Positions 1-36,655 of a DNA stretch of 36,655 nucleotides are shown here, piece after piece. A model generated the notes under the pieces. It was given only the letters and a program-made list of their open reading frames with translations, made no database searches and was not told the origin of the DNA. The DNA lies in assembly GCA_047639395.1 (NCBI GenBank), contig JBLINR010000002.1:1-36655 (forward strand), written 5' to 3'. This DNA comes from Candidatus Woesearchaeota archaeon. GTDB taxonomy: Archaea > Nanobdellota > Nanobdellia > Woesearchaeales > DATGWN01. A program made the translations under genes and the position numbers. Positions within the stretch are counted from its first letter, which is position 1, and each line of letters opens with the position of its first letter.

Positions 1-3
1 TTA

Positions 4-201
4 TTATGAAGTACCTCCACAAACTTTATTGTGAATTTCTATAAGCATTTTTTCTCCAGTGAGAGAATCTGATAGCAGTTTCTTTCTTAACCAAGTATTG
101 ATTGAAGAAAAACCATCTGATTTCATCTTGTTGAGAACTCTTTGTTTCTCATACGATGTCAATCTAATTTGGAGAGTTTCAGTTCTATCCATTTTGTGCA
201 T
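4..201 (-). CDS. Ribbon-helix-helix (CopG/Arc/MetJ-type) small DNA-binding protein
   Basis: ORF track, 65 aa. TETLQIRLTSYEKQRVLNKMKSDGFSSINTWLRKKLL has strand-helix-helix spacing and aligns with the adjacent 46-aa ORF. The alternative start at Met4 (ATG 192-190) overlaps the upstream stop as ATGGATAG. Confidence 0.5.
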   Translation of the reverse strand: MHKMDRTETLQIRLTSYEKQRVLNKMKSDGFSSINTWLRKKLLSDSLTGEKMLIEIHNKVCGGTS

Positions 202-325
202 CCTGAAGAAGTGCTCTTCTTATGTATCCTGACACACTTCTTTTGTCTTTTTTGGCTTGATCAGAAATTAATTTTGATTCTTCAGAAGTCACCAAAGTTT
301 GTAACCTTGTAGTTTTTAGTTCCAT
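185..325 (-). CDS. Small ribbon-helix-helix protein, 46 aa (below ORF-track cutoff)
   Basis: Hand translation of the minus strand, ATG 325-323 to TAG 187-185: MELKTTRLQTLVTSEESKLISDQAKKDKRSVSGYIRRALLQDAQNG. It is a paralogue pattern of ORF 4..201 (RLQxxxTSxExxxxxxxxKxxxxSxxxxxRxxLL). Confidence 0.5.
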   Translation of the reverse strand: MELKTTRLQTLVTSEESKLISDQAKKDKRSVSGYIRRALLQDAQNG

Positions 326-348
326 GTTGATTATAATGTACTATTTTT

Positions 349-356
349 GGCTTAAA
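349..356 (-). promoter_or_regulatory. Putative TATA box for the RHH gene pair
   Basis: The minus strand reads TTTAAGCC, ending 23 nt upstream of ATG 325. It abuts palindrome 360-372. Confidence 0.3.
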
Positions 357-359
357 GGA

Positions 360-412
360 TTGCACATTGCAAGAATTAAATGCAAACAACGGTAAATAAT
401 TGCACAGTGCAA
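360..412. promoter_or_regulatory. Two copies of a 13-bp palindromic operator TTGCA-N3-TGCAA
   Basis: ttgcacattgcaa (360-372) and ttgcacagtgcaa (400-412) are exactly 40 bp apart, with an extra half-site tgcaa at 381-385. They lie in the divergent intergenic region between the RHH genes and ORF 453, flanking both putative TATA boxes. Confidence 0.45.
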
Positions 413-421
413 AGAAGAACA

Positions 422-429
422 TTTAAATA
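422..429 (+). promoter_or_regulatory. TATA box (aacaTTTAAATA) for ORF 453
   Basis: The 8-mer ends 23 nt upstream of ATG 453. The upstream aaca matches the recurrent motif AACATTTAWA. Confidence 0.5.
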
Positions 430-452
430 AAACCTACTCATTCTTACTATGT

Positions 453-950
453 ATGAAAGAGCTTGAAGTTATTCGTTCAGTGAATAAAACTGCAAACAGA
501 TTGTATCCCTTAAACATTCCAAAAGAAATTGTTTATGGATTGGGTTGGGATGATGATGCGAATGCTTCAGCAAAAATTACAGTAAAACTCACTCCTAAGC
601 CAGAAGAAGGAGGATTCTTTGTAGAAGCATTAGAACGCAATCCAGTATCACAACTAAGATACATTTATTCTGTCACTGAATTGAAGAAAAAAGGTCTTAA
701 ACGATCGTATGACAATAATGAACTGAAAAGAGATAAAATTGTCAATAGAGTTCAGAGGATGCAAAATCCTCCTGAAGAATTCAAAAAAAATAAGAGATTC
801 ATGAAGCTATGGCAAAAATACGACAAGAATCGAAAGGAGCTTCAGGAACAACATACAAAATTTATGTCCAGAAATGAAAAGAGATACAACCTGATTGAGA
901 ACTTATCACACGAAATGGCTGTTGTAATGGAAGAGGATTGGAAAAAATGA
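453..950 (+). CDS. Hypothetical protein, 165 aa; N-terminus weakly AbrB/SpoVT-like
   Basis: ORF track, with leaderless-type promoter spacing. LNIPKEIVYGLGW...KITVKL resembles a swapped-hairpin AbrB motif. The C-terminal half is Lys/Glu-rich. Confidence 0.5.
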   Translation: MKELEVIRSVNKTANRLYPLNIPKEIVYGLGWDDDANASAKITVKLTPKPEEGGFFVEALERNPVSQLRYIYSVTELKKKGLKRSYDNNELKRDKIVNRVQRMQNPPEEFKKNKRFMKLWQKYDKNRKELQEQHTKFMSRNEKRYNLIENLSHEMAVVMEEDWKK

Positions 951-1933
951 AAATTAAAATTGAAGAAATCCGTAAAATCTGCATGAAGATTCTATCAAAT
1001 TTAGATGTTAAAGAAAGCCAAGCAAACATAGTTCTTGAAGAATACTTATTTGGAGAGTTATCAGGAAAAAAGTCACATGGTTTAAGTGCATTTCTTTCAA
1101 TAGTGGATAAGAAAGAAGCGTTTAATAATAAATGGAAAATCGAAACAGATGGTCCTGGTTTTGCTCTGATAAATGGAAATGCTTGTGTGGGTCAACTCCT
1201 TGGAGATTTTGCAATGAACCTTGCAGTTGACAAAGCAAAGAATCAAGGCATTGCGATGGTCGGAATGTATAACATGCATTCGTATCCCATTCCTGGTTAC
1301 TATGCTATGAAAGCTCAAAAAAGAGGTATGATTGGTGTAGTTATTGATAATGCACGTTCCCGTGTCGCTCCATTTGGAGGTATTGACCCGAAACTTGGAA
1401 CAAATCCAATTGGCTTGGCGATTCCTTCTTCAGATTTTGTATTGGACATGGCAACAGCTGAAAGAGCCATGGGTGAAGTACGTCTTGCAAAAAAGTTACA
1501 GACAGACCTTCCTGAAGGCATGGCAATGGATAAAGAAGGTAATGACATAACTGACCCTGAAAAATTCCATGCATTGCATCCTTTCGGAGGTTACAAGGGT
1601 TATGGATTGAACTTGGCAATTGAAATTCTTGCAGGTGCATTGGTAAATGCAAAGATGGGAAGTAAAATCCAGTCAGGTCTTGATAGAGGATTTTTATTTA
1701 TAGCAATCAATCCTGAAGTTTTTGTTTCAAAAGAGACATTTGCTGAACAAACAAATGAGCTTGTTGGAGAAGTTAAAAGTTCAAAGCTGAAAAATAATGA
1801 TAATCCAATTCGAATCCCTGGAGAAAAAGCACATAATAATTACACAAAAGCAACTGATGAAGGAGAAATTGAGCTGGATGACATTGTATTTGACAATCTG
1901 AAAGCACTGCTTGAGGAATCCAATAACTCGTAA
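938..1933 (+). CDS. Ldh_2 family (malate/L-lactate/sulfolactate-type) NAD(P)-dependent dehydrogenase
   Basis: 331 aa. KKSHGLSAF, MAPFGG-like VAPFGGIDPKLGTNPIGLAIP and HPFGGYKGYGLNLAIEILAG are typical of PF02615-type enzymes. The start may be Met4 (947), which gives an ATGA overlap with the upstream stop. Confidence 0.8.
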   Translation: MEKMKIKIEEIRKICMKILSNLDVKESQANIVLEEYLFGELSGKKSHGLSAFLSIVDKKEAFNNKWKIETDGPGFALINGNACVGQLLGDFAMNLAVDKAKNQGIAMVGMYNMHSYPIPGYYAMKAQKRGMIGVVIDNARSRVAPFGGIDPKLGTNPIGLAIPSSDFVLDMATAERAMGEVRLAKKLQTDLPEGMAMDKEGNDITDPEKFHALHPFGGYKGYGLNLAIEILAGALVNAKMGSKIQSGLDRGFLFIAINPEVFVSKETFAEQTNELVGEVKSSKLKNNDNPIRIPGEKAHNNYTKATDEGEIELDDIVFDNLKALLEESNNS

Positions 1934-2187
1934 ACCCTCGACTCAAAGAGACGGGAATACACATCAGAGCAGTAACTGATTTAAAGAAGTTCGAGTTTAT
2001 TACACCAATGACGCCTTTACAATAATAGTTATTGGCGTCGAGCAAAAATTAACAAAAGATGCATAAAAACGCATGCTTTTGAAGGTTGCAAAACCTGGCA
2101 GAGAAAGAAAAAGTGTTTCCGATGAAACCGCAAGATTTGCGGGTTTAACGGCGTATACAATAAAAACAAGTATCACTTTCGTAAGGT

Positions 2188-3357
2188 ATGTTTTTCGAAA
2201 TTTTACTTGCTATTTTATTTGGTATACTTAGCGGGGTTTTTACAGGCCTTATCCCTGGACTTCATATTAATCTAGTTGCAATCATTGCAATCACTCTTCC
2301 TTACGATCCAATACTGTTAACAATCTTCATCATAGCAATGTCAATAACACACACATTCTTAGATTGTATTCCTGGAATATTTCTAGGCGCACCAGATCCA
2401 AGTCTAGCAATCACTGCTTTACCTGCACATAAATTATTACATAAAGGACAAGGATACCAAGCGGCAGTTGATATGCTGGATGGAAGCTTCTTAGGATTGG
2501 TAGTAAGCACATTACTAGCACCGGTACTATACGTAATAGTAATTAAAATTCAACCACTATTACAACCAATCATAGGATACATTCTATTAGCATTAATCTT
2601 AATACTAATCTGGCAAGAACGAGATCCTAAGAAAGCTATTATTTATTTCCTTCTAAGTGGGATTTTAGGAATACTCACTCTCTCAATGGATCAATTCGAA
2701 CAACCTTTACTTCCATTGCTTTCAGGATTATTTGGTGTCTCGCTATTATTAGAAAGTCTGCAAACCAATACGAAGATACCAAAGCAAGAAACTACTACAA
2801 AAAAACTAAAAAACAAAACAAAACCATTAGCTGCTAGTATTTTTATAGGATTTTTCGCAGCATTTCTCCCAGGGTTTGGTGCAAGTCAAGCAAGTATCTT
2901 TGCCGCAAAAGTAACGAAAGAAAACACACCTAGATTATTCTTATTTGCAAATGGGGCAATTAATACGATAGCTATGGCACTTTCCTTAGTTACACTCCTA
3001 GCAATCGGAAAAGCAAGAAATGGCTCTGTTGTTGCAATTCAAGAAATAACAGAATTAACAATAAAAAATGCAACACTACTCGTTGCAATTATACTAGTAG
3101 TTGCAACTTTGGCATATTTGTTAGGAAACGCACTAGCAAAACAAGCTGCGAATTATATAACAAAATTACCTTACAAACAAACAGTAATCAGTGTTATCCT
3201 GGTAATCACAGCAGCAGTAGTTTATTTTGACGCATATTTAGGGTTCTTACTATTACTAACTGCGACAGCATTAGGATGGCTTGCACAGAAACATGGCGTG
3301 GCTAAACATTATTTGTTAGGCTGTTTACTTTTACCTGTTTTACTTTTCTTTTTATAG
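2188..3357 (+). CDS. Polytopic membrane protein, DUF112/TctA-like
   Basis: 389 aa and multi-TM. It has duplicated GLIPGLH... and FLPGFGASQASIF motifs like the TctA large-subunit family. Confidence 0.6.
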   Translation: MFFEILLAILFGILSGVFTGLIPGLHINLVAIIAITLPYDPILLTIFIIAMSITHTFLDCIPGIFLGAPDPSLAITALPAHKLLHKGQGYQAAVDMLDGSFLGLVVSTLLAPVLYVIVIKIQPLLQPIIGYILLALILILIWQERDPKKAIIYFLLSGILGILTLSMDQFEQPLLPLLSGLFGVSLLLESLQTNTKIPKQETTTKKLKNKTKPLAASIFIGFFAAFLPGFGASQASIFAAKVTKENTPRLFLFANGAINTIAMALSLVTLLAIGKARNGSVVAIQEITELTIKNATLLVAIILVVATLAYLLGNALAKQAANYITKLPYKQTVISVILVITAAVVYFDAYLGFLLLLTATALGWLAQKHGVAKHYLLGCLLLPVLLFFL

Positions 3358-4466
3358 AAAGGATCTTCTTTTAATGCAAAAATAGATGTTAAATCAATAA
3401 GATATGCTAAGAACACAGTCATCCATTTCATATTATGGTATAAGTAATAATATATCTTTGAATTTCTAAACGTGAGTAATTCAACAAATTTATTTTGTCT
3501 TCGTAATGCGCGCACTCTTTTTTCTCTAGATTTTGAAAACATGGTTAGATCTTTTTGTAGATCAAAATCTTCTTTGTTAAGATGCATAGCTAAATGGTGT
3601 GCGTCTTCAATGGCAAGAGATGTTCCGTATCCTTGAGTTGGAGTCATTGCATGTTGTGCATCACCGATTAATACTATTCGATTATTAAACCACGATTCTG
3701 TGTATAAATACCCTGTTTTTGTGATTAGTGATGTATCATATGCTTTCTTAAGTTTTTTCATATCAAATTTGTAATGTCGATAGTATTGTCTTAGATCAAA
3801 GTAACTGTCTTTTTCTCCTAGACGCTCATAAACTAACCCTATTGGTTTTTTCTTGAGTGGAAGATACATAAGAAGTGAGTTTCGTGTTATAACAAGTTGA
3901 AATTTATTTGAATGGTTTGGCATCCAGAGGTATCGTAAGTTAAATGGGAATTCATCATAATGAGAAACAAAGAACTTTTTTCTTAAAGGGGAATGAACAC
4001 CTTCTGATCCAACAACAAGCTCAAAAGTGTCTGTTTTTTTATTAGAAAAAGTGACTTTGACACTTTTCTTGTTGTTTCTTATTTTAGAAATAGTTATCCC
4101 TTTATTGATTTTAATATTTTTAGACAGCTTCTTTCTTAATAACTTATGGAGATCCCCTCGTGTGATTGACGTTATAGTATGATTCTTTTTAACATCGAAT
4201 AATGTATTATGGTGTTGTTTAACAATCGTCTCTCCGTTATTATTAAGGTAATATTTTAAGTTGATATTCTCAGAGTACTTGTGAAAATCATGCATACTGA
4301 GAACGTTTTTCATTATTTCTTTACCTTCATCAAGAAAATAAAGACCATATCCCATTGTTTTGAACTTTTTCTGTCTCTCAATAATTGTTACTTGGTGTTT
4401 TTTTGTATCCAGAAAATTACCTAGAGTTAAACCTGCGGGTCCTGCTCCAACAATGAGTATTTTCAT
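3309..4466 (-). CDS. FAD-dependent monooxygenase/oxidoreductase (FAD_binding_3-like)
   Basis: N-terminal MKILIVGAGPAGLTLG (GxGxxG), and LIGDAQHAMTPTQGYGTSLAIEDA (GD...P..GqG...EDA motif). Confidence 0.8.
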   Translation of the reverse strand: MKILIVGAGPAGLTLGNFLDTKKHQVTIIERQKKFKTMGYGLYFLDEGKEIMKNVLSMHDFHKYSENINLKYYLNNNGETIVKQHHNTLFDVKKNHTITSITRGDLHKLLRKKLSKNIKINKGITISKIRNNKKSVKVTFSNKKTDTFELVVGSEGVHSPLRKKFFVSHYDEFPFNLRYLWMPNHSNKFQLVITRNSLLMYLPLKKKPIGLVYERLGEKDSYFDLRQYYRHYKFDMKKLKKAYDTSLITKTGYLYTESWFNNRIVLIGDAQHAMTPTQGYGTSLAIEDAHHLAMHLNKEDFDLQKDLTMFSKSREKRVRALRRQNKFVELLTFRNSKIYYYLYHNMKWMTVFLAYLIDLTSIFALKEDPFYKKKSKTGKSKQPNK

Positions 4467-4488
4467 GATCTTATTTTAGCTCTAAACG

Positions 4489-4496
4489 CTTATAAA
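4489..4496 (-). promoter_or_regulatory. TATA box (minus strand aaacaTTTATAAG) for the monooxygenase gene
   Basis: It ends 22 nt upstream of ATG 4466. Confidence 0.5.
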
Positions 4497-4572
4497 TGTT
4501 TAGCAAGTATAATACGCTTCTGTTTTTGGATCTGTAGATATATGAGTATGGTATAAATATATGTAGTATTTT

Positions 4573-5075
4573 ATGCACATAAAACTTAGATACGAGTAAC
4601 AATTAAAATCGTTCATAAAGTACATACTCATATTTGCACTCTTACTTATAGCTGCTTGTTCGTCACCTAGTTCACAAGATATCTTGGATCAAGAACAAAA
4701 GTTACAAAAAAGTATGCTAGTTGATTATTTTGTTGAAAAAGAAGGGATATATATTGACAACTCTCAGTTGCAGTTAAAGGAGAAAAAAACAAAATGGATG
4801 TGAGATTCCTAAATCCGACTAGGGATGGTTCCAAATTAAAGATAAATATTCTCACAGATGCAAACAAAAATGCTGATTTAGACACATCTGATATCTTATT
4901 CACATACCCTGACACGTTATACTATGCTAATCAAATTGAACCTGTGGAGCTAGAAGTTGAATTAAAAGACTCTGCAACAGAATATGACAAGGCTATTGTC
5001 TATATTTTAGAGATCCATCATGAGCAAGGTAGAGTATATCAGACTACTTTTGGCGTCGTTTCGACACAAAGATAA
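4573..5075 (+). pseudogene. Possible disrupted lipoprotein gene (in-frame TAA plus frameshift at an A7 tract)
   Basis: ATG 4573 opens MHIKLRYE, then TAA at 4597-4599. The same frame continues QLKSFIKYILIFALLLIAAC-SSPSS (signal peptide plus lipobox) to TGA 4801. Adding one A to the A7 run at 4783-4789 would fuse it to ORF 4794..5075. Confidence 0.3.
4794..5075 (+). CDS. Hypothetical protein, 93 aa (may be the 3' part of the disrupted gene above)
   Basis: ORF track. AAGGAG at 4776-4781 lies upstream of the ATG. There is no TATA at the leaderless spacing. Confidence 0.4.
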   Translation: MDVRFLNPTRDGSKLKINILTDANKNADLDTSDILFTYPDTLYYANQIEPVELEVELKDSATEYDKAIVYILEIHHEQGRVYQTTFGVVSTQR

Positions 5076-5083
5076 CCACAAAG

Positions 5084-5091
5084 TATAAAAA
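5084..5091 (+). promoter_or_regulatory. TATA box (TATAAAAA) for the ORF 5115 / scpB operon
   Basis: It ends 23 nt upstream of ATG 5115. Confidence 0.45.
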
Positions 5092-5114
5092 GCCACCCAG
5101 GCTCTTTTATCTAT

Positions 5115-5714
5115 ATGGATAAAGCTCAAATTGAAGAACAGATTGCAAATGGTCATGTTCGCTTTCACGCAGTACTCGAAATCGTTGGAAAACCTCAAGA
5201 TCACGTTGAACAAACAAAAAAAACTATTCTTGCATCTCTTGAAAATCATCAAAAATTCACGTTATTAAAACAAGACAGTCATGATGTTGAACAATTAGAA
5301 AAATCTGATTTATTCTCTACATTCACTGATGTAGAAGTTATAACGCCATCAATGTCACATGTATATGATTTTATCTTTGAGTATATGCCTGCGAATATGG
5401 AAATAATTGATCCGGAACGTGTTACTTTTACAGCAAATCAAGCAACTAATATTATTAATGATCTATTAGCACATGTGCATAATGCTGATATGTTAGCAAA
5501 AGAAAGCAGACAATCAAATAAAATTTTACTAGGTAGCCTTAAAACAATGATTCAAAATGCATGTATTCTTGCATTATTAGGTGGACCAAGAACTGCTGAG
5601 AGTGCAGCAAAATTAGTCGGAGTTCCAGAAAACGAACTTGAAAAATATTTACAACTTCTCCTAAAAGAAAATAAAGTAACAAAAGAGGGAGATATTTACG
5701 CAGTGAAAAAATGA
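5115..5714 (+). CDS. Hypothetical protein with C-terminal winged-helix-like domain, translationally coupled to scpB
   Basis: 199 aa. The C-terminus ILALLGGPRTAESAAKLVGVPENELEKYLQLLLKENKVTKEGDIYAV looks like a wHTH. The stop overlaps the scpB start as ATGA (5711-5714). Confidence 0.55.
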   Translation: MDKAQIEEQIANGHVRFHAVLEIVGKPQDHVEQTKKTILASLENHQKFTLLKQDSHDVEQLEKSDLFSTFTDVEVITPSMSHVYDFIFEYMPANMEIIDPERVTFTANQATNIINDLLAHVHNADMLAKESRQSNKILLGSLKTMIQNACILALLGGPRTAESAAKLVGVPENELEKYLQLLLKENKVTKEGDIYAVKK

Positions 5715-6490
5715 AAAAAGAGGATGTAACGCGCATAGAGGCGATTCTTTATGCAGCTGGTGATAGAATTAGTGTACAACGTATGAGTGAGCTTACAGGC
5801 ATTTCTCATAACACTGTGATGGATATCTTAGAATCTTTAGAACAAAGATATAACACTGATGATACAACTGCGCTTTTCTTAACAACAGTTGGTGATGATT
5901 TTAAACTTACAGTTAAAAAAGAATTTTTAGGCTTAGTGGAGCAAATTGCACCTGATACTGAGTTATCTAAAGCAGTAATTGAAACACTATCCGTTCTTGC
6001 TTGGAAAAATCCAGTTATGCAGTCCGATATTGTGAAACTAAAATCGGCAAAAGTGTATGATCATATCGCTGAACTAAAAGAACGTGGATTTGTCGTAAAA
6101 GAAAAAGTTGGACGAAGCTTTGTCTTAAAATTAACACCTAAATTCTACTCTTATTTTGATGTATCCGGAAAAGATATGGATAATGCATTTAACAAATTCA
6201 AATACTCTGATTTAATTTCTCAAAAGAAAGTAGAAGATTTCCCTCAGGCGCAAAAACCTGTTGAAGAAAAGGTTGAAGAAGAACCAGAAGTTGAAGAAGA
6301 GCTGCAAGGCCCATCTATACCTGAAATCAAGGCTGAAGAGAAGAAAACACAAAAAGACTTCTTTGATAAGTTAGAAACTGGCTTACAAGCAGTACATGAT
6401 AATTCTAAGGATGTGCGTGACGAATTCTCAGCGCTTGTAAAGAAAGATCAGGATCAAGCTGAAGAAGATCCAACTGCACTAGAAGAATGA
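5711..6490 (+). CDS. scpB: Segregation and condensation protein B (ScpB) with acidic C-terminal tail
   Basis: N-terminal IEAILYAAGDRISVQRMSELTG is the ScpB signature. A second wHTH (VLAWKNPVMQSDIVKLKS...ELKERGFV) follows, then an E-rich tail. Confidence 0.8.
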   Translation: MKKEDVTRIEAILYAAGDRISVQRMSELTGISHNTVMDILESLEQRYNTDDTTALFLTTVGDDFKLTVKKEFLGLVEQIAPDTELSKAVIETLSVLAWKNPVMQSDIVKLKSAKVYDHIAELKERGFVVKEKVGRSFVLKLTPKFYSYFDVSGKDMDNAFNKFKYSDLISQKKVEDFPQAQKPVEEKVEEEPEVEEELQGPSIPEIKAEEKKTQKDFFDKLETGLQAVHDNSKDVRDEFSALVKKDQDQAEEDPTALEE

Positions 6491-6633
6491 TTCTGCTGCT
6501 TCGTTGTCCTGCTTGTAAACAAACTCAGCGATATCAATACACTGATTCTACATTAGATAAAAAAAGAAAACGTTGTGTCTATTGTGGAAAAAGTTTCTCA
6601 GTCAGGCCACAAATAGTAAAAAAAGAAAGTTAA
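6487..6633 (+). CDS. Small zinc-ribbon protein, 48 aa (below ORF-track cutoff)
   Basis: Hand translation: MILLLRCPACKQTQRYQYTDSTLDKKRKRCVYCGKSFSVRPQIVKKES. It has CxxC-x20-CxxC. The ATG overlaps the scpB stop as ATGA (6487-6490). Confidence 0.5.
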   Translation: MILLLRCPACKQTQRYQYTDSTLDKKRKRCVYCGKSFSVRPQIVKKES

Positions 6634-6719
6634 TTTTTCTAATTTCTTCACTAAGCTTATCTCTAACATACATGGGTGCGTATAGGTTACATTTCTATTT
6701 CAAGTTCAAACGGTTTTTT

Positions 6720-6747
6720 CTATTTCTTTCAATATTGAAAGAAATAG
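6720..6747. repeat. Perfect 28-bp palindrome ctatttctttcaatattgaaagaaatag
   Basis: It was verified to be its own reverse complement. It lies in the intergenic region between the zinc-ribbon gene and gyrA, preceded by T6 (6714-6719) and by a direct copy of ttctatttc. Confidence 0.8.
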
Positions 6748-6858
6748 CCTGTAAAACGATAAGTATTTAAAGAAACAGCCGTCTTTTTTACTTATGAATT
6801 CCGAGTGTTTTTACGACGAGAAATCTACAAAATAAAAGATTATATTTAGGGCAAAATT

Positions 6859-9800
6859 ATGAGTGAAGAATCAGAACCAAAAGGAGTAGTTTCTCAATTA
6901 ATTAACGATGAGATGACGCAGTCATTTATGGCATATGCTATGTCCGTTATTGTGAGCCGTGCTTTGCCTGATGTTCGAGACGGATTAAAACCAGTTCATA
7001 GAAGAATATTATATGCTATGCATGATATGGGAATAACTGCTACGAAGCCTTTTAAGAAATCTGCGCGTATTGTAGGGGAAGTGTTAGGTAAGTACCATCC
7101 ACACGGAGATACTGCTGTATACGAAACTATGGTGCGTATGGCGCAAGATTTTTCATTACGTTATTTACTAGTTGACGGTCAAGGTAACTTTGGTTCTATT
7201 GATGGTGATTCTGCGGCTGCTATGCGTTATTGTATTACGGGCGATTCACTAGTTTTAACAAAAGAAGGAATGCTTCCTATCGCTTCTTTGTCTAATACGG
7301 GGACTATTTTATCTTATGATGGTAAGAAAAACACCTATTCAAAATTCTTTAATTCTGGAAAACAGTCAATTACACGAATCACAACAAAACAAGGATACGC
7401 TTTAGCGGGATCTCAAAACCATCCTGTATTATGTTGGGTAAAAGATATGTTTGGAATTCCAAGAATTGAGTGGAAATTACTCTCCCAGGTTGAATCAGGA
7501 GATCACGTACTTTTACAACGTGGCCATAATTTATTTGCAACAACAGACAAAGTTTCACAATCACTAGCGTTTTCATTAGGCGGATTAGTATCTGAAGGAA
7601 GCTTTCATCAGGGAAAGATATTATTCTGTAATAAGGATAAACTGTATTATAATAAAGTCAAAAAAGGATTAGACTCTTTTGCAGCTTGCAAATATTATGA
7701 GCGAGAAATGAAGGGCGATTGCTTTGAATTTGATATGTATGTTCAATCTATCGTAAAAAAACTCATTGCTCTTGGGCTAAAACAGGTCAAATCTACAGAA
7801 AAAGAAATTCCATTCTCAGTATTACAATCATCAAAAAAAGTTATTCGTGCATTCTTACAAGGATTATTTGAAGGGGATGGTTCAATTGCCTATAAAGTTG
7901 ATAAACGACATGGTGGAAAATCACTAGAGTTGCGCTATCACAGCAAAAGTAAAGTATTAATCTCACAATTAAAAACAGTTCTTTTGAATTTTGGTATTGT
8001 TACAACAAAGCCGTATCGGGATAAAAGAAATGACTGTAATCAAATTACTATATCTGGTAATACGAACGTACAACGATTTACATCTGAAATTGGTTTCTTT
8101 TCAAAGAGAAAACAGTCTATTACACAAAAATCATTTACAACAAACACAGGTATGAGTAAAATTGACACAATTCCTTTTGTTAATGACTATTTACATCACA
8201 ATTATGCTTCTTTAAAGAAATACAATGTTGATAGGTATGAATCATTAACGAAAAACTCAGCAAAAGTAGCATCAGCAATAACAAAAACTGATTCGCAATT
8301 AGTCACATTCTTAGAAAAGCATCACTTTTTTATTGATACGGTTGATGAAATAAAAGAAGAAAAATCACAAACTGTGTATTCCATAAAAGTTGACAGCAAA
8401 TGTCATTCTTTTGTTGCTAACGGGTTTATTAATCATAACACGGAAGCCCGTATGACAAAGCTTGCTGAAGAAACACTAACTGATATTGAAAAAGAAACAG
8501 TTGACTTTAGATTAAACTTCGATGAATCACTTAAGGAGCCAATTGTATTACCGAGTAAAGTTCCAAGTTTACTTGTGAATGGGTCTGTTGGTATTGCTGT
8601 GGGAATGGCAACAAATATACCGCCACATAATCTACGTGAAATTGGAAACGCACTTATTGCACTTATTGATAATCCTGAAATTGAAGCAGTTGAATTGATT
8701 AACTATGTTCAAGGTCCAGATTTTCCAACTGGGGGAATCATTCATGGACGTCATGGGATTTATTCAGCATACAAAGACGGAACAGGAAAAGTTAAAGTTC
8801 GAGCAAAGACACATGTCGAAGAAGTACATGGACGCCAAGCAATTATCATTGATGAAGTTCCGTATCAAGTAAACAAAGCACAAACTATTGAAAATATTGC
8901 ATCCTTAGTAAAAGATAAAGTAATTGAAGGCGTTCATGATATTCGAGATGAATCGGATAGAACTGGTATGCGTGTTGTCTTTGAATTAAAACGAGATGCA
9001 AATATTGACGTTACATTAAACCAACTCTTTAAACATTCACGATTCCAAGTTACATGTGGTATTATTAACCTTTGTTTGGTTAACAATGTACCGAGAATTC
9101 TCAATTTAAAGGAAATGCTTGAGTATTTTCTCAAACACCGATTTGAAGTTGTTACACGAAGAACACAGTTTGAGTTAACAAAAGCACAAAACCGTGCACA
9201 TATATTAATTGGATTAAAGATTGCTATTGACAATTTGGATGAAGCAATTACTATTATCCGTGGTGCGAAAAATGGAAGTGAAGCAAAAGAAGCATTAATG
9301 CAAAGTTTCCCATTAGATGATATTCAATCTCAAGCAATTCTTGATATGAAGTTACAACGACTTACTGGCCTTGAGCGAGAAAAGATTGTTTCTGAGTATA
9401 ACGTAATTATTGACTTAATTAAAGAATTACAGGTTATTTTAGATTCACGAGAACGAAAACTTACTATAATTCGAGATGAAACAAAAGAACTCATTGACAA
9501 ATATGGTGATGAACGAAGAACACAAATTGTTGACGGCGCACTTGATGTGGATGATGAAGATTTCATTGCAGATGAAGATGATGTTGTAACAATCACACAT
9601 AGTGGCTACATTAAACGAATCAATGTTGATACGTATAAAGCCCAACGACGTGGTGGACGTGGTATTATTGCAACAACAACAAAAGAAGAAGACTTTGTTG
9701 AAAAGATATTTGTTGCACATTCAAAATCTTATCTATTATTCTTTACAAGCTTAGGACAAGTACATTGGTTAAAAGTTTGGCAGATTCCGGAAGGAAGTCG

Positions 9801-10575
9801 TCAATCAAAAGGAAAAGCAATTGTAAATCTTATTCCACTCCAAGAAGGAGAGGAAATCAGTGCTGTTATTCCTGTTAAAGAATTCACAGAAGGAAACTCA
9901 TTAATCTTAGCAACGAAGAAAGGTACAGTTAAGAAATCAAGTATACTTGACTTCTCAAGACCAAGACAAGGTGGAATCAGAGCAATTAGATTACTTGATG
10001 ACGATGTATTAATCGGCGCTGCATTAACAACTGGTTCTCAAGAAGTTATTCTTGCAACACGTAAAGGAAACGCAATTCGGTTTGATGAACGTAACGCACG
10101 AGAAATGGGACGTGTAAGTCAAGGAGTTCGAGGTATTCGACTTAATGAAGATGATCACGTAGTTGGTATGGTTATTGCAGATGATTCTCAAACACTTTTA
10201 ACAATTACTGAAAATGGATACGGAAAACGTACCAAAATTGAAGAATATCGTCTTATTAACCGTGGTGGGAAAGGAGTAATTAATATTTCTTGTAGTGAAC
10301 GAAATGGAAATGTTATTGCAGTTCTTCCGGTTGAAGATGAAACACATTTATTATTCATTTCCAAAAAAGGAATCACAATTAGAACAAGAGCTGATCAAAT
10401 ATCAGTCATTGGACGAAATACACAAGGTGTTCGATTAATGCGACTTGACCAGGAAGATTTAGTAGTGTCAGCAGCAGTAGTAGCACATGAGGATGTAGAA
10501 GATGATGAAGAATCCGAAGAACATACTGATGAACCTAGAGTTGATCAACCAGTACAAGATAGTAAACAAGCTTAA
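6859..10575 (+). CDS. gyrA: DNA gyrase subunit A, interrupted by an intein
   Basis: 1238 aa. It contains [28 protein letters not shown] and [16 protein letters not shown]|...|TEARM (the catalytic Tyr motif, split). C-terminal beta-pinwheel repeats and an acidic tail are present. Without the intein it is 835 aa, a normal GyrA length. Confidence 0.95.
7231..8439 (+). mobile_element. GyrA intein (403 aa) with LAGLIDADG homing-endonuclease domain
   Basis: It starts CITGDSLV (Cys1 codon 7231-7233) right after AAMRY and ends FINHN (Asn codon 8437-8439), followed by T of TEARM. Block B is SQNHPVL. The two LAGLIDADG motifs are [10 protein letters not shown] (about 7561-7605) and [12 protein letters not shown] (7852-7887). 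It is collinear with the Mycobacterium xenopi GyrA intein sequence as I recall it (CITGDALV...HN/TEARL). Confidence 0.9.
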
Positions 10576-11098
10576 ATCAACGTATCGTACAACTGCGGTT
10601 GGTGATCGTTTTGAAAATTCTGCTGAACATACATGGGGTGTGCTTATGCTTGCTGAGTTTTTTCTCCCACAAATTGATGAGAAATTAAACAAACAACGTA
10701 TTATGGAGTTAATTCTCTATCACGATTTAGTTGAAGCGTACACAGGAGATGTTCCGTTTTTACCAGGTCAAACACAAGACGACAAGTATGAAAAGGAAGA
10801 ACAAGCGGCAAAACAACTTGCTGCAGATTTACCTGAGTCTATGCGTGATCCGTTTATGAGCGCATTTACTGAATATGAGTTACAGGAGTCAGTTGAATCA
10901 CATTTTGCAAAAGCATGTGATGTAATTGAACCTTTGATAAACGAACTTGATTCTGATAAAAACTGGAAACGGACTAACCGTGCATTTATTGAAGAACATA
11001 AAAAAGTATTTGTTTCTAAATTCCCTGTTATTCTAGAGGCGTTTACACAAGTATTAGACTTTGCACAAAGTAAAGGATACTTTATTGAGCCTAAATAA
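10502..11098 (+). CDS. HD-domain phosphohydrolase (YfbR/HD_3-like nucleotidase)
   Basis: [12 protein letters not shown] ... [15 protein letters not shown] carries the H...HD...D metal ligands. GAGGA at 10489-10493 lies 8 nt upstream of ATG 10502. The gene overlaps the gyrA 3' end by 74 nt. Confidence 0.75.
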
Positions 11099-11972
11099 AT
11101 AGAAGACTTAGCAAACAACCAACTGTAATAAATGGCATTGCTGGGTAGAATGTATTTCTTTTTGCAAATAAGAAGAGAACAATCACTCCTAATGCAGCAC
11201 CAAGTGTTGTTATAAATCCAACGTCAATTGTTCCGTATGTCTTCATAACAGCGCCAGTAAATATGAGTGGAAACGCAATATCTCCTCCACCAATCATAAC
11301 GTCACCTTCACCTTTTCCTTTAGGTGCATTTTTGGTATGAAGTTTATTGTCTGAAGATACATATAATCCTGCAACCATATCATGTTTTATTTGTTCAGTT
11401 GCAATGAGTTGCATTTTCTTTGATTTATTTACCATATAATAATCATATCCTGATAATATTATGAGTAAGATGACTGCTGAAAATACATTTACAATTGGAA
11501 CGAATAATGCTGCAAGTCCACCGTACATCAATAGTTCAACAACTGTGTGTGCTGTGAGATTTCTCTCTGAAATTTTTAAGTAGGCGAGTGCTACTGCAAC
11601 AAGTAATGTTAGTACAAATGCGTGTTTTTGTGATATGAACAGAAGAAGTGCAAATGGATAGAGTGCAAGCATTAATGAAATAAGCACGCTAGTAAAAAAC
11701 CAAAACTTCCACACAAGATAGGTCTGGTATTTAATTATGAGAATGATAAAAAATGTTCCAATAACTAGTGCGAGTAATATGTACACGAATGATGTATTTT
11801 CATTATGGACGTCTGGGGGCGGAATAAAATATTTATCCTCATTAATTACTGTTTCTTGCCCTAAGGCGCTTGATTCAAAGTCAATATACTGTGCAAGAAC
11901 TGCAACGCCGATTAACTGAGCAATAATAAAGAGAATAATAAGCCGTGTGACGGGTGGCAGTAATGGTTTCAT
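11091..11972 (-). CDS. Presenilin/signal-peptide-peptidase-like intramembrane aspartyl protease (A22 family-like)
   Basis: 293 aa and polytopic. YD (ILSGYDYYMV), GxGD (MIGGGDIAFPLIF) and a PAL-like motif (YPAMPFI) occur in the canonical order. Confidence 0.65.
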   Translation of the reverse strand: MKPLLPPVTRLIILFIIAQLIGVAVLAQYIDFESSALGQETVINEDKYFIPPPDVHNENTSFVYILLALVIGTFFIILIIKYQTYLVWKFWFFTSVLISLMLALYPFALLLFISQKHAFVLTLLVAVALAYLKISERNLTAHTVVELLMYGGLAALFVPIVNVFSAVILLIILSGYDYYMVNKSKKMQLIATEQIKHDMVAGLYVSSDNKLHTKNAPKGKGEGDVMIGGGDIAFPLIFTGAVMKTYGTIDVGFITTLGAALGVIVLFLFAKRNTFYPAMPFITVGCLLSLLFI

Positions 11973-11993
11973 ATAGATACTTTTGTGTGTAAC

Positions 11994-12001
11994 TATTTAA
12001 A
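11994..12001 (+). promoter_or_regulatory. TATA box (TATTTAAA) for ORF 12024
   Basis: It ends 22 nt upstream of ATG 12024. It lies inside the GTG-extended ORF given in the track. Confidence 0.45.
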
Positions 12002-12023
12002 TGGTTATGGAATTCTTTTTCTT

Positions 12024-12479
12024 ATGAAAACATTTCTTTCCGCACATGCGCGTATTATTGGTGCGCCTGACCAATCAGCTTCAGATTTACAAGTATTGTT
12101 AATTCCTTTTTTGCCTGGAGTTGAAAAAGCTCCTTTTGAAATGGATTCATTTACAGATTCTCAGGACGAGACTCACTGTATTGGAAATCTTGCGATGCAG
12201 AAATCTGTACACATTCGTCTCTTTGCAAAAACTCTATTTTCACGTATGAGTGATTCGGAATTTGATTCTTTACTTCGAGATATTAAGATACATATTGATG
12301 ATGACTGTAAGTTTTTTATTCGTTTTACAGTAGATTCTTTATCTTCTGATACCTTGAAAGTAACACAAAGTGGCAACTGTATGCACTGTACATTTGCTGT
12401 TGCTAGTTTCCCTAAACGTAAAAGTATTGCTGTTGAGCTAGTGAAAACTTTTTTAAACGACATACGCAATACTAGGTAG
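12024..12479 (+). CDS. Hypothetical protein, 151 aa
   Basis: The ORF track gives 11985 (a GTG start). The internal ATG at 12024 (MKTFLSAH...) sits at the leaderless spacing from a TATA box. No recognisable domain. Confidence 0.45.
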   Translation: MKTFLSAHARIIGAPDQSASDLQVLLIPFLPGVEKAPFEMDSFTDSQDETHCIGNLAMQKSVHIRLFAKTLFSRMSDSEFDSLLRDIKIHIDDDCKFFIRFTVDSLSSDTLKVTQSGNCMHCTFAVASFPKRKSIAVELVKTFLNDIRNTR

Positions 12480-12480
12480 T

Positions 12481-12657
12481 ATGAAGCATGTTCCACTCTC
12501 AGATACGTTTACATTAGTATGTTTATTTGGTCTTATGATCTGCTCTTTCCTACTATTGAACGGGACTCTGGCATTATCTTGGGGATTCACACTCGTATTA
12601 GCATTCTTAGTTGGATTAATTGCATCTTTCATTTCTATCTCTCCGACGAGAGATTAA
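12481..12657 (+). CDS. Small two-TM membrane protein, 58 aa (below ORF-track cutoff)
   Basis: Hand translation: MKHVPLSDTFTLVCLFGLMICSFLLLNGTLALSWGFTLVLAFLVGLIASFISISPTRD. The ATG is 1 nt after the upstream TAG. Confidence 0.35.
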   Translation: MKHVPLSDTFTLVCLFGLMICSFLLLNGTLALSWGFTLVLAFLVGLIASFISISPTRD

Positions 12658-12746
12658 ATCTAACTTTTGAGTAGTTACTCTTTTTCTCGACGCTAACAAA
12701 TATTATTATAAACAATTAAAACAATATATATTAGTGGGTGAAATAA

Positions 12747-13034
12747 ATGAAAAACACAATTTCCACAAAAGGTTTTACAAAGTTATCTAAAGAGCAGGTT
12801 CACATTAAGAAGCTCATTGCACATTATGCAGCCACCTACGAACTTAAACGTGGCGGATTTGATGAATTACATGTTGTGCGCAAAGACATTCACAAGACAG
12901 TTAATAGTACTGTCCACAATATTAAGGTGAATATGTATATTGGTGGAAAACTATTTCATGCCGAATCAGAAGACTATGATGTCCTTGTTGCTTTAGACGA
13001 TGCATTTACGTCAGTTGACACTGCAATGTCGTAA
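12747..13034 (+). CDS. HPF/RaiA (S30AE, ribosome-associated inhibitor)-like small protein, paralogue 1
   Basis: 95 aa. ...VHNIKVNMYIGGKLFHAESEDYDVLVALDDAFTSV parallels E. coli HPF ...ATLHVNGGEIHASAEGQDMYAAIDGLIDKL (from memory). GGGTGA SD at 12736-12741. Confidence 0.5.
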   Translation: MKNTISTKGFTKLSKEQVHIKKLIAHYAATYELKRGGFDELHVVRKDIHKTVNSTVHNIKVNMYIGGKLFHAESEDYDVLVALDDAFTSVDTAMS

Positions 13035-13036
13035 GT

Positions 13037-13044
13037 TTTATATA
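13037..13044 (+). promoter_or_regulatory. TATA box (TTTATATA) for ORF 13067
   Basis: It ends 22 nt upstream of ATG 13067. Confidence 0.4.
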
Positions 13045-13066
13045 CCTCTTTTTTCTTTTTCTTTTT

Positions 13067-13366
13067 ATGGAAGATCAACAAGTAATTACAGAAGGGTTCT
13101 CAGATATTACCGCTTCACAACAAGAAGATTTTGACGCTGTTATCGTAAAGTCAGTAGAAAATATTGAAACAAAGTGTGGAAATTTCTCTCAACTTAAATT
13201 AACGCGTAAACCTGTTCATCAAACTGAGCGCAGTGTTGTACATGAAATTCATGTTACTTTAGAGATTGATGGGAAACAATTTCGAGCCTCACGGGAAGCA
13301 CATCGTTTGATGGAAGCCGTTGATGAAGCTGTGAAAGTTGTTATTGGTCTTGCGACTAAGAAATAG
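13067..13366 (+). CDS. HPF/RaiA-like small protein, paralogue 2
   Basis: 99 aa, collinear with ORF 12747: VHEIHVTLEIDGKQFRASREAHRLMEAVDEAVKVV versus VHNIKVNMYIGGKLFHAESEDYDVLVALDDAFTSV. Confidence 0.5.
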   Translation: MEDQQVITEGFSDITASQQEDFDAVIVKSVENIETKCGNFSQLKLTRKPVHQTERSVVHEIHVTLEIDGKQFRASREAHRLMEAVDEAVKVVIGLATKK

Positions 13367-13401
13367 GTTATTTTTTAATTAAGTTCTTTTTCTTTTCTTT
13401 T

Positions 13402-13620
13402 ATGAAATTATTTCGACATGCAGATGTAAGTGATCTTGTATTCTCAGAAGTTGCTGATGAATTGCGTGAAGATCATATAGAGTATAGTGTCCATGATGTC
13501 AAAACAGTTCCTGAAATATTACTTGCATTAAGGCGAGACCCAGATCATGTATATGGTTTGGTTCATTCTGACGATACAGACAGGATTCTATCTATGTCTG
13601 GTTTTTATGCCGTAGGATAA
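13402..13620 (+). CDS. Hypothetical acidic protein, 72 aa
   Basis: ORF track. A TATA-like TTTTTAAT ends 22 nt upstream. No recognisable domain. Confidence 0.4.
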   Translation: MKLFRHADVSDLVFSEVADELREDHIEYSVHDVKTVPEILLALRRDPDHVYGLVHSDDTDRILSMSGFYAVG

Positions 13621-13710
13621 TTTATAACACAATATGCGAATGCTTTTGGAATCATGTATTTTCCTAAGACTGCTGCAACGCTTGAAGTAGAAAGATTATT
13701 TGATTTAATA

Positions 13711-13740
13711 AGAAAAGAAAAATAAAAAAATAAGAAAAAT
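13711..13740 (-). terminator. Oligo-T terminator region for the eS19-eL39-eL31 operon
   Basis: The minus strand just past the eL31 stop reads ATTTTTCTTATTTTTTTATTTTCTTTTCT, with T7 at 13724-13730. Archaeal termination typically uses oligo-T tracts. Confidence 0.5.
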
Positions 13741-13741
13741 C

Positions 13742-14164
13742 TTATTTAGTTTTTGGAGTTTCGTCTTTAGGAGCTTCTTCTGATTTTTTTACTGGTTCAG
13801 GTTTTGCTTCTACTTTAGCTTCTTTTTCTACCGGTTTTTCAGCTTTTGGTTCTACTTTTGTAGCAGGACTTTTTGCTTCTGGTTTTTTAGGAGCTTTTTC
13901 TTTTGAAACTTCAGAACTCATTCGCACTAAAACAACATTTTCTTTGTTTTTTGTAGCGACAACTTCAACTTTCATGATAGGATTACGCATCCCATTTTGC
14001 CAGATATGTTCGTTAAGCACTTCGCTTATTTTGATATCTTCTGACTTCATGTGTCTAGTTATGAATTTCTTTAAGACTGCAATAGCCTTTTTTGCACGTC
14101 GCAGTGGTGTTGCGCGCATTGTTCCCCGTCGAAGCGGTACCACATATGTTCTTTCAAGTGTCAT
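13742..14164 (-). CDS. rpl31e: Ribosomal protein eL31 with a Lys/Pro/Glu/Ala-rich C-terminal extension of about 55 aa
   Basis: TYVVPLRRGTMRATPLRRAKKAIAVLKKFITRHMK...IWQNGMRNP is the eL31 core. The tail reads SKEKAPKKPEAKSPATKVEPKAEKPVEKEAKVEAKPEPVKKSEEAPKDETPKTK. Confidence 0.9.
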   Translation of the reverse strand: MTLERTYVVPLRRGTMRATPLRRAKKAIAVLKKFITRHMKSEDIKISEVLNEHIWQNGMRNPIMKVEVVATKNKENVVLVRMSSEVSKEKAPKKPEAKSPATKVEPKAEKPVEKEAKVEAKPEPVKKSEEAPKDETPKTK

Positions 14165-14168
14165 GTTT

Positions 14169-14342
14169 CTACGCCTTCGTTTTTGTACGTCTCCAGTTTC
14201 GCTTCACAGTAGTGTGTCTGCCTGGGTGTACTTTTCTGCCTTTGCCGTAAATCTTTAGAACTGTCCAAAATGGAGCCCATCGAGTCATTCGTCCTAATTT
14301 GATTAGTCGAATTTTTCTAGATAAATGTTTTGATCGCGCCAT
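14169..14342 (-). CDS. rpl39e: Ribosomal protein eL39, 57 aa (below ORF-track cutoff)
   Basis: Hand translation: MARSKHLSRKIRLIKLGRMTRWAPFWTVLKIYGKGRKVHPGRHTTVKRNWRRTKTKA. ATG 14342-14340 directly follows the eS19 stop. TAG at 14171-14169 is 4 nt before the eL31 ATG. Confidence 0.9.
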   Translation of the reverse strand: MARSKHLSRKIRLIKLGRMTRWAPFWTVLKIYGKGRKVHPGRHTTVKRNWRRTKTKA

Positions 14343-14762
14343 TTACTCTACCTTCACCGCTGTGTCAAGTAGTTTTTGACCTGGTCCTGTGATTACTCGT
14401 CCCTTTCTGTTATCTACAATAACTTGTTTTACAAGTCCTGCAGCTTCTAGTTGCTGTAATGCTTTACGTGCAACGCTTCCAGATCCGGGCATGAATCGTG
14501 ATTTCTTATGTCCCCGTCGTTGACGTCCGCCATATTTTACTCGTAGTTTGTTTGTTCCAATTGGACCAAGAACTGCTACAGTTCGTAAAATTGCTGCACA
14601 TCGAACAAACCACCATTGTGGATCTTCGGGTTGTCGCTCCTTATGTACTCCTGTTTTTGCAAACGGAGCCCATTCAGGTGCCTTTATTTGATCGTTTTCT
14701 TTGAGCTTTCCAGCGGCTGCGCTGATAAGCTGTGTTGGGTTTATATCTCTAAAAGTTACCAT
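14343..14762 (-). CDS. rps19e: Ribosomal protein eS19
   Basis: APEWAPFAKTGVHKERQPEDPQWWFVRCAAILR...YGGRQRRGHKKSRFMPGSGSVARKALQQLEAAGLV matches archaeal S19e. GGAGGG SD at 14772-14777. Confidence 0.9.
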   Translation of the reverse strand: MVTFRDINPTQLISAAAGKLKENDQIKAPEWAPFAKTGVHKERQPEDPQWWFVRCAAILRTVAVLGPIGTNKLRVKYGGRQRRGHKKSRFMPGSGSVARKALQQLEAAGLVKQVIVDNRKGRVITGPGQKLLDTAVKVE

Positions 14763-14849
14763 TTCGTTTTTCCCTCCAAACTAGATTTGGTGTGCTTACG
14801 CACTAGGATTGTTATCTTGGCGATAACAGTAGGAAGAAACTGGGGGCTA

Positions 14850-14857
14850 TTTATAAA
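14850..14857 (-). promoter_or_regulatory. TATA box (aaacaTTTATAAAtag) for the r-protein operon, with a leader of about 65 nt
   Basis: The 16-nt motif aaacatttataaatag is identical to the one at 17992-18007. The predicted TSS is near 14827, that is 65 nt upstream of ATG 14762. Confidence 0.5.
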
Positions 14858-14989
14858 TGTTTAGGGCTAAATAAGGACTATTTCGTGAGTTTAGATGTCG
14901 AAGTTGTACGTTTACTTGTACAACTTTTACGTAAAAATTGTACAGTTATGTCATATATTTACTAATAATTTTTATTTTTTTAAAATTGT

Positions 14990-15005
14990 AAAAAAGATAA
15001 AAAAA
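14990..15005 (-). terminator. Possible oligo-T terminator downstream of the RIO kinase gene
   Basis: The minus strand reads TTTTTTTATCTTTTTT (T7 plus T6), about 100 nt after the stop at 15108. Confidence 0.3.
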
Positions 15006-15107
15006 TCATCTAGCGTCCTCGGAAGAACACTAGGGCTCATTTTATTATGAATAAGCTAGTATTATATTTAAATCTTATTGTTTTTTTAGACTCAGAACCA
15101 CGGATGT

Positions 15108-15812
15108 TTATTTAACAACCCATTCCTTGAGAATATCTTCTTTTGTGATTGTCACACCCATACGTTTTGCCATAGCTGCAACATTTGTTGCATCACGTGC
15201 TAGATAATCAGGTGTGTTGGAATCTTCAATATTTGTAGATTGACTCATATCAATAAAAACTGGTTTTTCTTTGTCAACAAGAATATTAAACATAGATAAG
15301 TCTGCATGTACTAACTTTGCTTTTTGAATAAGCTGTTTTTGTAATTCAACAACTTCCTTGATAAATTGTTCAGGATCTTTAAGTGCAGCGTTTTTTGCTT
15401 GTAATGCTGGCGGAGTTCCTATACATTGCATTACAATAACATTGTCTTTTACTGCTAACACAGTTGGGACACGGATTCCTGCTTCTCTTGCTAATAATAA
15501 ATTTCTAAATTCTCGTTGGACCCAAGCAAAAATTATTTCTCGGCGTCTTCCTTTTAGATGTAAATATCGCGGATCACATTTAATGTAATCAAACATTTTG
15601 TTAAAATTACAATTTTCTAAACGATATATTTTAACAATAACAGGTGTGCCATCAGCTTGAAGTGCAACAAATATATTTGCTTCTTTTCCTAATGATAAAG
15701 AACTTTTTAATTCAGAATAATGGCCTTGTCCTTCTAGTTTATGGAGAACCCGTAGAGTAAACTCATCAAAGACATTATTATAGATTTTCCATTTTTCTTT
15801 TGCTGTAGGCAT
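15108..15812 (-). CDS. RIO-type serine/threonine protein kinase (Rio1-like, no N-terminal wHTH)
   Basis: GKEANIFVA, VIVKIYR, WVQREFRNLLLAREAGIRVP, LVHADLSMFNILV and FIDMSQS are RIO kinase motifs. A TATA-like TTATAAAT (15834-15841) lies 21 nt upstream of the ATG. Confidence 0.85.
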   Translation of the reverse strand: MPTAKEKWKIYNNVFDEFTLRVLHKLEGQGHYSELKSSLSLGKEANIFVALQADGTPVIVKIYRLENCNFNKMFDYIKCDPRYLHLKGRRREIIFAWVQREFRNLLLAREAGIRVPTVLAVKDNVIVMQCIGTPPALQAKNAALKDPEQFIKEVVELQKQLIQKAKLVHADLSMFNILVDKEKPVFIDMSQSTNIEDSNTPDYLARDATNVAAMAKRMGVTITKEDILKEWVVK

Positions 15813-15841
15813 AGAATTGAGGATAGATAGGCGATTTATAA

Positions 15842-16786
15842 CTACTTCGGATCTGGGTTAAAGCTCAGACTTTGAATAATAAGCTCATTTCGAGCAAACA
15901 TCTCGTTTTTTGTAACTCGGCCAGTAAGTTGTACAAGTGATCCTAATATTTTAGCATGATGTGTTTCAAACAGTTTTTCATGTTCTTTTAATTCTAATAC
16001 ACCGTCATGAGTTAAATCAAATATTTGTGCAACTTGATCTCTGAATGCGACGCAACGGATTGTTTCTGATCCGTCGTCAACTACAACATTAAGTACGTAT
16101 GCATATGTGTGTTTTTCTGGATCAAATTGATTTGTTTCATCAAGTCGAACTTTTTTATTTGTTAGTTTATCAACGGGATAAAATGAGGGTTTGTATGCTT
16201 GTACAATCACACCCATTATTTCTACAACACCTTGATCTGCGATATCGATGATTTTCACAGAAGCTGCTTGTGCAGAGCGATTCACCACTTCAATTTCAAC
16301 TCCAGGTGGGTTTACGAGCATTTTAGAAACAGAACCGAATGTTAATTCAACACGGTCTTGATTTTTTCGAATTGCAACGTTGTTTAATTGTAATATATCT
16401 TGTGGTTTTACGTCCACAAGTAAGTCTGCTTGGTCGTTCCAAAATGTTAATCGCATAACACCTGTTTCGTCACCAAGTAACACTGATTGTACACGACCTT
16501 GAGAGCCATTTCGCTCAAATGTTCGTTGATCATATGTTTGTAGAACTTTAGCGGTAACATGAGTGGATTTTTGATTGTCAGAAATTTCGTTTATTTTTAA
16601 TGGGATATGAATGTCAAGTAAATTAATTCCTAAATCATTTGCAACAACGTGTGCTGCACCTTCTCGCGAAATTAGACCTGAGAATTCTTTTAATTTTGCT
16701 TCAATTAGTCCAAGAACATCCTCTTTTGGCTGTTTTGTTCTCTCGCTGATAATTGTGACTGCTTTTTCAAATGGAATTTGTAACAT
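15842..16786 (-). CDS. Replication protein A-like ssDNA-binding protein (multiple OB folds)
   Basis: 314 aa. VTAKVLQTYDQRTFERNGSQGRVQSVLLGDETGVMRLTFWNDQA is a typical archaeal RPA OB-fold pattern. A second OB-like repeat follows. Confidence 0.7.
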   Translation of the reverse strand: MLQIPFEKAVTIISERTKQPKEDVLGLIEAKLKEFSGLISREGAAHVVANDLGINLLDIHIPLKINEISDNQKSTHVTAKVLQTYDQRTFERNGSQGRVQSVLLGDETGVMRLTFWNDQADLLVDVKPQDILQLNNVAIRKNQDRVELTFGSVSKMLVNPPGVEIEVVNRSAQAASVKIIDIADQGVVEIMGVIVQAYKPSFYPVDKLTNKKVRLDETNQFDPEKHTYAYVLNVVVDDGSETIRCVAFRDQVAQIFDLTHDGVLELKEHEKLFETHHAKILGSLVQLTGRVTKNEMFARNELIIQSLSFNPDPK

Positions 16787-16819
16787 ATGTGACCCCTATC
16801 AAATGAAATCAACTGGAAA

Positions 16820-16827
16820 TTTATATA
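16820..16827 (+). promoter_or_regulatory. TATA box (TTTATATA) for ORF 16850; possibly bidirectional with the RPA gene
   Basis: It ends 22 nt upstream of ATG 16850. On the other strand TATATAAA lies 33 nt from ATG 16786. Confidence 0.45.
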
Positions 16828-16849
16828 CTTATAGGTACCAAAGATTACA

Positions 16850-17272
16850 ATGCGTGGAAAAACTCATCTCATTTATGGTATTCTTGTGGCAGTGTTCTCT
16901 CCATCTTGGCTTATTGGAGCTGCAACTATAGTTGCAAGTGTGCTGCCAGACATTGACAGTCCGAAAAGTCTGCTTGGGAAACCATTCTTTTTTCTTAATC
17001 ATGCTGCAACGCACAGGGGCTTTATGCACAGTATATGGGCATTTATTCTGTTGGCTGCTTTGTTATCCTTGTTTTGGCCATCTGCGCTTGTATACGTTCT
17101 AGCAGGCTATGCAAGTCATCTGGTATTGGATGCATTAAATAAAAAAGGAATTCACTTATTTTATCCTTTTTTCCATATACGCGGATTCTGTAAAATGGGT
17201 GGTATTATTGAATGGTGCCTATTTTCAGTAGGAATTTTACTTATTGTAGGAAGAATTATTGCAGTAATTTAG
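16850..17272 (+). CDS. Membrane-bound metal-dependent hydrolase, DUF457/YdjM family
   Basis: 140 aa. THLIYG..., LPDIDSPKS, HRGFMHS and SHLVLDALNKKGIHLFYP match the YdjM-type pattern. Confidence 0.7.
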   Translation: MRGKTHLIYGILVAVFSPSWLIGAATIVASVLPDIDSPKSLLGKPFFFLNHAATHRGFMHSIWAFILLAALLSLFWPSALVYVLAGYASHLVLDALNKKGIHLFYPFFHIRGFCKMGGIIEWCLFSVGILLIVGRIIAVI

Positions 17273-17292
17273 GACTTCTCAAATCAAATACC

Positions 17293-17300
17293 TTTAAAAA
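17293..17300 (+). promoter_or_regulatory. TATA box (TTTAAAAA) for the KH-domain gene
   Basis: It ends 22 nt upstream of ATG 17323. Confidence 0.45.
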
Positions 17301-17322
17301 GGCCCCTGCAGTCTCTTTTTAT

Positions 17323-17910
17323 ATGGACGACATGGGTACGATACATTATGATGTAACAATTCCAAAAGCACGTATTGCAGTATTGATAGGTGCAGAAGGA
17401 TCAGTTAAACGTCAGATTGAAGAATTAACTCAAACCACAATCGTTATTGACTCTCAAGAAGGGGAAGTAGAGATTGAAGGTACTGATGTTATTGTAAGCT
17501 TTGCAGTCCGTGATATCATAAAAGCAATTGGCCGTGGATTTAATCCTGACATTGCATTATATTTACTAAAACCTGATTATGCTTTCGAATTAATTGATCT
17601 AACAGAATATCTTACTTCAAAAAACGCACTAGAGCGTGTAAAGGGCAGAATCATTGGTACTCGTGGAAAAACACGAAACACTATTGAGAAGTCTTTAGAA
17701 GTTCATATCTCAGTTTATGGAAAAACAATCGGCGTGATTGGTGAAATTGAACGAGTAAGCGCTGCTCGACAAGCAATTGAAATGATTCTTGATGGCTCAC
17801 CACATGCGAATGTATACAAATGGGTTGAAAAGAAACGAAGTTCATTAATTAAAGCTGATCTAAGTGGAAATAAAATCGAAATTAAAGACAAATTTAAGGA
17901 TTATGTCTAA
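17323..17910 (+). CDS. KH-domain RNA-binding protein (archaeal Dim2/Pno1-like)
   Basis: There are two KH modules: IPKARIAVLIGAEGSVKRQIE and GRIIGTRGKTRNTIE. The track start at 17212 overlaps the upstream gene; ATG 17323 (MDDMGTIHYDV) fits the TATA spacing. Confidence 0.8.
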   Translation: MDDMGTIHYDVTIPKARIAVLIGAEGSVKRQIEELTQTTIVIDSQEGEVEIEGTDVIVSFAVRDIIKAIGRGFNPDIALYLLKPDYAFELIDLTEYLTSKNALERVKGRIIGTRGKTRNTIEKSLEVHISVYGKTIGVIGEIERVSAARQAIEMILDGSPHANVYKWVEKKRSSLIKADLSGNKIEIKDKFKDYV

Positions 17911-17996
17911 ATTCTGTTGATGTACTTTAAAATCATAGTTTCTCGTCGAGAAACCCTGTATTTTAGCTCAGGGAATAAACACCCCTTAAGAAAACA

Positions 17997-18004
17997 TTTA
18001 TAAA
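17997..18004 (+). promoter_or_regulatory. Strong consensus TATA box (aaacaTTTATAAAtag) with no ORF at the leaderless position
   Basis: It carries the same 16-mer as the r-protein operon promoter. The predicted TSS is about 18027. No ATG/GTG/TTG-initiated ORF starts there. Confidence 0.45.
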
Positions 18005-18026
18005 TAGATACTGATTTCGTATTCCT

Positions 18027-18164
18027 AGACACATAGAGCTCCAAGTGGAGTGTTCACATTTATTATATTTATACTCGCTACCGGCCCGTCACGAGAGTAT
18101 CTCATCGAGCATCTGGATTCGTCCAAGCAATGAGTTTGAGAGTTAGTGATTCGGGCCTTTTTTT
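18027..18164 (+). ncRNA. Candidate small structured RNA of about 135 nt, or a long structured dnaG leader (class unknown)
   Basis: It runs from the predicted TSS to a T7 tract (18158-18164). GGCCCG (18083-18088) pairs with CGGGCC (18152-18157) immediately before the T-run. There is an internal TGGA-TTCG-TCCA hairpin (18114-18125). I could not recognise any tRNA, 5S or C/D-box pattern. Confidence 0.25.
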
Positions 18165-18220
18165 ATACCCAGTATCAATGGTAGGTAAAGTAAGAGTTCT
18201 ATGTGCGAGGTTATCAAAAA

Positions 18221-19504
18221 ATGGCAAAAATAAGTCCTGTATCAGGAAAATATATCATTCGCGCAGATATCAAAATTGACGGAGTCGTAGACCGACCCGA
18301 TATTATAGGAGCAATCTTCGGACAAACTGAAGGATTGCTTGGTGCACAGTTAGAACTTCGAGAACTACAGCGAAGCGGTAGAATCGGAAGAATTGAAGTA
18401 AATACACAATCTAAAGCCGGTAAGACTATTGGTGATATTGTTATTCCATCATCATTAGATAAAGCTGAAACAGTAATTGTTGCAGCAGCATTAGAAATCA
18501 TCGAACGAATTGGTCCTTGTAATTCTACTATTCTTGTAGACAAGATTGAAGATATTCGAGTTTCAAAAAGAAATCACGTTATTAAGCGTGCAAAAGAACT
18601 TTTACAAGCGATGCAGACTACTGTATTACCTGATTCTCAAGATTTAGCGGATCAAGTTGCAGAATCTGTACGAGTGATGGAAATCACAAATTACGGTAAA
18701 GATAAATTAGCAGCAGGACCGGGAATTGATAGTTCTGATGACATTATTGTTGTTGAAGGACGCGCAGATGTAGTAACTCTATTAAAACACGGATTCAAAA
18801 ACGTTATCGCAATGAACGGAAGTAACATTACGCAAACACTAATCGACTTGTGTAAAACAAAAGAAGTTACAGTATTCGTTGATGGTGATAGAGGTGGAAT
18901 TCTTAACGTAAAAGAACTTATTGAAGTAACAGAAATTGACTTTGTTGCAAGAGCTCCAGATGGAAAAGAAGTTGAAGAACTTGCTCTTAAAGAAATTCAT
19001 AAAGCACTACGATCAAAAGTTGCACCTGATCAAATGAAGTCAGAATTAGCTTCAAAAGATTCATTACGAACTCGAGCTTCATCAGCTAATGCACGAGCAT
19101 CTACAAAAACAACAACTAGTCGTTCAGACAAACCACCAGATCGAAACAGTAGAAACACACGACCTGAAAGAAGTGAATCTAGCGATGCACCGCGTACGCG
19201 AAGACCAGTAAAACCTACTGATGATCAAATGAAAACATTTGAAACAGTATTAGAGGAATTAGTTGGATCACATGCAGCAGCGTTATTAGACGAATCTATG
19301 AACACACTTGGAAAAGTTCCAGTTGCTGAATTAGAATCAACTATTGAAGGTTTTGATGATGGTATTTTTGCAGTAGTTGTAGACGGTTCAATTGTGAAAA
19401 GTCAAGCAAAAGCTGCCGAAAAAGCACATGTGAAGTTTATTGTATGTCGTGAGTCATCAGTTAAACCTGCTGAAACGCGAACAAACATCATTACAATCGC
19501 TTAA
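18221..19504 (+). CDS. dnaG: Archaeal DnaG (Toprim-domain primase-like / exosome-associated) with an internal Ser/Arg/Thr-rich insertion
   Basis: KYIIRADIKIDGVVDRPDIIGAIFGQTEGLLG...LRELQRSGRIGRIEV is the archaeal DnaG N-terminus. Toprim motifs are IIVVEGRADV...VDGDRGG. GAGG lies 10 nt upstream of ATG 18221; the track start at 18203 is a GTG. Confidence 0.9.
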   Translation: MAKISPVSGKYIIRADIKIDGVVDRPDIIGAIFGQTEGLLGAQLELRELQRSGRIGRIEVNTQSKAGKTIGDIVIPSSLDKAETVIVAAALEIIERIGPCNSTILVDKIEDIRVSKRNHVIKRAKELLQAMQTTVLPDSQDLADQVAESVRVMEITNYGKDKLAAGPGIDSSDDIIVVEGRADVVTLLKHGFKNVIAMNGSNITQTLIDLCKTKEVTVFVDGDRGGILNVKELIEVTEIDFVARAPDGKEVEELALKEIHKALRSKVAPDQMKSELASKDSLRTRASSANARASTKTTTSRSDKPPDRNSRNTRPERSESSDAPRTRRPVKPTDDQMKTFETVLEELVGSHAAALLDESMNTLGKVPVAELESTIEGFDDGIFAVVVDGSIVKSQAKAAEKAHVKFIVCRESSVKPAETRTNIITIA

Positions 19505-19506
19505 AT

Positions 19507-20292
19507 CTACACTTGTGCAGATTTGCACAAGTATTCTTTTTTTATTTTTATATTATTATAACGTAATATCTGATATACTTTTTTATCTAGTGCTTTTCTA
19601 TCTATGTCTGTTAATACACATTTCTTATTATACAATTCAATGGGATGTCTTTTCAGATGAAATGTATCTTTGTTAGATCCATATCGAATAGCAAGTACGC
19701 TATGAAGTACAGATCCCTTTTCATTAAACACAAGAGATGGCAATACGTGAATTTTTTCTGATCTTTTTGATACAGGTTTAATTCTAGTATGTTTTTGCTG
19801 TAACGCTCTTCTAAATTTTCGCATTGGTTTGATAGGAACACCCATAAAAAACACTTGGCGCTCTAAGTTTTGATAATCTGTATTTGAATGAAACACATCA
19901 AACGCTGCATGTGAATGTCCCATTGCATGTACGCGTTTACCTTTGTCTTGCAGGTATTGTTGCGCTCTATGAAATGCACCTTCGTCAACATGAAACGATG
20001 AGCCTGTTATTCTTTGTTCTATGGGTAATACAAGATCATCAAGTGTTATTTCTGTTTCCTGATATGGTAACTCTTGGACTACTTGTTTTGTCTTGACATT
20101 TGCTCCATACAAAAATGCAACTTCATATGATTTTCCTGCTAAATCGCTGATTCGTTTACTAATATAATTGGATTGTAAAATAACTCTATAGTCAACACGA
20201 ACTCTGACTCTTTCTTGTTGTTGTACAAAATCAGTTTCTTCATGTTTTGATGTTAATAATGATTCAATAGTAAATGGTGTTTGTAAATTCAT
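19507..20292 (-). CDS. JAMM/MPN+ (JAB) metalloisopeptidase
   Basis: The motif is complete in track numbering: E68 (SYEVAFLYG) ... H137-S-H139-x7-S147-x2-D150 (HSHAAFDVFHSNTD, codons 19876-19917). ATG 20292 is preceded by GGAGG at 7 nt; the track start at 20325 is a TTG. Confidence 0.8.
   Translation of the reverse strand: MNLQTPFTIESLLTSKHEETDFVQQQERVRVRVDYRVILQSNYISKRISDLAGKSYEVAFLYGANVKTKQVVQELPYQETEITLDDLVLPIEQRITGSSFHVDEGAFHRAQQYLQDKGKRVHAMGHSHAAFDVFHSNTDYQNLERQVFFMGVPIKPMRKFRRALQQKHTRIKPVSKRSEKIHVLPSLVFNEKGSVLHSVLAIRYGSNKDTFHLKRHPIELYNKKCVLTDIDRKALDKKVYQILRYNNIKIKKEYLCKSAQV
19511..19549 (+). terminator. Hairpin plus T-tract terminator for dnaG, embedded in the 3' coding end of the JAB gene on the opposite strand
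   Basis: acttgtgca-gatt-tgcacaagt (9-bp perfect stem, 19511-19532) is followed by attc TTTTTTT a TTTTT (19537-19549). Confidence 0.45.
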
Positions 20293-20294
20293 AG

Positions 20295-21533
20295 TTAGGC
20301 CTCCAGCTTTTGTTTTTTTGTGCAATGATAAAAAAGGGGTTTTTCAAGAATACGACTTTGTACTGATAATTGTTGTTGTGCTACGTATCCCATCATTGCT
20401 CCCACAATCATGTTCGGAACAATGATTGACGGGTTTGCGACTCTTGCACAACTTGCATCTCTTGTTACTGTCTGCGGTTGTAAATCGCGTTGTAATGCAA
20501 TTGTTTTTGTAAATGGTGGTGTATATTGCGTGACCACACCTTTGTGCGTTGATACTGCACCTTCAATTACTTCTATTTTGTATTTTCTTGCAAAATCGGA
20601 AATGAGTATTCGACTATTAATAGAGTCAGTGGCACAAAAAATTGTGTCGTAGGGAACTCGTGTGTGTCTGCGTTCAAGTTGTTGAATTGATTGTTCTGTA
20701 AGATATTCGTTAATTGCACACCATGTTGTTTGTGGTGCTATTCTTCCCATGATACGACAAAGACTCTGTGCTTTTTGTTGACCAACTTCTGTTGCATACA
20801 AAAATTGACGATTAAGGTTTGTTGCTTCTACTGTATCTCCATCATACACATCAATTTGTTTGTAGCGACTAAATGCTACTTGTAATGCTAAATACGTTCC
20901 AATTCCTCCGGCACCAATGATTGCAACCTGTTTGGTTTTTTTTTTCGGGAGATGAATATGTCTTTTTGTGAATGCTCTCGGGCAAAGAGTTGTTTCTTTT
21001 TGAATGATTTCTTCGTTAGCTGTTAATGGTGCAAATCGTTTTCTTATCTCGTCACTTAACATTGCACCTAATAAGGGGGAGAGTAAACTTCCTAACTCAG
21101 TAGTTGGTTGCCGACTAACAACTGCTTTGTTTGTTTTTGTTGTGGTTGCATAATAAGATGCATGCACATTTTTTGCAAGTGTTGCAAATCTTTTATTTTT
21201 TTCTTCATGTTGATCGATGCACATGTGCGGGTTATCTATGTATTGTGTAAGTAAAGGTCCACGAATAAATTTCCAATTAAGCGGGTACCTTTTTTCAAAA
21301 ATATTCTTTGCTTGACGAACACGATACTGTGTTTTTTTATCACACAGATTTTGCAATAGTACTAGTGGTGTTTGTACATTGTCAATTACTGTGACGTCTT
21401 TTACTCCTAACCCTGCAAGACCCATTAGTAGGTATTCTGATGTGAGATTTAATCCATGAATAACAATTCTTGCTTCTTCAAGTTTCTTTTGACGTTCTAG
21501 TCCTAATGCACTTATATTTGCTTCGTATACCAT
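20295..21533 (-). CDS. E1-like ThiF/MoeB-family adenylyltransferase with an N-terminal degenerate (inactive-like) repeat
   Basis: The C-terminal half has VAIIGAGGIGTY (GAGGIG codons 20898-20915), DGDTVEATNLNRQFLY and Cys362 in RDASCARVANPSIIVPNMIVGAMMG (TGT 20448-20450). In the N-terminal half, ARIVIHGLNLTSEYLLMGLAGLGVKDVTVIDN and LGSLLSPLLGAMLSDEIRK echo the same fold without a Gly-rich loop. Confidence 0.85.
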   Translation of the reverse strand: MVYEANISALGLERQKKLEEARIVIHGLNLTSEYLLMGLAGLGVKDVTVIDNVQTPLVLLQNLCDKKTQYRVRQAKNIFEKRYPLNWKFIRGPLLTQYIDNPHMCIDQHEEKNKRFATLAKNVHASYYATTTKTNKAVVSRQPTTELGSLLSPLLGAMLSDEIRKRFAPLTANEEIIQKETTLCPRAFTKRHIHLPKKKTKQVAIIGAGGIGTYLALQVAFSRYKQIDVYDGDTVEATNLNRQFLYATEVGQQKAQSLCRIMGRIAPQTTWCAINEYLTEQSIQQLERRHTRVPYDTIFCATDSINSRILISDFARKYKIEVIEGAVSTHKGVVTQYTPPFTKTIALQRDLQPQTVTRDASCARVANPSIIVPNMIVGAMMGYVAQQQLSVQSRILEKPLFYHCTKKQKLEA

Positions 21534-22540
21534 TGTGTTTTATGTTGTAATGAACGTGGGTAATGAACAGGGGCGCAGTCTGGTGTATATCCAAACATGA
21601 GTACATTTTTTGCATAGTGCATTGCAGTTGCTAACTTAGTTGCAGTTTCTTCATTTTTTGGCATCCAAGAATTTTGATGTAAGTTAATTTTATTGAACCG
21701 AGAACTACCATTATAACAAATGGATCCATTTGAAAAAACAAAAAAATGTTCATATCCTTTTCGTGCTCTTGGAAATTGAGTAATAAGGCATTCATCTTGC
21801 GTATGTGTTATACGAAGAGTGAGTTGCGTTGCATCAAAATAATATTTTTGTGATTCTGCCTCCACTTCGTGTGCGGGTTGTTTTGTAGACAATACAATTG
21901 TTTGTTCGTCTATTTTTTTGAGTCTACAATTTTGATTATGCTGCGTGTGATCTCTATCGAATTCTTTTTGTGGTAATATCTTTTTTTGATAATGTTGATT
22001 CCAAAATGTTGTTTGTGGAATTCTGATGGGCTGTTTTGAAAAAAAGTGCCTACCAACTGAAAAATCAACATTTGGTCTTGGTTCTACTGGCACGAGAAGT
22101 TGTGTGTTTTTCTGTGTGAAATATGTGTTTGGTAAAATTATTTTTTGTTCTTTTGTTTGTTTTCCTTCTGGATTGGTTTGTGTTTCTTTTTTTGGCTGGT
22201 ACCACTGTAAATAAGCATCCGTGAGTTTTTTCCAAAAAGTATCAACCTGTTGTTCTTCTAAAAACCACTGTATATCTTCGCAGATCTCTGCTGGTTTTCC
22301 AAGTATAGTTGCAGTTGCATTTTTTTTGTTTATTGCAGGTACGTATACAGTATTATTAAACAGTACTGCTTGTTTTGTTTCTGCTAATAATTCTTGTAAT
22401 GGTGGTTTGGTTTGCGGCACAGGTGTTTTTTGACTAAAAATATGTGTTGGTTGTATACGCGGTTGCAGTTGTCGTACTACTCGGAAAGTTGTACGTGGCT
22501 GTATGTAAAATATTTGTCCCTGTACGATAGTTTGATTCAT
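21512..22540 (-). CDS. E2-like (UBC-fold) protein with an N-terminal region of about 220 aa of unknown function
   Basis: The C-terminal region reads YEH265FFVFSNGSIC275YNG...NSW292MP...LATAMHYAKNVL. This compares with the UBE2D active site [21 protein letters not shown] (from memory). The Cys codon is TGT at 21716-21718. The N-terminal part is Gln/Pro/Lys/Thr-rich with no recognisable motif. Confidence 0.6.
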   Translation of the reverse strand: MNQTIVQGQIFYIQPRTTFRVVRQLQPRIQPTHIFSQKTPVPQTKPPLQELLAETKQAVLFNNTVYVPAINKKNATATILGKPAEICEDIQWFLEEQQVDTFWKKLTDAYLQWYQPKKETQTNPEGKQTKEQKIILPNTYFTQKNTQLLVPVEPRPNVDFSVGRHFFSKQPIRIPQTTFWNQHYQKKILPQKEFDRDHTQHNQNCRLKKIDEQTIVLSTKQPAHEVEAESQKYYFDATQLTLRITHTQDECLITQFPRARKGYEHFFVFSNGSICYNGSSRFNKINLHQNSWMPKNEETATKLATAMHYAKNVLMFGYTPDCAPVHYPRSLQHKTQWYTKQI

Positions 22541-22552
22541 GTATGTTCCTAG

Positions 22553-22975
22553 TTACTTTCTCCCACCATCAAGTGTTGCAAGTAACTGTACTGCTATTGC
22601 TTTGTAGTCTGAATCTTGTGTATCTGTGTGAACAACACTTGCGTAATGTTGAGAAACTCTGTCTGTGAGTGATATTCTATATCCTGAATCAAATTGTCCA
22701 TCTCGTTTTGGAATCAGATGTAATGTTTGAGGTGTTGTTAATTCAGTTGCAATATAATCTGCAAGTCCACATTCATCAGGCGAGTAGTCGCTATTGTGTT
22801 CGTCCGCACCTGGGTCGAGTAAATATTGTACTACATCATCAAATGTTCCTTGGAGTAATTCTGGAGAAACAAGTTTACAAAGACCTGTTTGATCTTGTGT
22901 TGTACCATCTTCAAGTATTTTTGTTAGTGAGTCGTTAGGTGTATTTGTCACTAAAGTTATTTTTGTTGGTTTCAT
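22553..22975 (-). CDS. Ubiquitin-like (beta-grasp) modifier precursor ending in GG-RK
   Basis: 140 aa. The C-terminus is ...YKAIAVQLLATLDGGRK, with Gly137-Gly138 codons at 22562-22567 followed by only Arg-Lys and the stop. It is the first gene of the operon, 12 nt upstream of the E2-like gene. Confidence 0.55.
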   Translation of the reverse strand: MKPTKITLVTNTPNDSLTKILEDGTTQDQTGLCKLVSPELLQGTFDDVVQYLLDPGADEHNSDYSPDECGLADYIATELTTPQTLHLIPKRDGQFDSGYRISLTDRVSQHYASVVHTDTQDSDYKAIAVQLLATLDGGRK

Positions 22976-23093
22976 ATGTTTTTAGGAAGAACTGCTTTTA
23001 ATGGAGTTGTTGTATACATTTCCGGTTATTTTGCGAGTAAAGTATACGTTTTTTCAGATTAAGATGCACTGCTCGTCGTACCTTGTCGAAACA

Positions 23094-23101
23094 TTTATAA
23101 T
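23094..23101 (+). promoter_or_regulatory. TATA box (gaaacaTTTATAAT) for the large secreted-protein operon
   Basis: It ends 23 nt upstream of ATG 23125. Confidence 0.5.
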
Positions 23102-23124
23102 ATTAAAACACAAAATGAGTATCA

Positions 23125-25794
23125 ATGAGTAAAGGGTTTTTGAAAAGAGGGCAGATATCTGCGTATATATTTGTAGGTGTCTTGATAGCAGCGATTGCTA
23201 CAATTGGTATTATAGCAAGTAATCCTCTAACTGTGGATGTAACTAATACTCTTGAAGATTTTGCTGTTACTGAGCAAGTTGATCAGGCATTTACACAACT
23301 TCGCGTTTATGTTGAACAATGTATGGAGCTAACTGCTCGAGAAGCAATTGTATTATTAGGTACTCAAGGCGGATATATTGAACAAGATTTCCGTGTAATT
23401 GAACAACTACCTACTGAATCTGAAGCAATTCCATTTGTTCCTGGTAGCGATTATGTTGTTCCTTACTGGTTATACATGTTTGACTCAAACTCTTGTTTAG
23501 AAAATTGTCAATTTAATTCACACCGTCCTCCACTTCGTATTGAGGAAGCTCCTGATTCTACTGTTGCAATTGAACGACAGCTTAACGAGTACATGCATGA
23601 AAAAGTTACTGATTGTTTAGGAAACTTTGAAGCAATGGAAGCTGTTGGGTATTCGGTTGTATCTCGAGGATTACCTATCTTTTCGACAAATTTTCGTCAA
23701 GATGATGTACAATTTCTTTTAAATTATCCATTAACAGTTACATCTGGTCAAACAAATGAAGATTTATCACAATTCTTAGTTGAAATTGATGTTCCGCTTA
23801 AACGAATGTATGACTATGCGTCAATGCTTGCATTTTTTGCATCTGATCGTAACTTTTTAGAAAATCACGCTACATCACTTATCTCAACATATTCTAGTTT
23901 AAATCCAGGACAACTTCCGCCAGTTGCAGGTTCTTCTTTTGAATTTGCAAATACGCGATATTGGGTAACGGGACAAGTACGAAAACAAATTACTGAAATG
24001 TTAAGTGTATATGTTCCCCAATTACAAGTATTATATTCTGCTAATTATCAACCATTTGATATTGATCTATATCCTGATTCTGCTTCAAAAGATCCACAAA
24101 TCATGGCAGGTATTGAACGATTATACAATAATATGGTATTACCTATTGATCCTGCTAATTTTATCAATGAGAATGAAACACGCTTTGATGAGTTTGCAGT
24201 TGACTTTGCGTATTATGAAGATTGGGCACCGTATGTGAGTTTGAATGGTGGACAAGAATTAATCCAACCGCACAGTCTCTCAATTGATTTAATTCCATTT
24301 TTCGGAATAAACCAATACGAAACATACTATGATGTGAGTTATCCTGTTCGAGTAAGTGTGTATGATAAAGAGGCATTAAACGGCGAAGGATTTTCATTTA
24401 ACTTTGCACTAGAAGCAAATATCCGAGATAATCGTCCATTTGAAACTGGAGATGTATTAGTTGGTTCTTTAACTCCGTTAGAGGGTCATCTAGATTACTT
24501 TTGTGAATATGATCAACGAAATAGTGGCTTAATTGAGTTTACTGCAATAAATGCGATGAGTGGGCAACCACTTGTAAATCAACCTGTAACTTTTAGTTGT
24601 GGAAATACAAAAGTTGTGCAATCAGCTGTTTTTAGTTCGAGTCCTGCTCCTGAATCTGTTGAAAGCTATTTCAAAACCTCACATCCTGATTCTGAAATTC
24701 GTGTGACATTTGCACATGAGACATTATCCTTTCAATCATTCAAAGTTCTTGTTGATGACTTATACGTAACACAGTCTGGTGTTATTGCGTTTAATGAAAA
24801 CTCACAAACAAGTTCATTTACTCAAGGATCAAAAGTACAAGTTGATCCGACTGACTTTACTGCTGTGGGAAACACAGGTGCGCAATTACTTAATGTGTTT
24901 GATGATGACGTGGACTTTGAAGTTCTTAACACTGAAACAGGTGTTGTAGACAATTACCAAGTTCGAAATGATCAAAATTCAATTATTTTTACAAAAGAAA
25001 AACATACTCCTGCAACAAGATCTTGTAGTATTGATGTAACTGATGAGACTGGTTACTTTTCAGGAAAATTCCCTATTTGTGCTGGCGGATATTTATCTTT
25101 ACCTAGCACTGAATACTTACAATCAACATTCTTATTATCAACAAATCTTAACAAACCTGTTGATCTAGGTGTATTAGAATTACAACCAAAAAGAAACCTT
25201 ACTGTGAAAGTTAAGAAAAATTTGGTTAAGAAGTCAGGTGGTCTGTATTTATTTGAAAAAGAGCCTGTTAACTTAGAACGTTTTGAAACTGCGTACGTTA
25301 CACTTGAACGTGTGAAACACAATCCGCTTGAAGCTGATTATAGTGCATTCTTTGTATTTAATGGAAGTGGCGGACCTGATCTTTTAATTGATGGTGTTCG
25401 TCAGAATACTGATGCTGATGTAACAATTCAAGTTGCACCTGGAAATTATACGGTGACTATGATTCTTATACTGGATAATGAAGTGACAATACCTGCTCAA
25501 CCAATTTATGATGATGATGATGATCTTGTTACTACTATTGCTCCTATTACTTTACCGCAATCGCCATCAGGGAAATATGATTTGGATGAAACAACAGGGT
25601 ACTTATCATTAAGTGCTGCAGATCTTGACAGTGGGAAAGCTCTTGAGTTTTATGCAATCGGACAAGACCTTCTAAAAACATGTACAAAGGGATGTACTGC
25701 GAAAGACTTAAATATTGAAATATTCGTGGATCACTATGTGATAGAACACTTTAATACATTATATCCGAAATTTGTAGGTGTAAGCAATGAATAA
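23125..25794 (+). CDS. Large (889 aa) extracellular protein with class III (type IV pilin-like) signal peptide
   Basis: The N-terminus MSKGFLKRG-QISAYIFVGVLIAAIATIGIIAS has a charged n-region, KRG/Q, then a hydrophobic helix, like archaeal prepilin-peptidase substrates. The rest has no recognisable domain. Confidence 0.7.
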   Translation: MSKGFLKRGQISAYIFVGVLIAAIATIGIIASNPLTVDVTNTLEDFAVTEQVDQAFTQLRVYVEQCMELTAREAIVLLGTQGGYIEQDFRVIEQLPTESEAIPFVPGSDYVVPYWLYMFDSNSCLENCQFNSHRPPLRIEEAPDSTVAIERQLNEYMHEKVTDCLGNFEAMEAVGYSVVSRGLPIFSTNFRQDDVQFLLNYPLTVTSGQTNEDLSQFLVEIDVPLKRMYDYASMLAFFASDRNFLENHATSLISTYSSLNPGQLPPVAGSSFEFANTRYWVTGQVRKQITEMLSVYVPQLQVLYSANYQPFDIDLYPDSASKDPQIMAGIERLYNNMVLPIDPANFINENETRFDEFAVDFAYYEDWAPYVSLNGGQELIQPHSLSIDLIPFFGINQYETYYDVSYPVRVSVYDKEALNGEGFSFNFALEANIRDNRPFETGDVLVGSLTPLEGHLDYFCEYDQRNSGLIEFTAINAMSGQPLVNQPVTFSCGNTKVVQSAVFSSSPAPESVESYFKTSHPDSEIRVTFAHETLSFQSFKVLVDDLYVTQSGVIAFNENSQTSSFTQGSKVQVDPTDFTAVGNTGAQLLNVFDDDVDFEVLNTETGVVDNYQVRNDQNSIIFTKEKHTPATRSCSIDVTDETGYFSGKFPICAGGYLSLPSTEYLQSTFLLSTNLNKPVDLGVLELQPKRNLTVKVKKNLVKKSGGLYLFEKEPVNLERFETAYVTLERVKHNPLEADYSAFFVFNGSGGPDLLIDGVRQNTDADVTIQVAPGNYTVTMILILDNEVTIPAQPIYDDDDDLVTTIAPITLPQSPSGKYDLDETTGYLSLSAADLDSGKALEFYAIGQDLLKTCTKGCTAKDLNIEIFVDHYVIEHFNTLYPKFVGVSNE

Positions 25795-28700
25795 GAAGTT
25801 TATTGCAATATTCATTATTACTCTATTTATGACTCTTCCATTCTCATTTGCATTTAGCCTTAATGCTGTTTTCGTTGAGGGGGATATGAGTCCTCATGTT
25901 AATGAAATTAGAGGAGATGAAGACTTTACATACCGTGCGATACTTATTGCTGAACCAAACGATAAGGACACATCTGGAAATATTAAACCTAACTTTGTGT
26001 CTGCAATACCGAGTAGTCTCTATATCGGTAACAAAAATTCTGGGCGGGCTGAATTCTTCACATCTTGTGAAATCATAAATGATACTGGTAGTGTTGAATG
26101 TTTATTAGAAGAATCTGCTTTGACTTCAATTCAATCTCCATTAATACAATACTATACACGTTTTGAAAGACGACGTCGTATTGGATCTAACTTGCATACT
26201 GAAACCCAAGTTTTTAATGGTACATATATTGTTGATGATCGTGTGCCGGAATTAGAGATTATTGATACACAACAAGTATTAGATACATTGTCTATCACAG
26301 TAAAAATCACGGACAAACTTCGTCCAACATTCGAGGATCAACACGAAGGTTGTACTCCTATTTATACAGTAAAAGCATATATTCCTAGAACTGGACGAGA
26401 AACAATTAATACTGACGTTGAATTACAATCAAAAGGATGTTCCTTTGAACTTGTACTAGATGTAGATGTTTCTGAAATGTCAACTGGTGTTCAGAATGTG
26501 TGTGTTGAAGCAACTGATGGTGTTGACTTAACAGGTAAAATGTGTAAAAATGTACAAATTGATAAAGATGCACCGTTAATTCGAGAAATTGCAATTGCAA
26601 CTGAAGATAATAATAAAATTGAATTTATTCAAGAGTATGATGAAGGATTTATTCGTTTTAGAAAAACAAGTGATACTAATCTAAATACATTAACTATTTC
26701 CTTAAACGGTGTTCCGTTAAACATTCTTGAATGTCGTGAACGAAACATTTGTGTAACTACTGAATTCACACTTACACAAGGCACACATACAATTGAACTC
26801 TATGCTGAAGATACACGTGGTAATGTTGCTGATACACAAGTTATACAAACAATTGTTACTGACACTGCTCAACCTGCACTTGTTTCATTAGAATCAGATG
26901 TTGTTATTGATGGTGTTTCATTTATTACTCGAGGACAAAGTAAAATTGTTGCAACATTTGATGAAACACAGAGTGGGTTTCATAAACGAATTGGTTCTAA
27001 TTTAGTTGAACAAGTCCTTTTGCAACAGCGACATAGTGGTATTATACGACATGCAAACACGTGTACACAATCAAACTCACAATGGATTTGTACTTGGACA
27101 CAATTTCCAGTTCTTAAGACTGATCCTGATGGTCACTTTGATCTTATTCTTGTAGCTCGTGATGATACGGGTAACATCATGACAGGTGAAGCTGAGCATT
27201 TATTTATGTTGGATACGACGTTTCCTCAAGTTGATGCTACAGGTGTAACTACTGTTGGTGTTACTGGCACAGGTGTTGTTCAAAATGAAATTGTTACTGG
27301 TGATTCAGCTATTCGTGTTACTGTTCCAGTTACTGATGCAAGTAATATGAGGATTGTTGGTGATTTTACATCAGTTGGTGGTGGTTCTAATGTAACTGGT
27401 TCTTGTACTGATACGTCATGTACTGTTACTTCGAATACAATATTTTTGAGTGGCTTACAATCAGTGACTGTTCGAATCTTTGACTCATTTAATCGAGACA
27501 CACAAGTTACAACTGATGAAATCGAAGTTCTTAAATCAGGAGATCCTGAATTTTTGGATCAAGAATTCTTTTCACATTCATTAACAGTATCACCTTCACA
27601 ATTTGAAAAGACAACAAGTCGTTTCAAAAATCAAAAAGCGTTTGCCTCTATTAAAATTACATCTGATCAAGGTGCAAAAGCAACTACTTCTCGTCTATTA
27701 AGTTGTCGAGGACGAGATGGTGATCATGCAAATGATGATTCTTTCTTTAGCTCAGTAAATCAAATAACAACTGCTGACCCGAGTGAAACACTATTACAAT
27801 TAGAATTAAAAAGTGCTGATATTAATCAAGAAGAAATTCGTATGATTTGTGTTATTGGTGTGAGTGGTTCTGTTGATGGAACATTTATTCCTGAAGAACG
27901 TGAAGAAGTACAATTGGACTTTGGCACATATGCTTTTTCTATGGGTGAAATTGGTGAGAATCATGAAGCTGAAGTAGAAGCTGCAATTTCTGCTGCAAAT
28001 GATGGTATTATCAACACAATTGCAAAACTTGAAAAGTTTGTGAAAATCGCAGAGACACTTTGTCGATTACTGAATTTGTTTATGACTGTTCGAGATTTAC
28101 TTAAGACGCTAGGAGTTGGATTTAAATTCCTTGGTCAAGCATTAAGTACAAATCCATTTACTGCGGGCGCAGGTCAAGCATTATTACAAGCTGGTGCACG
28201 TATGTGTGGTATTGAGCAAACAGGAAATGAAGTTGTACGAAAAACATTTGTTGAAAGAATTCAAGGTGTATGTCAATTCATTACATGTGAGCGAAGTTTA
28301 ACTGGTGCAATCATGGGTTCATTTGGAGATGAAGGATTTATGGCTGGCAGTGAAAGTGGCGTTCTTGATAGAATTGGAACACGTTCCAATTTCCAAAATG
28401 ATGATGGGAATGCGAGAACTATTGAATATAATGACGGTGGACAAGATTCTGGTGCAAGTACTACTAAATCATTACTAACTGACGATTCATTTATCCCGCG
28501 GGATAATTTATTCTGGAATATTATTGATTTATGTATTCCTGGTATTATTAAAAATTTGAATAGATTACGACAACTTAAATGTCAATACGCAGTGTGTGTT
28601 CGAGATGATGTTCCACAAGGTGTACCTAAGAGTGCATGTGATGCAGCATTAGCGTATGGTGAGTGTAGATTCATTTACCAAACTATGTTTTCAGCATTCC

Positions 28701-28957
28701 CGCCATTTGCGTTTTTCGACTTTATGATGAATAAGTTGATTGCGTTAATCGCAAATCCATTTGCATTAGCTGGCTTTATTATTCAAAAAGTTATTTGTCA
28801 AGCTACTTGTGAATCGCCTGAGGGTTTTACATATAATGCGTGTGTTTCATTAACGTTGGCAAGTGAACTTGCAGCATCCATTCAACATATTATGAAATTT
28901 ATTAAAAGTTTAAGTGATAAGGAGTTCCAAAATGTCAACTACTGTGATCAGTTATAG
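25787..28957 (+). CDS. Large (1056 aa) secreted protein with Ig-like repeat signatures and a Cys-rich hydrophobic C-terminal region
   Basis: Sec-type signal MNKKFIAIFIITLFMTLPFSFAFS. Recurrent domain-boundary motifs are DDRVPELEI, DKDAPLIREI, DTAQPALVSL and DTTFPQVDA. The start overlaps the upstream stop by 8 nt. Confidence 0.7.
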   Translation: MNKKFIAIFIITLFMTLPFSFAFSLNAVFVEGDMSPHVNEIRGDEDFTYRAILIAEPNDKDTSGNIKPNFVSAIPSSLYIGNKNSGRAEFFTSCEIINDTGSVECLLEESALTSIQSPLIQYYTRFERRRRIGSNLHTETQVFNGTYIVDDRVPELEIIDTQQVLDTLSITVKITDKLRPTFEDQHEGCTPIYTVKAYIPRTGRETINTDVELQSKGCSFELVLDVDVSEMSTGVQNVCVEATDGVDLTGKMCKNVQIDKDAPLIREIAIATEDNNKIEFIQEYDEGFIRFRKTSDTNLNTLTISLNGVPLNILECRERNICVTTEFTLTQGTHTIELYAEDTRGNVADTQVIQTIVTDTAQPALVSLESDVVIDGVSFITRGQSKIVATFDETQSGFHKRIGSNLVEQVLLQQRHSGIIRHANTCTQSNSQWICTWTQFPVLKTDPDGHFDLILVARDDTGNIMTGEAEHLFMLDTTFPQVDATGVTTVGVTGTGVVQNEIVTGDSAIRVTVPVTDASNMRIVGDFTSVGGGSNVTGSCTDTSCTVTSNTIFLSGLQSVTVRIFDSFNRDTQVTTDEIEVLKSGDPEFLDQEFFSHSLTVSPSQFEKTTSRFKNQKAFASIKITSDQGAKATTSRLLSCRGRDGDHANDDSFFSSVNQITTADPSETLLQLELKSADINQEEIRMICVIGVSGSVDGTFIPEEREEVQLDFGTYAFSMGEIGENHEAEVEAAISAANDGIINTIAKLEKFVKIAETLCRLLNLFMTVRDLLKTLGVGFKFLGQALSTNPFTAGAGQALLQAGARMCGIEQTGNEVVRKTFVERIQGVCQFITCERSLTGAIMGSFGDEGFMAGSESGVLDRIGTRSNFQNDDGNARTIEYNDGGQDSGASTTKSLLTDDSFIPRDNLFWNIIDLCIPGIIKNLNRLRQLKCQYAVCVRDDVPQGVPKSACDAALAYGECRFIYQTMFSAFPPFAFFDFMMNKLIALIANPFALAGFIIQKVICQATCESPEGFTYNACVSLTLASELAASIQHIMKFIKSLSDKEFQNVNYCDQL

Positions 28958-31697
28958 GATACTTGTATGCATGCTTTGTGTTATGCTCTTCGTGCCTATG
29001 GTAAGTGCGGAGACTGTTGTATTGAGTTCATCACAAGATACACTTATTCAATACGTTGCTAGTGATGGTCAAAAAGTTTCGACTTTATTAGAACCGATTA
29101 GTATTGGTGGTACTAGGGTAACAACTGTCGTTGGATCTTCTGCACCTACTAGTAGAAATTCTGGAAACTCTTTTGAAGACGAAGTCAGTTATCTTGTGTT
29201 AGCGGCTAATTTGTATAGTTCTCAACTGACACTTTATGATTATTCGGATCCTGATCTTCCTGCACTGACTGCTGGAGTGGTTTTAACAGTTGAAGAATAC
29301 TACCTACCAATTACCGTTAGTGGATATGATTTAAGTGTTTCTCAGAATGGTCGGAGTTCGAGAGTGGCAACTGGTCCTCCTCCTGCTCCTGCTACAACAC
29401 CTACTGCTCCTAGCACAACACCAGCAACTGCTGACACACCTGCAACTGCTGGGACATTAACAGATGATGACGTAACTGCTGCAAATAATTGGTTTGCTTC
29501 TAAAAGCGGATCTCAAACGCAATCGGGATCACCTCAAGCTAGCTCTTCAACAGGAAATATGAAACTTATTGGTGAAGATAAAATTGGCGTTGTTGTAGGC
29601 TCTGAAAAATATTTTTTTGGAAAAGATGATGATGGGAAATTAATTGGTGCTATTCGTACTGATAATGCAGTTGTTGATATTCCTTCTGAAATTTTGGCAC
29701 AAGCTGGGATTACGAGTTTGTCTTCGTTTAAAGAGAAGGATGGTAAGATTCTAGTTGGGACAGAAACACTTTCTGAGATCACGGCTACTTCTATCACACT
29801 CGTTCCTGCTGATGGCAAAACACACACACTAGCGTATGCCAATCAAGCACAAGGTATCATTAGTGACACACCTGCTGGTAGTGAACAACCATCAACATTC
29901 ATTTTCACACAATCACGAGGATTGCGATTAGAACTGCGTGGTGCTGCTGCTGGTAAAGATTCAGACGACAAATCAGTTCAATATAAATTAACTCAAAAAA
30001 CCGGTGATTCTATTAGAACTGTGACAGTGACTACTGAGGATGCTAAACAATTAACTGAGAATATAGACAAACTCCAAGCGCTTTTCCAACATGCGATAGC
30101 GCAAGGTATTGATATTAATGCTGAAACTTTAAGACAAGCTATTGACAAAACAGATAAGGATGGAAATCCTATCACTTCCATCAGTTTTGGGGATTCTACT
30201 AGATTATTTTTCGGTACGACTGCGACGGTGAGTGTTCACACATTTGAATCTGGTGATTTATCTGAAGCAACCGTGGTTAGAGAAGATGGAACTACAACTA
30301 AGTATACTTTGCAAGGTGTGAGTTTAACGAAAGAAGGTAAAGATGATAAGGGCAAACCTATCACTCTTGACACAAGTGCTGATTTTGTTAAAGCAATAAC
30401 AAACAATGATGATAGCAAACTGACAAACTATCTCGTTAAACAATATGAATCACAAGTTGGGGATAAACCGTTTAAGACTCCGCTTAGAATTGAAACTATT
30501 GAATTTGATATAACTGGGAAACAAACATATGCTGATTATATTGCTTTAGAACCTGGGGACAAAGATACAGTTCAATATATTCACGAAACACAAACTACGA
30601 AGAAAAACATTATCACAGTTGTTCAAGTAACTGGTTCATTAAAACAAGATTCGGCTGATAAAAGTAAACTGATTTATTCTCTTAATGAACAAAGTACTGT
30701 TGCATACGAATTAGAAATTACTGGTAATAAAAAAACAGGAACTATACTTACTGTGCTTGATGATCAGGGCAGTCCAACTGCGAGTAAATTCAAAGTTAAA
30801 AACGGACTTCTAGGTGCTAAATTAACTTGTATTGATAAAACAGACTGTAATAAAGAATCACGTGCATTCAAAGAAGCAGAAAAAGCATTCAAAGAATCAC
30901 AATTAACAAACAGAAAATTAACTATTCAAGATGCAAGAAAACGTTATGAAGTATACAGAGACTCCGTAACGGGGTACAAAGCATTATCTATTGAGAATTA
31001 TCAAGTAACTGACTTTATGCGTGATATGCAATGGGCAGAAAACTTTGGGGCACTCTCTAGCCTATTTGTTGGTTCAGAGAGATTTGCTAAATGGGAATCA
31101 CAAGTAAAAGAACTTATACCAACAACTGATAGGTGGGTAGAAACGATGTGTAAAGCAAACTTAAAACCTGACGGTCCACAAAACACTGCATTTGTTAAAC
31201 TACCTGACGGGAGTGTATCTGCTGCTGCAACTACAGGTGGTGAGTGTTCATCTCCAGTTACTGCATATGATGTGACTGAACGATTATACAAATTTAGTGC
31301 GTATGTTGCAAACCCACAAGGTGTTCCTGAAGAAACTCCCTTGAGATTCGATATTTATATTCAAGACGATTCTGGTGAAAGACATGCATTGTTTGATGAT
31401 GCATTCGCACTTGATCCTGGTGGAGTACTAAGTTTAACTGGTCCTGATGCGGTAAGTAGATTTAGTGATAAACTATTTACACAAATCTGTATTGAGTTTG
31501 AAAATCCTCCTGAAATTTTTGAAGATAATACATTATGTAATGCTATTACCTGTCGTGAAATTCCTGAAGGTGGCTATACAGCTCCTCCTTTACTAGAACA
31601 AGATAATCCATTTAACGAAGATACTGTTAGTGGTGACGAAGCAATTGAATCACAACCAGGTGGCGCTCCAAGTATTAATGAGGATATATTCGGATGA
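28932..31697 (+). CDS. Large (921 aa) secreted protein with a Pro/Thr/Ala linker
   Basis: AAGGAG at 28919-28924 lies 7 nt upstream of ATG 28932; the track start at 28914 is a GTG. The signal peptide is MSTTVISYRILVCMLCVMLFVPMVSA. The linker is GPPPAPATTPTAPSTTPATADTPATAGT (about 29367-29456). Confidence 0.7.
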   Translation: MSTTVISYRILVCMLCVMLFVPMVSAETVVLSSSQDTLIQYVASDGQKVSTLLEPISIGGTRVTTVVGSSAPTSRNSGNSFEDEVSYLVLAANLYSSQLTLYDYSDPDLPALTAGVVLTVEEYYLPITVSGYDLSVSQNGRSSRVATGPPPAPATTPTAPSTTPATADTPATAGTLTDDDVTAANNWFASKSGSQTQSGSPQASSSTGNMKLIGEDKIGVVVGSEKYFFGKDDDGKLIGAIRTDNAVVDIPSEILAQAGITSLSSFKEKDGKILVGTETLSEITATSITLVPADGKTHTLAYANQAQGIISDTPAGSEQPSTFIFTQSRGLRLELRGAAAGKDSDDKSVQYKLTQKTGDSIRTVTVTTEDAKQLTENIDKLQALFQHAIAQGIDINAETLRQAIDKTDKDGNPITSISFGDSTRLFFGTTATVSVHTFESGDLSEATVVREDGTTTKYTLQGVSLTKEGKDDKGKPITLDTSADFVKAITNNDDSKLTNYLVKQYESQVGDKPFKTPLRIETIEFDITGKQTYADYIALEPGDKDTVQYIHETQTTKKNIITVVQVTGSLKQDSADKSKLIYSLNEQSTVAYELEITGNKKTGTILTVLDDQGSPTASKFKVKNGLLGAKLTCIDKTDCNKESRAFKEAEKAFKESQLTNRKLTIQDARKRYEVYRDSVTGYKALSIENYQVTDFMRDMQWAENFGALSSLFVGSERFAKWESQVKELIPTTDRWVETMCKANLKPDGPQNTAFVKLPDGSVSAAATTGGECSSPVTAYDVTERLYKFSAYVANPQGVPEETPLRFDIYIQDDSGERHALFDDAFALDPGGVLSLTGPDAVSRFSDKLFTQICIEFENPPEIFEDNTLCNAITCREIPEGGYTAPPLLEQDNPFNEDTVSGDEAIESQPGGAPSINEDIFG

Positions 31698-32572
31698 AGA
31701 AACACATTAATCTAAGAGATGTACTTTTTGTTGCTTTATTATTATTTGTCTTTGTCTATTTTGTCTTTGGTTTATCTGAAGATTCCTCTGGGTTACTGAT
31801 GAATTCCGCCTTGCAGATTGTTAATAATGATCCTGGAAAAGACTTAATGTTTAGTGGTGCGCTTGTAGAACGTGCACCTACAGCTGCTGAATTAGAAATT
31901 CTTAATTCGTATGTTGCAAAAGTACTGGTTATAATTCCATTACTGTTTGTCACATTTATACTTTCATTTGTTATATTTAATTCACTAATCTGGAATTGGT
32001 TAGTCTATAGAAAAATTAGAGTAACGAGAATACTTCGTCAAATTATTATGGTTATACCGTGGTTTATTCTTGTAGCAATCATGGGTATGATTATCATTGG
32101 ACTCCTGGGATTCTCATATACGCTATACAGTGTTCTAGCTTGGATTTCGACACTCATCATATTTATACTTTTAACTTTAATTACTTATTTTTTGATGGTT
32201 GTTACTATTATTCTTTATAGACAATTGACAATTACAACGATACCTTGGACTAAACCTAAAGCTCAAAAGAATACGTCCTTTTGGAAACGGTGTGTTCATA
32301 TTCTGAAAGTGTACTGGTCTTGGCTTGGTCATGCAACAAGAGAAACATTAACCTCTGTATCACAAACGTGGGAACTTGCAATTATGGGTGCTCCGAGATA
32401 TGTAAAAGGATTCTGTGTAGGAATCGCAATAAACATCGTGGTATTCTGGCCAGTATTCTATCTACTATTCAAGAATGGTTTTTACTTTGCAGAAACAGTG
32501 GTATTGGTATTAGAGATCATTACTATTGCTTGGTTTATTACATATGTAGATAAAAAGTGTAAAAATAAATAA
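31694..32572 (+). CDS. Polytopic membrane protein, 292 aa, last gene of the secreted-protein operon
   Basis: At least 6 hydrophobic segments. There is an ATGA start/stop overlap at 31694-31697. Confidence 0.65.
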   Translation: MKKHINLRDVLFVALLLFVFVYFVFGLSEDSSGLLMNSALQIVNNDPGKDLMFSGALVERAPTAAELEILNSYVAKVLVIIPLLFVTFILSFVIFNSLIWNWLVYRKIRVTRILRQIIMVIPWFILVAIMGMIIIGLLGFSYTLYSVLAWISTLIIFILLTLITYFLMVVTIILYRQLTITTIPWTKPKAQKNTSFWKRCVHILKVYWSWLGHATRETLTSVSQTWELAIMGAPRYVKGFCVGIAINIVVFWPVFYLLFKNGFYFAETVVLVLEIITIAWFITYVDKKCKNK

Positions 32573-32575
32573 AAA

Positions 32576-32923
32576 TTATTTACGAAAGTCGTCTAACACA
32601 TCGTTAATTTTCTTAAGATTATCTTTATTAACAGTAACACCGTATCCTGAAAGAACAACTTTGATGTCTTCTTCGTTTACTGGCATAATATCAATAAGTT
32701 TATTGACATATTCTTCTTTCATTCGAGGAACTTCCATACTAGTGATTTTTTCCTTAATTTCAGAAGCAGCTTTTTGTGTTAATTTAGCAAATTGATTGAT
32801 ATATTCTTCACATCGTTGACTTCGTAAGCCTAATTCTTCATCTCGCTTCTTAATAGATGCGATTTCTTTCTTAACTTCAACTACGTTAAGTGAAGTTTCA
32901 CTTAGAATTATAGGATTACTCAT
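32576..32923 (-). CDS. rpoF: DNA-directed RNA polymerase subunit Rpo4 (RpoF)
   Basis: 115 aa. ...RSQRCEEYINQFAKLTQKAASEIKEKI...KLIDIMPVNEEDIKVVL... parallels archaeal RpoF. It shows the conserved rpl21e-rpoF linkage, with an ATGA overlap at 32920-32923. Confidence 0.75.
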   Translation of the reverse strand: MSNPIILSETSLNVVEVKKEIASIKKRDEELGLRSQRCEEYINQFAKLTQKAASEIKEKITSMEVPRMKEEYVNKLIDIMPVNEEDIKVVLSGYGVTVNKDNLKKINDVLDDFRK

Positions 32924-33210
32924 TGTTTCACCAGATGTGCTGGATGTGTTAAAACAATTTTCTTTTTATTTTGATCGTTAATAGCCACTTTGTAACAGCT
33001 TCCTTGTTTTCCAGTAATAATTCCGCTTAGAGAGTGGAATCGTCGAAAGTATAATGCTTTGTGGATACTTGGTTGCGCTTTTAATAATACGCGTTCTCCA
33101 GTTTCAAATGACTGTAAATAGCGTCGAATGGATATTTTCCCCTTTTCTCGGATGCTTACTTGGAACTTATGTCGTGTTTTTCGACGAGCTCCGCCTGTTC
33201 TTGTTGCCAT
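32920..33210 (-). CDS. rpl21e: Ribosomal protein eL21
   Basis: GGARRKTRHKFQVSIREKGKISIRRYLQSFETGERVLLKAQPSIHKALYFRRFHSLSGIITGKQGSCYKV matches archaeal L21e. Confidence 0.9.
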   Translation of the reverse strand: MATRTGGARRKTRHKFQVSIREKGKISIRRYLQSFETGERVLLKAQPSIHKALYFRRFHSLSGIITGKQGSCYKVAINDQNKKKIVLTHPAHLVKQ

Positions 33211-33232
33211 AGGTGATAGGAGAGCCCATCTC

Positions 33233-33240
33233 TTTATAAA
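33233..33240 (-). promoter_or_regulatory. TATA box (TTTATAAA) for rpl21e-rpoF
   Basis: It ends 22 nt upstream of ATG 33210. Confidence 0.5.
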
Positions 33241-33299
33241 TATGTTCTTCGTGGTTACTGTAAAATATTGCCTATTTCTCGACTAGTTGCATGATAAAC

Positions 33300-33307
33300 T
33301 TTATAAG
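33300..33307 (+). promoter_or_regulatory. TATA box (TTTATAAG) for the giant surface-protein gene
   Basis: It lies 44 nt upstream of GTG 33352. The predicted short leader contains GGGAGAGGGG (33336-33345). Confidence 0.4.
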
Positions 33308-33351
33308 TGAATAATCCGATATTAGTTATAATAGTGGGAGAGGGGCGTAAT

Positions 33352-36300
33352 GTGATTAACAATTTAGGTACTAAGAGCCAGTTTTATCTGCGCTCAGTAA
33401 TAATTGTACTATGTATTATCTTACTATCAGTATTCGCTGTAGCTCAGAACTTCTCCATTCTCAATGGTTCTAACAGTACTAATCTCACAAGTCTTACGCT
33501 AGCTAGCGTTTTGAATAACTCCAATAACAGTAATTCTTCAAGTATTATTTCCAATACAACAACTAGCGCGAATTCGACGAACAGTACGAATAAAACTATA
33601 AAGAAACAATCTCTCTTTGGGATTCAACAAGATTTTGGCACATTTGCTGACACGTTAAAAACAATTACTACATGTACAAATATCAGTTATTCAGGAACAT
33701 CTTACAGATTAGGAAACAATGTTTCAGGTGCTGACTCTTGTATTATTATTGGTGCAAGTAATATTACGTTTGACGGTGCAGGCTATCAGATAACATATGC
33801 TACTGGTGGTGGTAGCAATAACCAGGGTATTAATAATGCTGGGGGATATGATAATATTGTTATTGAGAATGTTAGTATCTTGGAAGGAACCACAGTTGAT
33901 TACAATAATTACGGGATTTTTTTTAGTAATGTTGTAGATTCTCGAATAAATAATGTTACGATTAGAACAAGATCCGGCGGTTCGCGTCAGATTTATTTAT
34001 ACGTAAACACGATGCGTGTTAATATAACTAATGCAACTCTCAGTAATACTGAAGGCAGTAGTGCTCCTTGTATTGAGATTGTTAGTAATAGTAATAGGAT
34101 TGATAAAGTGAATTGTGATGTATCAAGTACTAGTGGTTCTAAATTCGCTTTTGATATTGCTGGAGATTATAATAATATTTCAAATGTAAAAGTGGCCGGT
34201 TGTGGAGTAAACTGTCCTGCATTTTATGTGCGCGCAAGCTCACAATTTACACGTCTTGAGAATATTAATGCAACTTCAAGTGACGCTGCTACTCTTTGGA
34301 TAACTGGTGGTGATAATGTTACTGTGATAAATTCTATCATAAATACAACGGGAATTGGTGATTATGCATTGACTGTTGATTCAGGATCAACAGGATTACA
34401 AGTATATAATTCTACATTTAACGGTGATAGTGATCAACGTGCAGGGTATCTTTCTGGTTCTGCTCATGTATTCGATAATGTTCTTTTTCAAGGTGGAACA
34501 TTTGGGGCATTAAGAATTCTGTCAACTGGTAGCGATATGTTGTTTAGAAATGTCACAATAAAAGAAGGTACTACTGCAATATACACTGAAGGTTATAATA
34601 TCACTTTTGAAAATGCAACAATAAGCTCTGGCTCTACTTATGGGTTATACCAAGCTGCTGGTGCTAATATTACTTGGCGTGGTGGAACAATTGTTGGGTC
34701 GGCTGATGATATTTATGTTGCTGCAGGTTCGGGTGCAATCTCACTAACTAATGTTACATTAACAAATGATGATATCAGTATTGCAGGTGGAACTGCGCGA
34801 GTTATACAAAATTATTATTTAGACGTATTAGTAATGAATACCACAACTGTACAACAAGATGCGAATGTTACTATTTACAATACTTCTGGCAATCTATTAT
34901 TCTCTGGTCAAACTGATTCGAATGGACGTATTGTTGTACAGAATCTAACTCACAGAATAATAAACGCTACTTCAACGTATTATTCATCACCGTACCAAGT
35001 AAATACATCGCATTTAGGTTGGTTAGCTGGAAATACAATTAGTGTCAATTTAACTACAACTATGTTTAAAACGCTAAATGTTTCAAACACACTTACTAGT
35101 TGTGGAACTTTAGATAGAGAAAATGGTCAATATTCCCTTGGAAGTAATGTTTCCGCTACCGGAACATGTTTTACTATTGCTGCAAATGGTGTGAGTTTGA
35201 ACGGTGCAGGATATCAGATAACATATGCTACTGGAGGGACAGGTTATGGTTTAGATAACAGTGGTGGATATGATAATATTGTTATTGAGAATGTTAGTAT
35301 CTTGGAAGGAACCGCGGGTGGTAGTAACACTCACGGGATTTTGTTAACAAATACTGTCGATTCTCGAATTAACAATGTGACAGTACAAACGCGTTCTCAA
35401 TTTGCGAGGCAAATTTATCTTTATACAAACACGATGCGCGTCAATATAACTAATGCAACTCTCAGTAATACTGAAGGAAGAACATCGCATTGTGTTGAAA
35501 TTGATAGTGATAGCAACAGAATTGATAAAGTACGTTGTGATGCGACAGGTAGCTTTTCTCATTACGGTTTTGATATTGCTGGAGATTATAATAATATTTC
35601 GAATGTAAAAGTGTATGCTTGTGGAGCAAACTGTCCTGCATTTTATGTGAACTCAGGCTCACAATTTACACGTCTTGAGAATATTAATGCAACTTCAAGT
35701 GACAACCATGCTCTTCTTTTAGTTAATGGTGATAATGTTACTGTCATAAATTCTATCATAAATACAACGGGAATTAATGATTATGCATTGAGTGTTGATG
35801 TGTCATCAACAGGATTACAAGTTTATAATACAACTTTTGACGGTCAAAATAATCAAGTTTCAGCTTACTTAAGCGGTTCGAACCATCTATTTGACAATGT
35901 TATTTTTAATGGTGGTAGTTTGGGTGCTTTACGAATTATATCTACAGGTAGCGATATGACTTTTCGAAATGTAACTGTTAGAGATGGTACGACTGCAATT
36001 AATTCTGAAGGTGATAATCTCATTTTCGAAAATGTCACTGTTAATTCTGGCTCATCTTATGGATTATACCACACAAGTGGCGCTAATATTACTTGGCGTG
36101 GAGGGACAATTGTTGGGTCGACTGATGATATTTATGTTGCTGCAGGTTCGGGTGCAATCTCACTAACTAATGTTACATTAACAAATGATGATATCACTAT
36201 TGCAGGTGGAACTGCGCGAGTTATACAAAATTATTATTTAGACGTATTAGTGATGAATACCACAACTGCACAACAAGATGCGAATGTAACAATCTACAAT

Positions 36301-36655
36301 AGTAGTGGTGATTTGATTTATGCGGGTCAAACTGATTCTAATGGAAGAATTCCTATTCAAAACCTAACGCGTAGAGTTATAACGGCGTCCAAAATTCGAA
36401 ATGCGACGCCTTACCAAGTAAATACTACTCACCTACAATGGTTACTTAGTGATAATATTTCTGTGAATATGAGCACAAATCAGTTTAAGACGCTAAATAT
36501 CTCAAACACACTTACTAGTTGTCAAACATTAGATAGAGAAAATGGTCAATATTCCCTTGGAAGTAATGTTTCCGCTACCGGAACATGTTTTACTATTGCT
36601 GCAAATGGTGTGAGTTTGAACGGTGCAGGATATCAGATAACATATGCTACTGGAG
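33352..36655 (+). CDS. Giant secreted/surface protein (partial, more than 1101 codons) with parallel beta-helix-like repeats and dense N-glycosylation sequons; runs off the window
   Basis: Hand translation found no in-frame stop from 33352 to 36655. It is absent from the ORF track, presumably because no stop lies in the window. The GTG start has an SD 6 nt upstream; an alternative in-frame GTG is at 33334. The signal-like N-terminus is MINNLGTKSQFYLRSVIIVLCIILLSVFAVAQN. Then come NGSNSTNLTS...NNSNNSNSS and repeated NVTI/NITF/NATL strands typical of right-handed beta-helix (PbH1/NosD-like) proteins. Confidence 0.8.
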   Translation, partial: MINNLGTKSQFYLRSVIIVLCIILLSVFAVAQNFSILNGSNSTNLTSLTLASVLNNSNNSNSSSIISNTTTSANSTNSTNKTIKKQSLFGIQQDFGTFADTLKTITTCTNISYSGTSYRLGNNVSGADSCIIIGASNITFDGAGYQITYATGGGSNNQGINNAGGYDNIVIENVSILEGTTVDYNNYGIFFSNVVDSRINNVTIRTRSGGSRQIYLYVNTMRVNITNATLSNTEGSSAPCIEIVSNSNRIDKVNCDVSSTSGSKFAFDIAGDYNNISNVKVAGCGVNCPAFYVRASSQFTRLENINATSSDAATLWITGGDNVTVINSIINTTGIGDYALTVDSGSTGLQVYNSTFNGDSDQRAGYLSGSAHVFDNVLFQGGTFGALRILSTGSDMLFRNVTIKEGTTAIYTEGYNITFENATISSGSTYGLYQAAGANITWRGGTIVGSADDIYVAAGSGAISLTNVTLTNDDISIAGGTARVIQNYYLDVLVMNTTTVQQDANVTIYNTSGNLLFSGQTDSNGRIVVQNLTHRIINATSTYYSSPYQVNTSHLGWLAGNTISVNLTTTMFKTLNVSNTLTSCGTLDRENGQYSLGSNVSATGTCFTIAANGVSLNGAGYQITYATGGTGYGLDNSGGYDNIVIENVSILEGTAGGSNTHGILLTNTVDSRINNVTVQTRSQFARQIYLYTNTMRVNITNATLSNTEGRTSHCVEIDSDSNRIDKVRCDATGSFSHYGFDIAGDYNNISNVKVYACGANCPAFYVNSGSQFTRLENINATSSDNHALLLVNGDNVTVINSIINTTGINDYALSVDVSSTGLQVYNTTFDGQNNQVSAYLSGSNHLFDNVIFNGGSLGALRIISTGSDMTFRNVTVRDGTTAINSEGDNLIFENVTVNSGSSYGLYHTSGANITWRGGTIVGSTDDIYVAAGSGAISLTNVTLTNDDITIAGGTARVIQNYYLDVLVMNTTTAQQDANVTIYNSSGDLIYAGQTDSNGRIPIQNLTRRVITASKIRNATPYQVNTTHLQWLLSDNISVNMSTNQFKTLNISNTLTSCQTLDRENGQYSLGSNVSATGTCFTIAANGVSLNGAGYQITYATG
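33643..36655 (+). repeat. In-frame tandem repeat of about 1.42 kb (474 aa, 473 aa, then a truncated third unit)
   Basis: Units start at 33643, 35065 and 36484 (F-x-x-L...C...GAGYQITYATGG). The anchor ggtgcaggNtatcagataacatatgctactgg recurs at 33775, 35203 and 36622 (spacing 1428 and 1419 nt). Confidence 0.9.

Follow-up and report, generated by a model that had tools for sequence, protein, structure and literature searches.

The described systems closest to the locus considered here are bacterial BilABCD (types I and II), the Ub-E1-E2-RING-Rpn11 sets of Caldiarchaeum subterraneum and Asgard archaea, the SAMP/UbaA and Urm1/Uba4 systems, and the Bub and CBASS Cap2/Cap3 operons. BilABCD consists of four genes, encoding a ubiquitin-like protein (Ubl), an E2, a JAMM/JAB deubiquitinase and an E1, with no E3. 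Its E1, BilD, pairs an inactive adenylation domain with an active one, and type II BilA carries a short tail beyond the conserved glycine (10.1101/2023.09.26.559546). SAMP/UbaA and Urm1/Uba4 do not need an E2; the E1 of these systems has one domain and acts as a homodimer, and a rhodanese domain is often attached to it. In Cap2, E1 and E2 are fused in one protein that conjugates a cGAS-like enzyme. Bub systems contain a peptidase-E1 fusion, and their E1 and E2 homologues act via serine oxyesters (PMC11601596), so that the chemistry of a cassette of this kind cannot be assumed from homology.

The locus lies in a window of 36,655 nucleotides from a Candidatus Woesearchaeota archaeon with a small genome of the DPANN type, the whole stretch of DNA that was analysed. 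Four of its genes (Table 1) probably make up an operon that would serve all steps of a ubiquitin-like protein-conjugation cycle, and the cassette is apparently a real, undescribed archaeal variant of prokaryotic E1-E2-Ubl-DUB cassettes. The first-pass annotation had described four co-directional genes, and the open reading frames and recomputed spacings (a 22-nt overlap, preceded by a 12-nt and followed by a 2-nt gap) agree. It had also placed the JAMM start at the ATG with GGAGG 7 nt upstream; the sequence bears this out, the same start was chosen when genes were called independently on a second contig, and the orthologues begin with MNL or MNT at the matching position. The divergent intergenic region is the likely promoter region of the cassette; a scan of it, restricted to bacterial-type promoters, gave 16 matches against 15.2 expected from shuffled sequence, and thus no excess.

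Table 1. Coordinates of the cassette features in the window and of the domains of two of its proteins (~, approximate residue positions).
Feature	Position	Strand	Description
Ubl precursor gene	22553..22975	-	140 aa, C-terminus ...LLATLDGGRK
E2-like gene	21512..22540	-	342 aa
E1 gene	20295..21533	-	412 aa
JAMM/MPN+ metalloprotease gene	19507..20292	-	261 aa, ATG 20292; alternative upstream TTG 20325 gives 272 aa (19507-20325)
Divergent intergenic region	22976..23124	.	149 bp, AT-rich, separates the Ubl gene from the first giant gene
E2-like protein, N-terminal modules	residues ~1-200
E2-like protein, UBC-like domain	residues ~204-335		His265 and putative catalytic Cys275
E1, inactive adenylation domain	residues ~1-170
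E1, active adenylation domain	residues ~199-382		Cys362 in short crossover loop

The 412-aa protein is certainly an E1. Pfam ThiF matches it at 5e-38, and the ThiF/MoeB/E1 motifs read in it at the outset, GAGGIG (207-212), DGDTVEATNLNRQ and Cys362, are confirmed. In the family alignment, G207, G209, G212, D231, N239, R242, Q243, K254 and D303 are invariant, and all nucleotide- and Mg-binding residues are present and invariant. When aligned with ThiF and MoeB reference sequences, residues of the protein pair with MoeB D62, R73, K86 and D130, and Cys362 pairs with ThiF C184 and MoeB C187. Uba1 gives two collinear matches to the family profile, in the inactive domain (i-E 4.5e-5) and in the active domain (3e-19). 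A large Cys-domain insertion (~80 residues) is absent from both the family and the ThiF/MoeB alignments, and the protein has no ubiquitin-fold, helical Cys or rhodanese domain. The longest alignment of the profile is with MccB (positions 202-427, E 2.4e-25) and PaaA is matched too, which would favour a peptide- or metabolite-modifying system in which the E1-like enzyme activates a C-terminus for amide or heterocycle chemistry instead of protein tagging. Such a system is nonetheless highly improbable, since the substrate would be a folded, beta-grasp-like protein of 140 aa with Gly-Gly and not a short peptide, and since the cassette includes a JAMM protease and a UBC-like protein and lacks exporter, immunity or tailoring genes.

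The identity of the JAMM protease is likewise certain. The complete JAMM/MPN+ motif seen at first pass (E68, H137-S-H139, S147 and D150 in the 272-aa numbering; E57, H126, H128, S136 and D139 in the 261-aa numbering) holds in the family alignment, where HSH, S and D never vary and E is conserved at 90%. The family profile matches the Caldiarchaeum Rpn11-like structure 6fjv at 1.1e-9 and Rpn11, CSN5 and AMSH at ~1e-5, whereas BilC gives a marginal E of 0.74; by sequence comparison, the enzyme is thus far nearer to Rpn11-type enzymes than to BilC. Prok-JAB, which had been proposed together with ThiF, UQ_con and ubiquitin families for a Pfam search, reaches 19.5 bits, under its cut-off of 25.

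The 140-aa protein is predicted to be a beta-grasp with insertions, ending in LDG137-G138-RK. Sequence-library searches returned no match for it, and its family is new. The members have in common an LDPxxDxxNxxY motif and a C-terminal GG that aligns throughout the family and precedes a tail of variable length. Of 19 distinct members, 17 carry Gly-Gly or x-Gly at a distance of 0-25 residues from the end of the chain, and one protein (locus L173) stops exactly at GG, as would be expected of precursors that have to be processed. The AF2 model (pLDDT 86, pTM 0.81) retrieves mainly ubiquitin-superfold domains with Foldseek, among them RA/RBD, SAP18, TBCE/TBCB Ubl, USP11/15 UBL, DIX, PB1 and SUMO (TMt 0.60), each of them individually non-significant (best E 0.01, TM at most 0.60). 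The initial Ubl assignment, which sequence libraries could not show, is therefore supported by family alignment, model and fold search, with weak individual E-values.

The same holds for the E2 reading of the 342-aa protein. It has no sequence match in Pfam (UQ_con included), NCBIfam, PADLOC, PHROGs or PDB, the Prok-E2 Pfam families match none of the 22 family members, and the family profile shows no similarity to BilB of E. aridi. A search of 1.84 billion representatives yielded only 21 relatives, each of them aligned to the C-terminal domain, which, as judged from these searches, defines a rare family in a protein that was previously uncatalogued. The motifs YEH265FFVFSNGSIC275 and W292-M-P are as first described. 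The SNGSIC hexapeptide, reported as identical to UBE2D, is indeed present; its full identity is partly luck, as the family conserves only S.G.IC. P257, H265 and C275 are invariant, and the 10-residue spacing of the histidine and cysteine equals that of HPN...Cys; where HPN has its asparagine, the family has a near-invariant phenylalanine (Phe267), so that catalysis would be non-canonical. In the AF2 model, the C-terminal domain (pLDDT >90) runs as a beta-meander, His loop, Cys, short helix, long helix and two short helices. About 43 of its top 50 Foldseek matches among 350,542 PDB chains are E2 chains, although individually non-significant (best E 0.12, TMt at most 0.45), and E2 enzymes also dominate the viral Foldseek list. 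Against a profile of five E2s, hhalign pairs H265/H75, C275/C85 and W292/W93 with helix alpha2 in register (P 0.002, probability 13%). The N-terminal extension probably supplies E1 docking or target choice.

These features also bear on an E2-independent alternative, a SAMP/UbaA or Urm1/Uba4-type sulfur carrier, with or without protein modification, in which the 342-aa protein would carry no thioester but play some unrelated accessory part, such as that of a target, adaptor or Cys/His hydrolase. The active domain of the E1 resembles ThiF, MoeB and Uba4 no less than it does canonical E1s, its cysteine is of the ThiF/MoeB crossover-loop type, the E2-like fold evidence stays under formal significance and the HPN asparagine is missing. 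Against this, no other gene accompanies those for the Ubl and the E1 from locus to locus as faithfully as the E2-like gene does, the cysteine of its product is invariant at the E2 position, E2 enzymes prevail among the fold matches, the E1 carries an inactive adenylation domain and is no homodimer, without rhodanese, and the Ubl requires C-terminal processing, all of which make the alternative improbable.

The conjugation cycle, whose five steps are all read from the anatomy of the cassette, would start with the JAMM protease trimming the C-terminal Arg-Lys from the precursor, thereby exposing Gly137-Gly138. The E1, as a single-chain pseudo-dimer, would adenylate Gly138 and load the Ubl as a thioester onto Cys362, from which it would be handed to Cys275 of the UBC-like domain and then to target lysines, without a dedicated E3. 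The JAMM protease may also remove the tag.

About two dozen further archaeal loci carry the same cassette, which makes it more than chance; E2-dependent protein tagging in archaea is thus probably wider than the Caldiarchaeum and Asgard cases. Within 6 kb of 31 E2-like loci, some redundant, same-strand partners were found for E1 in 21, JAMM in 15 and Ubl in 23, and most absences fall where a contig ends close to the E2-like gene; the E2-like genes of the AR15-type loci L058, L179 and L209, and of L181, have no E1, JAMM or Ubl nearby. The four families occur together, arranged in several different orders, both in DPANN MAGs and in MAGs with the label Methanosarcinales, which argues for one functional unit. 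The archaeal origin proposed at first pass is borne out by L31e, S19e, RIO kinase, RPA and archaeal DnaG in the window and by the labels of the relatives (Woesearchaeota or Nanoarchaeota). So is the view that the cassette is no obvious mobile island: its flanks are housekeeping genes, L007 and L002 keep the same dnaG and giant-gene neighbours, and a search of viral contigs found no copy. L004 has an Mrr-type gene in its vicinity, and L063 has Bro-N and SprT genes.

A true member of the bacterial Bil family, moved into archaea and tagging virion proteins of archaeal viruses, would account for the identical four-gene content, the Bil order Ubl-E2-JAB-E1 kept in L004 and L173, the BilD-like E1 domains and the type II BilA-like tail. 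It would also fit the patchy distribution among distant archaea (GC content from 27% to 62%), the faster divergence of the cassette proteins than of DnaG (~30% versus 62% identity to L007) and the neighbouring Mrr-type, Bro-N and SprT genes. It is nevertheless unlikely, considering that PADLOC defence models miss the Ubl, the E2-like protein and the JAMM protease and find in the E1 only CBASS E1-E2 (Cap2) models among the matches listed (25 of 32), that comparisons with BilB and the Prok-E2 families are blank and BilC marginal, that the E1 has no Cys-domain insertion, that the position adjoining dnaG is stable in three related genomes, and that viral contigs yielded nothing. As for the role of the conjugation cassette, analogy suggests, tentatively and with equal weight, defence against viruses or mobile elements in the manner of Bil, or tagging for regulation or proteostasis, as in sampylation or the Caldiarchaeum system; another role, for instance one tied to the giant surface-protein genes next to it, is less likely.

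Compared with the described systems, the 'Bil-like or related' label of the first-pass annotation stands for architecture and probable mechanism, but not for membership by sequence: the sequence-level tests place the cassette outside the Caldiarchaeum system as well as outside Bil, Bub, Cap2/3 and SAMP. With BilABCD it shares the four genes, the single-chain E1 with inactive and active domains, a Ubl precursor whose short tail past the conserved glycine is predicted to be removed by the JAB enzyme, and the lack of an E3. It differs in an E2-like family unrelated in sequence to BilB and extended by ~200 N-terminal residues, an E1 cysteine in a short crossover loop instead of a ~80-residue helical Cys domain, an Rpn11-like JAMM, a Ubl predicted to be one enlarged beta-grasp with its own motif, archaeal hosts and, in the window, a housekeeping neighbourhood. 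Like the Caldiarchaeum/Asgard sets, it is archaeal, proposedly E2-dependent and predicted to process its Ubl at Gly-Gly, and 6fjv is the nearest solved relative of its protease; unlike them, it has no RING E3 gene, UQ_con match, HPN asparagine or separate E1 Cys domain, and its 140-aa Ubl is not recognisably ubiquitin by sequence. SAMP/UbaA and Urm1/Uba4 share the ThiF-type E1 with crossover-loop cysteine and a beta-grasp modifier with a Gly-Gly end (here predicted), and SAMP/UbaA also the archaeal hosts and a JAMM enzyme for removal (HvJAMM1), whereas the cassette has an E2-like partner, a fused inactive-plus-active E1 and 55 bits against SAMPActivE1UbaA of NCBIfam (cut-off 450). Finally, Bub and Cap2/Cap3 also join E1 and E2 homologues and a peptidase in one prokaryotic operon, and the E1 profile detects BubCD (1.7e-19) and Cap2 (2e-16); the cassette differs from them in its separate proteins, its conserved cysteines in both the E1 and the E2-like protein, and its dedicated Ubl.

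The four cassette genes lie in the same direction on the minus strand and are separated by a 12-nt gap, a 22-nt overlap and a 2-nt gap, in agreement with the first-pass annotation, which had also named residues of the E2-like, E1 and JAMM proteins that were all found where it had placed them. The JAMM gene has two candidate starts, of which ATG 20292, already used for the last spacing at that stage, is preceded at 7 nt by GGAGG, was chosen by the gene caller in an independent 4.5-kb contig of identical sequence, and coincides with the position at which orthologues start with MNL or MNT. The upstream TTG 20325 was rejected on these grounds. JAMM residues are numbered below according to the 261-aa product.

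Coordinates of the cassette and of other genes of interest in the window
Feature	Coordinates	Strand	Product
Ubl ORF	22553-22975	minus	140 aa
E2-like ORF	21512-22540	minus	342 aa
E1 ORF	20295-21533	minus	412 aa
JAMM ORF	19507-20325	minus	272 aa from TTG, 261 aa from ATG 20292
Giant genes	23125-31697	plus, opposite strand to cassette	889, 1056 and 927 aa
Further giant ORF	about 33000 to window end	plus	>1116 aa, runs off window
Gene for DNA gyrase subunit A	6859-10575	plus	

The window encodes ribosomal proteins L31e and S19e, a RIO kinase, an RPA-like OB-fold protein, a KH-domain protein, archaeal DnaG, ScpB and an intein-containing GyrA. This set of genes marks the window as a housekeeping part of an archaeal chromosome. 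The intein that splits the GyrA gene carries a LAGLIDADG homing endonuclease; the Pfam matches here are DNA_topoisoIV, DNA_gyraseA_C, Intein_splicing and LAGLIDADG_3. A horizontally acquired island was rejected for the window, as the GC content and strand skew of the cassette resemble those of its flanks; together with the housekeeping nature of these flanks, this bears out the initial impression that the cassette does not belong to an obvious mobile island. A scan for promoters and terminators, based on bacterial consensus and hence uninformative here, gave no excess over shuffled sequence, and tRNA and Rfam scans of the window gave no matches. The giant genes have only a weak Ig-like match in Pfam. 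The N-terminus of the first giant protein, MSKGFLKRG/QISAYIFVGVLIAAI, resembles on visual inspection a class III (type IV pilin-like) signal peptide of archaea.

A survey of related genomes, suggested by the first-pass annotation, revealed that the cassette genes recur in other loci and that their neighbours are partly kept. The closest related loci are labelled Woesearchaeota, Nanoarchaeota and Nanoarchaeia. In one of them (L007, on a metagenomic contig of 1.56 Mb), dnaG is followed by the Ubl, E2-like, E1 and JAMM genes and then by homologues of the giant genes (34% and 24% identity), and in a second one (L002) dnaG is again directly beside the JAMM gene. This shared setting indicates that the position was inherited within the window's lineage, with one inversion. 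Between the window and L007, identity is 62% for DnaG, about 29-33% for the four cassette proteins and 34% for the first giant protein.

Pfam had been proposed as a check on the assignment of the cassette proteins. ThiF matched residues 199-382 of the E1 (5.4e-38, 130.9 bits against a cut-off of 28.1), Prok-JAB alone reached 19.5 bits on the JAMM protein, under its cut-off of 25, and UQ_con gave no match. The window E1 has all the adenylation features of the ThiF/MoeB/E1 class (GxGxxG, the NxxRQ Arg finger, the Lys and the Mg-binding Asp), and G207, G209, G212, D231, N239, R242, Q243, K254 and D303 are invariant in the nine members of the family alignment. When aligned through the family HMM, invariant residues fall on what we take to be D62, R73, K86 and D130 of MoeB, while Cys362 falls on the residues presumed to be C184 of ThiF and C187 of MoeB. 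In a PDB profile search with the E1 family, the ThiF alignment independently stops at residue 184. The family profile matches eukaryotic Uba1, UBA6, UBA3 and SAE2 at 1e-26 to 1e-29, ThiF and MoeB at about 1e-26, BubCD at 1.7e-19 and Cap2 at 2e-16. Two parts of this profile match S. pombe Uba1 collinearly: positions 12-150 correspond to residues 9-145, in the inactive adenylation domain (i-E 4.5e-5), and positions 206-376 to residues 393-573, in the active one. The window protein, whose N-terminal domain has no GxGxxG, shows the inactive-then-active succession, within one chain, of a pseudo-dimeric E1. Its crossover loop is short, at about 30 residues, and some 30 residues follow the adenylation domain; neither a catalytic-Cys domain inserted in the loop nor a C-terminal ubiquitin-fold domain was found in it. 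From the two collinear Uba1 matches and the ThiF evidence, the window E1 is thus a single-chain inactive-plus-active E1 with a short ThiF-type cysteine loop. The inactive-plus-active layout has been reported for BilD and eukaryotic E1s (10.1101/2023.09.26.559546). Both CxxC zinc motifs have been lost in the E1s of the window's clade (the window, L002 and L007); they are kept in the distant E1s compared (from loci L003, L004, L031 and L082), in ThiF and in MoeB.

The E2-like protein has no match in Pfam, NCBIfam, PADLOC or PHROGs, and neither the protein nor its profile matches PDB sequences at E up to 10. As a word-indexed homologue search returned only the protein itself, an exhaustive HMMER scan of 1.84 billion representatives was needed, and it yielded 21 relatives, all matching at about residues 200-335. 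A Pfam scan of each of the 22 members found neither UQ_con nor any Prok-E2 family. In their alignment, P257, H265 and C275 are invariant and F235, Y263, F267, G317 and Y318 nearly so, giving the consensus Y.H(P/F)FV(F/Y)s.G.IC(Y/F).G..R(F/W). The ten-residue spacing between H265 and C275 is that of HPN...Cys in E2 enzymes, with the position of the HPN Asn occupied by Phe267, at least 90% conserved, so that the motif reads H-P/F-F. The AlphaFold model (pLDDT 79 overall, >90 in the C-terminal domain) presents, in order, a beta-meander, the His loop, the Cys, a short helix, a long helix and two short helices, and parts of the first 200 residues also fold confidently. With the full-length model as Foldseek query, about 43 of the 50 top PDB chains (of 350,542) are E2 enzymes, including UbcH5, Cdc34, Rad6, Ubc13, UbcH7, Ubc9 and Ubc12, the matches being individually weak (best E 0.12, none under E 0.1, TMt <=0.45). 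In a viral library, E2s of giant viruses and ASFV occupy ranks 2, 11, 24 and 28. By hhalign, a profile of five E2s, whose sequences we presume to be correct, aligns over 40 columns (P 0.002), pairing H265 with H75, C275 with C85, W292 with W93 and the long helix with alpha2, in what we take to be the E2 numbering. Taken together, sequence and structural model make a divergent UBC-like domain very probable at the C-terminus, Cys275 being the putative acceptor.

Like its neighbour, the Ubl protein lacks matches in Pfam, NCBIfam, PADLOC, PHROGs and PDB sequences; its homologues in related loci are encoded by the small gene that precedes the E2-like gene. Members of this family have in common an LDPxxDxxNxxY segment and an aligned Gly-Gly (GG or xG). 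The tail after it is unrelated between members and ranges from 0 to 25 residues: it is RK in the window, absent from L173 and 22 residues long in L007. The window protein, ending in ...DGG-RK, displays the C-terminal Gly-Gly, here with a putatively removable tail, that characterises Ubl modifiers. Its AlphaFold model, obtained from an 18-sequence alignment, has a pLDDT of 86 and a pTM of 0.81. Foldseek found no PDB match under E 0.01, and the top matches, with E-values from 0.01 to 1, are mostly ubiquitin-superfold domains; among them are RA and RBD domains, SAP18, the Ubl of TBCE and TBCB, the UBL of Rsa4, USP11 and USP15, DIX, PB1, SUMO (TMt 0.60) and TGS. The protein is read from this model and from the alignment as a putative beta-grasp enlarged by insertions and made as a precursor.

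The JAMM/MPN+ motif (E...HxHx7Sx2D) is complete in the window protease. Among the ten members of its alignment, H126-S-H128, S136 and D139 are invariant and E57 is present in 90%. The family profile matches the Rpn11-like protein of Caldiarchaeum (6fjv) at 1.1e-9, and Rpn11, CSN5 and AMSH at about 1e-5. PHROGs gave no match to the protease.

A search of GTDB genomes for related loci with the single E2-like protein found none. For a census of loci, the motif Y.H.FV...G.[ILVMF]C[YF] was back-translated to a degenerate DNA pattern, with which GTDB genomes, metagenomes and viral contigs were scanned, and matches were screened with local HMMs. The pattern recovers only about half of the known E2-like members, so the census is a lower bound. 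It gave 12 true E2-like loci in GTDB genomes and at least 11 more in metagenomes, while none of the eight pattern matches on viral contigs is a true family member. By their labels as deposited, half of the 12 GTDB loci are in DPANN MAGs or genomes (Woesearchaeota, Nanoarchaeota, Nanoarchaeia and the complete AR15 chromosome) and half in MAGs labelled Methanosarcinales. With those reached through E1 and E2-like relatives, there are at least 31 E2-like loci, some of them redundant. Among the 31 listed, same-strand partners are E1 in 21, JAMM in 15 and Ubl in 23, and contig ends explain most of the missing genes. Three orders were seen (Ubl-E2-E1-JAB, Ubl-E2-JAB-E1 and Ubl-JAB-E2-E1), and the GC content of the loci extends from 27% to 62%.

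Several loci present distinctive features. Five cassette contigs from Methanosarcinales-labelled MAGs (L019, L047, L062, L063 and L071) have 27-35% GC, which is low for the label, and for this reason they are possibly misbinned DPANN contigs, or else mobile elements. Two E2-like genes occur in each of L013 and L062. In L058 (Archaeon GW2011_AR15, CP010425), L179, L209 and L181, the E2-like gene has no E1, JAMM or Ubl gene in the fetched flanks, and in AR15 its neighbours encode a P-type ATPase and a 352-aa protein; such lone genes either have their partners elsewhere in the genome or play a stand-alone role. A variant operon of 59% GC (L004, 5586-12194) contains two Ubl genes, one ending exactly in Gly, and two extra Cys-rich genes (428 and 386 aa) after E1; an Mrr_cat restriction-type gene is located upstream.

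The anatomy of the cassette fits the standard Ubl conjugation cycle. The JAMM enzyme would process the Ubl precursor after Gly138, the active E1 domain would adenylate the Ubl, and a thioester would form on Cys362 of the E1. The Ubl would then move to Cys275 of the E2-like protein and be attached by aminolysis to target lysines, and the JAMM enzyme would reverse the tagging. Computation demonstrates intact catalytic residues, conserved cysteines, the pattern of a processed precursor and the co-inheritance of the four genes; we infer the chemistry of every step, which way the Ubl is passed on, what is targeted and that no E3 takes part. The precedent of Bub, which uses oxyester chemistry, illustrates that chemistry is not fixed by homology (PMC11601596). 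In the cassette, both Cys362 and Cys275 are nonetheless conserved.

Regarding its role, the cassette may serve defence or conflict, or it may be cellular. Its patchy distribution, the fast divergence of its proteins, the shuffling of gene order between loci and the occasional presence of Mrr, Bro-N and SprT genes as neighbours argue for defence or conflict. A cellular role is favoured by the stable position among housekeeping genes in the window's lineage, by the lack of family members among the pattern matches on viral contigs, and by the lack of matches of PADLOC defence models to the Ubl, E2-like and JAMM proteins. Other neighbours bear on the role as leads only. A Transglut_core gene, identified by Pfam, adjoins the cassette in L019 (7038-7862) and L066 (6117-6782), in the latter together with a RimK-type ATP-grasp gene, and a gene beside the cassette in L062 (100-774) is transglutaminase-like from a reading of its translation only; this neighbour might assist the system as a protease or ligase. 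Genes with putative pilin-type signals are found beside the cassette in the window, L007 and L003, the last of which has, directly downstream of it (5157-7286, minus strand), four small genes whose hydrophobic N-termini resemble such signal peptides.

Among known systems, Bil is similar in architecture and probable mechanism, and the initial description of the cassette as Bil-like holds for the gene set; its E2, its type of JAB and an E1 lacking the Cys domain keep it out of Bil. The E2-like protein is not of the BilB type (Prok-E2/CEHH), hhalign of its family against E. aridi BilB giving nothing (E 0.66), the JAMM profile matches BilC at an E of only 0.74, and PADLOC recognises none of the Ubl, E2-like and JAMM proteins. 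With respect to the virion tagging of Bil, the context of the window is ambiguous, with housekeeping flanks yet a patchy, fast-evolving family. The Caldiarchaeum operon has the JAMM type and the domain of life in common with the cassette, but the Caldiarchaeum/Asgard operon includes a RING E3 and a UQ_con-type E2, neither of which was found here: the four cassette genes alone occupy the space between dnaG and the giant genes, and UQ_con gave no match. Sampylation (SAMP/UbaA) is E2-independent and uses a single-domain E1, whereas the cassette has a conserved E2-like partner and an extra inactive E1 domain, and the NCBIfam UbaA model scores 55 bits on the window E1 against a cut-off of 450.

Prokaryotic operons of the E1-E2-Ubl-JAB type form an established class, so the cassette does not open a new category. 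The bacterial E1-E2-Ubl-DUB operons (Bil, Bub and Cap2/3) are regarded as antiviral inventions and, to our knowledge, E2-dependent tagging in archaea has so far been documented only in the Caldiarchaeum and Asgard lineages. A 2024 review gives archaeal E2s only for these two (PMC11354881), and no account of such a cassette in DPANN or Methanosarcinales turned up in the literature that was searched. Its novelty lies in an uncatalogued E2-like family and in an E1 whose two-domain layout is eukaryote-like and whose catalytic loop is ThiF-like; as a distinct cassette that recurs in archaea, it would constitute a new branch in the history of the ubiquitin system. It is of interest both for the evolution of that system and for the biology of minimal archaea, as it raises the question of why very small, host-dependent archaea need protein tagging, and such a compact, apparently E3-free system would provide a practical four-protein set for reconstitution in vitro. 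It is quite possible, if short of probable, that with this cassette an archaeal Ubl conjugation system (DPANN and Methanosarcinales-labelled) is recognised for the first time. The system would have an E2 family (H-P/F-F...Cys, extended by a large N-terminal part) and an enlarged Ubl family that are both its own, a Uba1-style inactive-plus-active E1 with a ThiF-type loop cysteine, and an Rpn11-like protease. In the window's lineage, its targets may be the giant pilin-signal surface proteins encoded next to it, or it may work at the symbiont-host or virus interface; in grade, it would stand between sampylation, which lacks an E2, and the eukaryote-type cascade.

Follow-up and report, generated by a model that had tools for sequence, protein, structure and literature searches.

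A probable minimal single-chain E1 with a degenerate and an intact adenylation domain in a DPANN archaeon

Introduction

Until the work on the bacterial Bil system in 2023-24, the pseudo-dimer of an inactive and an active adenylation domain (IAD and AAD) was regarded as a eukaryotic hallmark, and every other E1-like enzyme of prokaryotes had been reported to form homodimers (PMC10557695). BilD (PDB 8tyz; PMC10557695) combines IAD and AAD, as the original prediction had correctly stated, in a 501-residue chain without FCCH, coiled-coil or UFD. It carries a mobile helical Cys domain of ~80 residues in the crossover loop, keeps an arginine finger (Arg9) and a zinc site, and is encoded in a bacterial defence locus with a tailed ubiquitin-like protein (Ubl), an E2 and a JAB peptidase. 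The canonical eukaryotic E1s, namely Uba1, UBA6, UBA7 and the heterodimeric NAE1-UBA3 and SAE1-SAE2, share the IAD/AAD pseudo-dimer with its one active site, and they also possess an FCCH/SCCH Cys domain and a UFD. Enzymes of the ThiF/MoeB/Uba4/UBA5 type (PF00899), in contrast, are single-domain proteins that form homodimers with two active sites. In archaea, the Caldiarchaeum subterraneum/Asgard E1-like enzymes (CSUB_C1476; PMC3082918, PMC5654768) are encoded in an operon with a C-terminally extended Ubl, an E2-like protein and a JAMM/Rpn11 peptidase. Published descriptions liken CSUB_C1476 to UBA2/UBA3 and give it the helices of a Cys-domain insertion, near residues 197-239, as well as a RING E3 in its operon (PMC3082918, PMC5654768).

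Here we analyse an E1-like gene within a 36,655-nt stretch of DNA from a Candidatus Woesearchaeota archaeon (GCA_047639395.1, contig JBLINR010000002.1, positions 1 to 36,655; hereafter, the window). Its product is probably a minimal single-chain ubiquitin-type E1 of a DPANN archaeon, in which a degenerate IAD is packed on an intact AAD as a predicted pseudo-dimer.

Overall architecture and family

The gene is on the minus strand, and the plus-strand frame over 20295..21533 contains many stops. The open reading frame proposed in the original prediction is real, and each motif quoted there is found at the residue given. The features of the gene are as follows:

20295..21533, minus strand: E1-like Ubl-activating enzyme, 412 aa plus stop, ATG start; IAD, linker and AAD in one chain
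21024..21533, minus strand: IAD, aa 1-170; degenerate ThiF fold in which HGLNLTS replaces GxGxxG, with no DxD and no NxNRQ
20940..21023, minus strand: interdomain linker, aa 171-198, of lower model confidence
20298..20939, minus strand: AAD, aa 199-412, with the full ThiF/E1 catalytic set
20898..20915, minus strand: Gly-rich ATP loop GAGGIG, aa 207-212, glycines invariant in the family
20805..20843, minus strand: DGDTVEATNLNRQ, aa 231-243, with the Mg/ATP-binding Asp residues and the NxNRQ motif
20448..20450, minus strand: Cys362, on a short and flexible crossover loop; candidate for the thioester-forming cysteine
21519..21521, minus strand: Ala5, at the position that the arginine finger takes in other IADs (YxRQ; here Y3-E-A-N6), aligned with SAE1 YDRQ

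The protein matches the Pfam ThiF/MoeB family (PF00899) with E=5.4e-38, the best stretch being aa 199-382, and its score of 130.9 bits is above the curated threshold of 28.1. Against the NCBIfam equivalog models, it scores far under every cut-off and is thus none of the named ThiF/MoeB/UbaA orthologues.

The E1 family has 365 representatives at E<=1e-30, and every named member is from a DPANN archaeon. Among the best 150 of these 365, most are ~330-650 aa long and align with the full length of the profile as a single segment. The family statistics below come from an alignment of 90 members (328-575 aa), whereas the Pfam test of N-terminal halves was made on 34 sequences. This large DPANN-archaeal family has apparently not been described so far; literature searches for a DPANN E1/E2/Ubl system found none, which does not in itself prove absence.

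The C-terminal adenylation domain

The C-terminal half carries the full ThiF signature that had been predicted for it, comprising GAGGIG, DGDTVEATNLNRQ, Cys362 and IVPNMIVGAMMG (aa 371-382). Eleven AAD residues in all are invariant in 90/90 family sequences, with G207, G209, D231, D233, N239, R242, Q243, K254, D303 and N374 among them. Searched against the PDB, the family profile finds SAE2/UBA2 best (E=2.4e-36), followed by the Uba1 AAD, ThiF and UBA3, and also MoeB.

Cys362 is also found in every one of the 90 sequences and lies in a poorly ordered part of the model (pLDDT <50 at aa 361-364). The crossover segment that contains it is 34 aa long in the window E1 and 23-47 aa across the family, and the model shows only a short helix there (345-348). 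A segment of this length leaves no inserted Cys domain. A UFD for E2 recruitment is likewise absent, as the chain stops 23 residues past the last AAD helix (helix 371-389, strand 400-403, end at 412). The window E1 therefore has neither the Cys domain (SCCH/CYS) nor the UFD of a canonical eukaryotic-type E1, and its architecture is not fully 'canonical'.

The N-terminal domain

In the N-terminal half, the stretch LGLERQKK...VTVIDN spans aa 10-52, with HGLNLTS at aa 26-32 in the position of GxGxxG, and ELGSLLSPLLGAMLSDEIRK occupies aa 146-165. The best-conserved IAD element is the DEIRK helix (aa 161-165), whose E162, R164 and K165 are nearly invariant across the family. The original prediction had read this half as a second, degenerate copy of the ThiF pattern with HGLNLTS in place of the Gly-rich loop and without NLNRQ. 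Both losses are evident in the sequence and are typical of the family: GxGxxG is found in 6/90 N halves and NxxRQ in 2/90, versus 89/90 and 90/90 C halves, respectively.

The self-alignment suggested as a check on the repeat gave different answers for the single sequence and for the family. Smith-Waterman alignment of aa 1-190 with aa 191-412 of the window protein scores 29, a value reached by 1227 of 2000 shuffles (z=-0.3), so the repeat is not claimable from the window sequence alone. The family profile does reveal it: N halves align with C halves over 153 columns with an hhalign probability of 99.6% and E=2.9e-24 in the 90-sequence alignment, and with E=1.2e-5 when a 7-sequence profile is used. 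As a side observation, the best local alignment of the two halves in the single sequence is the expected strand-helix-strand block, though no better than chance.

A profile built from the N half only finds Uba4, ThiF and MoeB in the PDB with E 5.5e-18 to 6.7e-17. It also finds the IAD regions of UBA7 (aa 14-152), UBA6, UBA1 (12-159), NAE1 (11-113) and SAE1 (14-158) with E 1e-9 to 1e-11. Since the N half scores better against the active ThiF, MoeB and Uba4 than against the eukaryotic IADs, a specific shared IAD origin is not shown by these matches. Taken alone, 27/34 family N halves match Pfam ThiF. The match of the window E1's own N half is weak (aa 4-52, E=1.5e-4, 21.4 bits, under the 28.1-bit cut-off), and phmmer with this half against the PDB returned nothing significant (best E ~0.2, SAE1 and a malic enzyme Rossmann domain), a search now superseded by the profile.

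Together with the match between N and C halves, these results identify the N-terminal ~170 residues as the degenerate ThiF-type repeat that was predicted. The outcome that would have spoken against it, an N-terminal 170 aa unrelated to the ThiF fold, is not what the N-half profile returns (ThiF, MoeB and Uba4 at E ~1e-17 to 5e-18). Judged from the alignments, both halves of the E1 are homologous to ThiF, the active-site motifs having been lost in the N half and kept in the C half.

The identity of the N half also bears on whether the protein could be a CBASS Cap2 enzyme. Cap2 is a genuine fusion of an N-terminal E2 with a C-terminal E1, and the N half of BilD was formerly annotated as an E2. 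We rejected an E2 domain here, and with it Cap2 identity, as the N half is ThiF-like by profile and by Pfam, and the PADLOC Cap2 models cover only the adenylation part (aa ~199-330).

Two features set the window E1 apart from most relatives. At the arginine-finger column, 67/90 family members have Arg. The window E1 is one of 5/90 with Ala, and with Ala5 it lacks the YxRQ finger of IAD-AAD E1s. The CxxC zinc cysteines, present in 66-67/90 relatives, are also absent. Consequently, the window E1 could be a weakened or differently wired enzyme.

Predicted structure

The AlphaFold2 model of the E1 has a pLDDT of 89 and a pTM of 0.91, and its two halves share one order of strands and helices. Confidence is lower in the linker region, where the pLDDT blocks for aa 181-200 are 71/71 and the sole secondary structure is a short strand (181-183). 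Foldseek against the PDB aligns the model with UBA7/UBE1L (8oif_A, TMq 0.75), with UBA1 and UBA6 (0.68-0.72), and with BilD (8tyz_A, TMq 0.66/TMt 0.55), at E 1e-15 to 1e-17. A TMq of 0.75 over 412 residues exceeds the ceiling of ~0.52 for one 214-residue domain, so both domains must superpose together. In line with the original prediction, the predicted model aligns globally with single-chain IAD-AAD E1s (TMq 0.66-0.75). The likeness to BilD is at the level of the fold only (11% identity); 8tyz is absent from the phmmer matches of the E1 at E<=0.01 and from the best 60 profile matches.

The two domains are predicted to pack like the MoeB/ThiF dimer. With an inactive ThiF-fold domain on an active one, a single polypeptide would mimic both the two-fold MoeB/ThiF homodimer and the IAD/AAD pair of Uba1, NAE1-UBA3 and BilD, with one active site per chain. 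We infer that the E1 is monomeric. The proposal of a compact IAD-AAD architecture in one 412-aa chain is hence supported by profile-profile homology, by the N-half profile matches and by the predicted structure.

The gene cassette

The E1 gene belongs to a tight operon in the order candidate Ubl, candidate E2, E1, JAB peptidase:

22553..22975, minus strand: 140-aa candidate precursor of a ubiquitin-like modifier with the C-terminus ...LDGG-RK; Gly137-Gly138 at nt 22562-22567
21512..22540, minus strand: candidate E2-like conjugating enzyme, 342 aa, with HFFVFSNGSIC at aa 265-275 (nt 21716-21748)
19507..20325, minus strand: JAB/MPN+ (JAMM) metallopeptidase of 272 aa with a TTG start, or of 261 aa with the ATG at 20292

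The E2-like and E1 genes share 22 nt, and the ATG of the JAB gene follows the E1 stop after 2 nt. Relatives of the locus were sought with a 7-sequence alignment seeded on the GAGGIG motif, for which reason most loci returned are ordinary bacterial ThiF/MoeB. Small protein, E2-like protein and E1 form a core of adjacent genes in the window and in 6/6 relative loci that are complete; JAB neighbours this core in the window and in 4/6. In a seventh locus, L083, which is cut just upstream of the E1, JAB also adjoins the E1 gene. No recognisable RING gene is present in the cassette.

The assignments of the first two proteins, as Ubl modifier and E2, are those of candidates. In gene sizes, order and motifs, the cassette agrees with the Ubl/E2/JAB/E1 set of Bil systems. 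In the six relatives, the second gene upstream of the E1 encodes a protein of 110-140 aa whose sole invariant column is a C-terminal Gly, followed by 0-8 residues; in the two loci where the modifier ends exactly at this Gly, there is no adjacent JAB gene. The modifier candidate has no Pfam match and no meaningful PDB match by profile, which leaves its Ubl fold unsupported. In the E2-like protein, encoded immediately upstream of the E1, only M1, Y233, H265 and C275 are invariant across the seven loci compared. Comparison of its motif with the human UBE2D2 active site (HPNINSNGSIC) gave P=0.019 by hhalign, over 17 columns only. The protein has no Pfam match, its profile found nothing meaningful in the PDB, and an AlphaFold2 model from 3 sequences has a pLDDT of 30. 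A word-indexed search for homologues found only the query itself, and a 7-sequence profile added two.

The peptidase carries the JAB motif HSHAAFDVFHSNTD (HxHx7Sx2D) at nt 19876-19917. Its match to Pfam Prok-JAB (E=9.3e-4) is below the cut-off, while counterparts in the relatives reach E=8.3e-7 and 29.3 bits, above it.

A cycle can be envisaged from these genes. The JAB peptidase would trim RK after the Gly-Gly of the 140-aa modifier, and the AAD, with ATP/Mg bound, would adenylate the exposed C-terminal Gly. Cys362, on its short mobile crossover loop, would accept the modifier as a thioester and hand it to Cys275 of the E2-like neighbour, from which it would pass to targets. The JAB enzyme may additionally undo conjugation. 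Ubl activation, the Cys362 thioester, E2 transfer and biological targets are all conjectural steps of this scheme.

Comparison with known E1 systems

BilD and the window E1 both lack FCCH, coiled-coil and UFD, and both are encoded near JAB, together with a tailed Ubl and an E2 in the case of BilD and with candidates for these two in the window. They differ in the crossover loop, where the window E1 has its Cys directly inside 34 residues; in Ala5 and the missing CxxC, in place of the finger and zinc site of BilD; in chain length (412 versus 501 residues); and in setting, an archaeal host with housekeeping surroundings. The canonical eukaryotic E1s are the best structural matches (TMq 0.68-0.75), but they are more than twice the size of the window E1, which resembles non-canonical E1s in carrying its Cys on the crossover loop. 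With the ThiF/MoeB/Uba4/UBA5-type enzymes, it shares the AAD motifs, the short Cys-bearing crossover loop and, at the level of the family, the CxxC...CxC zinc site, whereas it carries a degenerate partner domain within its own chain. CSUB_C1476 lies in an operon of similar content, but the window E1 family is set apart from it, going by its description, by the N-terminal IAD and the lack of both a Cys insertion and a RING gene.

Discussion

Other explanations of this locus deserve consideration. The two-domain E1 might activate a small GG protein mainly as a sulfur carrier, in the manner of a ThiS/MoaD/Urm1/SAMP-like thiocarboxylate, for example in tRNA thiolation, rather than for conjugation. 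In sequence, the AAD is no more distant from ThiF, MoeB and Uba4 than from conjugating E1s, and like these three enzymes it bears its catalytic Cys on a short crossover loop; the E2 and Ubl folds of the neighbours are candidate assignments only. However, neither a rhodanese domain nor a gene for a sulfurtransferase occurs in the cassette, modifier and E1 are always separated by a protein with an invariant His...Cys pair, a JAB peptidase is usually adjacent, and the modifier often has a removable tail. The His...Cys protein, the JAB and the tail are typical of conjugation cassettes (Bil: PMC10557695), and we regard the sulfur-carrier explanation as unlikely. The four gene types, shared with BilABCD, could instead mark an archaeal version of Bil, the bacterial anti-virus system, with the E1 serving defence and not housekeeping; one relative (L001) even has the order Ubl-E2-JAB-E1, and BilD is the sole described prokaryotic IAD-AAD E1. 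Against this, the sequence matches at E<=0.01 do not include BilD, the E1 has no Cys domain, its PADLOC matches to Cap2 models are confined to the generic adenylation part, and no CapH/CapP-type regulator adjoins the cassette. In the window, its neighbours are housekeeping genes or large secreted proteins, with no HTH or M78 gene adjacent, and housekeeping genes (ribosomal proteins, DnaG, RIO kinase, tRNA synthetases) flank it in the window and in relatives. A role in defence is accordingly rather improbable.

The pseudo-dimer itself could also be questioned, if the N domain were ThiF-derived but lay outside the dimer interface, with the C-terminal domains homodimerising (two active sites) and the N domain docking an E2 or Ubl. 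With Ala5 in place of the arginine finger, completion of the active site by the N domain is not obvious, and an E1 without a UFD must recruit its E2 through some other surface. Yet the relative placement of the two domains by AlphaFold2 is confident (pTM 0.91), and the whole model superposes on the IAD plus AAD of Uba1, UBA7, UBA6 and BilD (TMq up to 0.75). Moreover, the YxRQ arginine is retained in 67/90 relatives, which is sensible only in a pseudo-dimer. We therefore consider such a homodimer very improbable and favour the single-chain IAD-AAD pseudo-dimer.

A broader interpretation of that pseudo-dimer is tentative and, in our estimate, somewhat doubtful. The locus may represent a DPANN-wide, previously undescribed Ubl-conjugation cassette with the smallest known pseudo-dimeric E1, composed of IAD and AAD with a ThiF-style loop Cys. 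Such an enzyme could be a living intermediate between homodimeric ThiF/MoeB and the canonical E1, with domain duplication and inactivation preceding the gain of the Cys domain and UFD, or it could have arisen independently of the eukaryotic and Bil lineages. More generally, a large archaeal family that achieves the pseudo-dimer in a much smaller protein would imply that an inactive partner fused in cis is commoner than had been supposed, and either old or recurrent, and it would point to an unstudied protein-modification system in DPANN archaea. DPANN archaea have very reduced genomes, and a four-gene cassette retained in them beside core information-processing genes is likely to be important. 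Such enzymes would further offer a minimal scaffold of ~330-450 residues on which the support of one active site by an inactive protomer can be studied, and the family already supplies natural variants that have or lack the arginine finger and the zinc site.

Sequence and motifs of E1

The E1 is encoded by a single 412-codon ORF that fills window 20295-21533 on the minus strand, whereas the plus-strand frame over this interval is riddled with stops. Pfam ThiF matches the protein with E=5.4e-38, the best stretch being aa 199-382, and the relatives of the C half (aa 199-412) in the PDB are Uba4, UBA3, Uba1, SAE2, MoeB, and ThiF. The motifs quoted in the original prediction all lie at the residue numbers claimed.

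Motifs of E1
aa 26-32, N half: HGLNLTS
aa 146-165, N half: ELGSLLSPLLGAMLSDEIRK
aa 207-212, C half: GAGGIG
aa 231-243, C half: DGDTVEATNLNRQ
Cys362, C half: crossover loop
aa 371-382, C half: IVPNMIVGAMMG

Relationship between the two halves

The N half (aa 1-170) had been described as a degenerate repeat of the C-terminal ThiF domain, a claim that stands in family profiles but not in E1 compared with itself. Local self-alignment of aa 1-190 against aa 191-412 scored 29, which was equalled or exceeded by 1227 of 2000 shuffles, although the top alignment falls, as expected, on the first strand-helix-strand block. Searched by itself, the N half reached a best E of ~0.2 against the PDB (SAE1 and the Rossmann domain of a malic enzyme) and E=1.5e-4 against Pfam ThiF, under threshold. 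From the single E1 sequence, its status as a degenerate copy is not demonstrable.

The halves are recognizably homologous at the family level. Comparison of N halves with C halves from a 90-sequence alignment using hhalign gave a probability of 99.6% (E=2.9e-24) over 153 columns, spanning the first strand through the last helix; with seven sequences only, the value was E=1.2e-5. A profile built from N halves alone matches Uba4, ThiF, and MoeB in the PDB (E=5.5e-18 to 6.7e-17), as well as the inactive-domain regions of eukaryotic E1s (UBA7 aa 14-152, UBA6, UBA1 12-159, NAE1 11-113, and SAE1 14-158; E 1e-9 to 1e-11), and 27 of 34 N halves match Pfam ThiF by themselves. Once relatives are included, the profiles argue unambiguously for the N half being a degenerate ThiF copy.

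Predicted structure

An AlphaFold2 model of E1 based on the 90-sequence alignment has a mean pLDDT of 89 and a pTM of 0.91. The order of elements is common to both halves, with only H280-289 of the C half lacking a counterpart.

Secondary structure elements in the model (E, strand; H, helix; numbers are E1 residues)
N half: E22-26, H30-42, E46-51, H71-82, E88-91, E104-107, H114-122, E126-133, E136-140, loop, H152-167
C half: E202-206, H210-219, E226-230, H254-265, E270-274, H280-289, E297-300, H305-317, E321-327, E331-337, loop, H371-389

In a Foldseek search of the PDB, single-chain canonical E1s rank first (E 1e-15 to 1e-17), led by UBA7/UBE1L (8oif_A, TMq 0.75) and followed by Uba1 and UBA6 (TMq 0.68-0.72), with bacterial BilD (8tyz_A) at TMq 0.66 and TMt 0.55. 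Since TMq is normalised to 412 residues, for which one 214-residue domain has a ceiling of ~0.52, values of 0.66-0.75 indicate that both domains are placed like the inactive (IAD) and active (AAD) adenylation domains of known E1s. This global match supports the compact IAD-AAD architecture originally proposed, with pseudo-dimer packing and oligomeric state as predictions of the model.

Active and inactive halves

As had been noted from E1 itself, its N half lacks the nucleotide-binding and NLNRQ motifs; in the family, GxGxxG is present in 89/90 C halves versus 6/90 N halves, and NxxRQ in 90/90 versus 2/90. Invariant across the 90 family members are G207, G209, D231, D233, N239, R242, Q243, K254, D303, C362, and N374. 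Conservation in the N half comprises Gly27, Gly43, and a D-E-x-R-K motif (E162, R164, K165) in a helix that is matched in the alignment by the C-half helix after the crossover loop. A similar E-x-x-K helix follows the crossover loop in ThiF and MoeB.

The segment from the last strand to the next helix is 34 residues long in E1 (23-47 in the family), and by this length an inserted Cys domain is absent from E1 and from the 90-sequence family. The invariant Cys362 sits directly within a low-confidence loop of the model that is presumably mobile, and by position we infer the loop-cysteine arrangement of ThiF, MoeB, Uba4, and UBA5. With only 23 residues beyond the last AAD helix in the model, a UFD is also absent; both absences set E1 apart from canonical E1s.

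IADs donate the arginine of a YxRQ motif to the ATP site. This column holds Arg in 67/90 relatives and Ala5 in E1 (window 21519-21521), which reads Y-E-A-N; the arginine finger is also lost in its nearest relatives (homologous sequences P0002, P0004, and P0083). The CxxC zinc cysteines, present in 66-67/90 relatives, are missing in E1 (Thr344, Leu347).

Operon and candidate partners

E1 is the third gene in a closely packed minus-strand operon.

Genes of the operon
22553-22975 (-): candidate modifier, 140 aa, C terminus ...LDGG-RK
21512-22540 (-): E2-like protein, 342 aa, HFFVFSNGSIC at aa 265-275
20295-21533 (-): E1, 412 aa
19507-20325 (-): JAB peptidase, 272 aa, HSHAAFDVFHSNTD = JAMM motif HxHx7Sx2D

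The E2-like gene and E1 share 22 nt at the E1 start, and a possible ATG start of the JAB gene lies 2 nt past the E1 stop. Seven relative loci were examined, six of them complete around E1; the seventh, L083, is cut directly upstream of E1 and shows only E1 and a downstream JAB gene (Prok-JAB E=8.3e-7, above the Pfam cut-off). All six complete loci have a 110-140 aa protein near E1 and a 270-380 aa protein directly upstream of it, and four of them, plus L083, carry a JAB peptidase within the cassette. The sole invariant column among the small proteins is a C-terminal Gly, after which the chains run on for 0-8 residues, and in the E2-like alignment only M1, Y233, H265, and C275 are invariant.

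In this small sample, candidate modifiers with a post-Gly tail (RK, AYDSL, YQPYRLSS, Y, and NENF; the window, L001, L003, L084, and L087) are accompanied by a JAB gene, and those of L085 (3843-4178) and L086 (3694-4095) terminate exactly at ...VG with no JAB gene beside the cassette. This co-occurrence fits tail trimming by JAB, though two JAB-less loci carry little weight.

Between the E2-like protein and human UBE2D2, only 17 columns align, and these pair the His...Cys motif with the HPN...Cys active site (P=0.019). Pfam and PDB searches gave no match for either the E2-like or the Ubl-like protein, and an AF2 model of the former from three sequences has a pLDDT of 30; the two candidate assignments are therefore drawn from motif, size, and synteny. 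L001, from a GC-richer organism, has two extra genes past E1 (6339-7625, 428 aa; 7622-8782, 386 aa), whose products contain paired Cys motifs (CTEC...C..PYC; CTAC...C), have no Pfam match, and could be E3-like or zinc-finger partners.

Proposed mechanism

In the mechanism we envisage, JAB would trim RK off the modifier, and the AAD would adenylate Gly138. A thioester would then form at Cys362 on the mobile loop, and the modifier would be handed to Cys275 of the E2-like protein and joined to targets, with reversal by JAB possible. The IAD would act as structural partner, the role of the second protomer in ThiF/MoeB, and in most relatives would also supply the arginine finger.

Comparison with known systems

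In the literature searched, BilD is the sole prokaryotic IAD-AAD E1 described, every other known bacterial E1-like protein being homodimeric according to its authors (PMC10557695); the original description of the Bil E1 as IAD plus AAD is correct. The window E1 shares this architecture with BilD, but BilD was not found among its phmmer matches and the two are 11% identical in structural alignment, so it is not a sequence-level member of BilD. It also lacks the Cys domain, arginine finger (Arg9 in BilD; PMC10557695), and zinc site, all of which BilD has. The Caldiarchaeum E1-like protein has a different layout as described: it resembles UBA2/UBA3, carries Cys-insertion helices at ~aa 197-239, and is partnered by a RING E3 (PMC3082918, PMC5654768). 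Cap2 and BubCD are homodimeric with an N-terminal fusion to an E2 or peptidase; the ThiF-like N half of the window E1 is neither. No published account of a DPANN E1/E2/Ubl cassette was found in the literature searched. We rate the window E1 as a minimal archaeal form of the IAD-AAD E1 with its cysteine in the loop, and not as categorically new.

Distribution and genomic surroundings

An exhaustive profile search returned 365 cluster representatives at E<=1e-30, of which the best 150 are mostly ~330-650 residues long with a single end-to-end profile match. All named members come from DPANN archaea (Woesearchaeota, Pacearchaeota, Nanoarchaeota, and Nanobdellota), and their annotations go no further than 'hypothetical protein' or 'ThiF family adenylyltransferase'. 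Three contigs labelled 'uncultured Methanosarcinales archaeon' (L004, L005, L009) carry relatives matching aa 145-381 at ~30% identity, which may stem from mis-binning or from a broader taxonomic range; the remaining full-length relatives all belong to DPANN.

The closest genome locus, in a Woesearchaeota MAG, has 30% identity over E1 aa 1-410, an operon identical in layout, and likewise a divergently transcribed large secreted protein beside it. Divergent from the Ubl operon, the window has three consecutive plus-strand ORFs (23125-25794, 889 aa; 25787-28957, 1056 aa; 28914-31697, 927 aa) virtually without Pfam match, the 889-aa product having a hydrophobic segment at its N terminus. By eye, a 939-aa counterpart occupies the same divergent position in the MAG (L003 832-3651, minus strand), and the cassette may have a conserved linkage to surface or secreted proteins.

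The window is a piece of archaeal chromosome (35% GC) that also encodes ribosomal proteins L31e and S19e, a RIO kinase, an RPA-like OB-fold protein, a DnaG-type Toprim protein, a KH protein, ScpB, and an intein-containing GyrA. The last (6859-10575, plus strand; 1238 aa) is split by an intein that includes a LAGLIDADG homing-endonuclease domain (Pfam DNA_topoisoIV, DNA_gyraseA_C, LAGLIDADG_3 aa 328-412, Intein_splicing aa 159-527). No more than a few kb separate S19e from the cassette here (14343-14762, minus strand) and in a Nanobdellota relative (L084 7799-8251), possibly as conserved housekeeping synteny.

Follow-up and report, generated by a model that had tools for sequence, protein, structure and literature searches.

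The locus described here raises the question of whether an archaeal protein of 342 amino acids, in which a loop resembling the catalytic site of ubiquitin-conjugating (E2) enzymes follows a long N-terminal region, acts as an E2 and, if so, in what kind of pathway. The gene lies in a 36,655-nucleotide stretch of DNA from a Candidatus Woesearchaeota archaeon (assembly GCA_047639395.1, contig JBLINR010000002.1), referred to here as the window. The reading frame at 21512..22540, as given in the preliminary description of this DNA, lies on the minus strand and starts with ATG, and the motifs listed in that description, QLTLRITH, H265FFVFSNGSIC275, W292MP and LATAMHYAKNVL, were all found in the sequence. 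Our analysis indicates that the protein is probably a highly divergent E2-type carrier, working in a ubiquitin-like conjugation cassette of this DPANN (Woesearchaeota/Nanoarchaeota-type) archaeon that is self-contained and has no E3.

Searches of Pfam, NCBIfam, PADLOC and PDB sequences returned no match to any part of the protein. A word-indexed homology search with the full target recovered only the protein itself and, with the domain alignment, nothing; a scan of the genome collection with the target and a scan of viral contigs likewise yielded no relatives. The first metagenome pattern, GYEH[FL]FV..G.IC[YF], gave no matches, although it fits the window and the related loci L001, L006 and L007. 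An exhaustive phmmer search identified 21 relatives, and a DNA-pattern scan with neighbor look-ups added about 15 more. The family has a rare and patchy distribution (22 clusters in 1.8 billion representatives in the exhaustive search). Those relatives that bear a name in databases all belong to Woesearchaeota/Nanoarchaeota, and their annotation does not go beyond “hypothetical protein”. The region common to all relatives is limited to the C-terminal ~135 amino acids. The 21 phmmer relatives align to residues ~205–335 only, and the conserved domain spans 130–138 amino acids rather than the last 115 residues originally assigned to the UBC core. The protein was accordingly divided into an N-terminal variable region (residues 1–204; 21929..22540, minus strand), based on a full-length alignment of 26 homologs, and a putative catalytic UBC-like domain (residues 205–342; 21515..21928, minus strand).

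Within the 22-sequence alignment of the C-terminal domain, the only invariant columns are His265 (nt 21746-21748, minus strand) and Cys275 (nt 21716-21718, minus strand). Conservation of Cys275 had been chosen beforehand as a test of the E2-like assignment, and the His/Cys motif is also retained in 10 further members from the pattern scan and in members from related loci. The His-to-Cys spacing of 10 is identical to that of HPNxxxxGxIC in canonical E2s, including UBE2D2, where the Cys-to-Trp distance is 8 residues. The distance from C275 to W292 is 17, in line with the extension of about nine residues relative to UBE2D reported earlier. The use of W292xP as a UBC hallmark was only partly borne out: the motif is present here, but W292 is unconserved, and a loose aromatic-Pro pair precedes the long helix in ~10 of the 22 members. 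Similarly, the HPN asparagine is indeed absent, yet this is not a loss specific to the gene. Across the family, the position is occupied by a near-invariant Phe (H-x-F), with Pro at the middle position in about half of the members, and HFF is simply the local form of this motif. Given that more distant members carry HPF, the change from Asn to Phe is ancestral to the family. Altered catalysis through the absent Asn is a fair expectation, and it extends to the family as a whole.

The AlphaFold2 model of the C-terminal domain, built from the 22-sequence alignment, was confident (pLDDT 94.7, pTM 0.86), whereas a single-sequence model of the full-length protein was unusable (pLDDT 31). In a Foldseek search of the PDB with the domain model, E2s accounted for 37 of the top 50 matches, with E-values of at least 0.24 (0.24–1) and TM-scores of 0.3–0.44. 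A profile search of the PDB returned 19 weak matches, 18 of which were E2s aligned Cys-on-Cys (E 0.28–2.2), with HPNVYADGSIC placed on HpFVfsdgsIC. Alignment by hhalign to five canonical E2s gave E-values of 1.3e-4 to 1.6e-4 over 28–41 columns (probability 50–54%), and the aligned segment takes in beta3 and the active-site loop. The target matched neither UQ_con nor Prok-E2 in Pfam, and one of the 22 members matched UQ_con with an E-value of 0.15. No single similarity score (Foldseek, hhalign probability or Pfam) reached significance against E2s, and a fold search of BFVD produced nothing significant. The UBC-fold check suggested in the preliminary description thus yielded a confident model whose nearest PDB neighbors are E2s, but at sub-threshold scores. 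The textbook UBC fold is an alpha/beta sandwich with an N-terminal helix, a four-stranded meander, a crossover helix and C-terminal helices. The model departs from it in that six strands precede the active-site loop and the modeled domain lacks an N-terminal helix. Nevertheless, an E2-like nature of the domain is supported by converging lines of evidence, namely the invariant His and Cys, the fold neighbors, the profile alignments and, above all, the cassette context, which constitutes the strongest evidence for this assignment.

The N-terminal region had been described as a Gln/Pro/Lys-rich stretch of about 220 residues without recognizable motifs and without a RING-type Cys/His cluster. Its composition agrees with this account: residues 1–204 comprise 13.7% Q, 10.3% T, 8.8% P and 8.8% K, contain one Cys and five His, and show no zinc-binding domain in the searches. 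However, while matches in Pfam, NCBIfam, PADLOC and the PDB are lacking, the alignment of 26 full-length homologs revealed four weak conserved blocks across the family: N1 (residues ~44–69, PPLQELLAETKQAVLFNNTVYVP), N2 (~100–112), N3 (~121–150) and N4 (~178–186). The proposed fusion of an E2-like protein to an extra region therefore holds for its E2-like part, whereas the N-terminal part is a family-wide, fast-evolving variable region of about 35–410 amino acids and not a lineage-specific addition. A profile of this region gave no consistent match in the PDB or Pfam and no detectable homolog, and a repeat within the region was only faintly indicated by hhalign (probability 36%). The possibility that it represents a second, degenerate UBC domain was ruled out, with an hhalign probability below 1%. 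The preliminary description suggested that the region might act as a built-in E3-like module or in E1 docking. In three independent contigs, a natural form of 177 amino acids that lacks nearly all of the region is located between the GG-ending protein and the E1, which argues against indispensable E1 docking by the bulk of the N-terminus. An accessory or target-selection role would be compatible with this form. The L023 protein, considered as a second minimal E2, was rejected, as the reading frames upstream of it point to a long form with a frameshift.

The gene belongs to a cassette of four genes within about 3.5 kb, encoding a small GG-ending protein, the E2-like protein, a two-domain E1 and a JAB protease, which abut or overlap each other. 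The small-protein gene (22553..22975, minus strand) comes first and is followed after 12 nt by the E2-like gene, which in turn overlaps the E1 gene (20295..21533, minus strand) by 22 nt. The JAB/JAMM metallopeptidase gene (19507..20325, minus strand) encodes 272 amino acids if read from a TTG codon, although a start at the ATG at 20292, giving 261 amino acids, is more likely. The cassette contains no RING E3 and the locus no cyclase or effector gene; Pfam searches gave no match to DUF6527, and scanning the window for Rfam families and tRNAs gave no hits.

The small protein consists of 140 amino acids and ends in ATLDGG followed by RK. In related loci, its homologs, of ~135 amino acids, are found at the equivalent place, and their terminal GG or G either directly precedes the stop codon or is extended by a tail of 2–24 amino acids. 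Comparisons with Ub, NEDD8, ThiS, MoaD, Pfam and the PDB showed no sequence similarity; we regard it as a candidate modifier precursor, a putative ubiquitin-like protein (Ubl) of presumed beta-grasp nature. The 412-residue E1 matches Pfam ThiF (5.4e-38) in two stretches, and its PDB matches include Uba4, UBA3 and Uba1. Its N-terminal half is homologous to its C-terminal half (hhalign probability 95.8%, E 7e-9), revealing a duplication into an inactive adenylation-like domain (IAD; residues ~1–195) and an active ThiF-type domain (AAD) with GAGGIG at residue 207 and NLNRQ at residue 239. Cys362 (nt 20448-20450, minus strand) lies in a short crossover loop and is conserved in all eight full-length homologs. 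Only ~35 residues separate the last AAD strand from the NPS motif, and the CYS domain is therefore absent; PF14459 was not matched in the Pfam search. The peptidase shows a weak Pfam match to Prok-JAB (9.3e-4) and shares 31% identity with the neighboring protein in L001. The complete E...HxHx7Sx2D motif of JAMM peptidases (Glu68, His137-x-His139, Ser147 and Asp150) is conserved in eight homologs. Catalytic residues are conserved in all three enzymes of the cassette.

This association is recurrent. The E2-like gene adjoins a ThiF-type E1, a JAMM peptidase or both in 16 of 19 distinct loci, which display several gene orders and GC contents from 29 to 62%, and among the genes that accompany this E1 subfamily it is the most constant; in the other three loci, no E1, JAB or GG-ending protein is in view. 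The cassette has so far been found only in Woesearchaeota/Nanoarchaeota-type archaea and therefore probably represents a pathway, not described before, that is related to bacterial Bil and to the ubiquitin pathways of eukaryotes; a literature search on an E1–E2 system in DPANN archaea or Woesearchaeota found nothing relevant. The surrounding genes are mostly housekeeping genes (DnaG, RPA, Rio1, AspRS, KsgA, ABCE1 and XPD), and three related genomes share the position beside DnaG. Very large surface proteins with pilin signals adjoin the cassette in three related genomes, and an Mrr-like nuclease is encoded close to it in L003.

One close parallel is found in the bacterial ISG15-like (Bil) systems. 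BilABCD operons (Types I and II) combine a Ubl, an E2, a JAB/JAMM peptidase that trims the Ubl precursor, and an E1 comprising inactive and active adenylation domains in a single chain, and they lack an E3 (PMC10557695, PMC11601603). The present cassette has the operon composition given in PMC11601603, with the small protein as the putative Ubl, and shares both the single-chain IAD+AAD architecture and the lack of an E3. However, it is archaeal (DPANN) rather than bacterial. Neither the E2-like protein nor the N-terminal half of the E1 matches Prok-E2 in Pfam, and PF14459, the Pfam family of the N-terminal half in Bil E1s, was not matched. The E1 lacks the ~80-residue helical CYS-domain insertion, its Cys being placed in the crossover loop; the E2-like protein bears the N-terminal region of 35–410 amino acids and the H-x-F motif; the modifier is ~135 amino acids long without detectable Ubl similarity; the genomic context is not defense-like; and PADLOC gave no match for the E2-like protein, the JAB protein or the small protein.

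Canonical eukaryotic and archaeal UBC E2s (UQ_con), including those of the Caldiarchaeum/Asgard E1/E2/RING systems, resemble the protein in the loop P-x-V..(Y)-H-P-x-V-x3-G-x-I-C, in which His and Cys are equally far apart, and, judging by the model, in a beta-meander that leads into a long helix; they are likewise partnered by an E1 and an Rpn11-like JAMM peptidase. They differ in the Asn that is replaced here by Phe, in the distance from Cys to the aromatic-Pro pair (8 residues, compared with 17), and in lacking the extra strands of our domain, which has no internal N-terminal helix and remains below the Pfam threshold; moreover, the Caldiarchaeum/Asgard systems have a RING E3, which the cassette lacks. 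Type II CBASS Cap2/Cap3 also combines E1 and E2 activities with a JAB peptidase, an E1 Cys in the crossover loop and no E3. In Cap2, however, the E2 is fused to an E1 that homodimerizes, and the “Ubl” is the CD-NTase C-terminus, whereas here the two enzymes are separate and the locus lacks cyclase and effector genes. Bub (6E/DUF6527) also represents a divergent E1/E2/Ubl cassette of prokaryotes in which the E2 chemistry is non-canonical, but it forms Ser oxyesters, has no catalytic cysteines and contains a DUF6527 serine protease (PMC11601596). In the present system, by contrast, the E1 and the E2-like protein each have a conserved Cys, and there is no DUF6527.

Alternative readings must be weighed against conjugation through an E2. 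The cassette might represent a sulfur-carrier pathway, in which a ThiS/MoaD/SAMP-like carrier and a ThiF/MoeB-type adenylyltransferase serve cofactor or tRNA thiolation and the 342-residue protein is an accessory sulfur relay with Cys275 as persulfide carrier. In NCBIfam, the E1 indeed matches ThiF/MoeB best, although all of these scores are far below the cut-offs; several E1 homologs contain a MoeB-type CxxC...CxxC zinc motif, and the GG end of the carrier resembles that of ThiS and MoaD. Nonetheless, we consider such a pathway highly improbable, given that the dedicated JAMM peptidase and the precursor tails beyond GG indicate conjugation and deconjugation, and that the His-x9-Cys loop mirrors an E2 active site. 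ThiS/MoaD systems rely on homodimeric, single-domain ThiF/MoeB enzymes without an E2 or a peptidase and stand among biosynthetic genes, whereas this E1 is a single IAD+AAD chain like BilD and eukaryotic E1s; furthermore, there is no rhodanese domain, and the neighborhood contains no thiamine, Moco or tRNA-thiolation genes. Alternatively, the C-terminal domain could be a repurposed UBC-fold derivative, such as a Cys/His peptidase, an E3-like protein or adaptor, or a UEV-like binder without activity. A true E2 step would then be missing, and the E1 would conjugate by itself, as in archaeal SAMPylation. This appears unlikely: precisely the His and Cys that define the active site of E2s are invariant, which speaks against an inactive UEV-like protein; a peptidase is already provided by the JAMM gene; and no gene accompanies this E1 subfamily more constantly than the E2-like gene. 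Archaeal SAMP systems operate with an E1 alone, and this precedent favors the reading, as do the sub-threshold E2 similarity, the absent catalytic Asn and the loci in which no E1 adjoins the E2-like gene.

A further question concerns the purpose of the conjugation. The mostly housekeeping neighbors lean toward regulation of cellular proteins. With the same chemistry, the cassette could instead provide Bil-type antiviral defense by tagging virus structural proteins, which we regard as possible, although doubtful. Its four-component make-up is identical to that of Bil, the E1 weakly matches the PADLOC Cap2 “E1-E2” models through its ThiF region, the N-terminal region evolves rapidly in a rare and patchy family, and L003 carries the Mrr-like nuclease. 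Apart from the neighbors, the conserved position beside DnaG, the lack of PADLOC matches for the other three components and the viral contigs devoid of relatives oppose this role.

On the preferred reading of an E2-type carrier, the JAMM peptidase would trim the Arg-Lys tail from the 140-residue precursor to expose Gly-Gly. The active half of the single-chain, pseudo-dimeric E1 would then adenylate the modifier C-terminus and load it onto the crossover-loop Cys362. The thioester would pass to Cys275 of the E2-like protein, with the family-specific Phe in place of the HPN Asn and His265 presumably arranging the loop as it does in canonical E2s. The E2 may discharge directly onto target lysines, with the N-terminal region as an accessory module that would most likely select targets or regulate the reaction and would less likely be needed for E1 docking. 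Reversal of the modification may also fall to the JAMM peptidase.

To our knowledge, complete E1/E2/Ubl/deubiquitinase cassettes outside eukaryotes are few, namely those of Caldiarchaeum/Asgard archaea, Bil, Bub and Cap2, and each has altered the understanding of how ubiquitination originated and of its chemistry. As a tentative and rather speculative proposal, the cassette may represent a previously undescribed, DPANN-specific branch of ubiquitin-type systems, with a eukaryote-style single-chain pseudo-dimeric E1, an H-x-F lineage of E2s and a modular N-terminus that chooses targets in place of an E3. Under this proposal, because the organisms are episymbionts with reduced genomes, cell-surface or host-interaction proteins might be among the targets, in keeping with the very large pilin-signal surface proteins beside the cassette in three related genomes. 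With four genes in ~3.5 kb, the cassette should be easy to reconstitute, making E2 activity without the Asn and target choice without an E3 directly testable. Its contribution would be an archaeal family within DPANN, a group with reduced genomes, together with an E1 in which the inactive/active adenylation pseudo-dimer is already in place and a lineage of E2s that manages without the HPN Asn and has its own variable N-terminal module.

The E2-like gene (21512..22540, minus strand), the second of four tightly packed cassette genes, encodes 342 aa from an ATG start, and all sequence strings quoted in the preliminary description were found in its ORF; with the corrections given below, the observations made there are upheld. 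The target had no match in Pfam, NCBIfam, PADLOC, or PDB sequences, and a word-indexed search of 5.8 billion clusters recovered it alone. Through an exhaustive phmmer search of 1.84 billion representatives, 21 relatives were identified (E 6.5e-14 to 1e-3), with matches confined to target residues ~205–335 and always located at the relative's own C-terminus. The few named relatives all derive from "Candidatus Woesearchaeota archaeon" or "Nanoarchaeota archaeon" MAGs, where they are annotated as hypothetical proteins. In the C-terminal-domain alignment of 22 sequences, H265 and C275 are the sole invariant columns, and F235, P257, Y263, F267, and G317-Y318 are near-invariant; the expectation that C275 would be conserved in homologs was thus clearly borne out. 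A degenerate DNA pattern for [YF]xHPFVxxxGxIC[YF] matched 13 metagenome loci. The products of 10 of these were assigned to the family by HMM (E 1e-24 to 1e-36), and each carries the His/Cys motif.

In the target loop, H265FFVFSNGSIC275, the His-to-Cys distance is 10, equal to that of UBE2D2, and C275 is followed by W292 after 17 residues versus 8 in UBE2D2. W292 itself varies; about 10 of the 22 sequences have a loose aromatic-Pro pair immediately ahead of the long helix. The Asn of HPN is indeed replaced (HFF), as had been noted, but this is not specific to the target: Phe occupies the position across the whole E2-like family, the loop reading H-[FLTM]-F in the target's sub-clade and H-P-F in more distant members, so that lack of the Asn characterizes the family.

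The AlphaFold2 model of the C-terminal domain, built from the 22-sequence alignment, is confident (mean pLDDT 94.7, pTM 0.86) and comprises a six-stranded meander, the His/Cys loop, a short post-Cys helix, a 20-residue helix (aa 297–316, the previously quoted LATAMHYAKNVL), and a last short helix. Foldseek returned no PDB match with E < 0.001; E2s, including Ube2G1, Cdc34, UbcH5, Rad6, Ubc13, and UbcH7, accounted for 37 of the top 50 PDB matches (E 0.24–1, TM 0.3–0.44), and a viral library yielded nothing better. When the domain profile was searched against PDB sequences, 18 of 19 weak matches were E2s, with HpFVfsdgsIC aligned to HPNVYADGSIC. Comparison by hhalign with five canonical E2s gave probabilities of 50–54% (E 1.3–1.6e-4) over 28–41 columns spanning strand beta3, the P-x-V segment, and the active-site loop, and paired QLTLRITH of the preliminary description with FFLTIHF of canonical strand beta3. 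These comparisons are mutually consistent, and none is significant alone. The proposed UBC fold is weakly supported, E2s being the nearest folds at scores below significance. In our reading the domain is truly UBC-like, though highly divergent; what speaks for an E2-like protein is chiefly its conservation pattern and gene context.

The N-terminal region (aa 1–204) is Gln-rich as claimed (13.7%), and also rich in Thr, Pro, and Lys. It had been described as an uncharacterized stretch fused to the UBC core, with no recognized motif; it is neither peculiar to this protein nor motif-free, as every long family member has such a region, ranging from ~35 aa (in a 177-aa form) to ~410 aa (in locus L015), and four weak conserved blocks are kept across the family. 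N1 (aa ~44–69) follows [HN]PFxxL....hhhhxGxhYxP, with target sequence PPLQELLAETKQAVLFNNTVYVP; N2 (aa ~100–112) is a helix-like xxFhxxhhxxY; N3 (aa ~121–150) consists of a Pro and, after it, another hairpin-like stretch; and N4 (aa ~178–186) reads h...Y. The N1–N2 and N3–N4 pairs may represent a duplication, a weak signal by hhalign (probability 36%, E 4e-4). Mean column identity is 18% in the region and 30% in the catalytic domain, which makes the region the faster-evolving of the two; as a profile it had no consistent match in PDB or Pfam. A relationship to the C-terminal domain or to canonical E2s was rejected by hhalign. The 177-aa form retains just an N2-like helix ahead of the core and sits between the GG-protein and E1 in three independent contigs; because this form is kept in the cassette, a cassette can exist without the bulk of the region, which would argue against an obligatory role in E1 docking. 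An accessory role, related to targets or regulation, would be compatible with these data.

Upstream of the E2-like gene lies a 140-aa small protein (22553..22975, minus strand) ending ...LDGG-RK. Small proteins of related loci are 126–166 aa long and mutually alignable, and have a GG or G that either directly precedes the stop codon (L010 ...KGG; L005 ...KVG) or is followed by 2–24 unconserved residues, a pattern that would be expected of a peptidase-trimmed modifier precursor. They showed no similarity to ubiquitin, NEDD8, ThiS, MoaD, Pfam, or PDB; we regard them as putative beta-grasp modifiers. The 412-aa E1 (20295..21533, minus strand) belongs to the ThiF family (Pfam 5.4e-38 in two stretches), with Uba4, UBA3, and Uba1 as PDB relatives. 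Its N-terminal and adenylation halves share homology (hhalign probability 95.8%, E 7e-9), and from the former the GxGxxG and NLNRQ motifs have disappeared. From sequence, this E1 is a predicted single-chain inactive-plus-active adenylation pseudo-dimer, an arrangement described by Chambers et al. (PMC10557695) as a hallmark of eukaryotic E1s and BilD. All eight full-length homologs keep C362, which lies in the short crossover loop; this E1 lacks both a CYS-domain insertion and a C-terminal ubiquitin-fold domain. The MoeB/ThiF-type CxxC...CxxC zinc motifs are kept in some homologs (L002, L003, L008, L010) and lost in the window E1 and its closest relatives (L001, L006). The JAMM peptidase (19507..20325, minus strand) has Glu68, His137-x-His139, Ser147, and Asp150 all intact. 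Its mechanical ORF begins at a TTG at 20325, overlapping the E1 gene by 31 nt; translation probably begins instead at an ATG (20292) located three bases past the E1 stop, because homologs begin MNL....

The same cassette recurs on contigs of E1 and E2-like relatives with GC contents of 29% to 62%, in the orders Ubl-E2-E1-JAB, Ubl-E2-JAB-E1, and Ubl-JAB-E2-E1, and E1 and/or JAB adjoin the E2-like gene in 16 of 19 distinct loci. Variants were also observed. For the E2-like genes of one sub-clade (L019 4220..5464, L020 4390..5289, L024 2493..3737), the visible neighborhood includes none of E1, JAB, and GG-protein; beside them are TatD, a P-type ATPase, a winged-helix regulator, and a conserved, uncharacterized ~350-aa protein. 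Either the partners lie elsewhere in the genome or the mode of action differs. In L016 (2..4093), the GG-protein gene is flanked by two tandem E2-like paralogs with N-terminal regions 41% identical, and a transglutaminase-like (Cys protease fold) gene occupies the expected JAB position. Downstream of E1 in L003 (6339..9194), two more proteins without known function (428 and 386 aa) each carry Cys-x2-Cys clusters, which could be zinc-binding, E3-like modules, followed by a second GG-type small protein (126 aa) ending ...AIFG at the stop codon.

The window is archaeal chromosomal DNA, carrying archaeal DnaG, an arCOG04150 KH protein, RPA, Rio1, the ribosomal proteins L31e and S19e, ScpB, and GyrA; its 36.6 kb (1..36655) yielded neither a tRNA gene nor an Rfam family at gathering threshold. 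An intein whose homing-endonuclease domain is of the LAGLIDADG type (Pfam Intein_splicing and LAGLIDADG_3) splits the GyrA gene (6859..10575, plus strand; 1238 aa). DnaG adjoins the cassette in the window and in the closest loci, L001 and L006. Homologous, very large surface-protein genes lie on the other side in the window, L006 (9596..13227), and L027 (1..5391), an adjacency that may stem from common descent or from a functional connection; the L006 cassette has the opposite orientation with respect to these flanks. The three very large window proteins (889, 1056, and 927 aa; 23125..31697, plus strand) adjoin the cassette. The N-terminus of the first, KRGQISAYIFVGVLI, is pilin-like (class III signal peptide-like), and a faint Big_3_3 domain occurs in one of the three. 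More distant loci have unrelated, mostly housekeeping neighbors. The setting does not look like a defense island, and a role in defense is still conceivable.

Among known systems, the cassette is not of the Cap2/Cap3 type because it has neither an E1-E2 fusion nor a cyclase, nor of the Caldiarchaeum/Asgard type because it lacks a UQ_con-grade E2 and a RING. The Bub pathway works through oxyesters (PMC11601596), whereas a Cys is conserved in both the window E1 and the E2-like protein, which sets the window system apart. A sulfur-carrier pair was also considered and rejected. In its working, as read here from the genes, the cassette most resembles Bil, with which it shares all four components, the absence of an E3, and an E1 with inactive and active adenylation halves (PMC11601603). 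However, it falls outside Bil both by sequence, with no PF14459, Prok-E2, or PADLOC matches, and by its E1 architecture, without a CYS domain. Literature searches found no published description of a DPANN/Woesearchaeota E1-E2 cassette of this type.

In the mechanism we propose, the JAMM peptidase would expose the GG of the modifier, which would be adenylated by E1, form a thioester on C362, and be handed to C275 of the E2-like domain; direct discharge onto target lysines would follow without an E3, and the same peptidase would undo the modification. The cassette is best classed as a Bil-like system of Ubl conjugation from DPANN archaea, distinguished by an E2 lineage of its own.

Follow-up and report, generated by a model that had tools for sequence, protein, structure and literature searches.

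Complete cascades of ubiquitin-like modifier (Ubl), E1, E2 and deubiquitinating enzyme (DUB) outside eukaryotes are known from Caldiarchaeum, from Asgard archaea, and from the bacterial Bil and Bub defence operons. The haloarchaeal SAMPs, by comparison, are small and ThiS/MoaD-like, they have no E2, their genes are dispersed, and their activator UbaA is a homodimeric E1 of the MoeB type; in eukaryotes, the processing of ubiquitin and Ubl precursors is mostly the work of cysteine proteases. In Caldiarchaeum subterraneum, the JAMM protease CsRpn11 takes nine residues off the 87-aa CsUb precursor by cutting precisely behind Gly-Gly, and it also acts in deconjugation (PMC6043591). In the Bil system, BilC removes the residue(s) that follow the reactive Gly of BilA (e.g., Ala98 after Gly97) and cleaves conjugates, and the gene order bilA-bilB-bilC-bilD (Ubl-E2-DUB-E1) has been stated to be invariant (PMC10557695).

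Here we describe a locus in a 36,655-nt stretch of DNA (the window) from a Woesearchaeota-like (DPANN) archaeon, in which four tightly packed genes on the minus strand encode a probable Ubl, a 342-aa E2-like protein, an E1, and a JAMM protease (JAB). A literature search for a ubiquitin-like cascade in DPANN found no description. The locus resembles the operon of Caldiarchaeum subterraneum and Asgard archaea (CsUb, E1, E2, small RING E3, CsRpn11) in being archaeal, in having a Ubl precursor with residues past Gly-Gly, and in encoding an Rpn11-like JAMM protease in the same operon, for which CsRpn11 is the best solved relative. However, mature CsUb has ~78 aa and shares 31% identity with eukaryotic ubiquitin, whereas the Ubl of the window would have 138 aa in its mature form and shows no detectable similarity to ubiquitin-family proteins. 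Further differences are that the E2-like protein is not recognised by Pfam, that no E3, RING-type or other, was seen in the four-gene cassette (flanked by DnaG and by secreted giant proteins), and that the host lineage is neither Aigarchaeota nor Asgard.

The locus resembles Bil systems in grouping genes for a Ubl, an E2 (in the window a candidate one), a JAB peptidase and an E1 into a cassette of four, and the BilD E1 has an inactive adenylation domain (IAD) followed by an active one (AAD), an arrangement that we also read in the E1 of the window. In contrast to Bil, the order in the window is Ubl-E2-E1-JAB (the A-B-C-D order was found in one distant locus only, L003), the E1 crossover is ~40 residues long rather than an alpha-helical CYS domain of ~80 aa, PADLOC matches neither the Ubl nor the E2-like protein nor the JAB, the match to BilC is marginal, and the surroundings are archaeal core genes instead of a bacterial defence island with CapH/CapP. 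The SAMP/UbaA/HvJAMM1 system of haloarchaea is comparable in its archaeal Ubl with a C-terminal GG, its E1-like activator, and its JAMM protease that cleaves after GG; unlike SAMPs, the Ubl of the window has no ThiS/MoaD match, and the E1 scores 55 bits with the UbaA model against a cut-off of 450 and is extended at its N-terminus by a further ThiF-like stretch. In eukaryotic precursors (NEDD8, SUMO, ubiquitin fusions), too, a short variable extension masks GG and is removed by a dedicated protease before E1 acts, although the modifier described here has no sequence relationship to them. By analogy, the system would work in the manner of the Caldiarchaeum/Asgard and Bil systems, yet it falls within neither. 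Novelty lies in the protein family with its predicted enlarged fold, in the candidate cryptic E2, and in the lineage of the host; the principle of the precursor tail is already textbook.

The cassette and its proposed pathway

Feature coordinates are collected in the table below. The preliminary description of this DNA had reported a 140-aa ORF ending in AVQLLATLDGG-RK-stop, and its coordinates and translation match. The ORF lies on the minus strand; the translated C-terminus is IAVQLLATLDGGRK, with KAIAVQLLATLDGGRK directly before the TAA codon. Since the first residues (MKPTKITLV) line up with the positions at which the homologues begin, the ATG at 22975 is the real start.

Table. Coordinates of the modifier gene, its cassette, and adjoining features in the window.
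Feature	Position	Strand	Details	Basis
Ubl precursor gene	22553..22975	(-)	140 aa	ORF and translation, homologues, AlphaFold2 (AF2), Foldseek
Mature Ubl, M1-G138	22562-22975	(-)	predicted single expanded β-grasp-like domain	
G137-G138 codons	22562..22567	(-)	invariant; G138 carboxylate is the predicted adenylation/conjugation site	
R139-K140 tail codons	22556..22561	(-)	predicted to be removed, -284.2 Da	unconserved tails of homologues
Ubl stop codon	22553-22555		TAA	
Divergent intergenic region	22976..23124		149 bp; separates the Ubl cassette from the cluster of giant surface proteins; presumed promoter region	gene coordinates
Candidate E2	21512..22540	(-)	342 aa	motif and operon position
UBC-like motif, Y263-E-H265-FFVFSNGSI-C275	21716-21754	(-)		
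Putative catalytic Cys275 codon	21716-21718	(-)		
E1	20295..21533	(-)	412 aa; N-terminal second ThiF-like stretch and active adenylation domain at ~199-412	
E1 C362 codon	20448-20450	(-)	invariant; short crossover region	
JAMM/MPN+ metalloprotease (JAB)	19507..20292	(-)	261 aa from ATG 20292; 272 aa from TTG 20325	
JAMM motif	19876-19917	(-)	HSHAAFDVFHSNTD	translated
Giant secreted proteins	23125-32572	(+)	889, 1056, 927 and 292 aa; adjoin the Ubl cassette	

Taken as a whole, we consider it probable that the product of this gene is a ubiquitin-like modifier in precursor form, the tail of which is trimmed before an E1/E2-like relay passes the modifier to lysines. In the predicted structure, the last strand (K125-T134) would lead into a flexible LDGG tail, and the Arg-Lys that follows GG would block the carboxylate of Gly138. 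By analogy with the characterised systems, the JAMM protease of the operon probably hydrolyses the G138-R139 bond, with a loss of 284.2 Da, and probably also reverses conjugation. The single-chain E1 would then adenylate Gly138 with ATP and take up the modifier as a thioester, probably on Cys362; from there it would pass to Cys275 of the E2-like protein and finally to lysines of target proteins.

Related loci were gathered as the closest homologues of the E1, together with the contigs that encode homologues of the Ubl. The cassette of Ubl, E2-like protein, E1 and JAB is complete in the window, in a Candidatus Woesearchaeota MAG (L009; GCA_047603125.1), on a 1.56-Mb JGI contig (L010), and in L013, L014 and L016; it is incomplete on three truncated contigs (L001, L007 and L012). 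In more distant loci (L002, L003 and L006) the first gene encodes a protein of 126-140 aa, and the L006 and L002 products are weakly related to the Ubl family (E 1e-5 and 0.01, respectively). The first-gene products of the distant loci likewise end in Gly with or without a tail: KVG-stop, DVG-NENF, IQGG-YQPYRLSS and IFG-stop. The L003 cassette (3580-3990 and 9814-10194) is GC-rich and has the Bil-like order Ubl-E2-JAB-E1; it contains two Ubl-like paralogues, one ending in IQGG-YQPYRLSS and the other exactly at IFG, with two extra genes (428 and 386 aa) between them.

The E1, the E2-like protein, and the JAMM protease

The E1 matches Pfam ThiF (5.4e-38) over two stretches, of which we read the N-terminal one as a putative IAD. 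Its invariant set comprises GAGGxG, D231, D233, NLNRQ, K254, D303, R308 and C362, and its PDB matches include Uba4, UBA3, UBA1, SAE2, MoeB, ThiF and Cap2; BilD is absent among the 51 PDB matches. PADLOC returned matches for the adenylation domain of this protein only, to Cap2-type E1-E2 models. Only ~40 residues separate the AAD core from the invariant C362, which indicates that there is no separate CYS domain.

In the 342-aa E2-like protein, the H-x9-C motif YEHFFVFSNGSIC contains invariant Y263 and H265, and the Cys, 10 residues past the His, is aligned in seven of eight sequences. UBC enzymes carry HPN and a downstream C with a ten-residue spacing; HP is retained in the distant homologues of the 342-aa protein, and its SNGSIC is identical to that of UBE2D2. 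An hhalign comparison with five human E2s aligned exactly the H-x9-C motif, weakly (E 0.017, probability 2.6%), and the homologues occupy the same operon position, between Ubl and E1, in every complete locus. No match was found in Pfam, PADLOC, PHROGs, NCBIfam or the PDB, and single-sequence AF2 gave a pLDDT of 31. A scan for the motif found one GTDB species genome only, a Woesearchaeota MAG, and nothing in IMG/VR or in the first metagenome scan. We therefore put forward the E2 identity of this protein as a reasoned hypothesis, on the basis of a 13-residue motif and the position of the gene.

The JAB has six invariant residues in six sequences (E68, H137, S138, H139, S147 and D150; H137 and D150 are numbered on the 272-aa form). 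Its profile matched CsRpn11 (6fjv, 7.6e-7), CSN5 (1e-4), Rpn11/PSMD14 (7e-4) and BilC (5e-3) in the PDB and, marginally, also reached archaeal JAMM1; PADLOC and PHROGs gave no match. A JAB, as the preliminary description had it, and an E1 are co-encoded with the Ubl, and the JAB has the full JAMM catalytic set, with CsRpn11 as its closest solved relative. When the JAMM motif was searched for as a degenerate DNA pattern, three short contigs matched, of which one was informative. The mechanically called ORF, from TTG 20325, overlaps the E1 gene by 31 nt; the ATG at 20292 is the likelier start, since the resulting N-terminus (MNLQT) agrees with that of the orthologue in L001 (MNLTQ) and the gene then begins 2 nt past the stop codon of the E1. 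A C-terminal extension of the JAB (residues 169-216 in 272-aa numbering; 19678-19821) gave a sub-threshold Pfam match to Ubiquitin_DCDC1 (E 0.0074, below the cut-off), possibly representing a β-grasp appendage or else noise.

The same enzymes could belong to a pathway of adenylation only, in which the small protein would be a sulfur carrier (like ThiS, MoaD, SAMP or Urm1) that receives a C-terminal thiocarboxylate for the thiolation of cofactors or tRNA, with the 342-aa protein having a role other than that of an E2. ThiF, MoeB and Uba4 are indeed among the best NCBIfam and PDB matches of the E1, the E2 assignment is weak, and SAMPs too carry a C-terminal GG and use JAMM proteases (PMC6043591). 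Nevertheless, we regard a sulfur carrier as unlikely, because the ThiF, MoeB and UbaA scores are far under the curated cut-offs, the E1 contains no rhodanese domain, and its second N-terminal ThiF-like stretch is the arrangement described for canonical eukaryotic E1s and for BilD. Moreover, the Ubl is about twice the size of ThiS and MoaD and has no similarity to these families, an invariant His/Cys protein lies between Ubl and E1 in every locus, and the nearest solved relatives of the JAB are of the Rpn11/CSN5 type.

The C-terminus and predicted fold of the candidate modifier

Word-indexed homologue searches with the Ubl and with the 342-aa protein returned only the query itself. For the Ubl, it took a HMMER scan run exhaustively over 1.84 billion cluster representatives to find relatives; this yielded 16 further matches: 14 full-length proteins (136-166 aa), one 86-aa fragment, and one false positive. 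The last, the second-best match (P0123; 2.5e-14), is a 4988-aa T9SS adhesin of Bacteroidota type; it was rejected as repeat-inflated because it consists of ten weak matches of one Ig-like repeat to Ubl residues 54-101. A sixteenth member of the family is encoded on metagenome contig L016. No match to the Ubl was found in Pfam, NCBIfam, PADLOC or PHROGs, and three of the four cassette proteins (all but the E1) fall outside every curated family.

In the alignment of 15 sequences (38% mean column identity; homologues 24-32% identical to the window protein) invariance is confined to three columns, N61, G137 and G138, and both glycines are also kept in the L016 member, such that GG or GGG stands at the end of the last predicted strand in 16/16 members of the family. 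Conservation of GG among homologues had been named beforehand as a check on the assignment. Asn61 (codon 22793-22795), the sole invariant residue besides GG, lies in a D-E-x-N-x-x-Y loop between two helices. By contrast with the glycines, the sequence after GG cannot be aligned among the homologues: the tails of the 15 sequences are 0, 0, 1, 2, 2, 2, 3, 4, 4, 4, 4, 5, 9, 21 and 23 residues long, that of the L016 member has 19 residues, and the first residue after the last Gly is variously R, L, Y, A, N, M, Q, H, I or F. Two homologues (P0124 and P0135), both encoded on truncated contigs, have their C-terminus exactly at GG. A lone GG near a C-terminus is unremarkable, occurring within the last 26 residues of 11.8% of the 169 ORFs of at least 100 aa in the window and the related loci; the weight is carried by the comparative pattern. 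Invariant glycines that end the last strand, followed by a hypervariable and disposable extension, would be expected of a Ubl that is destined for conjugation and is synthesised in precursor form, and the proposal of a Ubl-type protein with a reactive Gly-Gly masked by a short tail is thus supported.

It is conceivable that GG is kept for structure or binding in a non-conjugated β-grasp adaptor from which the tail is never removed, or that an unrelated peptidase trims the tail. Cleavage is here predicted by analogy, and a general carboxypeptidase could take off a tail of two residues. In L006 (4694-5095 and 7182-7823), where the positional analogue of the Ubl ends exactly at Gly (NTKVG-stop), no JAMM motif was seen in the 214 residues of the partial ORF after the E1, which is one isolated indication that the presence of a tail may go together with that of the protease. 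We assign this alternative a low probability: a hypervariable tail of 0-23 aa beside two invariant glycines argues that the tail is discarded and that GG is catalytic, and a JAB is present in every complete operon with a tailed Ubl.

AF2 with the Ubl alignment predicts one compact domain (mean pLDDT 90.9, pTM 0.85), confidence dropping in the last ten residues only. DSSP assigned strands to residues 4-9, 16-20, 26-30, 32-36, 84-91 and 125-134, helices to 45-53 and 66-80, and a short helix to 111-114, with short bridges at 94-95 and 101-102; the LDGGRK tail follows strand 125-134. In the model, the elements run β1, [hairpin], β2, α1, [extra helix], β3, β4, 3-10 helix, β5, tail, which is the order of ubiquitin with two insertions; strand pairing was inferred from this order, from the pTM, and from the span of the Foldseek alignments. 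One homologue (P0138) lacks residues ~17-31, exactly the hairpin, as would be the case if this element had been inserted. A Foldseek search of the PDB gave matches that are each individually non-significant (best E 0.098, TM 0.3-0.5), but the top ones are mostly β-grasp domains (SAP18, the Ubl domains of TBCB and TBCE, RA, Raf RBD, USP11 Ubl, FERM F1, DIX and UBX), and TGS and elongin B are also listed. The alignments to these domains of 80-130 residues cover ~130 query columns. Foldseek against the viral BFVD library found nothing, sequence and profile searches of the PDB with the Ubl gave no meaningful match, and hhalign of the Ubl alignment against ubiquitin, NEDD8, SUMO and FUBI sequences revealed no relationship (E 0.36). 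Based on the model, we conclude that the Ubl is predicted to be an enlarged single β-grasp-like domain.

The preliminary description had instead suggested that the 140 aa could hold two β-grasp domains, or a pro-region followed by a C-terminal unit of ~60 aa. With two domains the protein would be a tandem di-Ubl like ISG15 or Type I BilA. The protein is about twice as long as ubiquitin, the Ubls of Type I Bil systems do have two β-grasp domains (PMC11601603), and residues 100-115 were the part that hhalign weakly aligned to ubiquitin β2-α1 (at the E-value of 0.36 given above). However, residues 1-80 are arranged β-β-β-β-α-α and residues 84-138 β-β-α-β, so that the β-grasp order is found in the whole chain and in neither half; the pTM indicates one rigid body, the Foldseek β-grasp alignments extend over nearly the full query, and P0138 dispenses with the hairpin only. 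The two-domain and pro-region arrangements are thus very improbable, and a second, N-terminal Ubl-like domain is not supported, leaving the enlarged single domain as our preferred reading. Least probable is a RiPP-like C-terminal modification (of MccB or PaaA type), with the small protein as a precursor peptide and not a protein tag: MccB and PaaA occur among the PDB matches of the adenylation domain, but the substrate is predicted by AF2 to be a well-folded domain of 140 aa, the cassette has no exporter or immunity gene, and it holds a conserved core chromosomal position beside the DnaG primase gene.

Genomic setting and significance

The window encodes archaeal L31e, S19e, RIO kinase, ScpB, DnaG-type primase, RPA and a Dim2-like KH protein. 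An origin of the cassette from a virus or mobile element was rejected on the basis of a uniform GC content (~35%), the archaeal core genes in its flanks, and the occurrence of the E2-like motif in no viral contig. Elsewhere in the window, the gene for DNA gyrase subunit A (6859-10575, (+), 1238 aa) contains an intein, which includes a homing endonuclease of the LAGLIDADG type (Pfam Intein_splicing, LAGLIDADG_3), and a large ORF of >880 aa (34012-36655, (+)) runs past the right window end.

DnaG is adjacent to the cassette in five loci. Between the window (18203-19504, (+)) and L010 (7158-8522) DnaG is 62% identical, whereas the four cassette proteins and the giant secreted proteins are ~30% identical, which indicates that the cassette and the giants are both evolving fast, the cassette much faster than its neighbouring core gene. 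The first two giants are homologous (26-34% identity) and adjoin the cassette in each of the seven loci that extend far enough (the window, L007, L009, L010, L012, L013 and L014); the giant cluster is divergent from the cassette in six loci, and lies downstream in the same direction in L010. The first giant has an N-terminus with a class III (type IV pilin-like) signal peptide, e.g., KRG-QISAYIFVGVLIA. The adjacency of the giant cluster and the Ubl cassette may reflect a functional link, or it may be synteny of the lineage only.

A more far-reaching proposition is that the locus represents a lineage-specific ubiquitin-like conjugation system of DPANN archaea of the Woesearchaeota type, in which a new, enlarged β-grasp modifier and a cryptic E2 are functionally coupled to the giant secreted cluster. 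We offer this as speculation, and consider it rather doubtful; if true, one role of the Ubl system might be to tag or control the surface structures through which these episymbionts make contact with their hosts.

For the pathway proposed here, in which a trimmed modifier would be relayed to lysines, the precursor tail provides a clean biochemical handle, in the form of a 284-Da loss of mass. Because the modifier and the E2-like protein are invisible to sequence searches of Pfam, NCBIfam, PADLOC and the PDB, surveys of how ubiquitin evolved may miss some systems of this kind. To the cascades known outside eukaryotes, the locus would contribute a third set, unrelated in sequence, and would do so in genome-reduced DPANN archaea, in which every retained pathway is informative.
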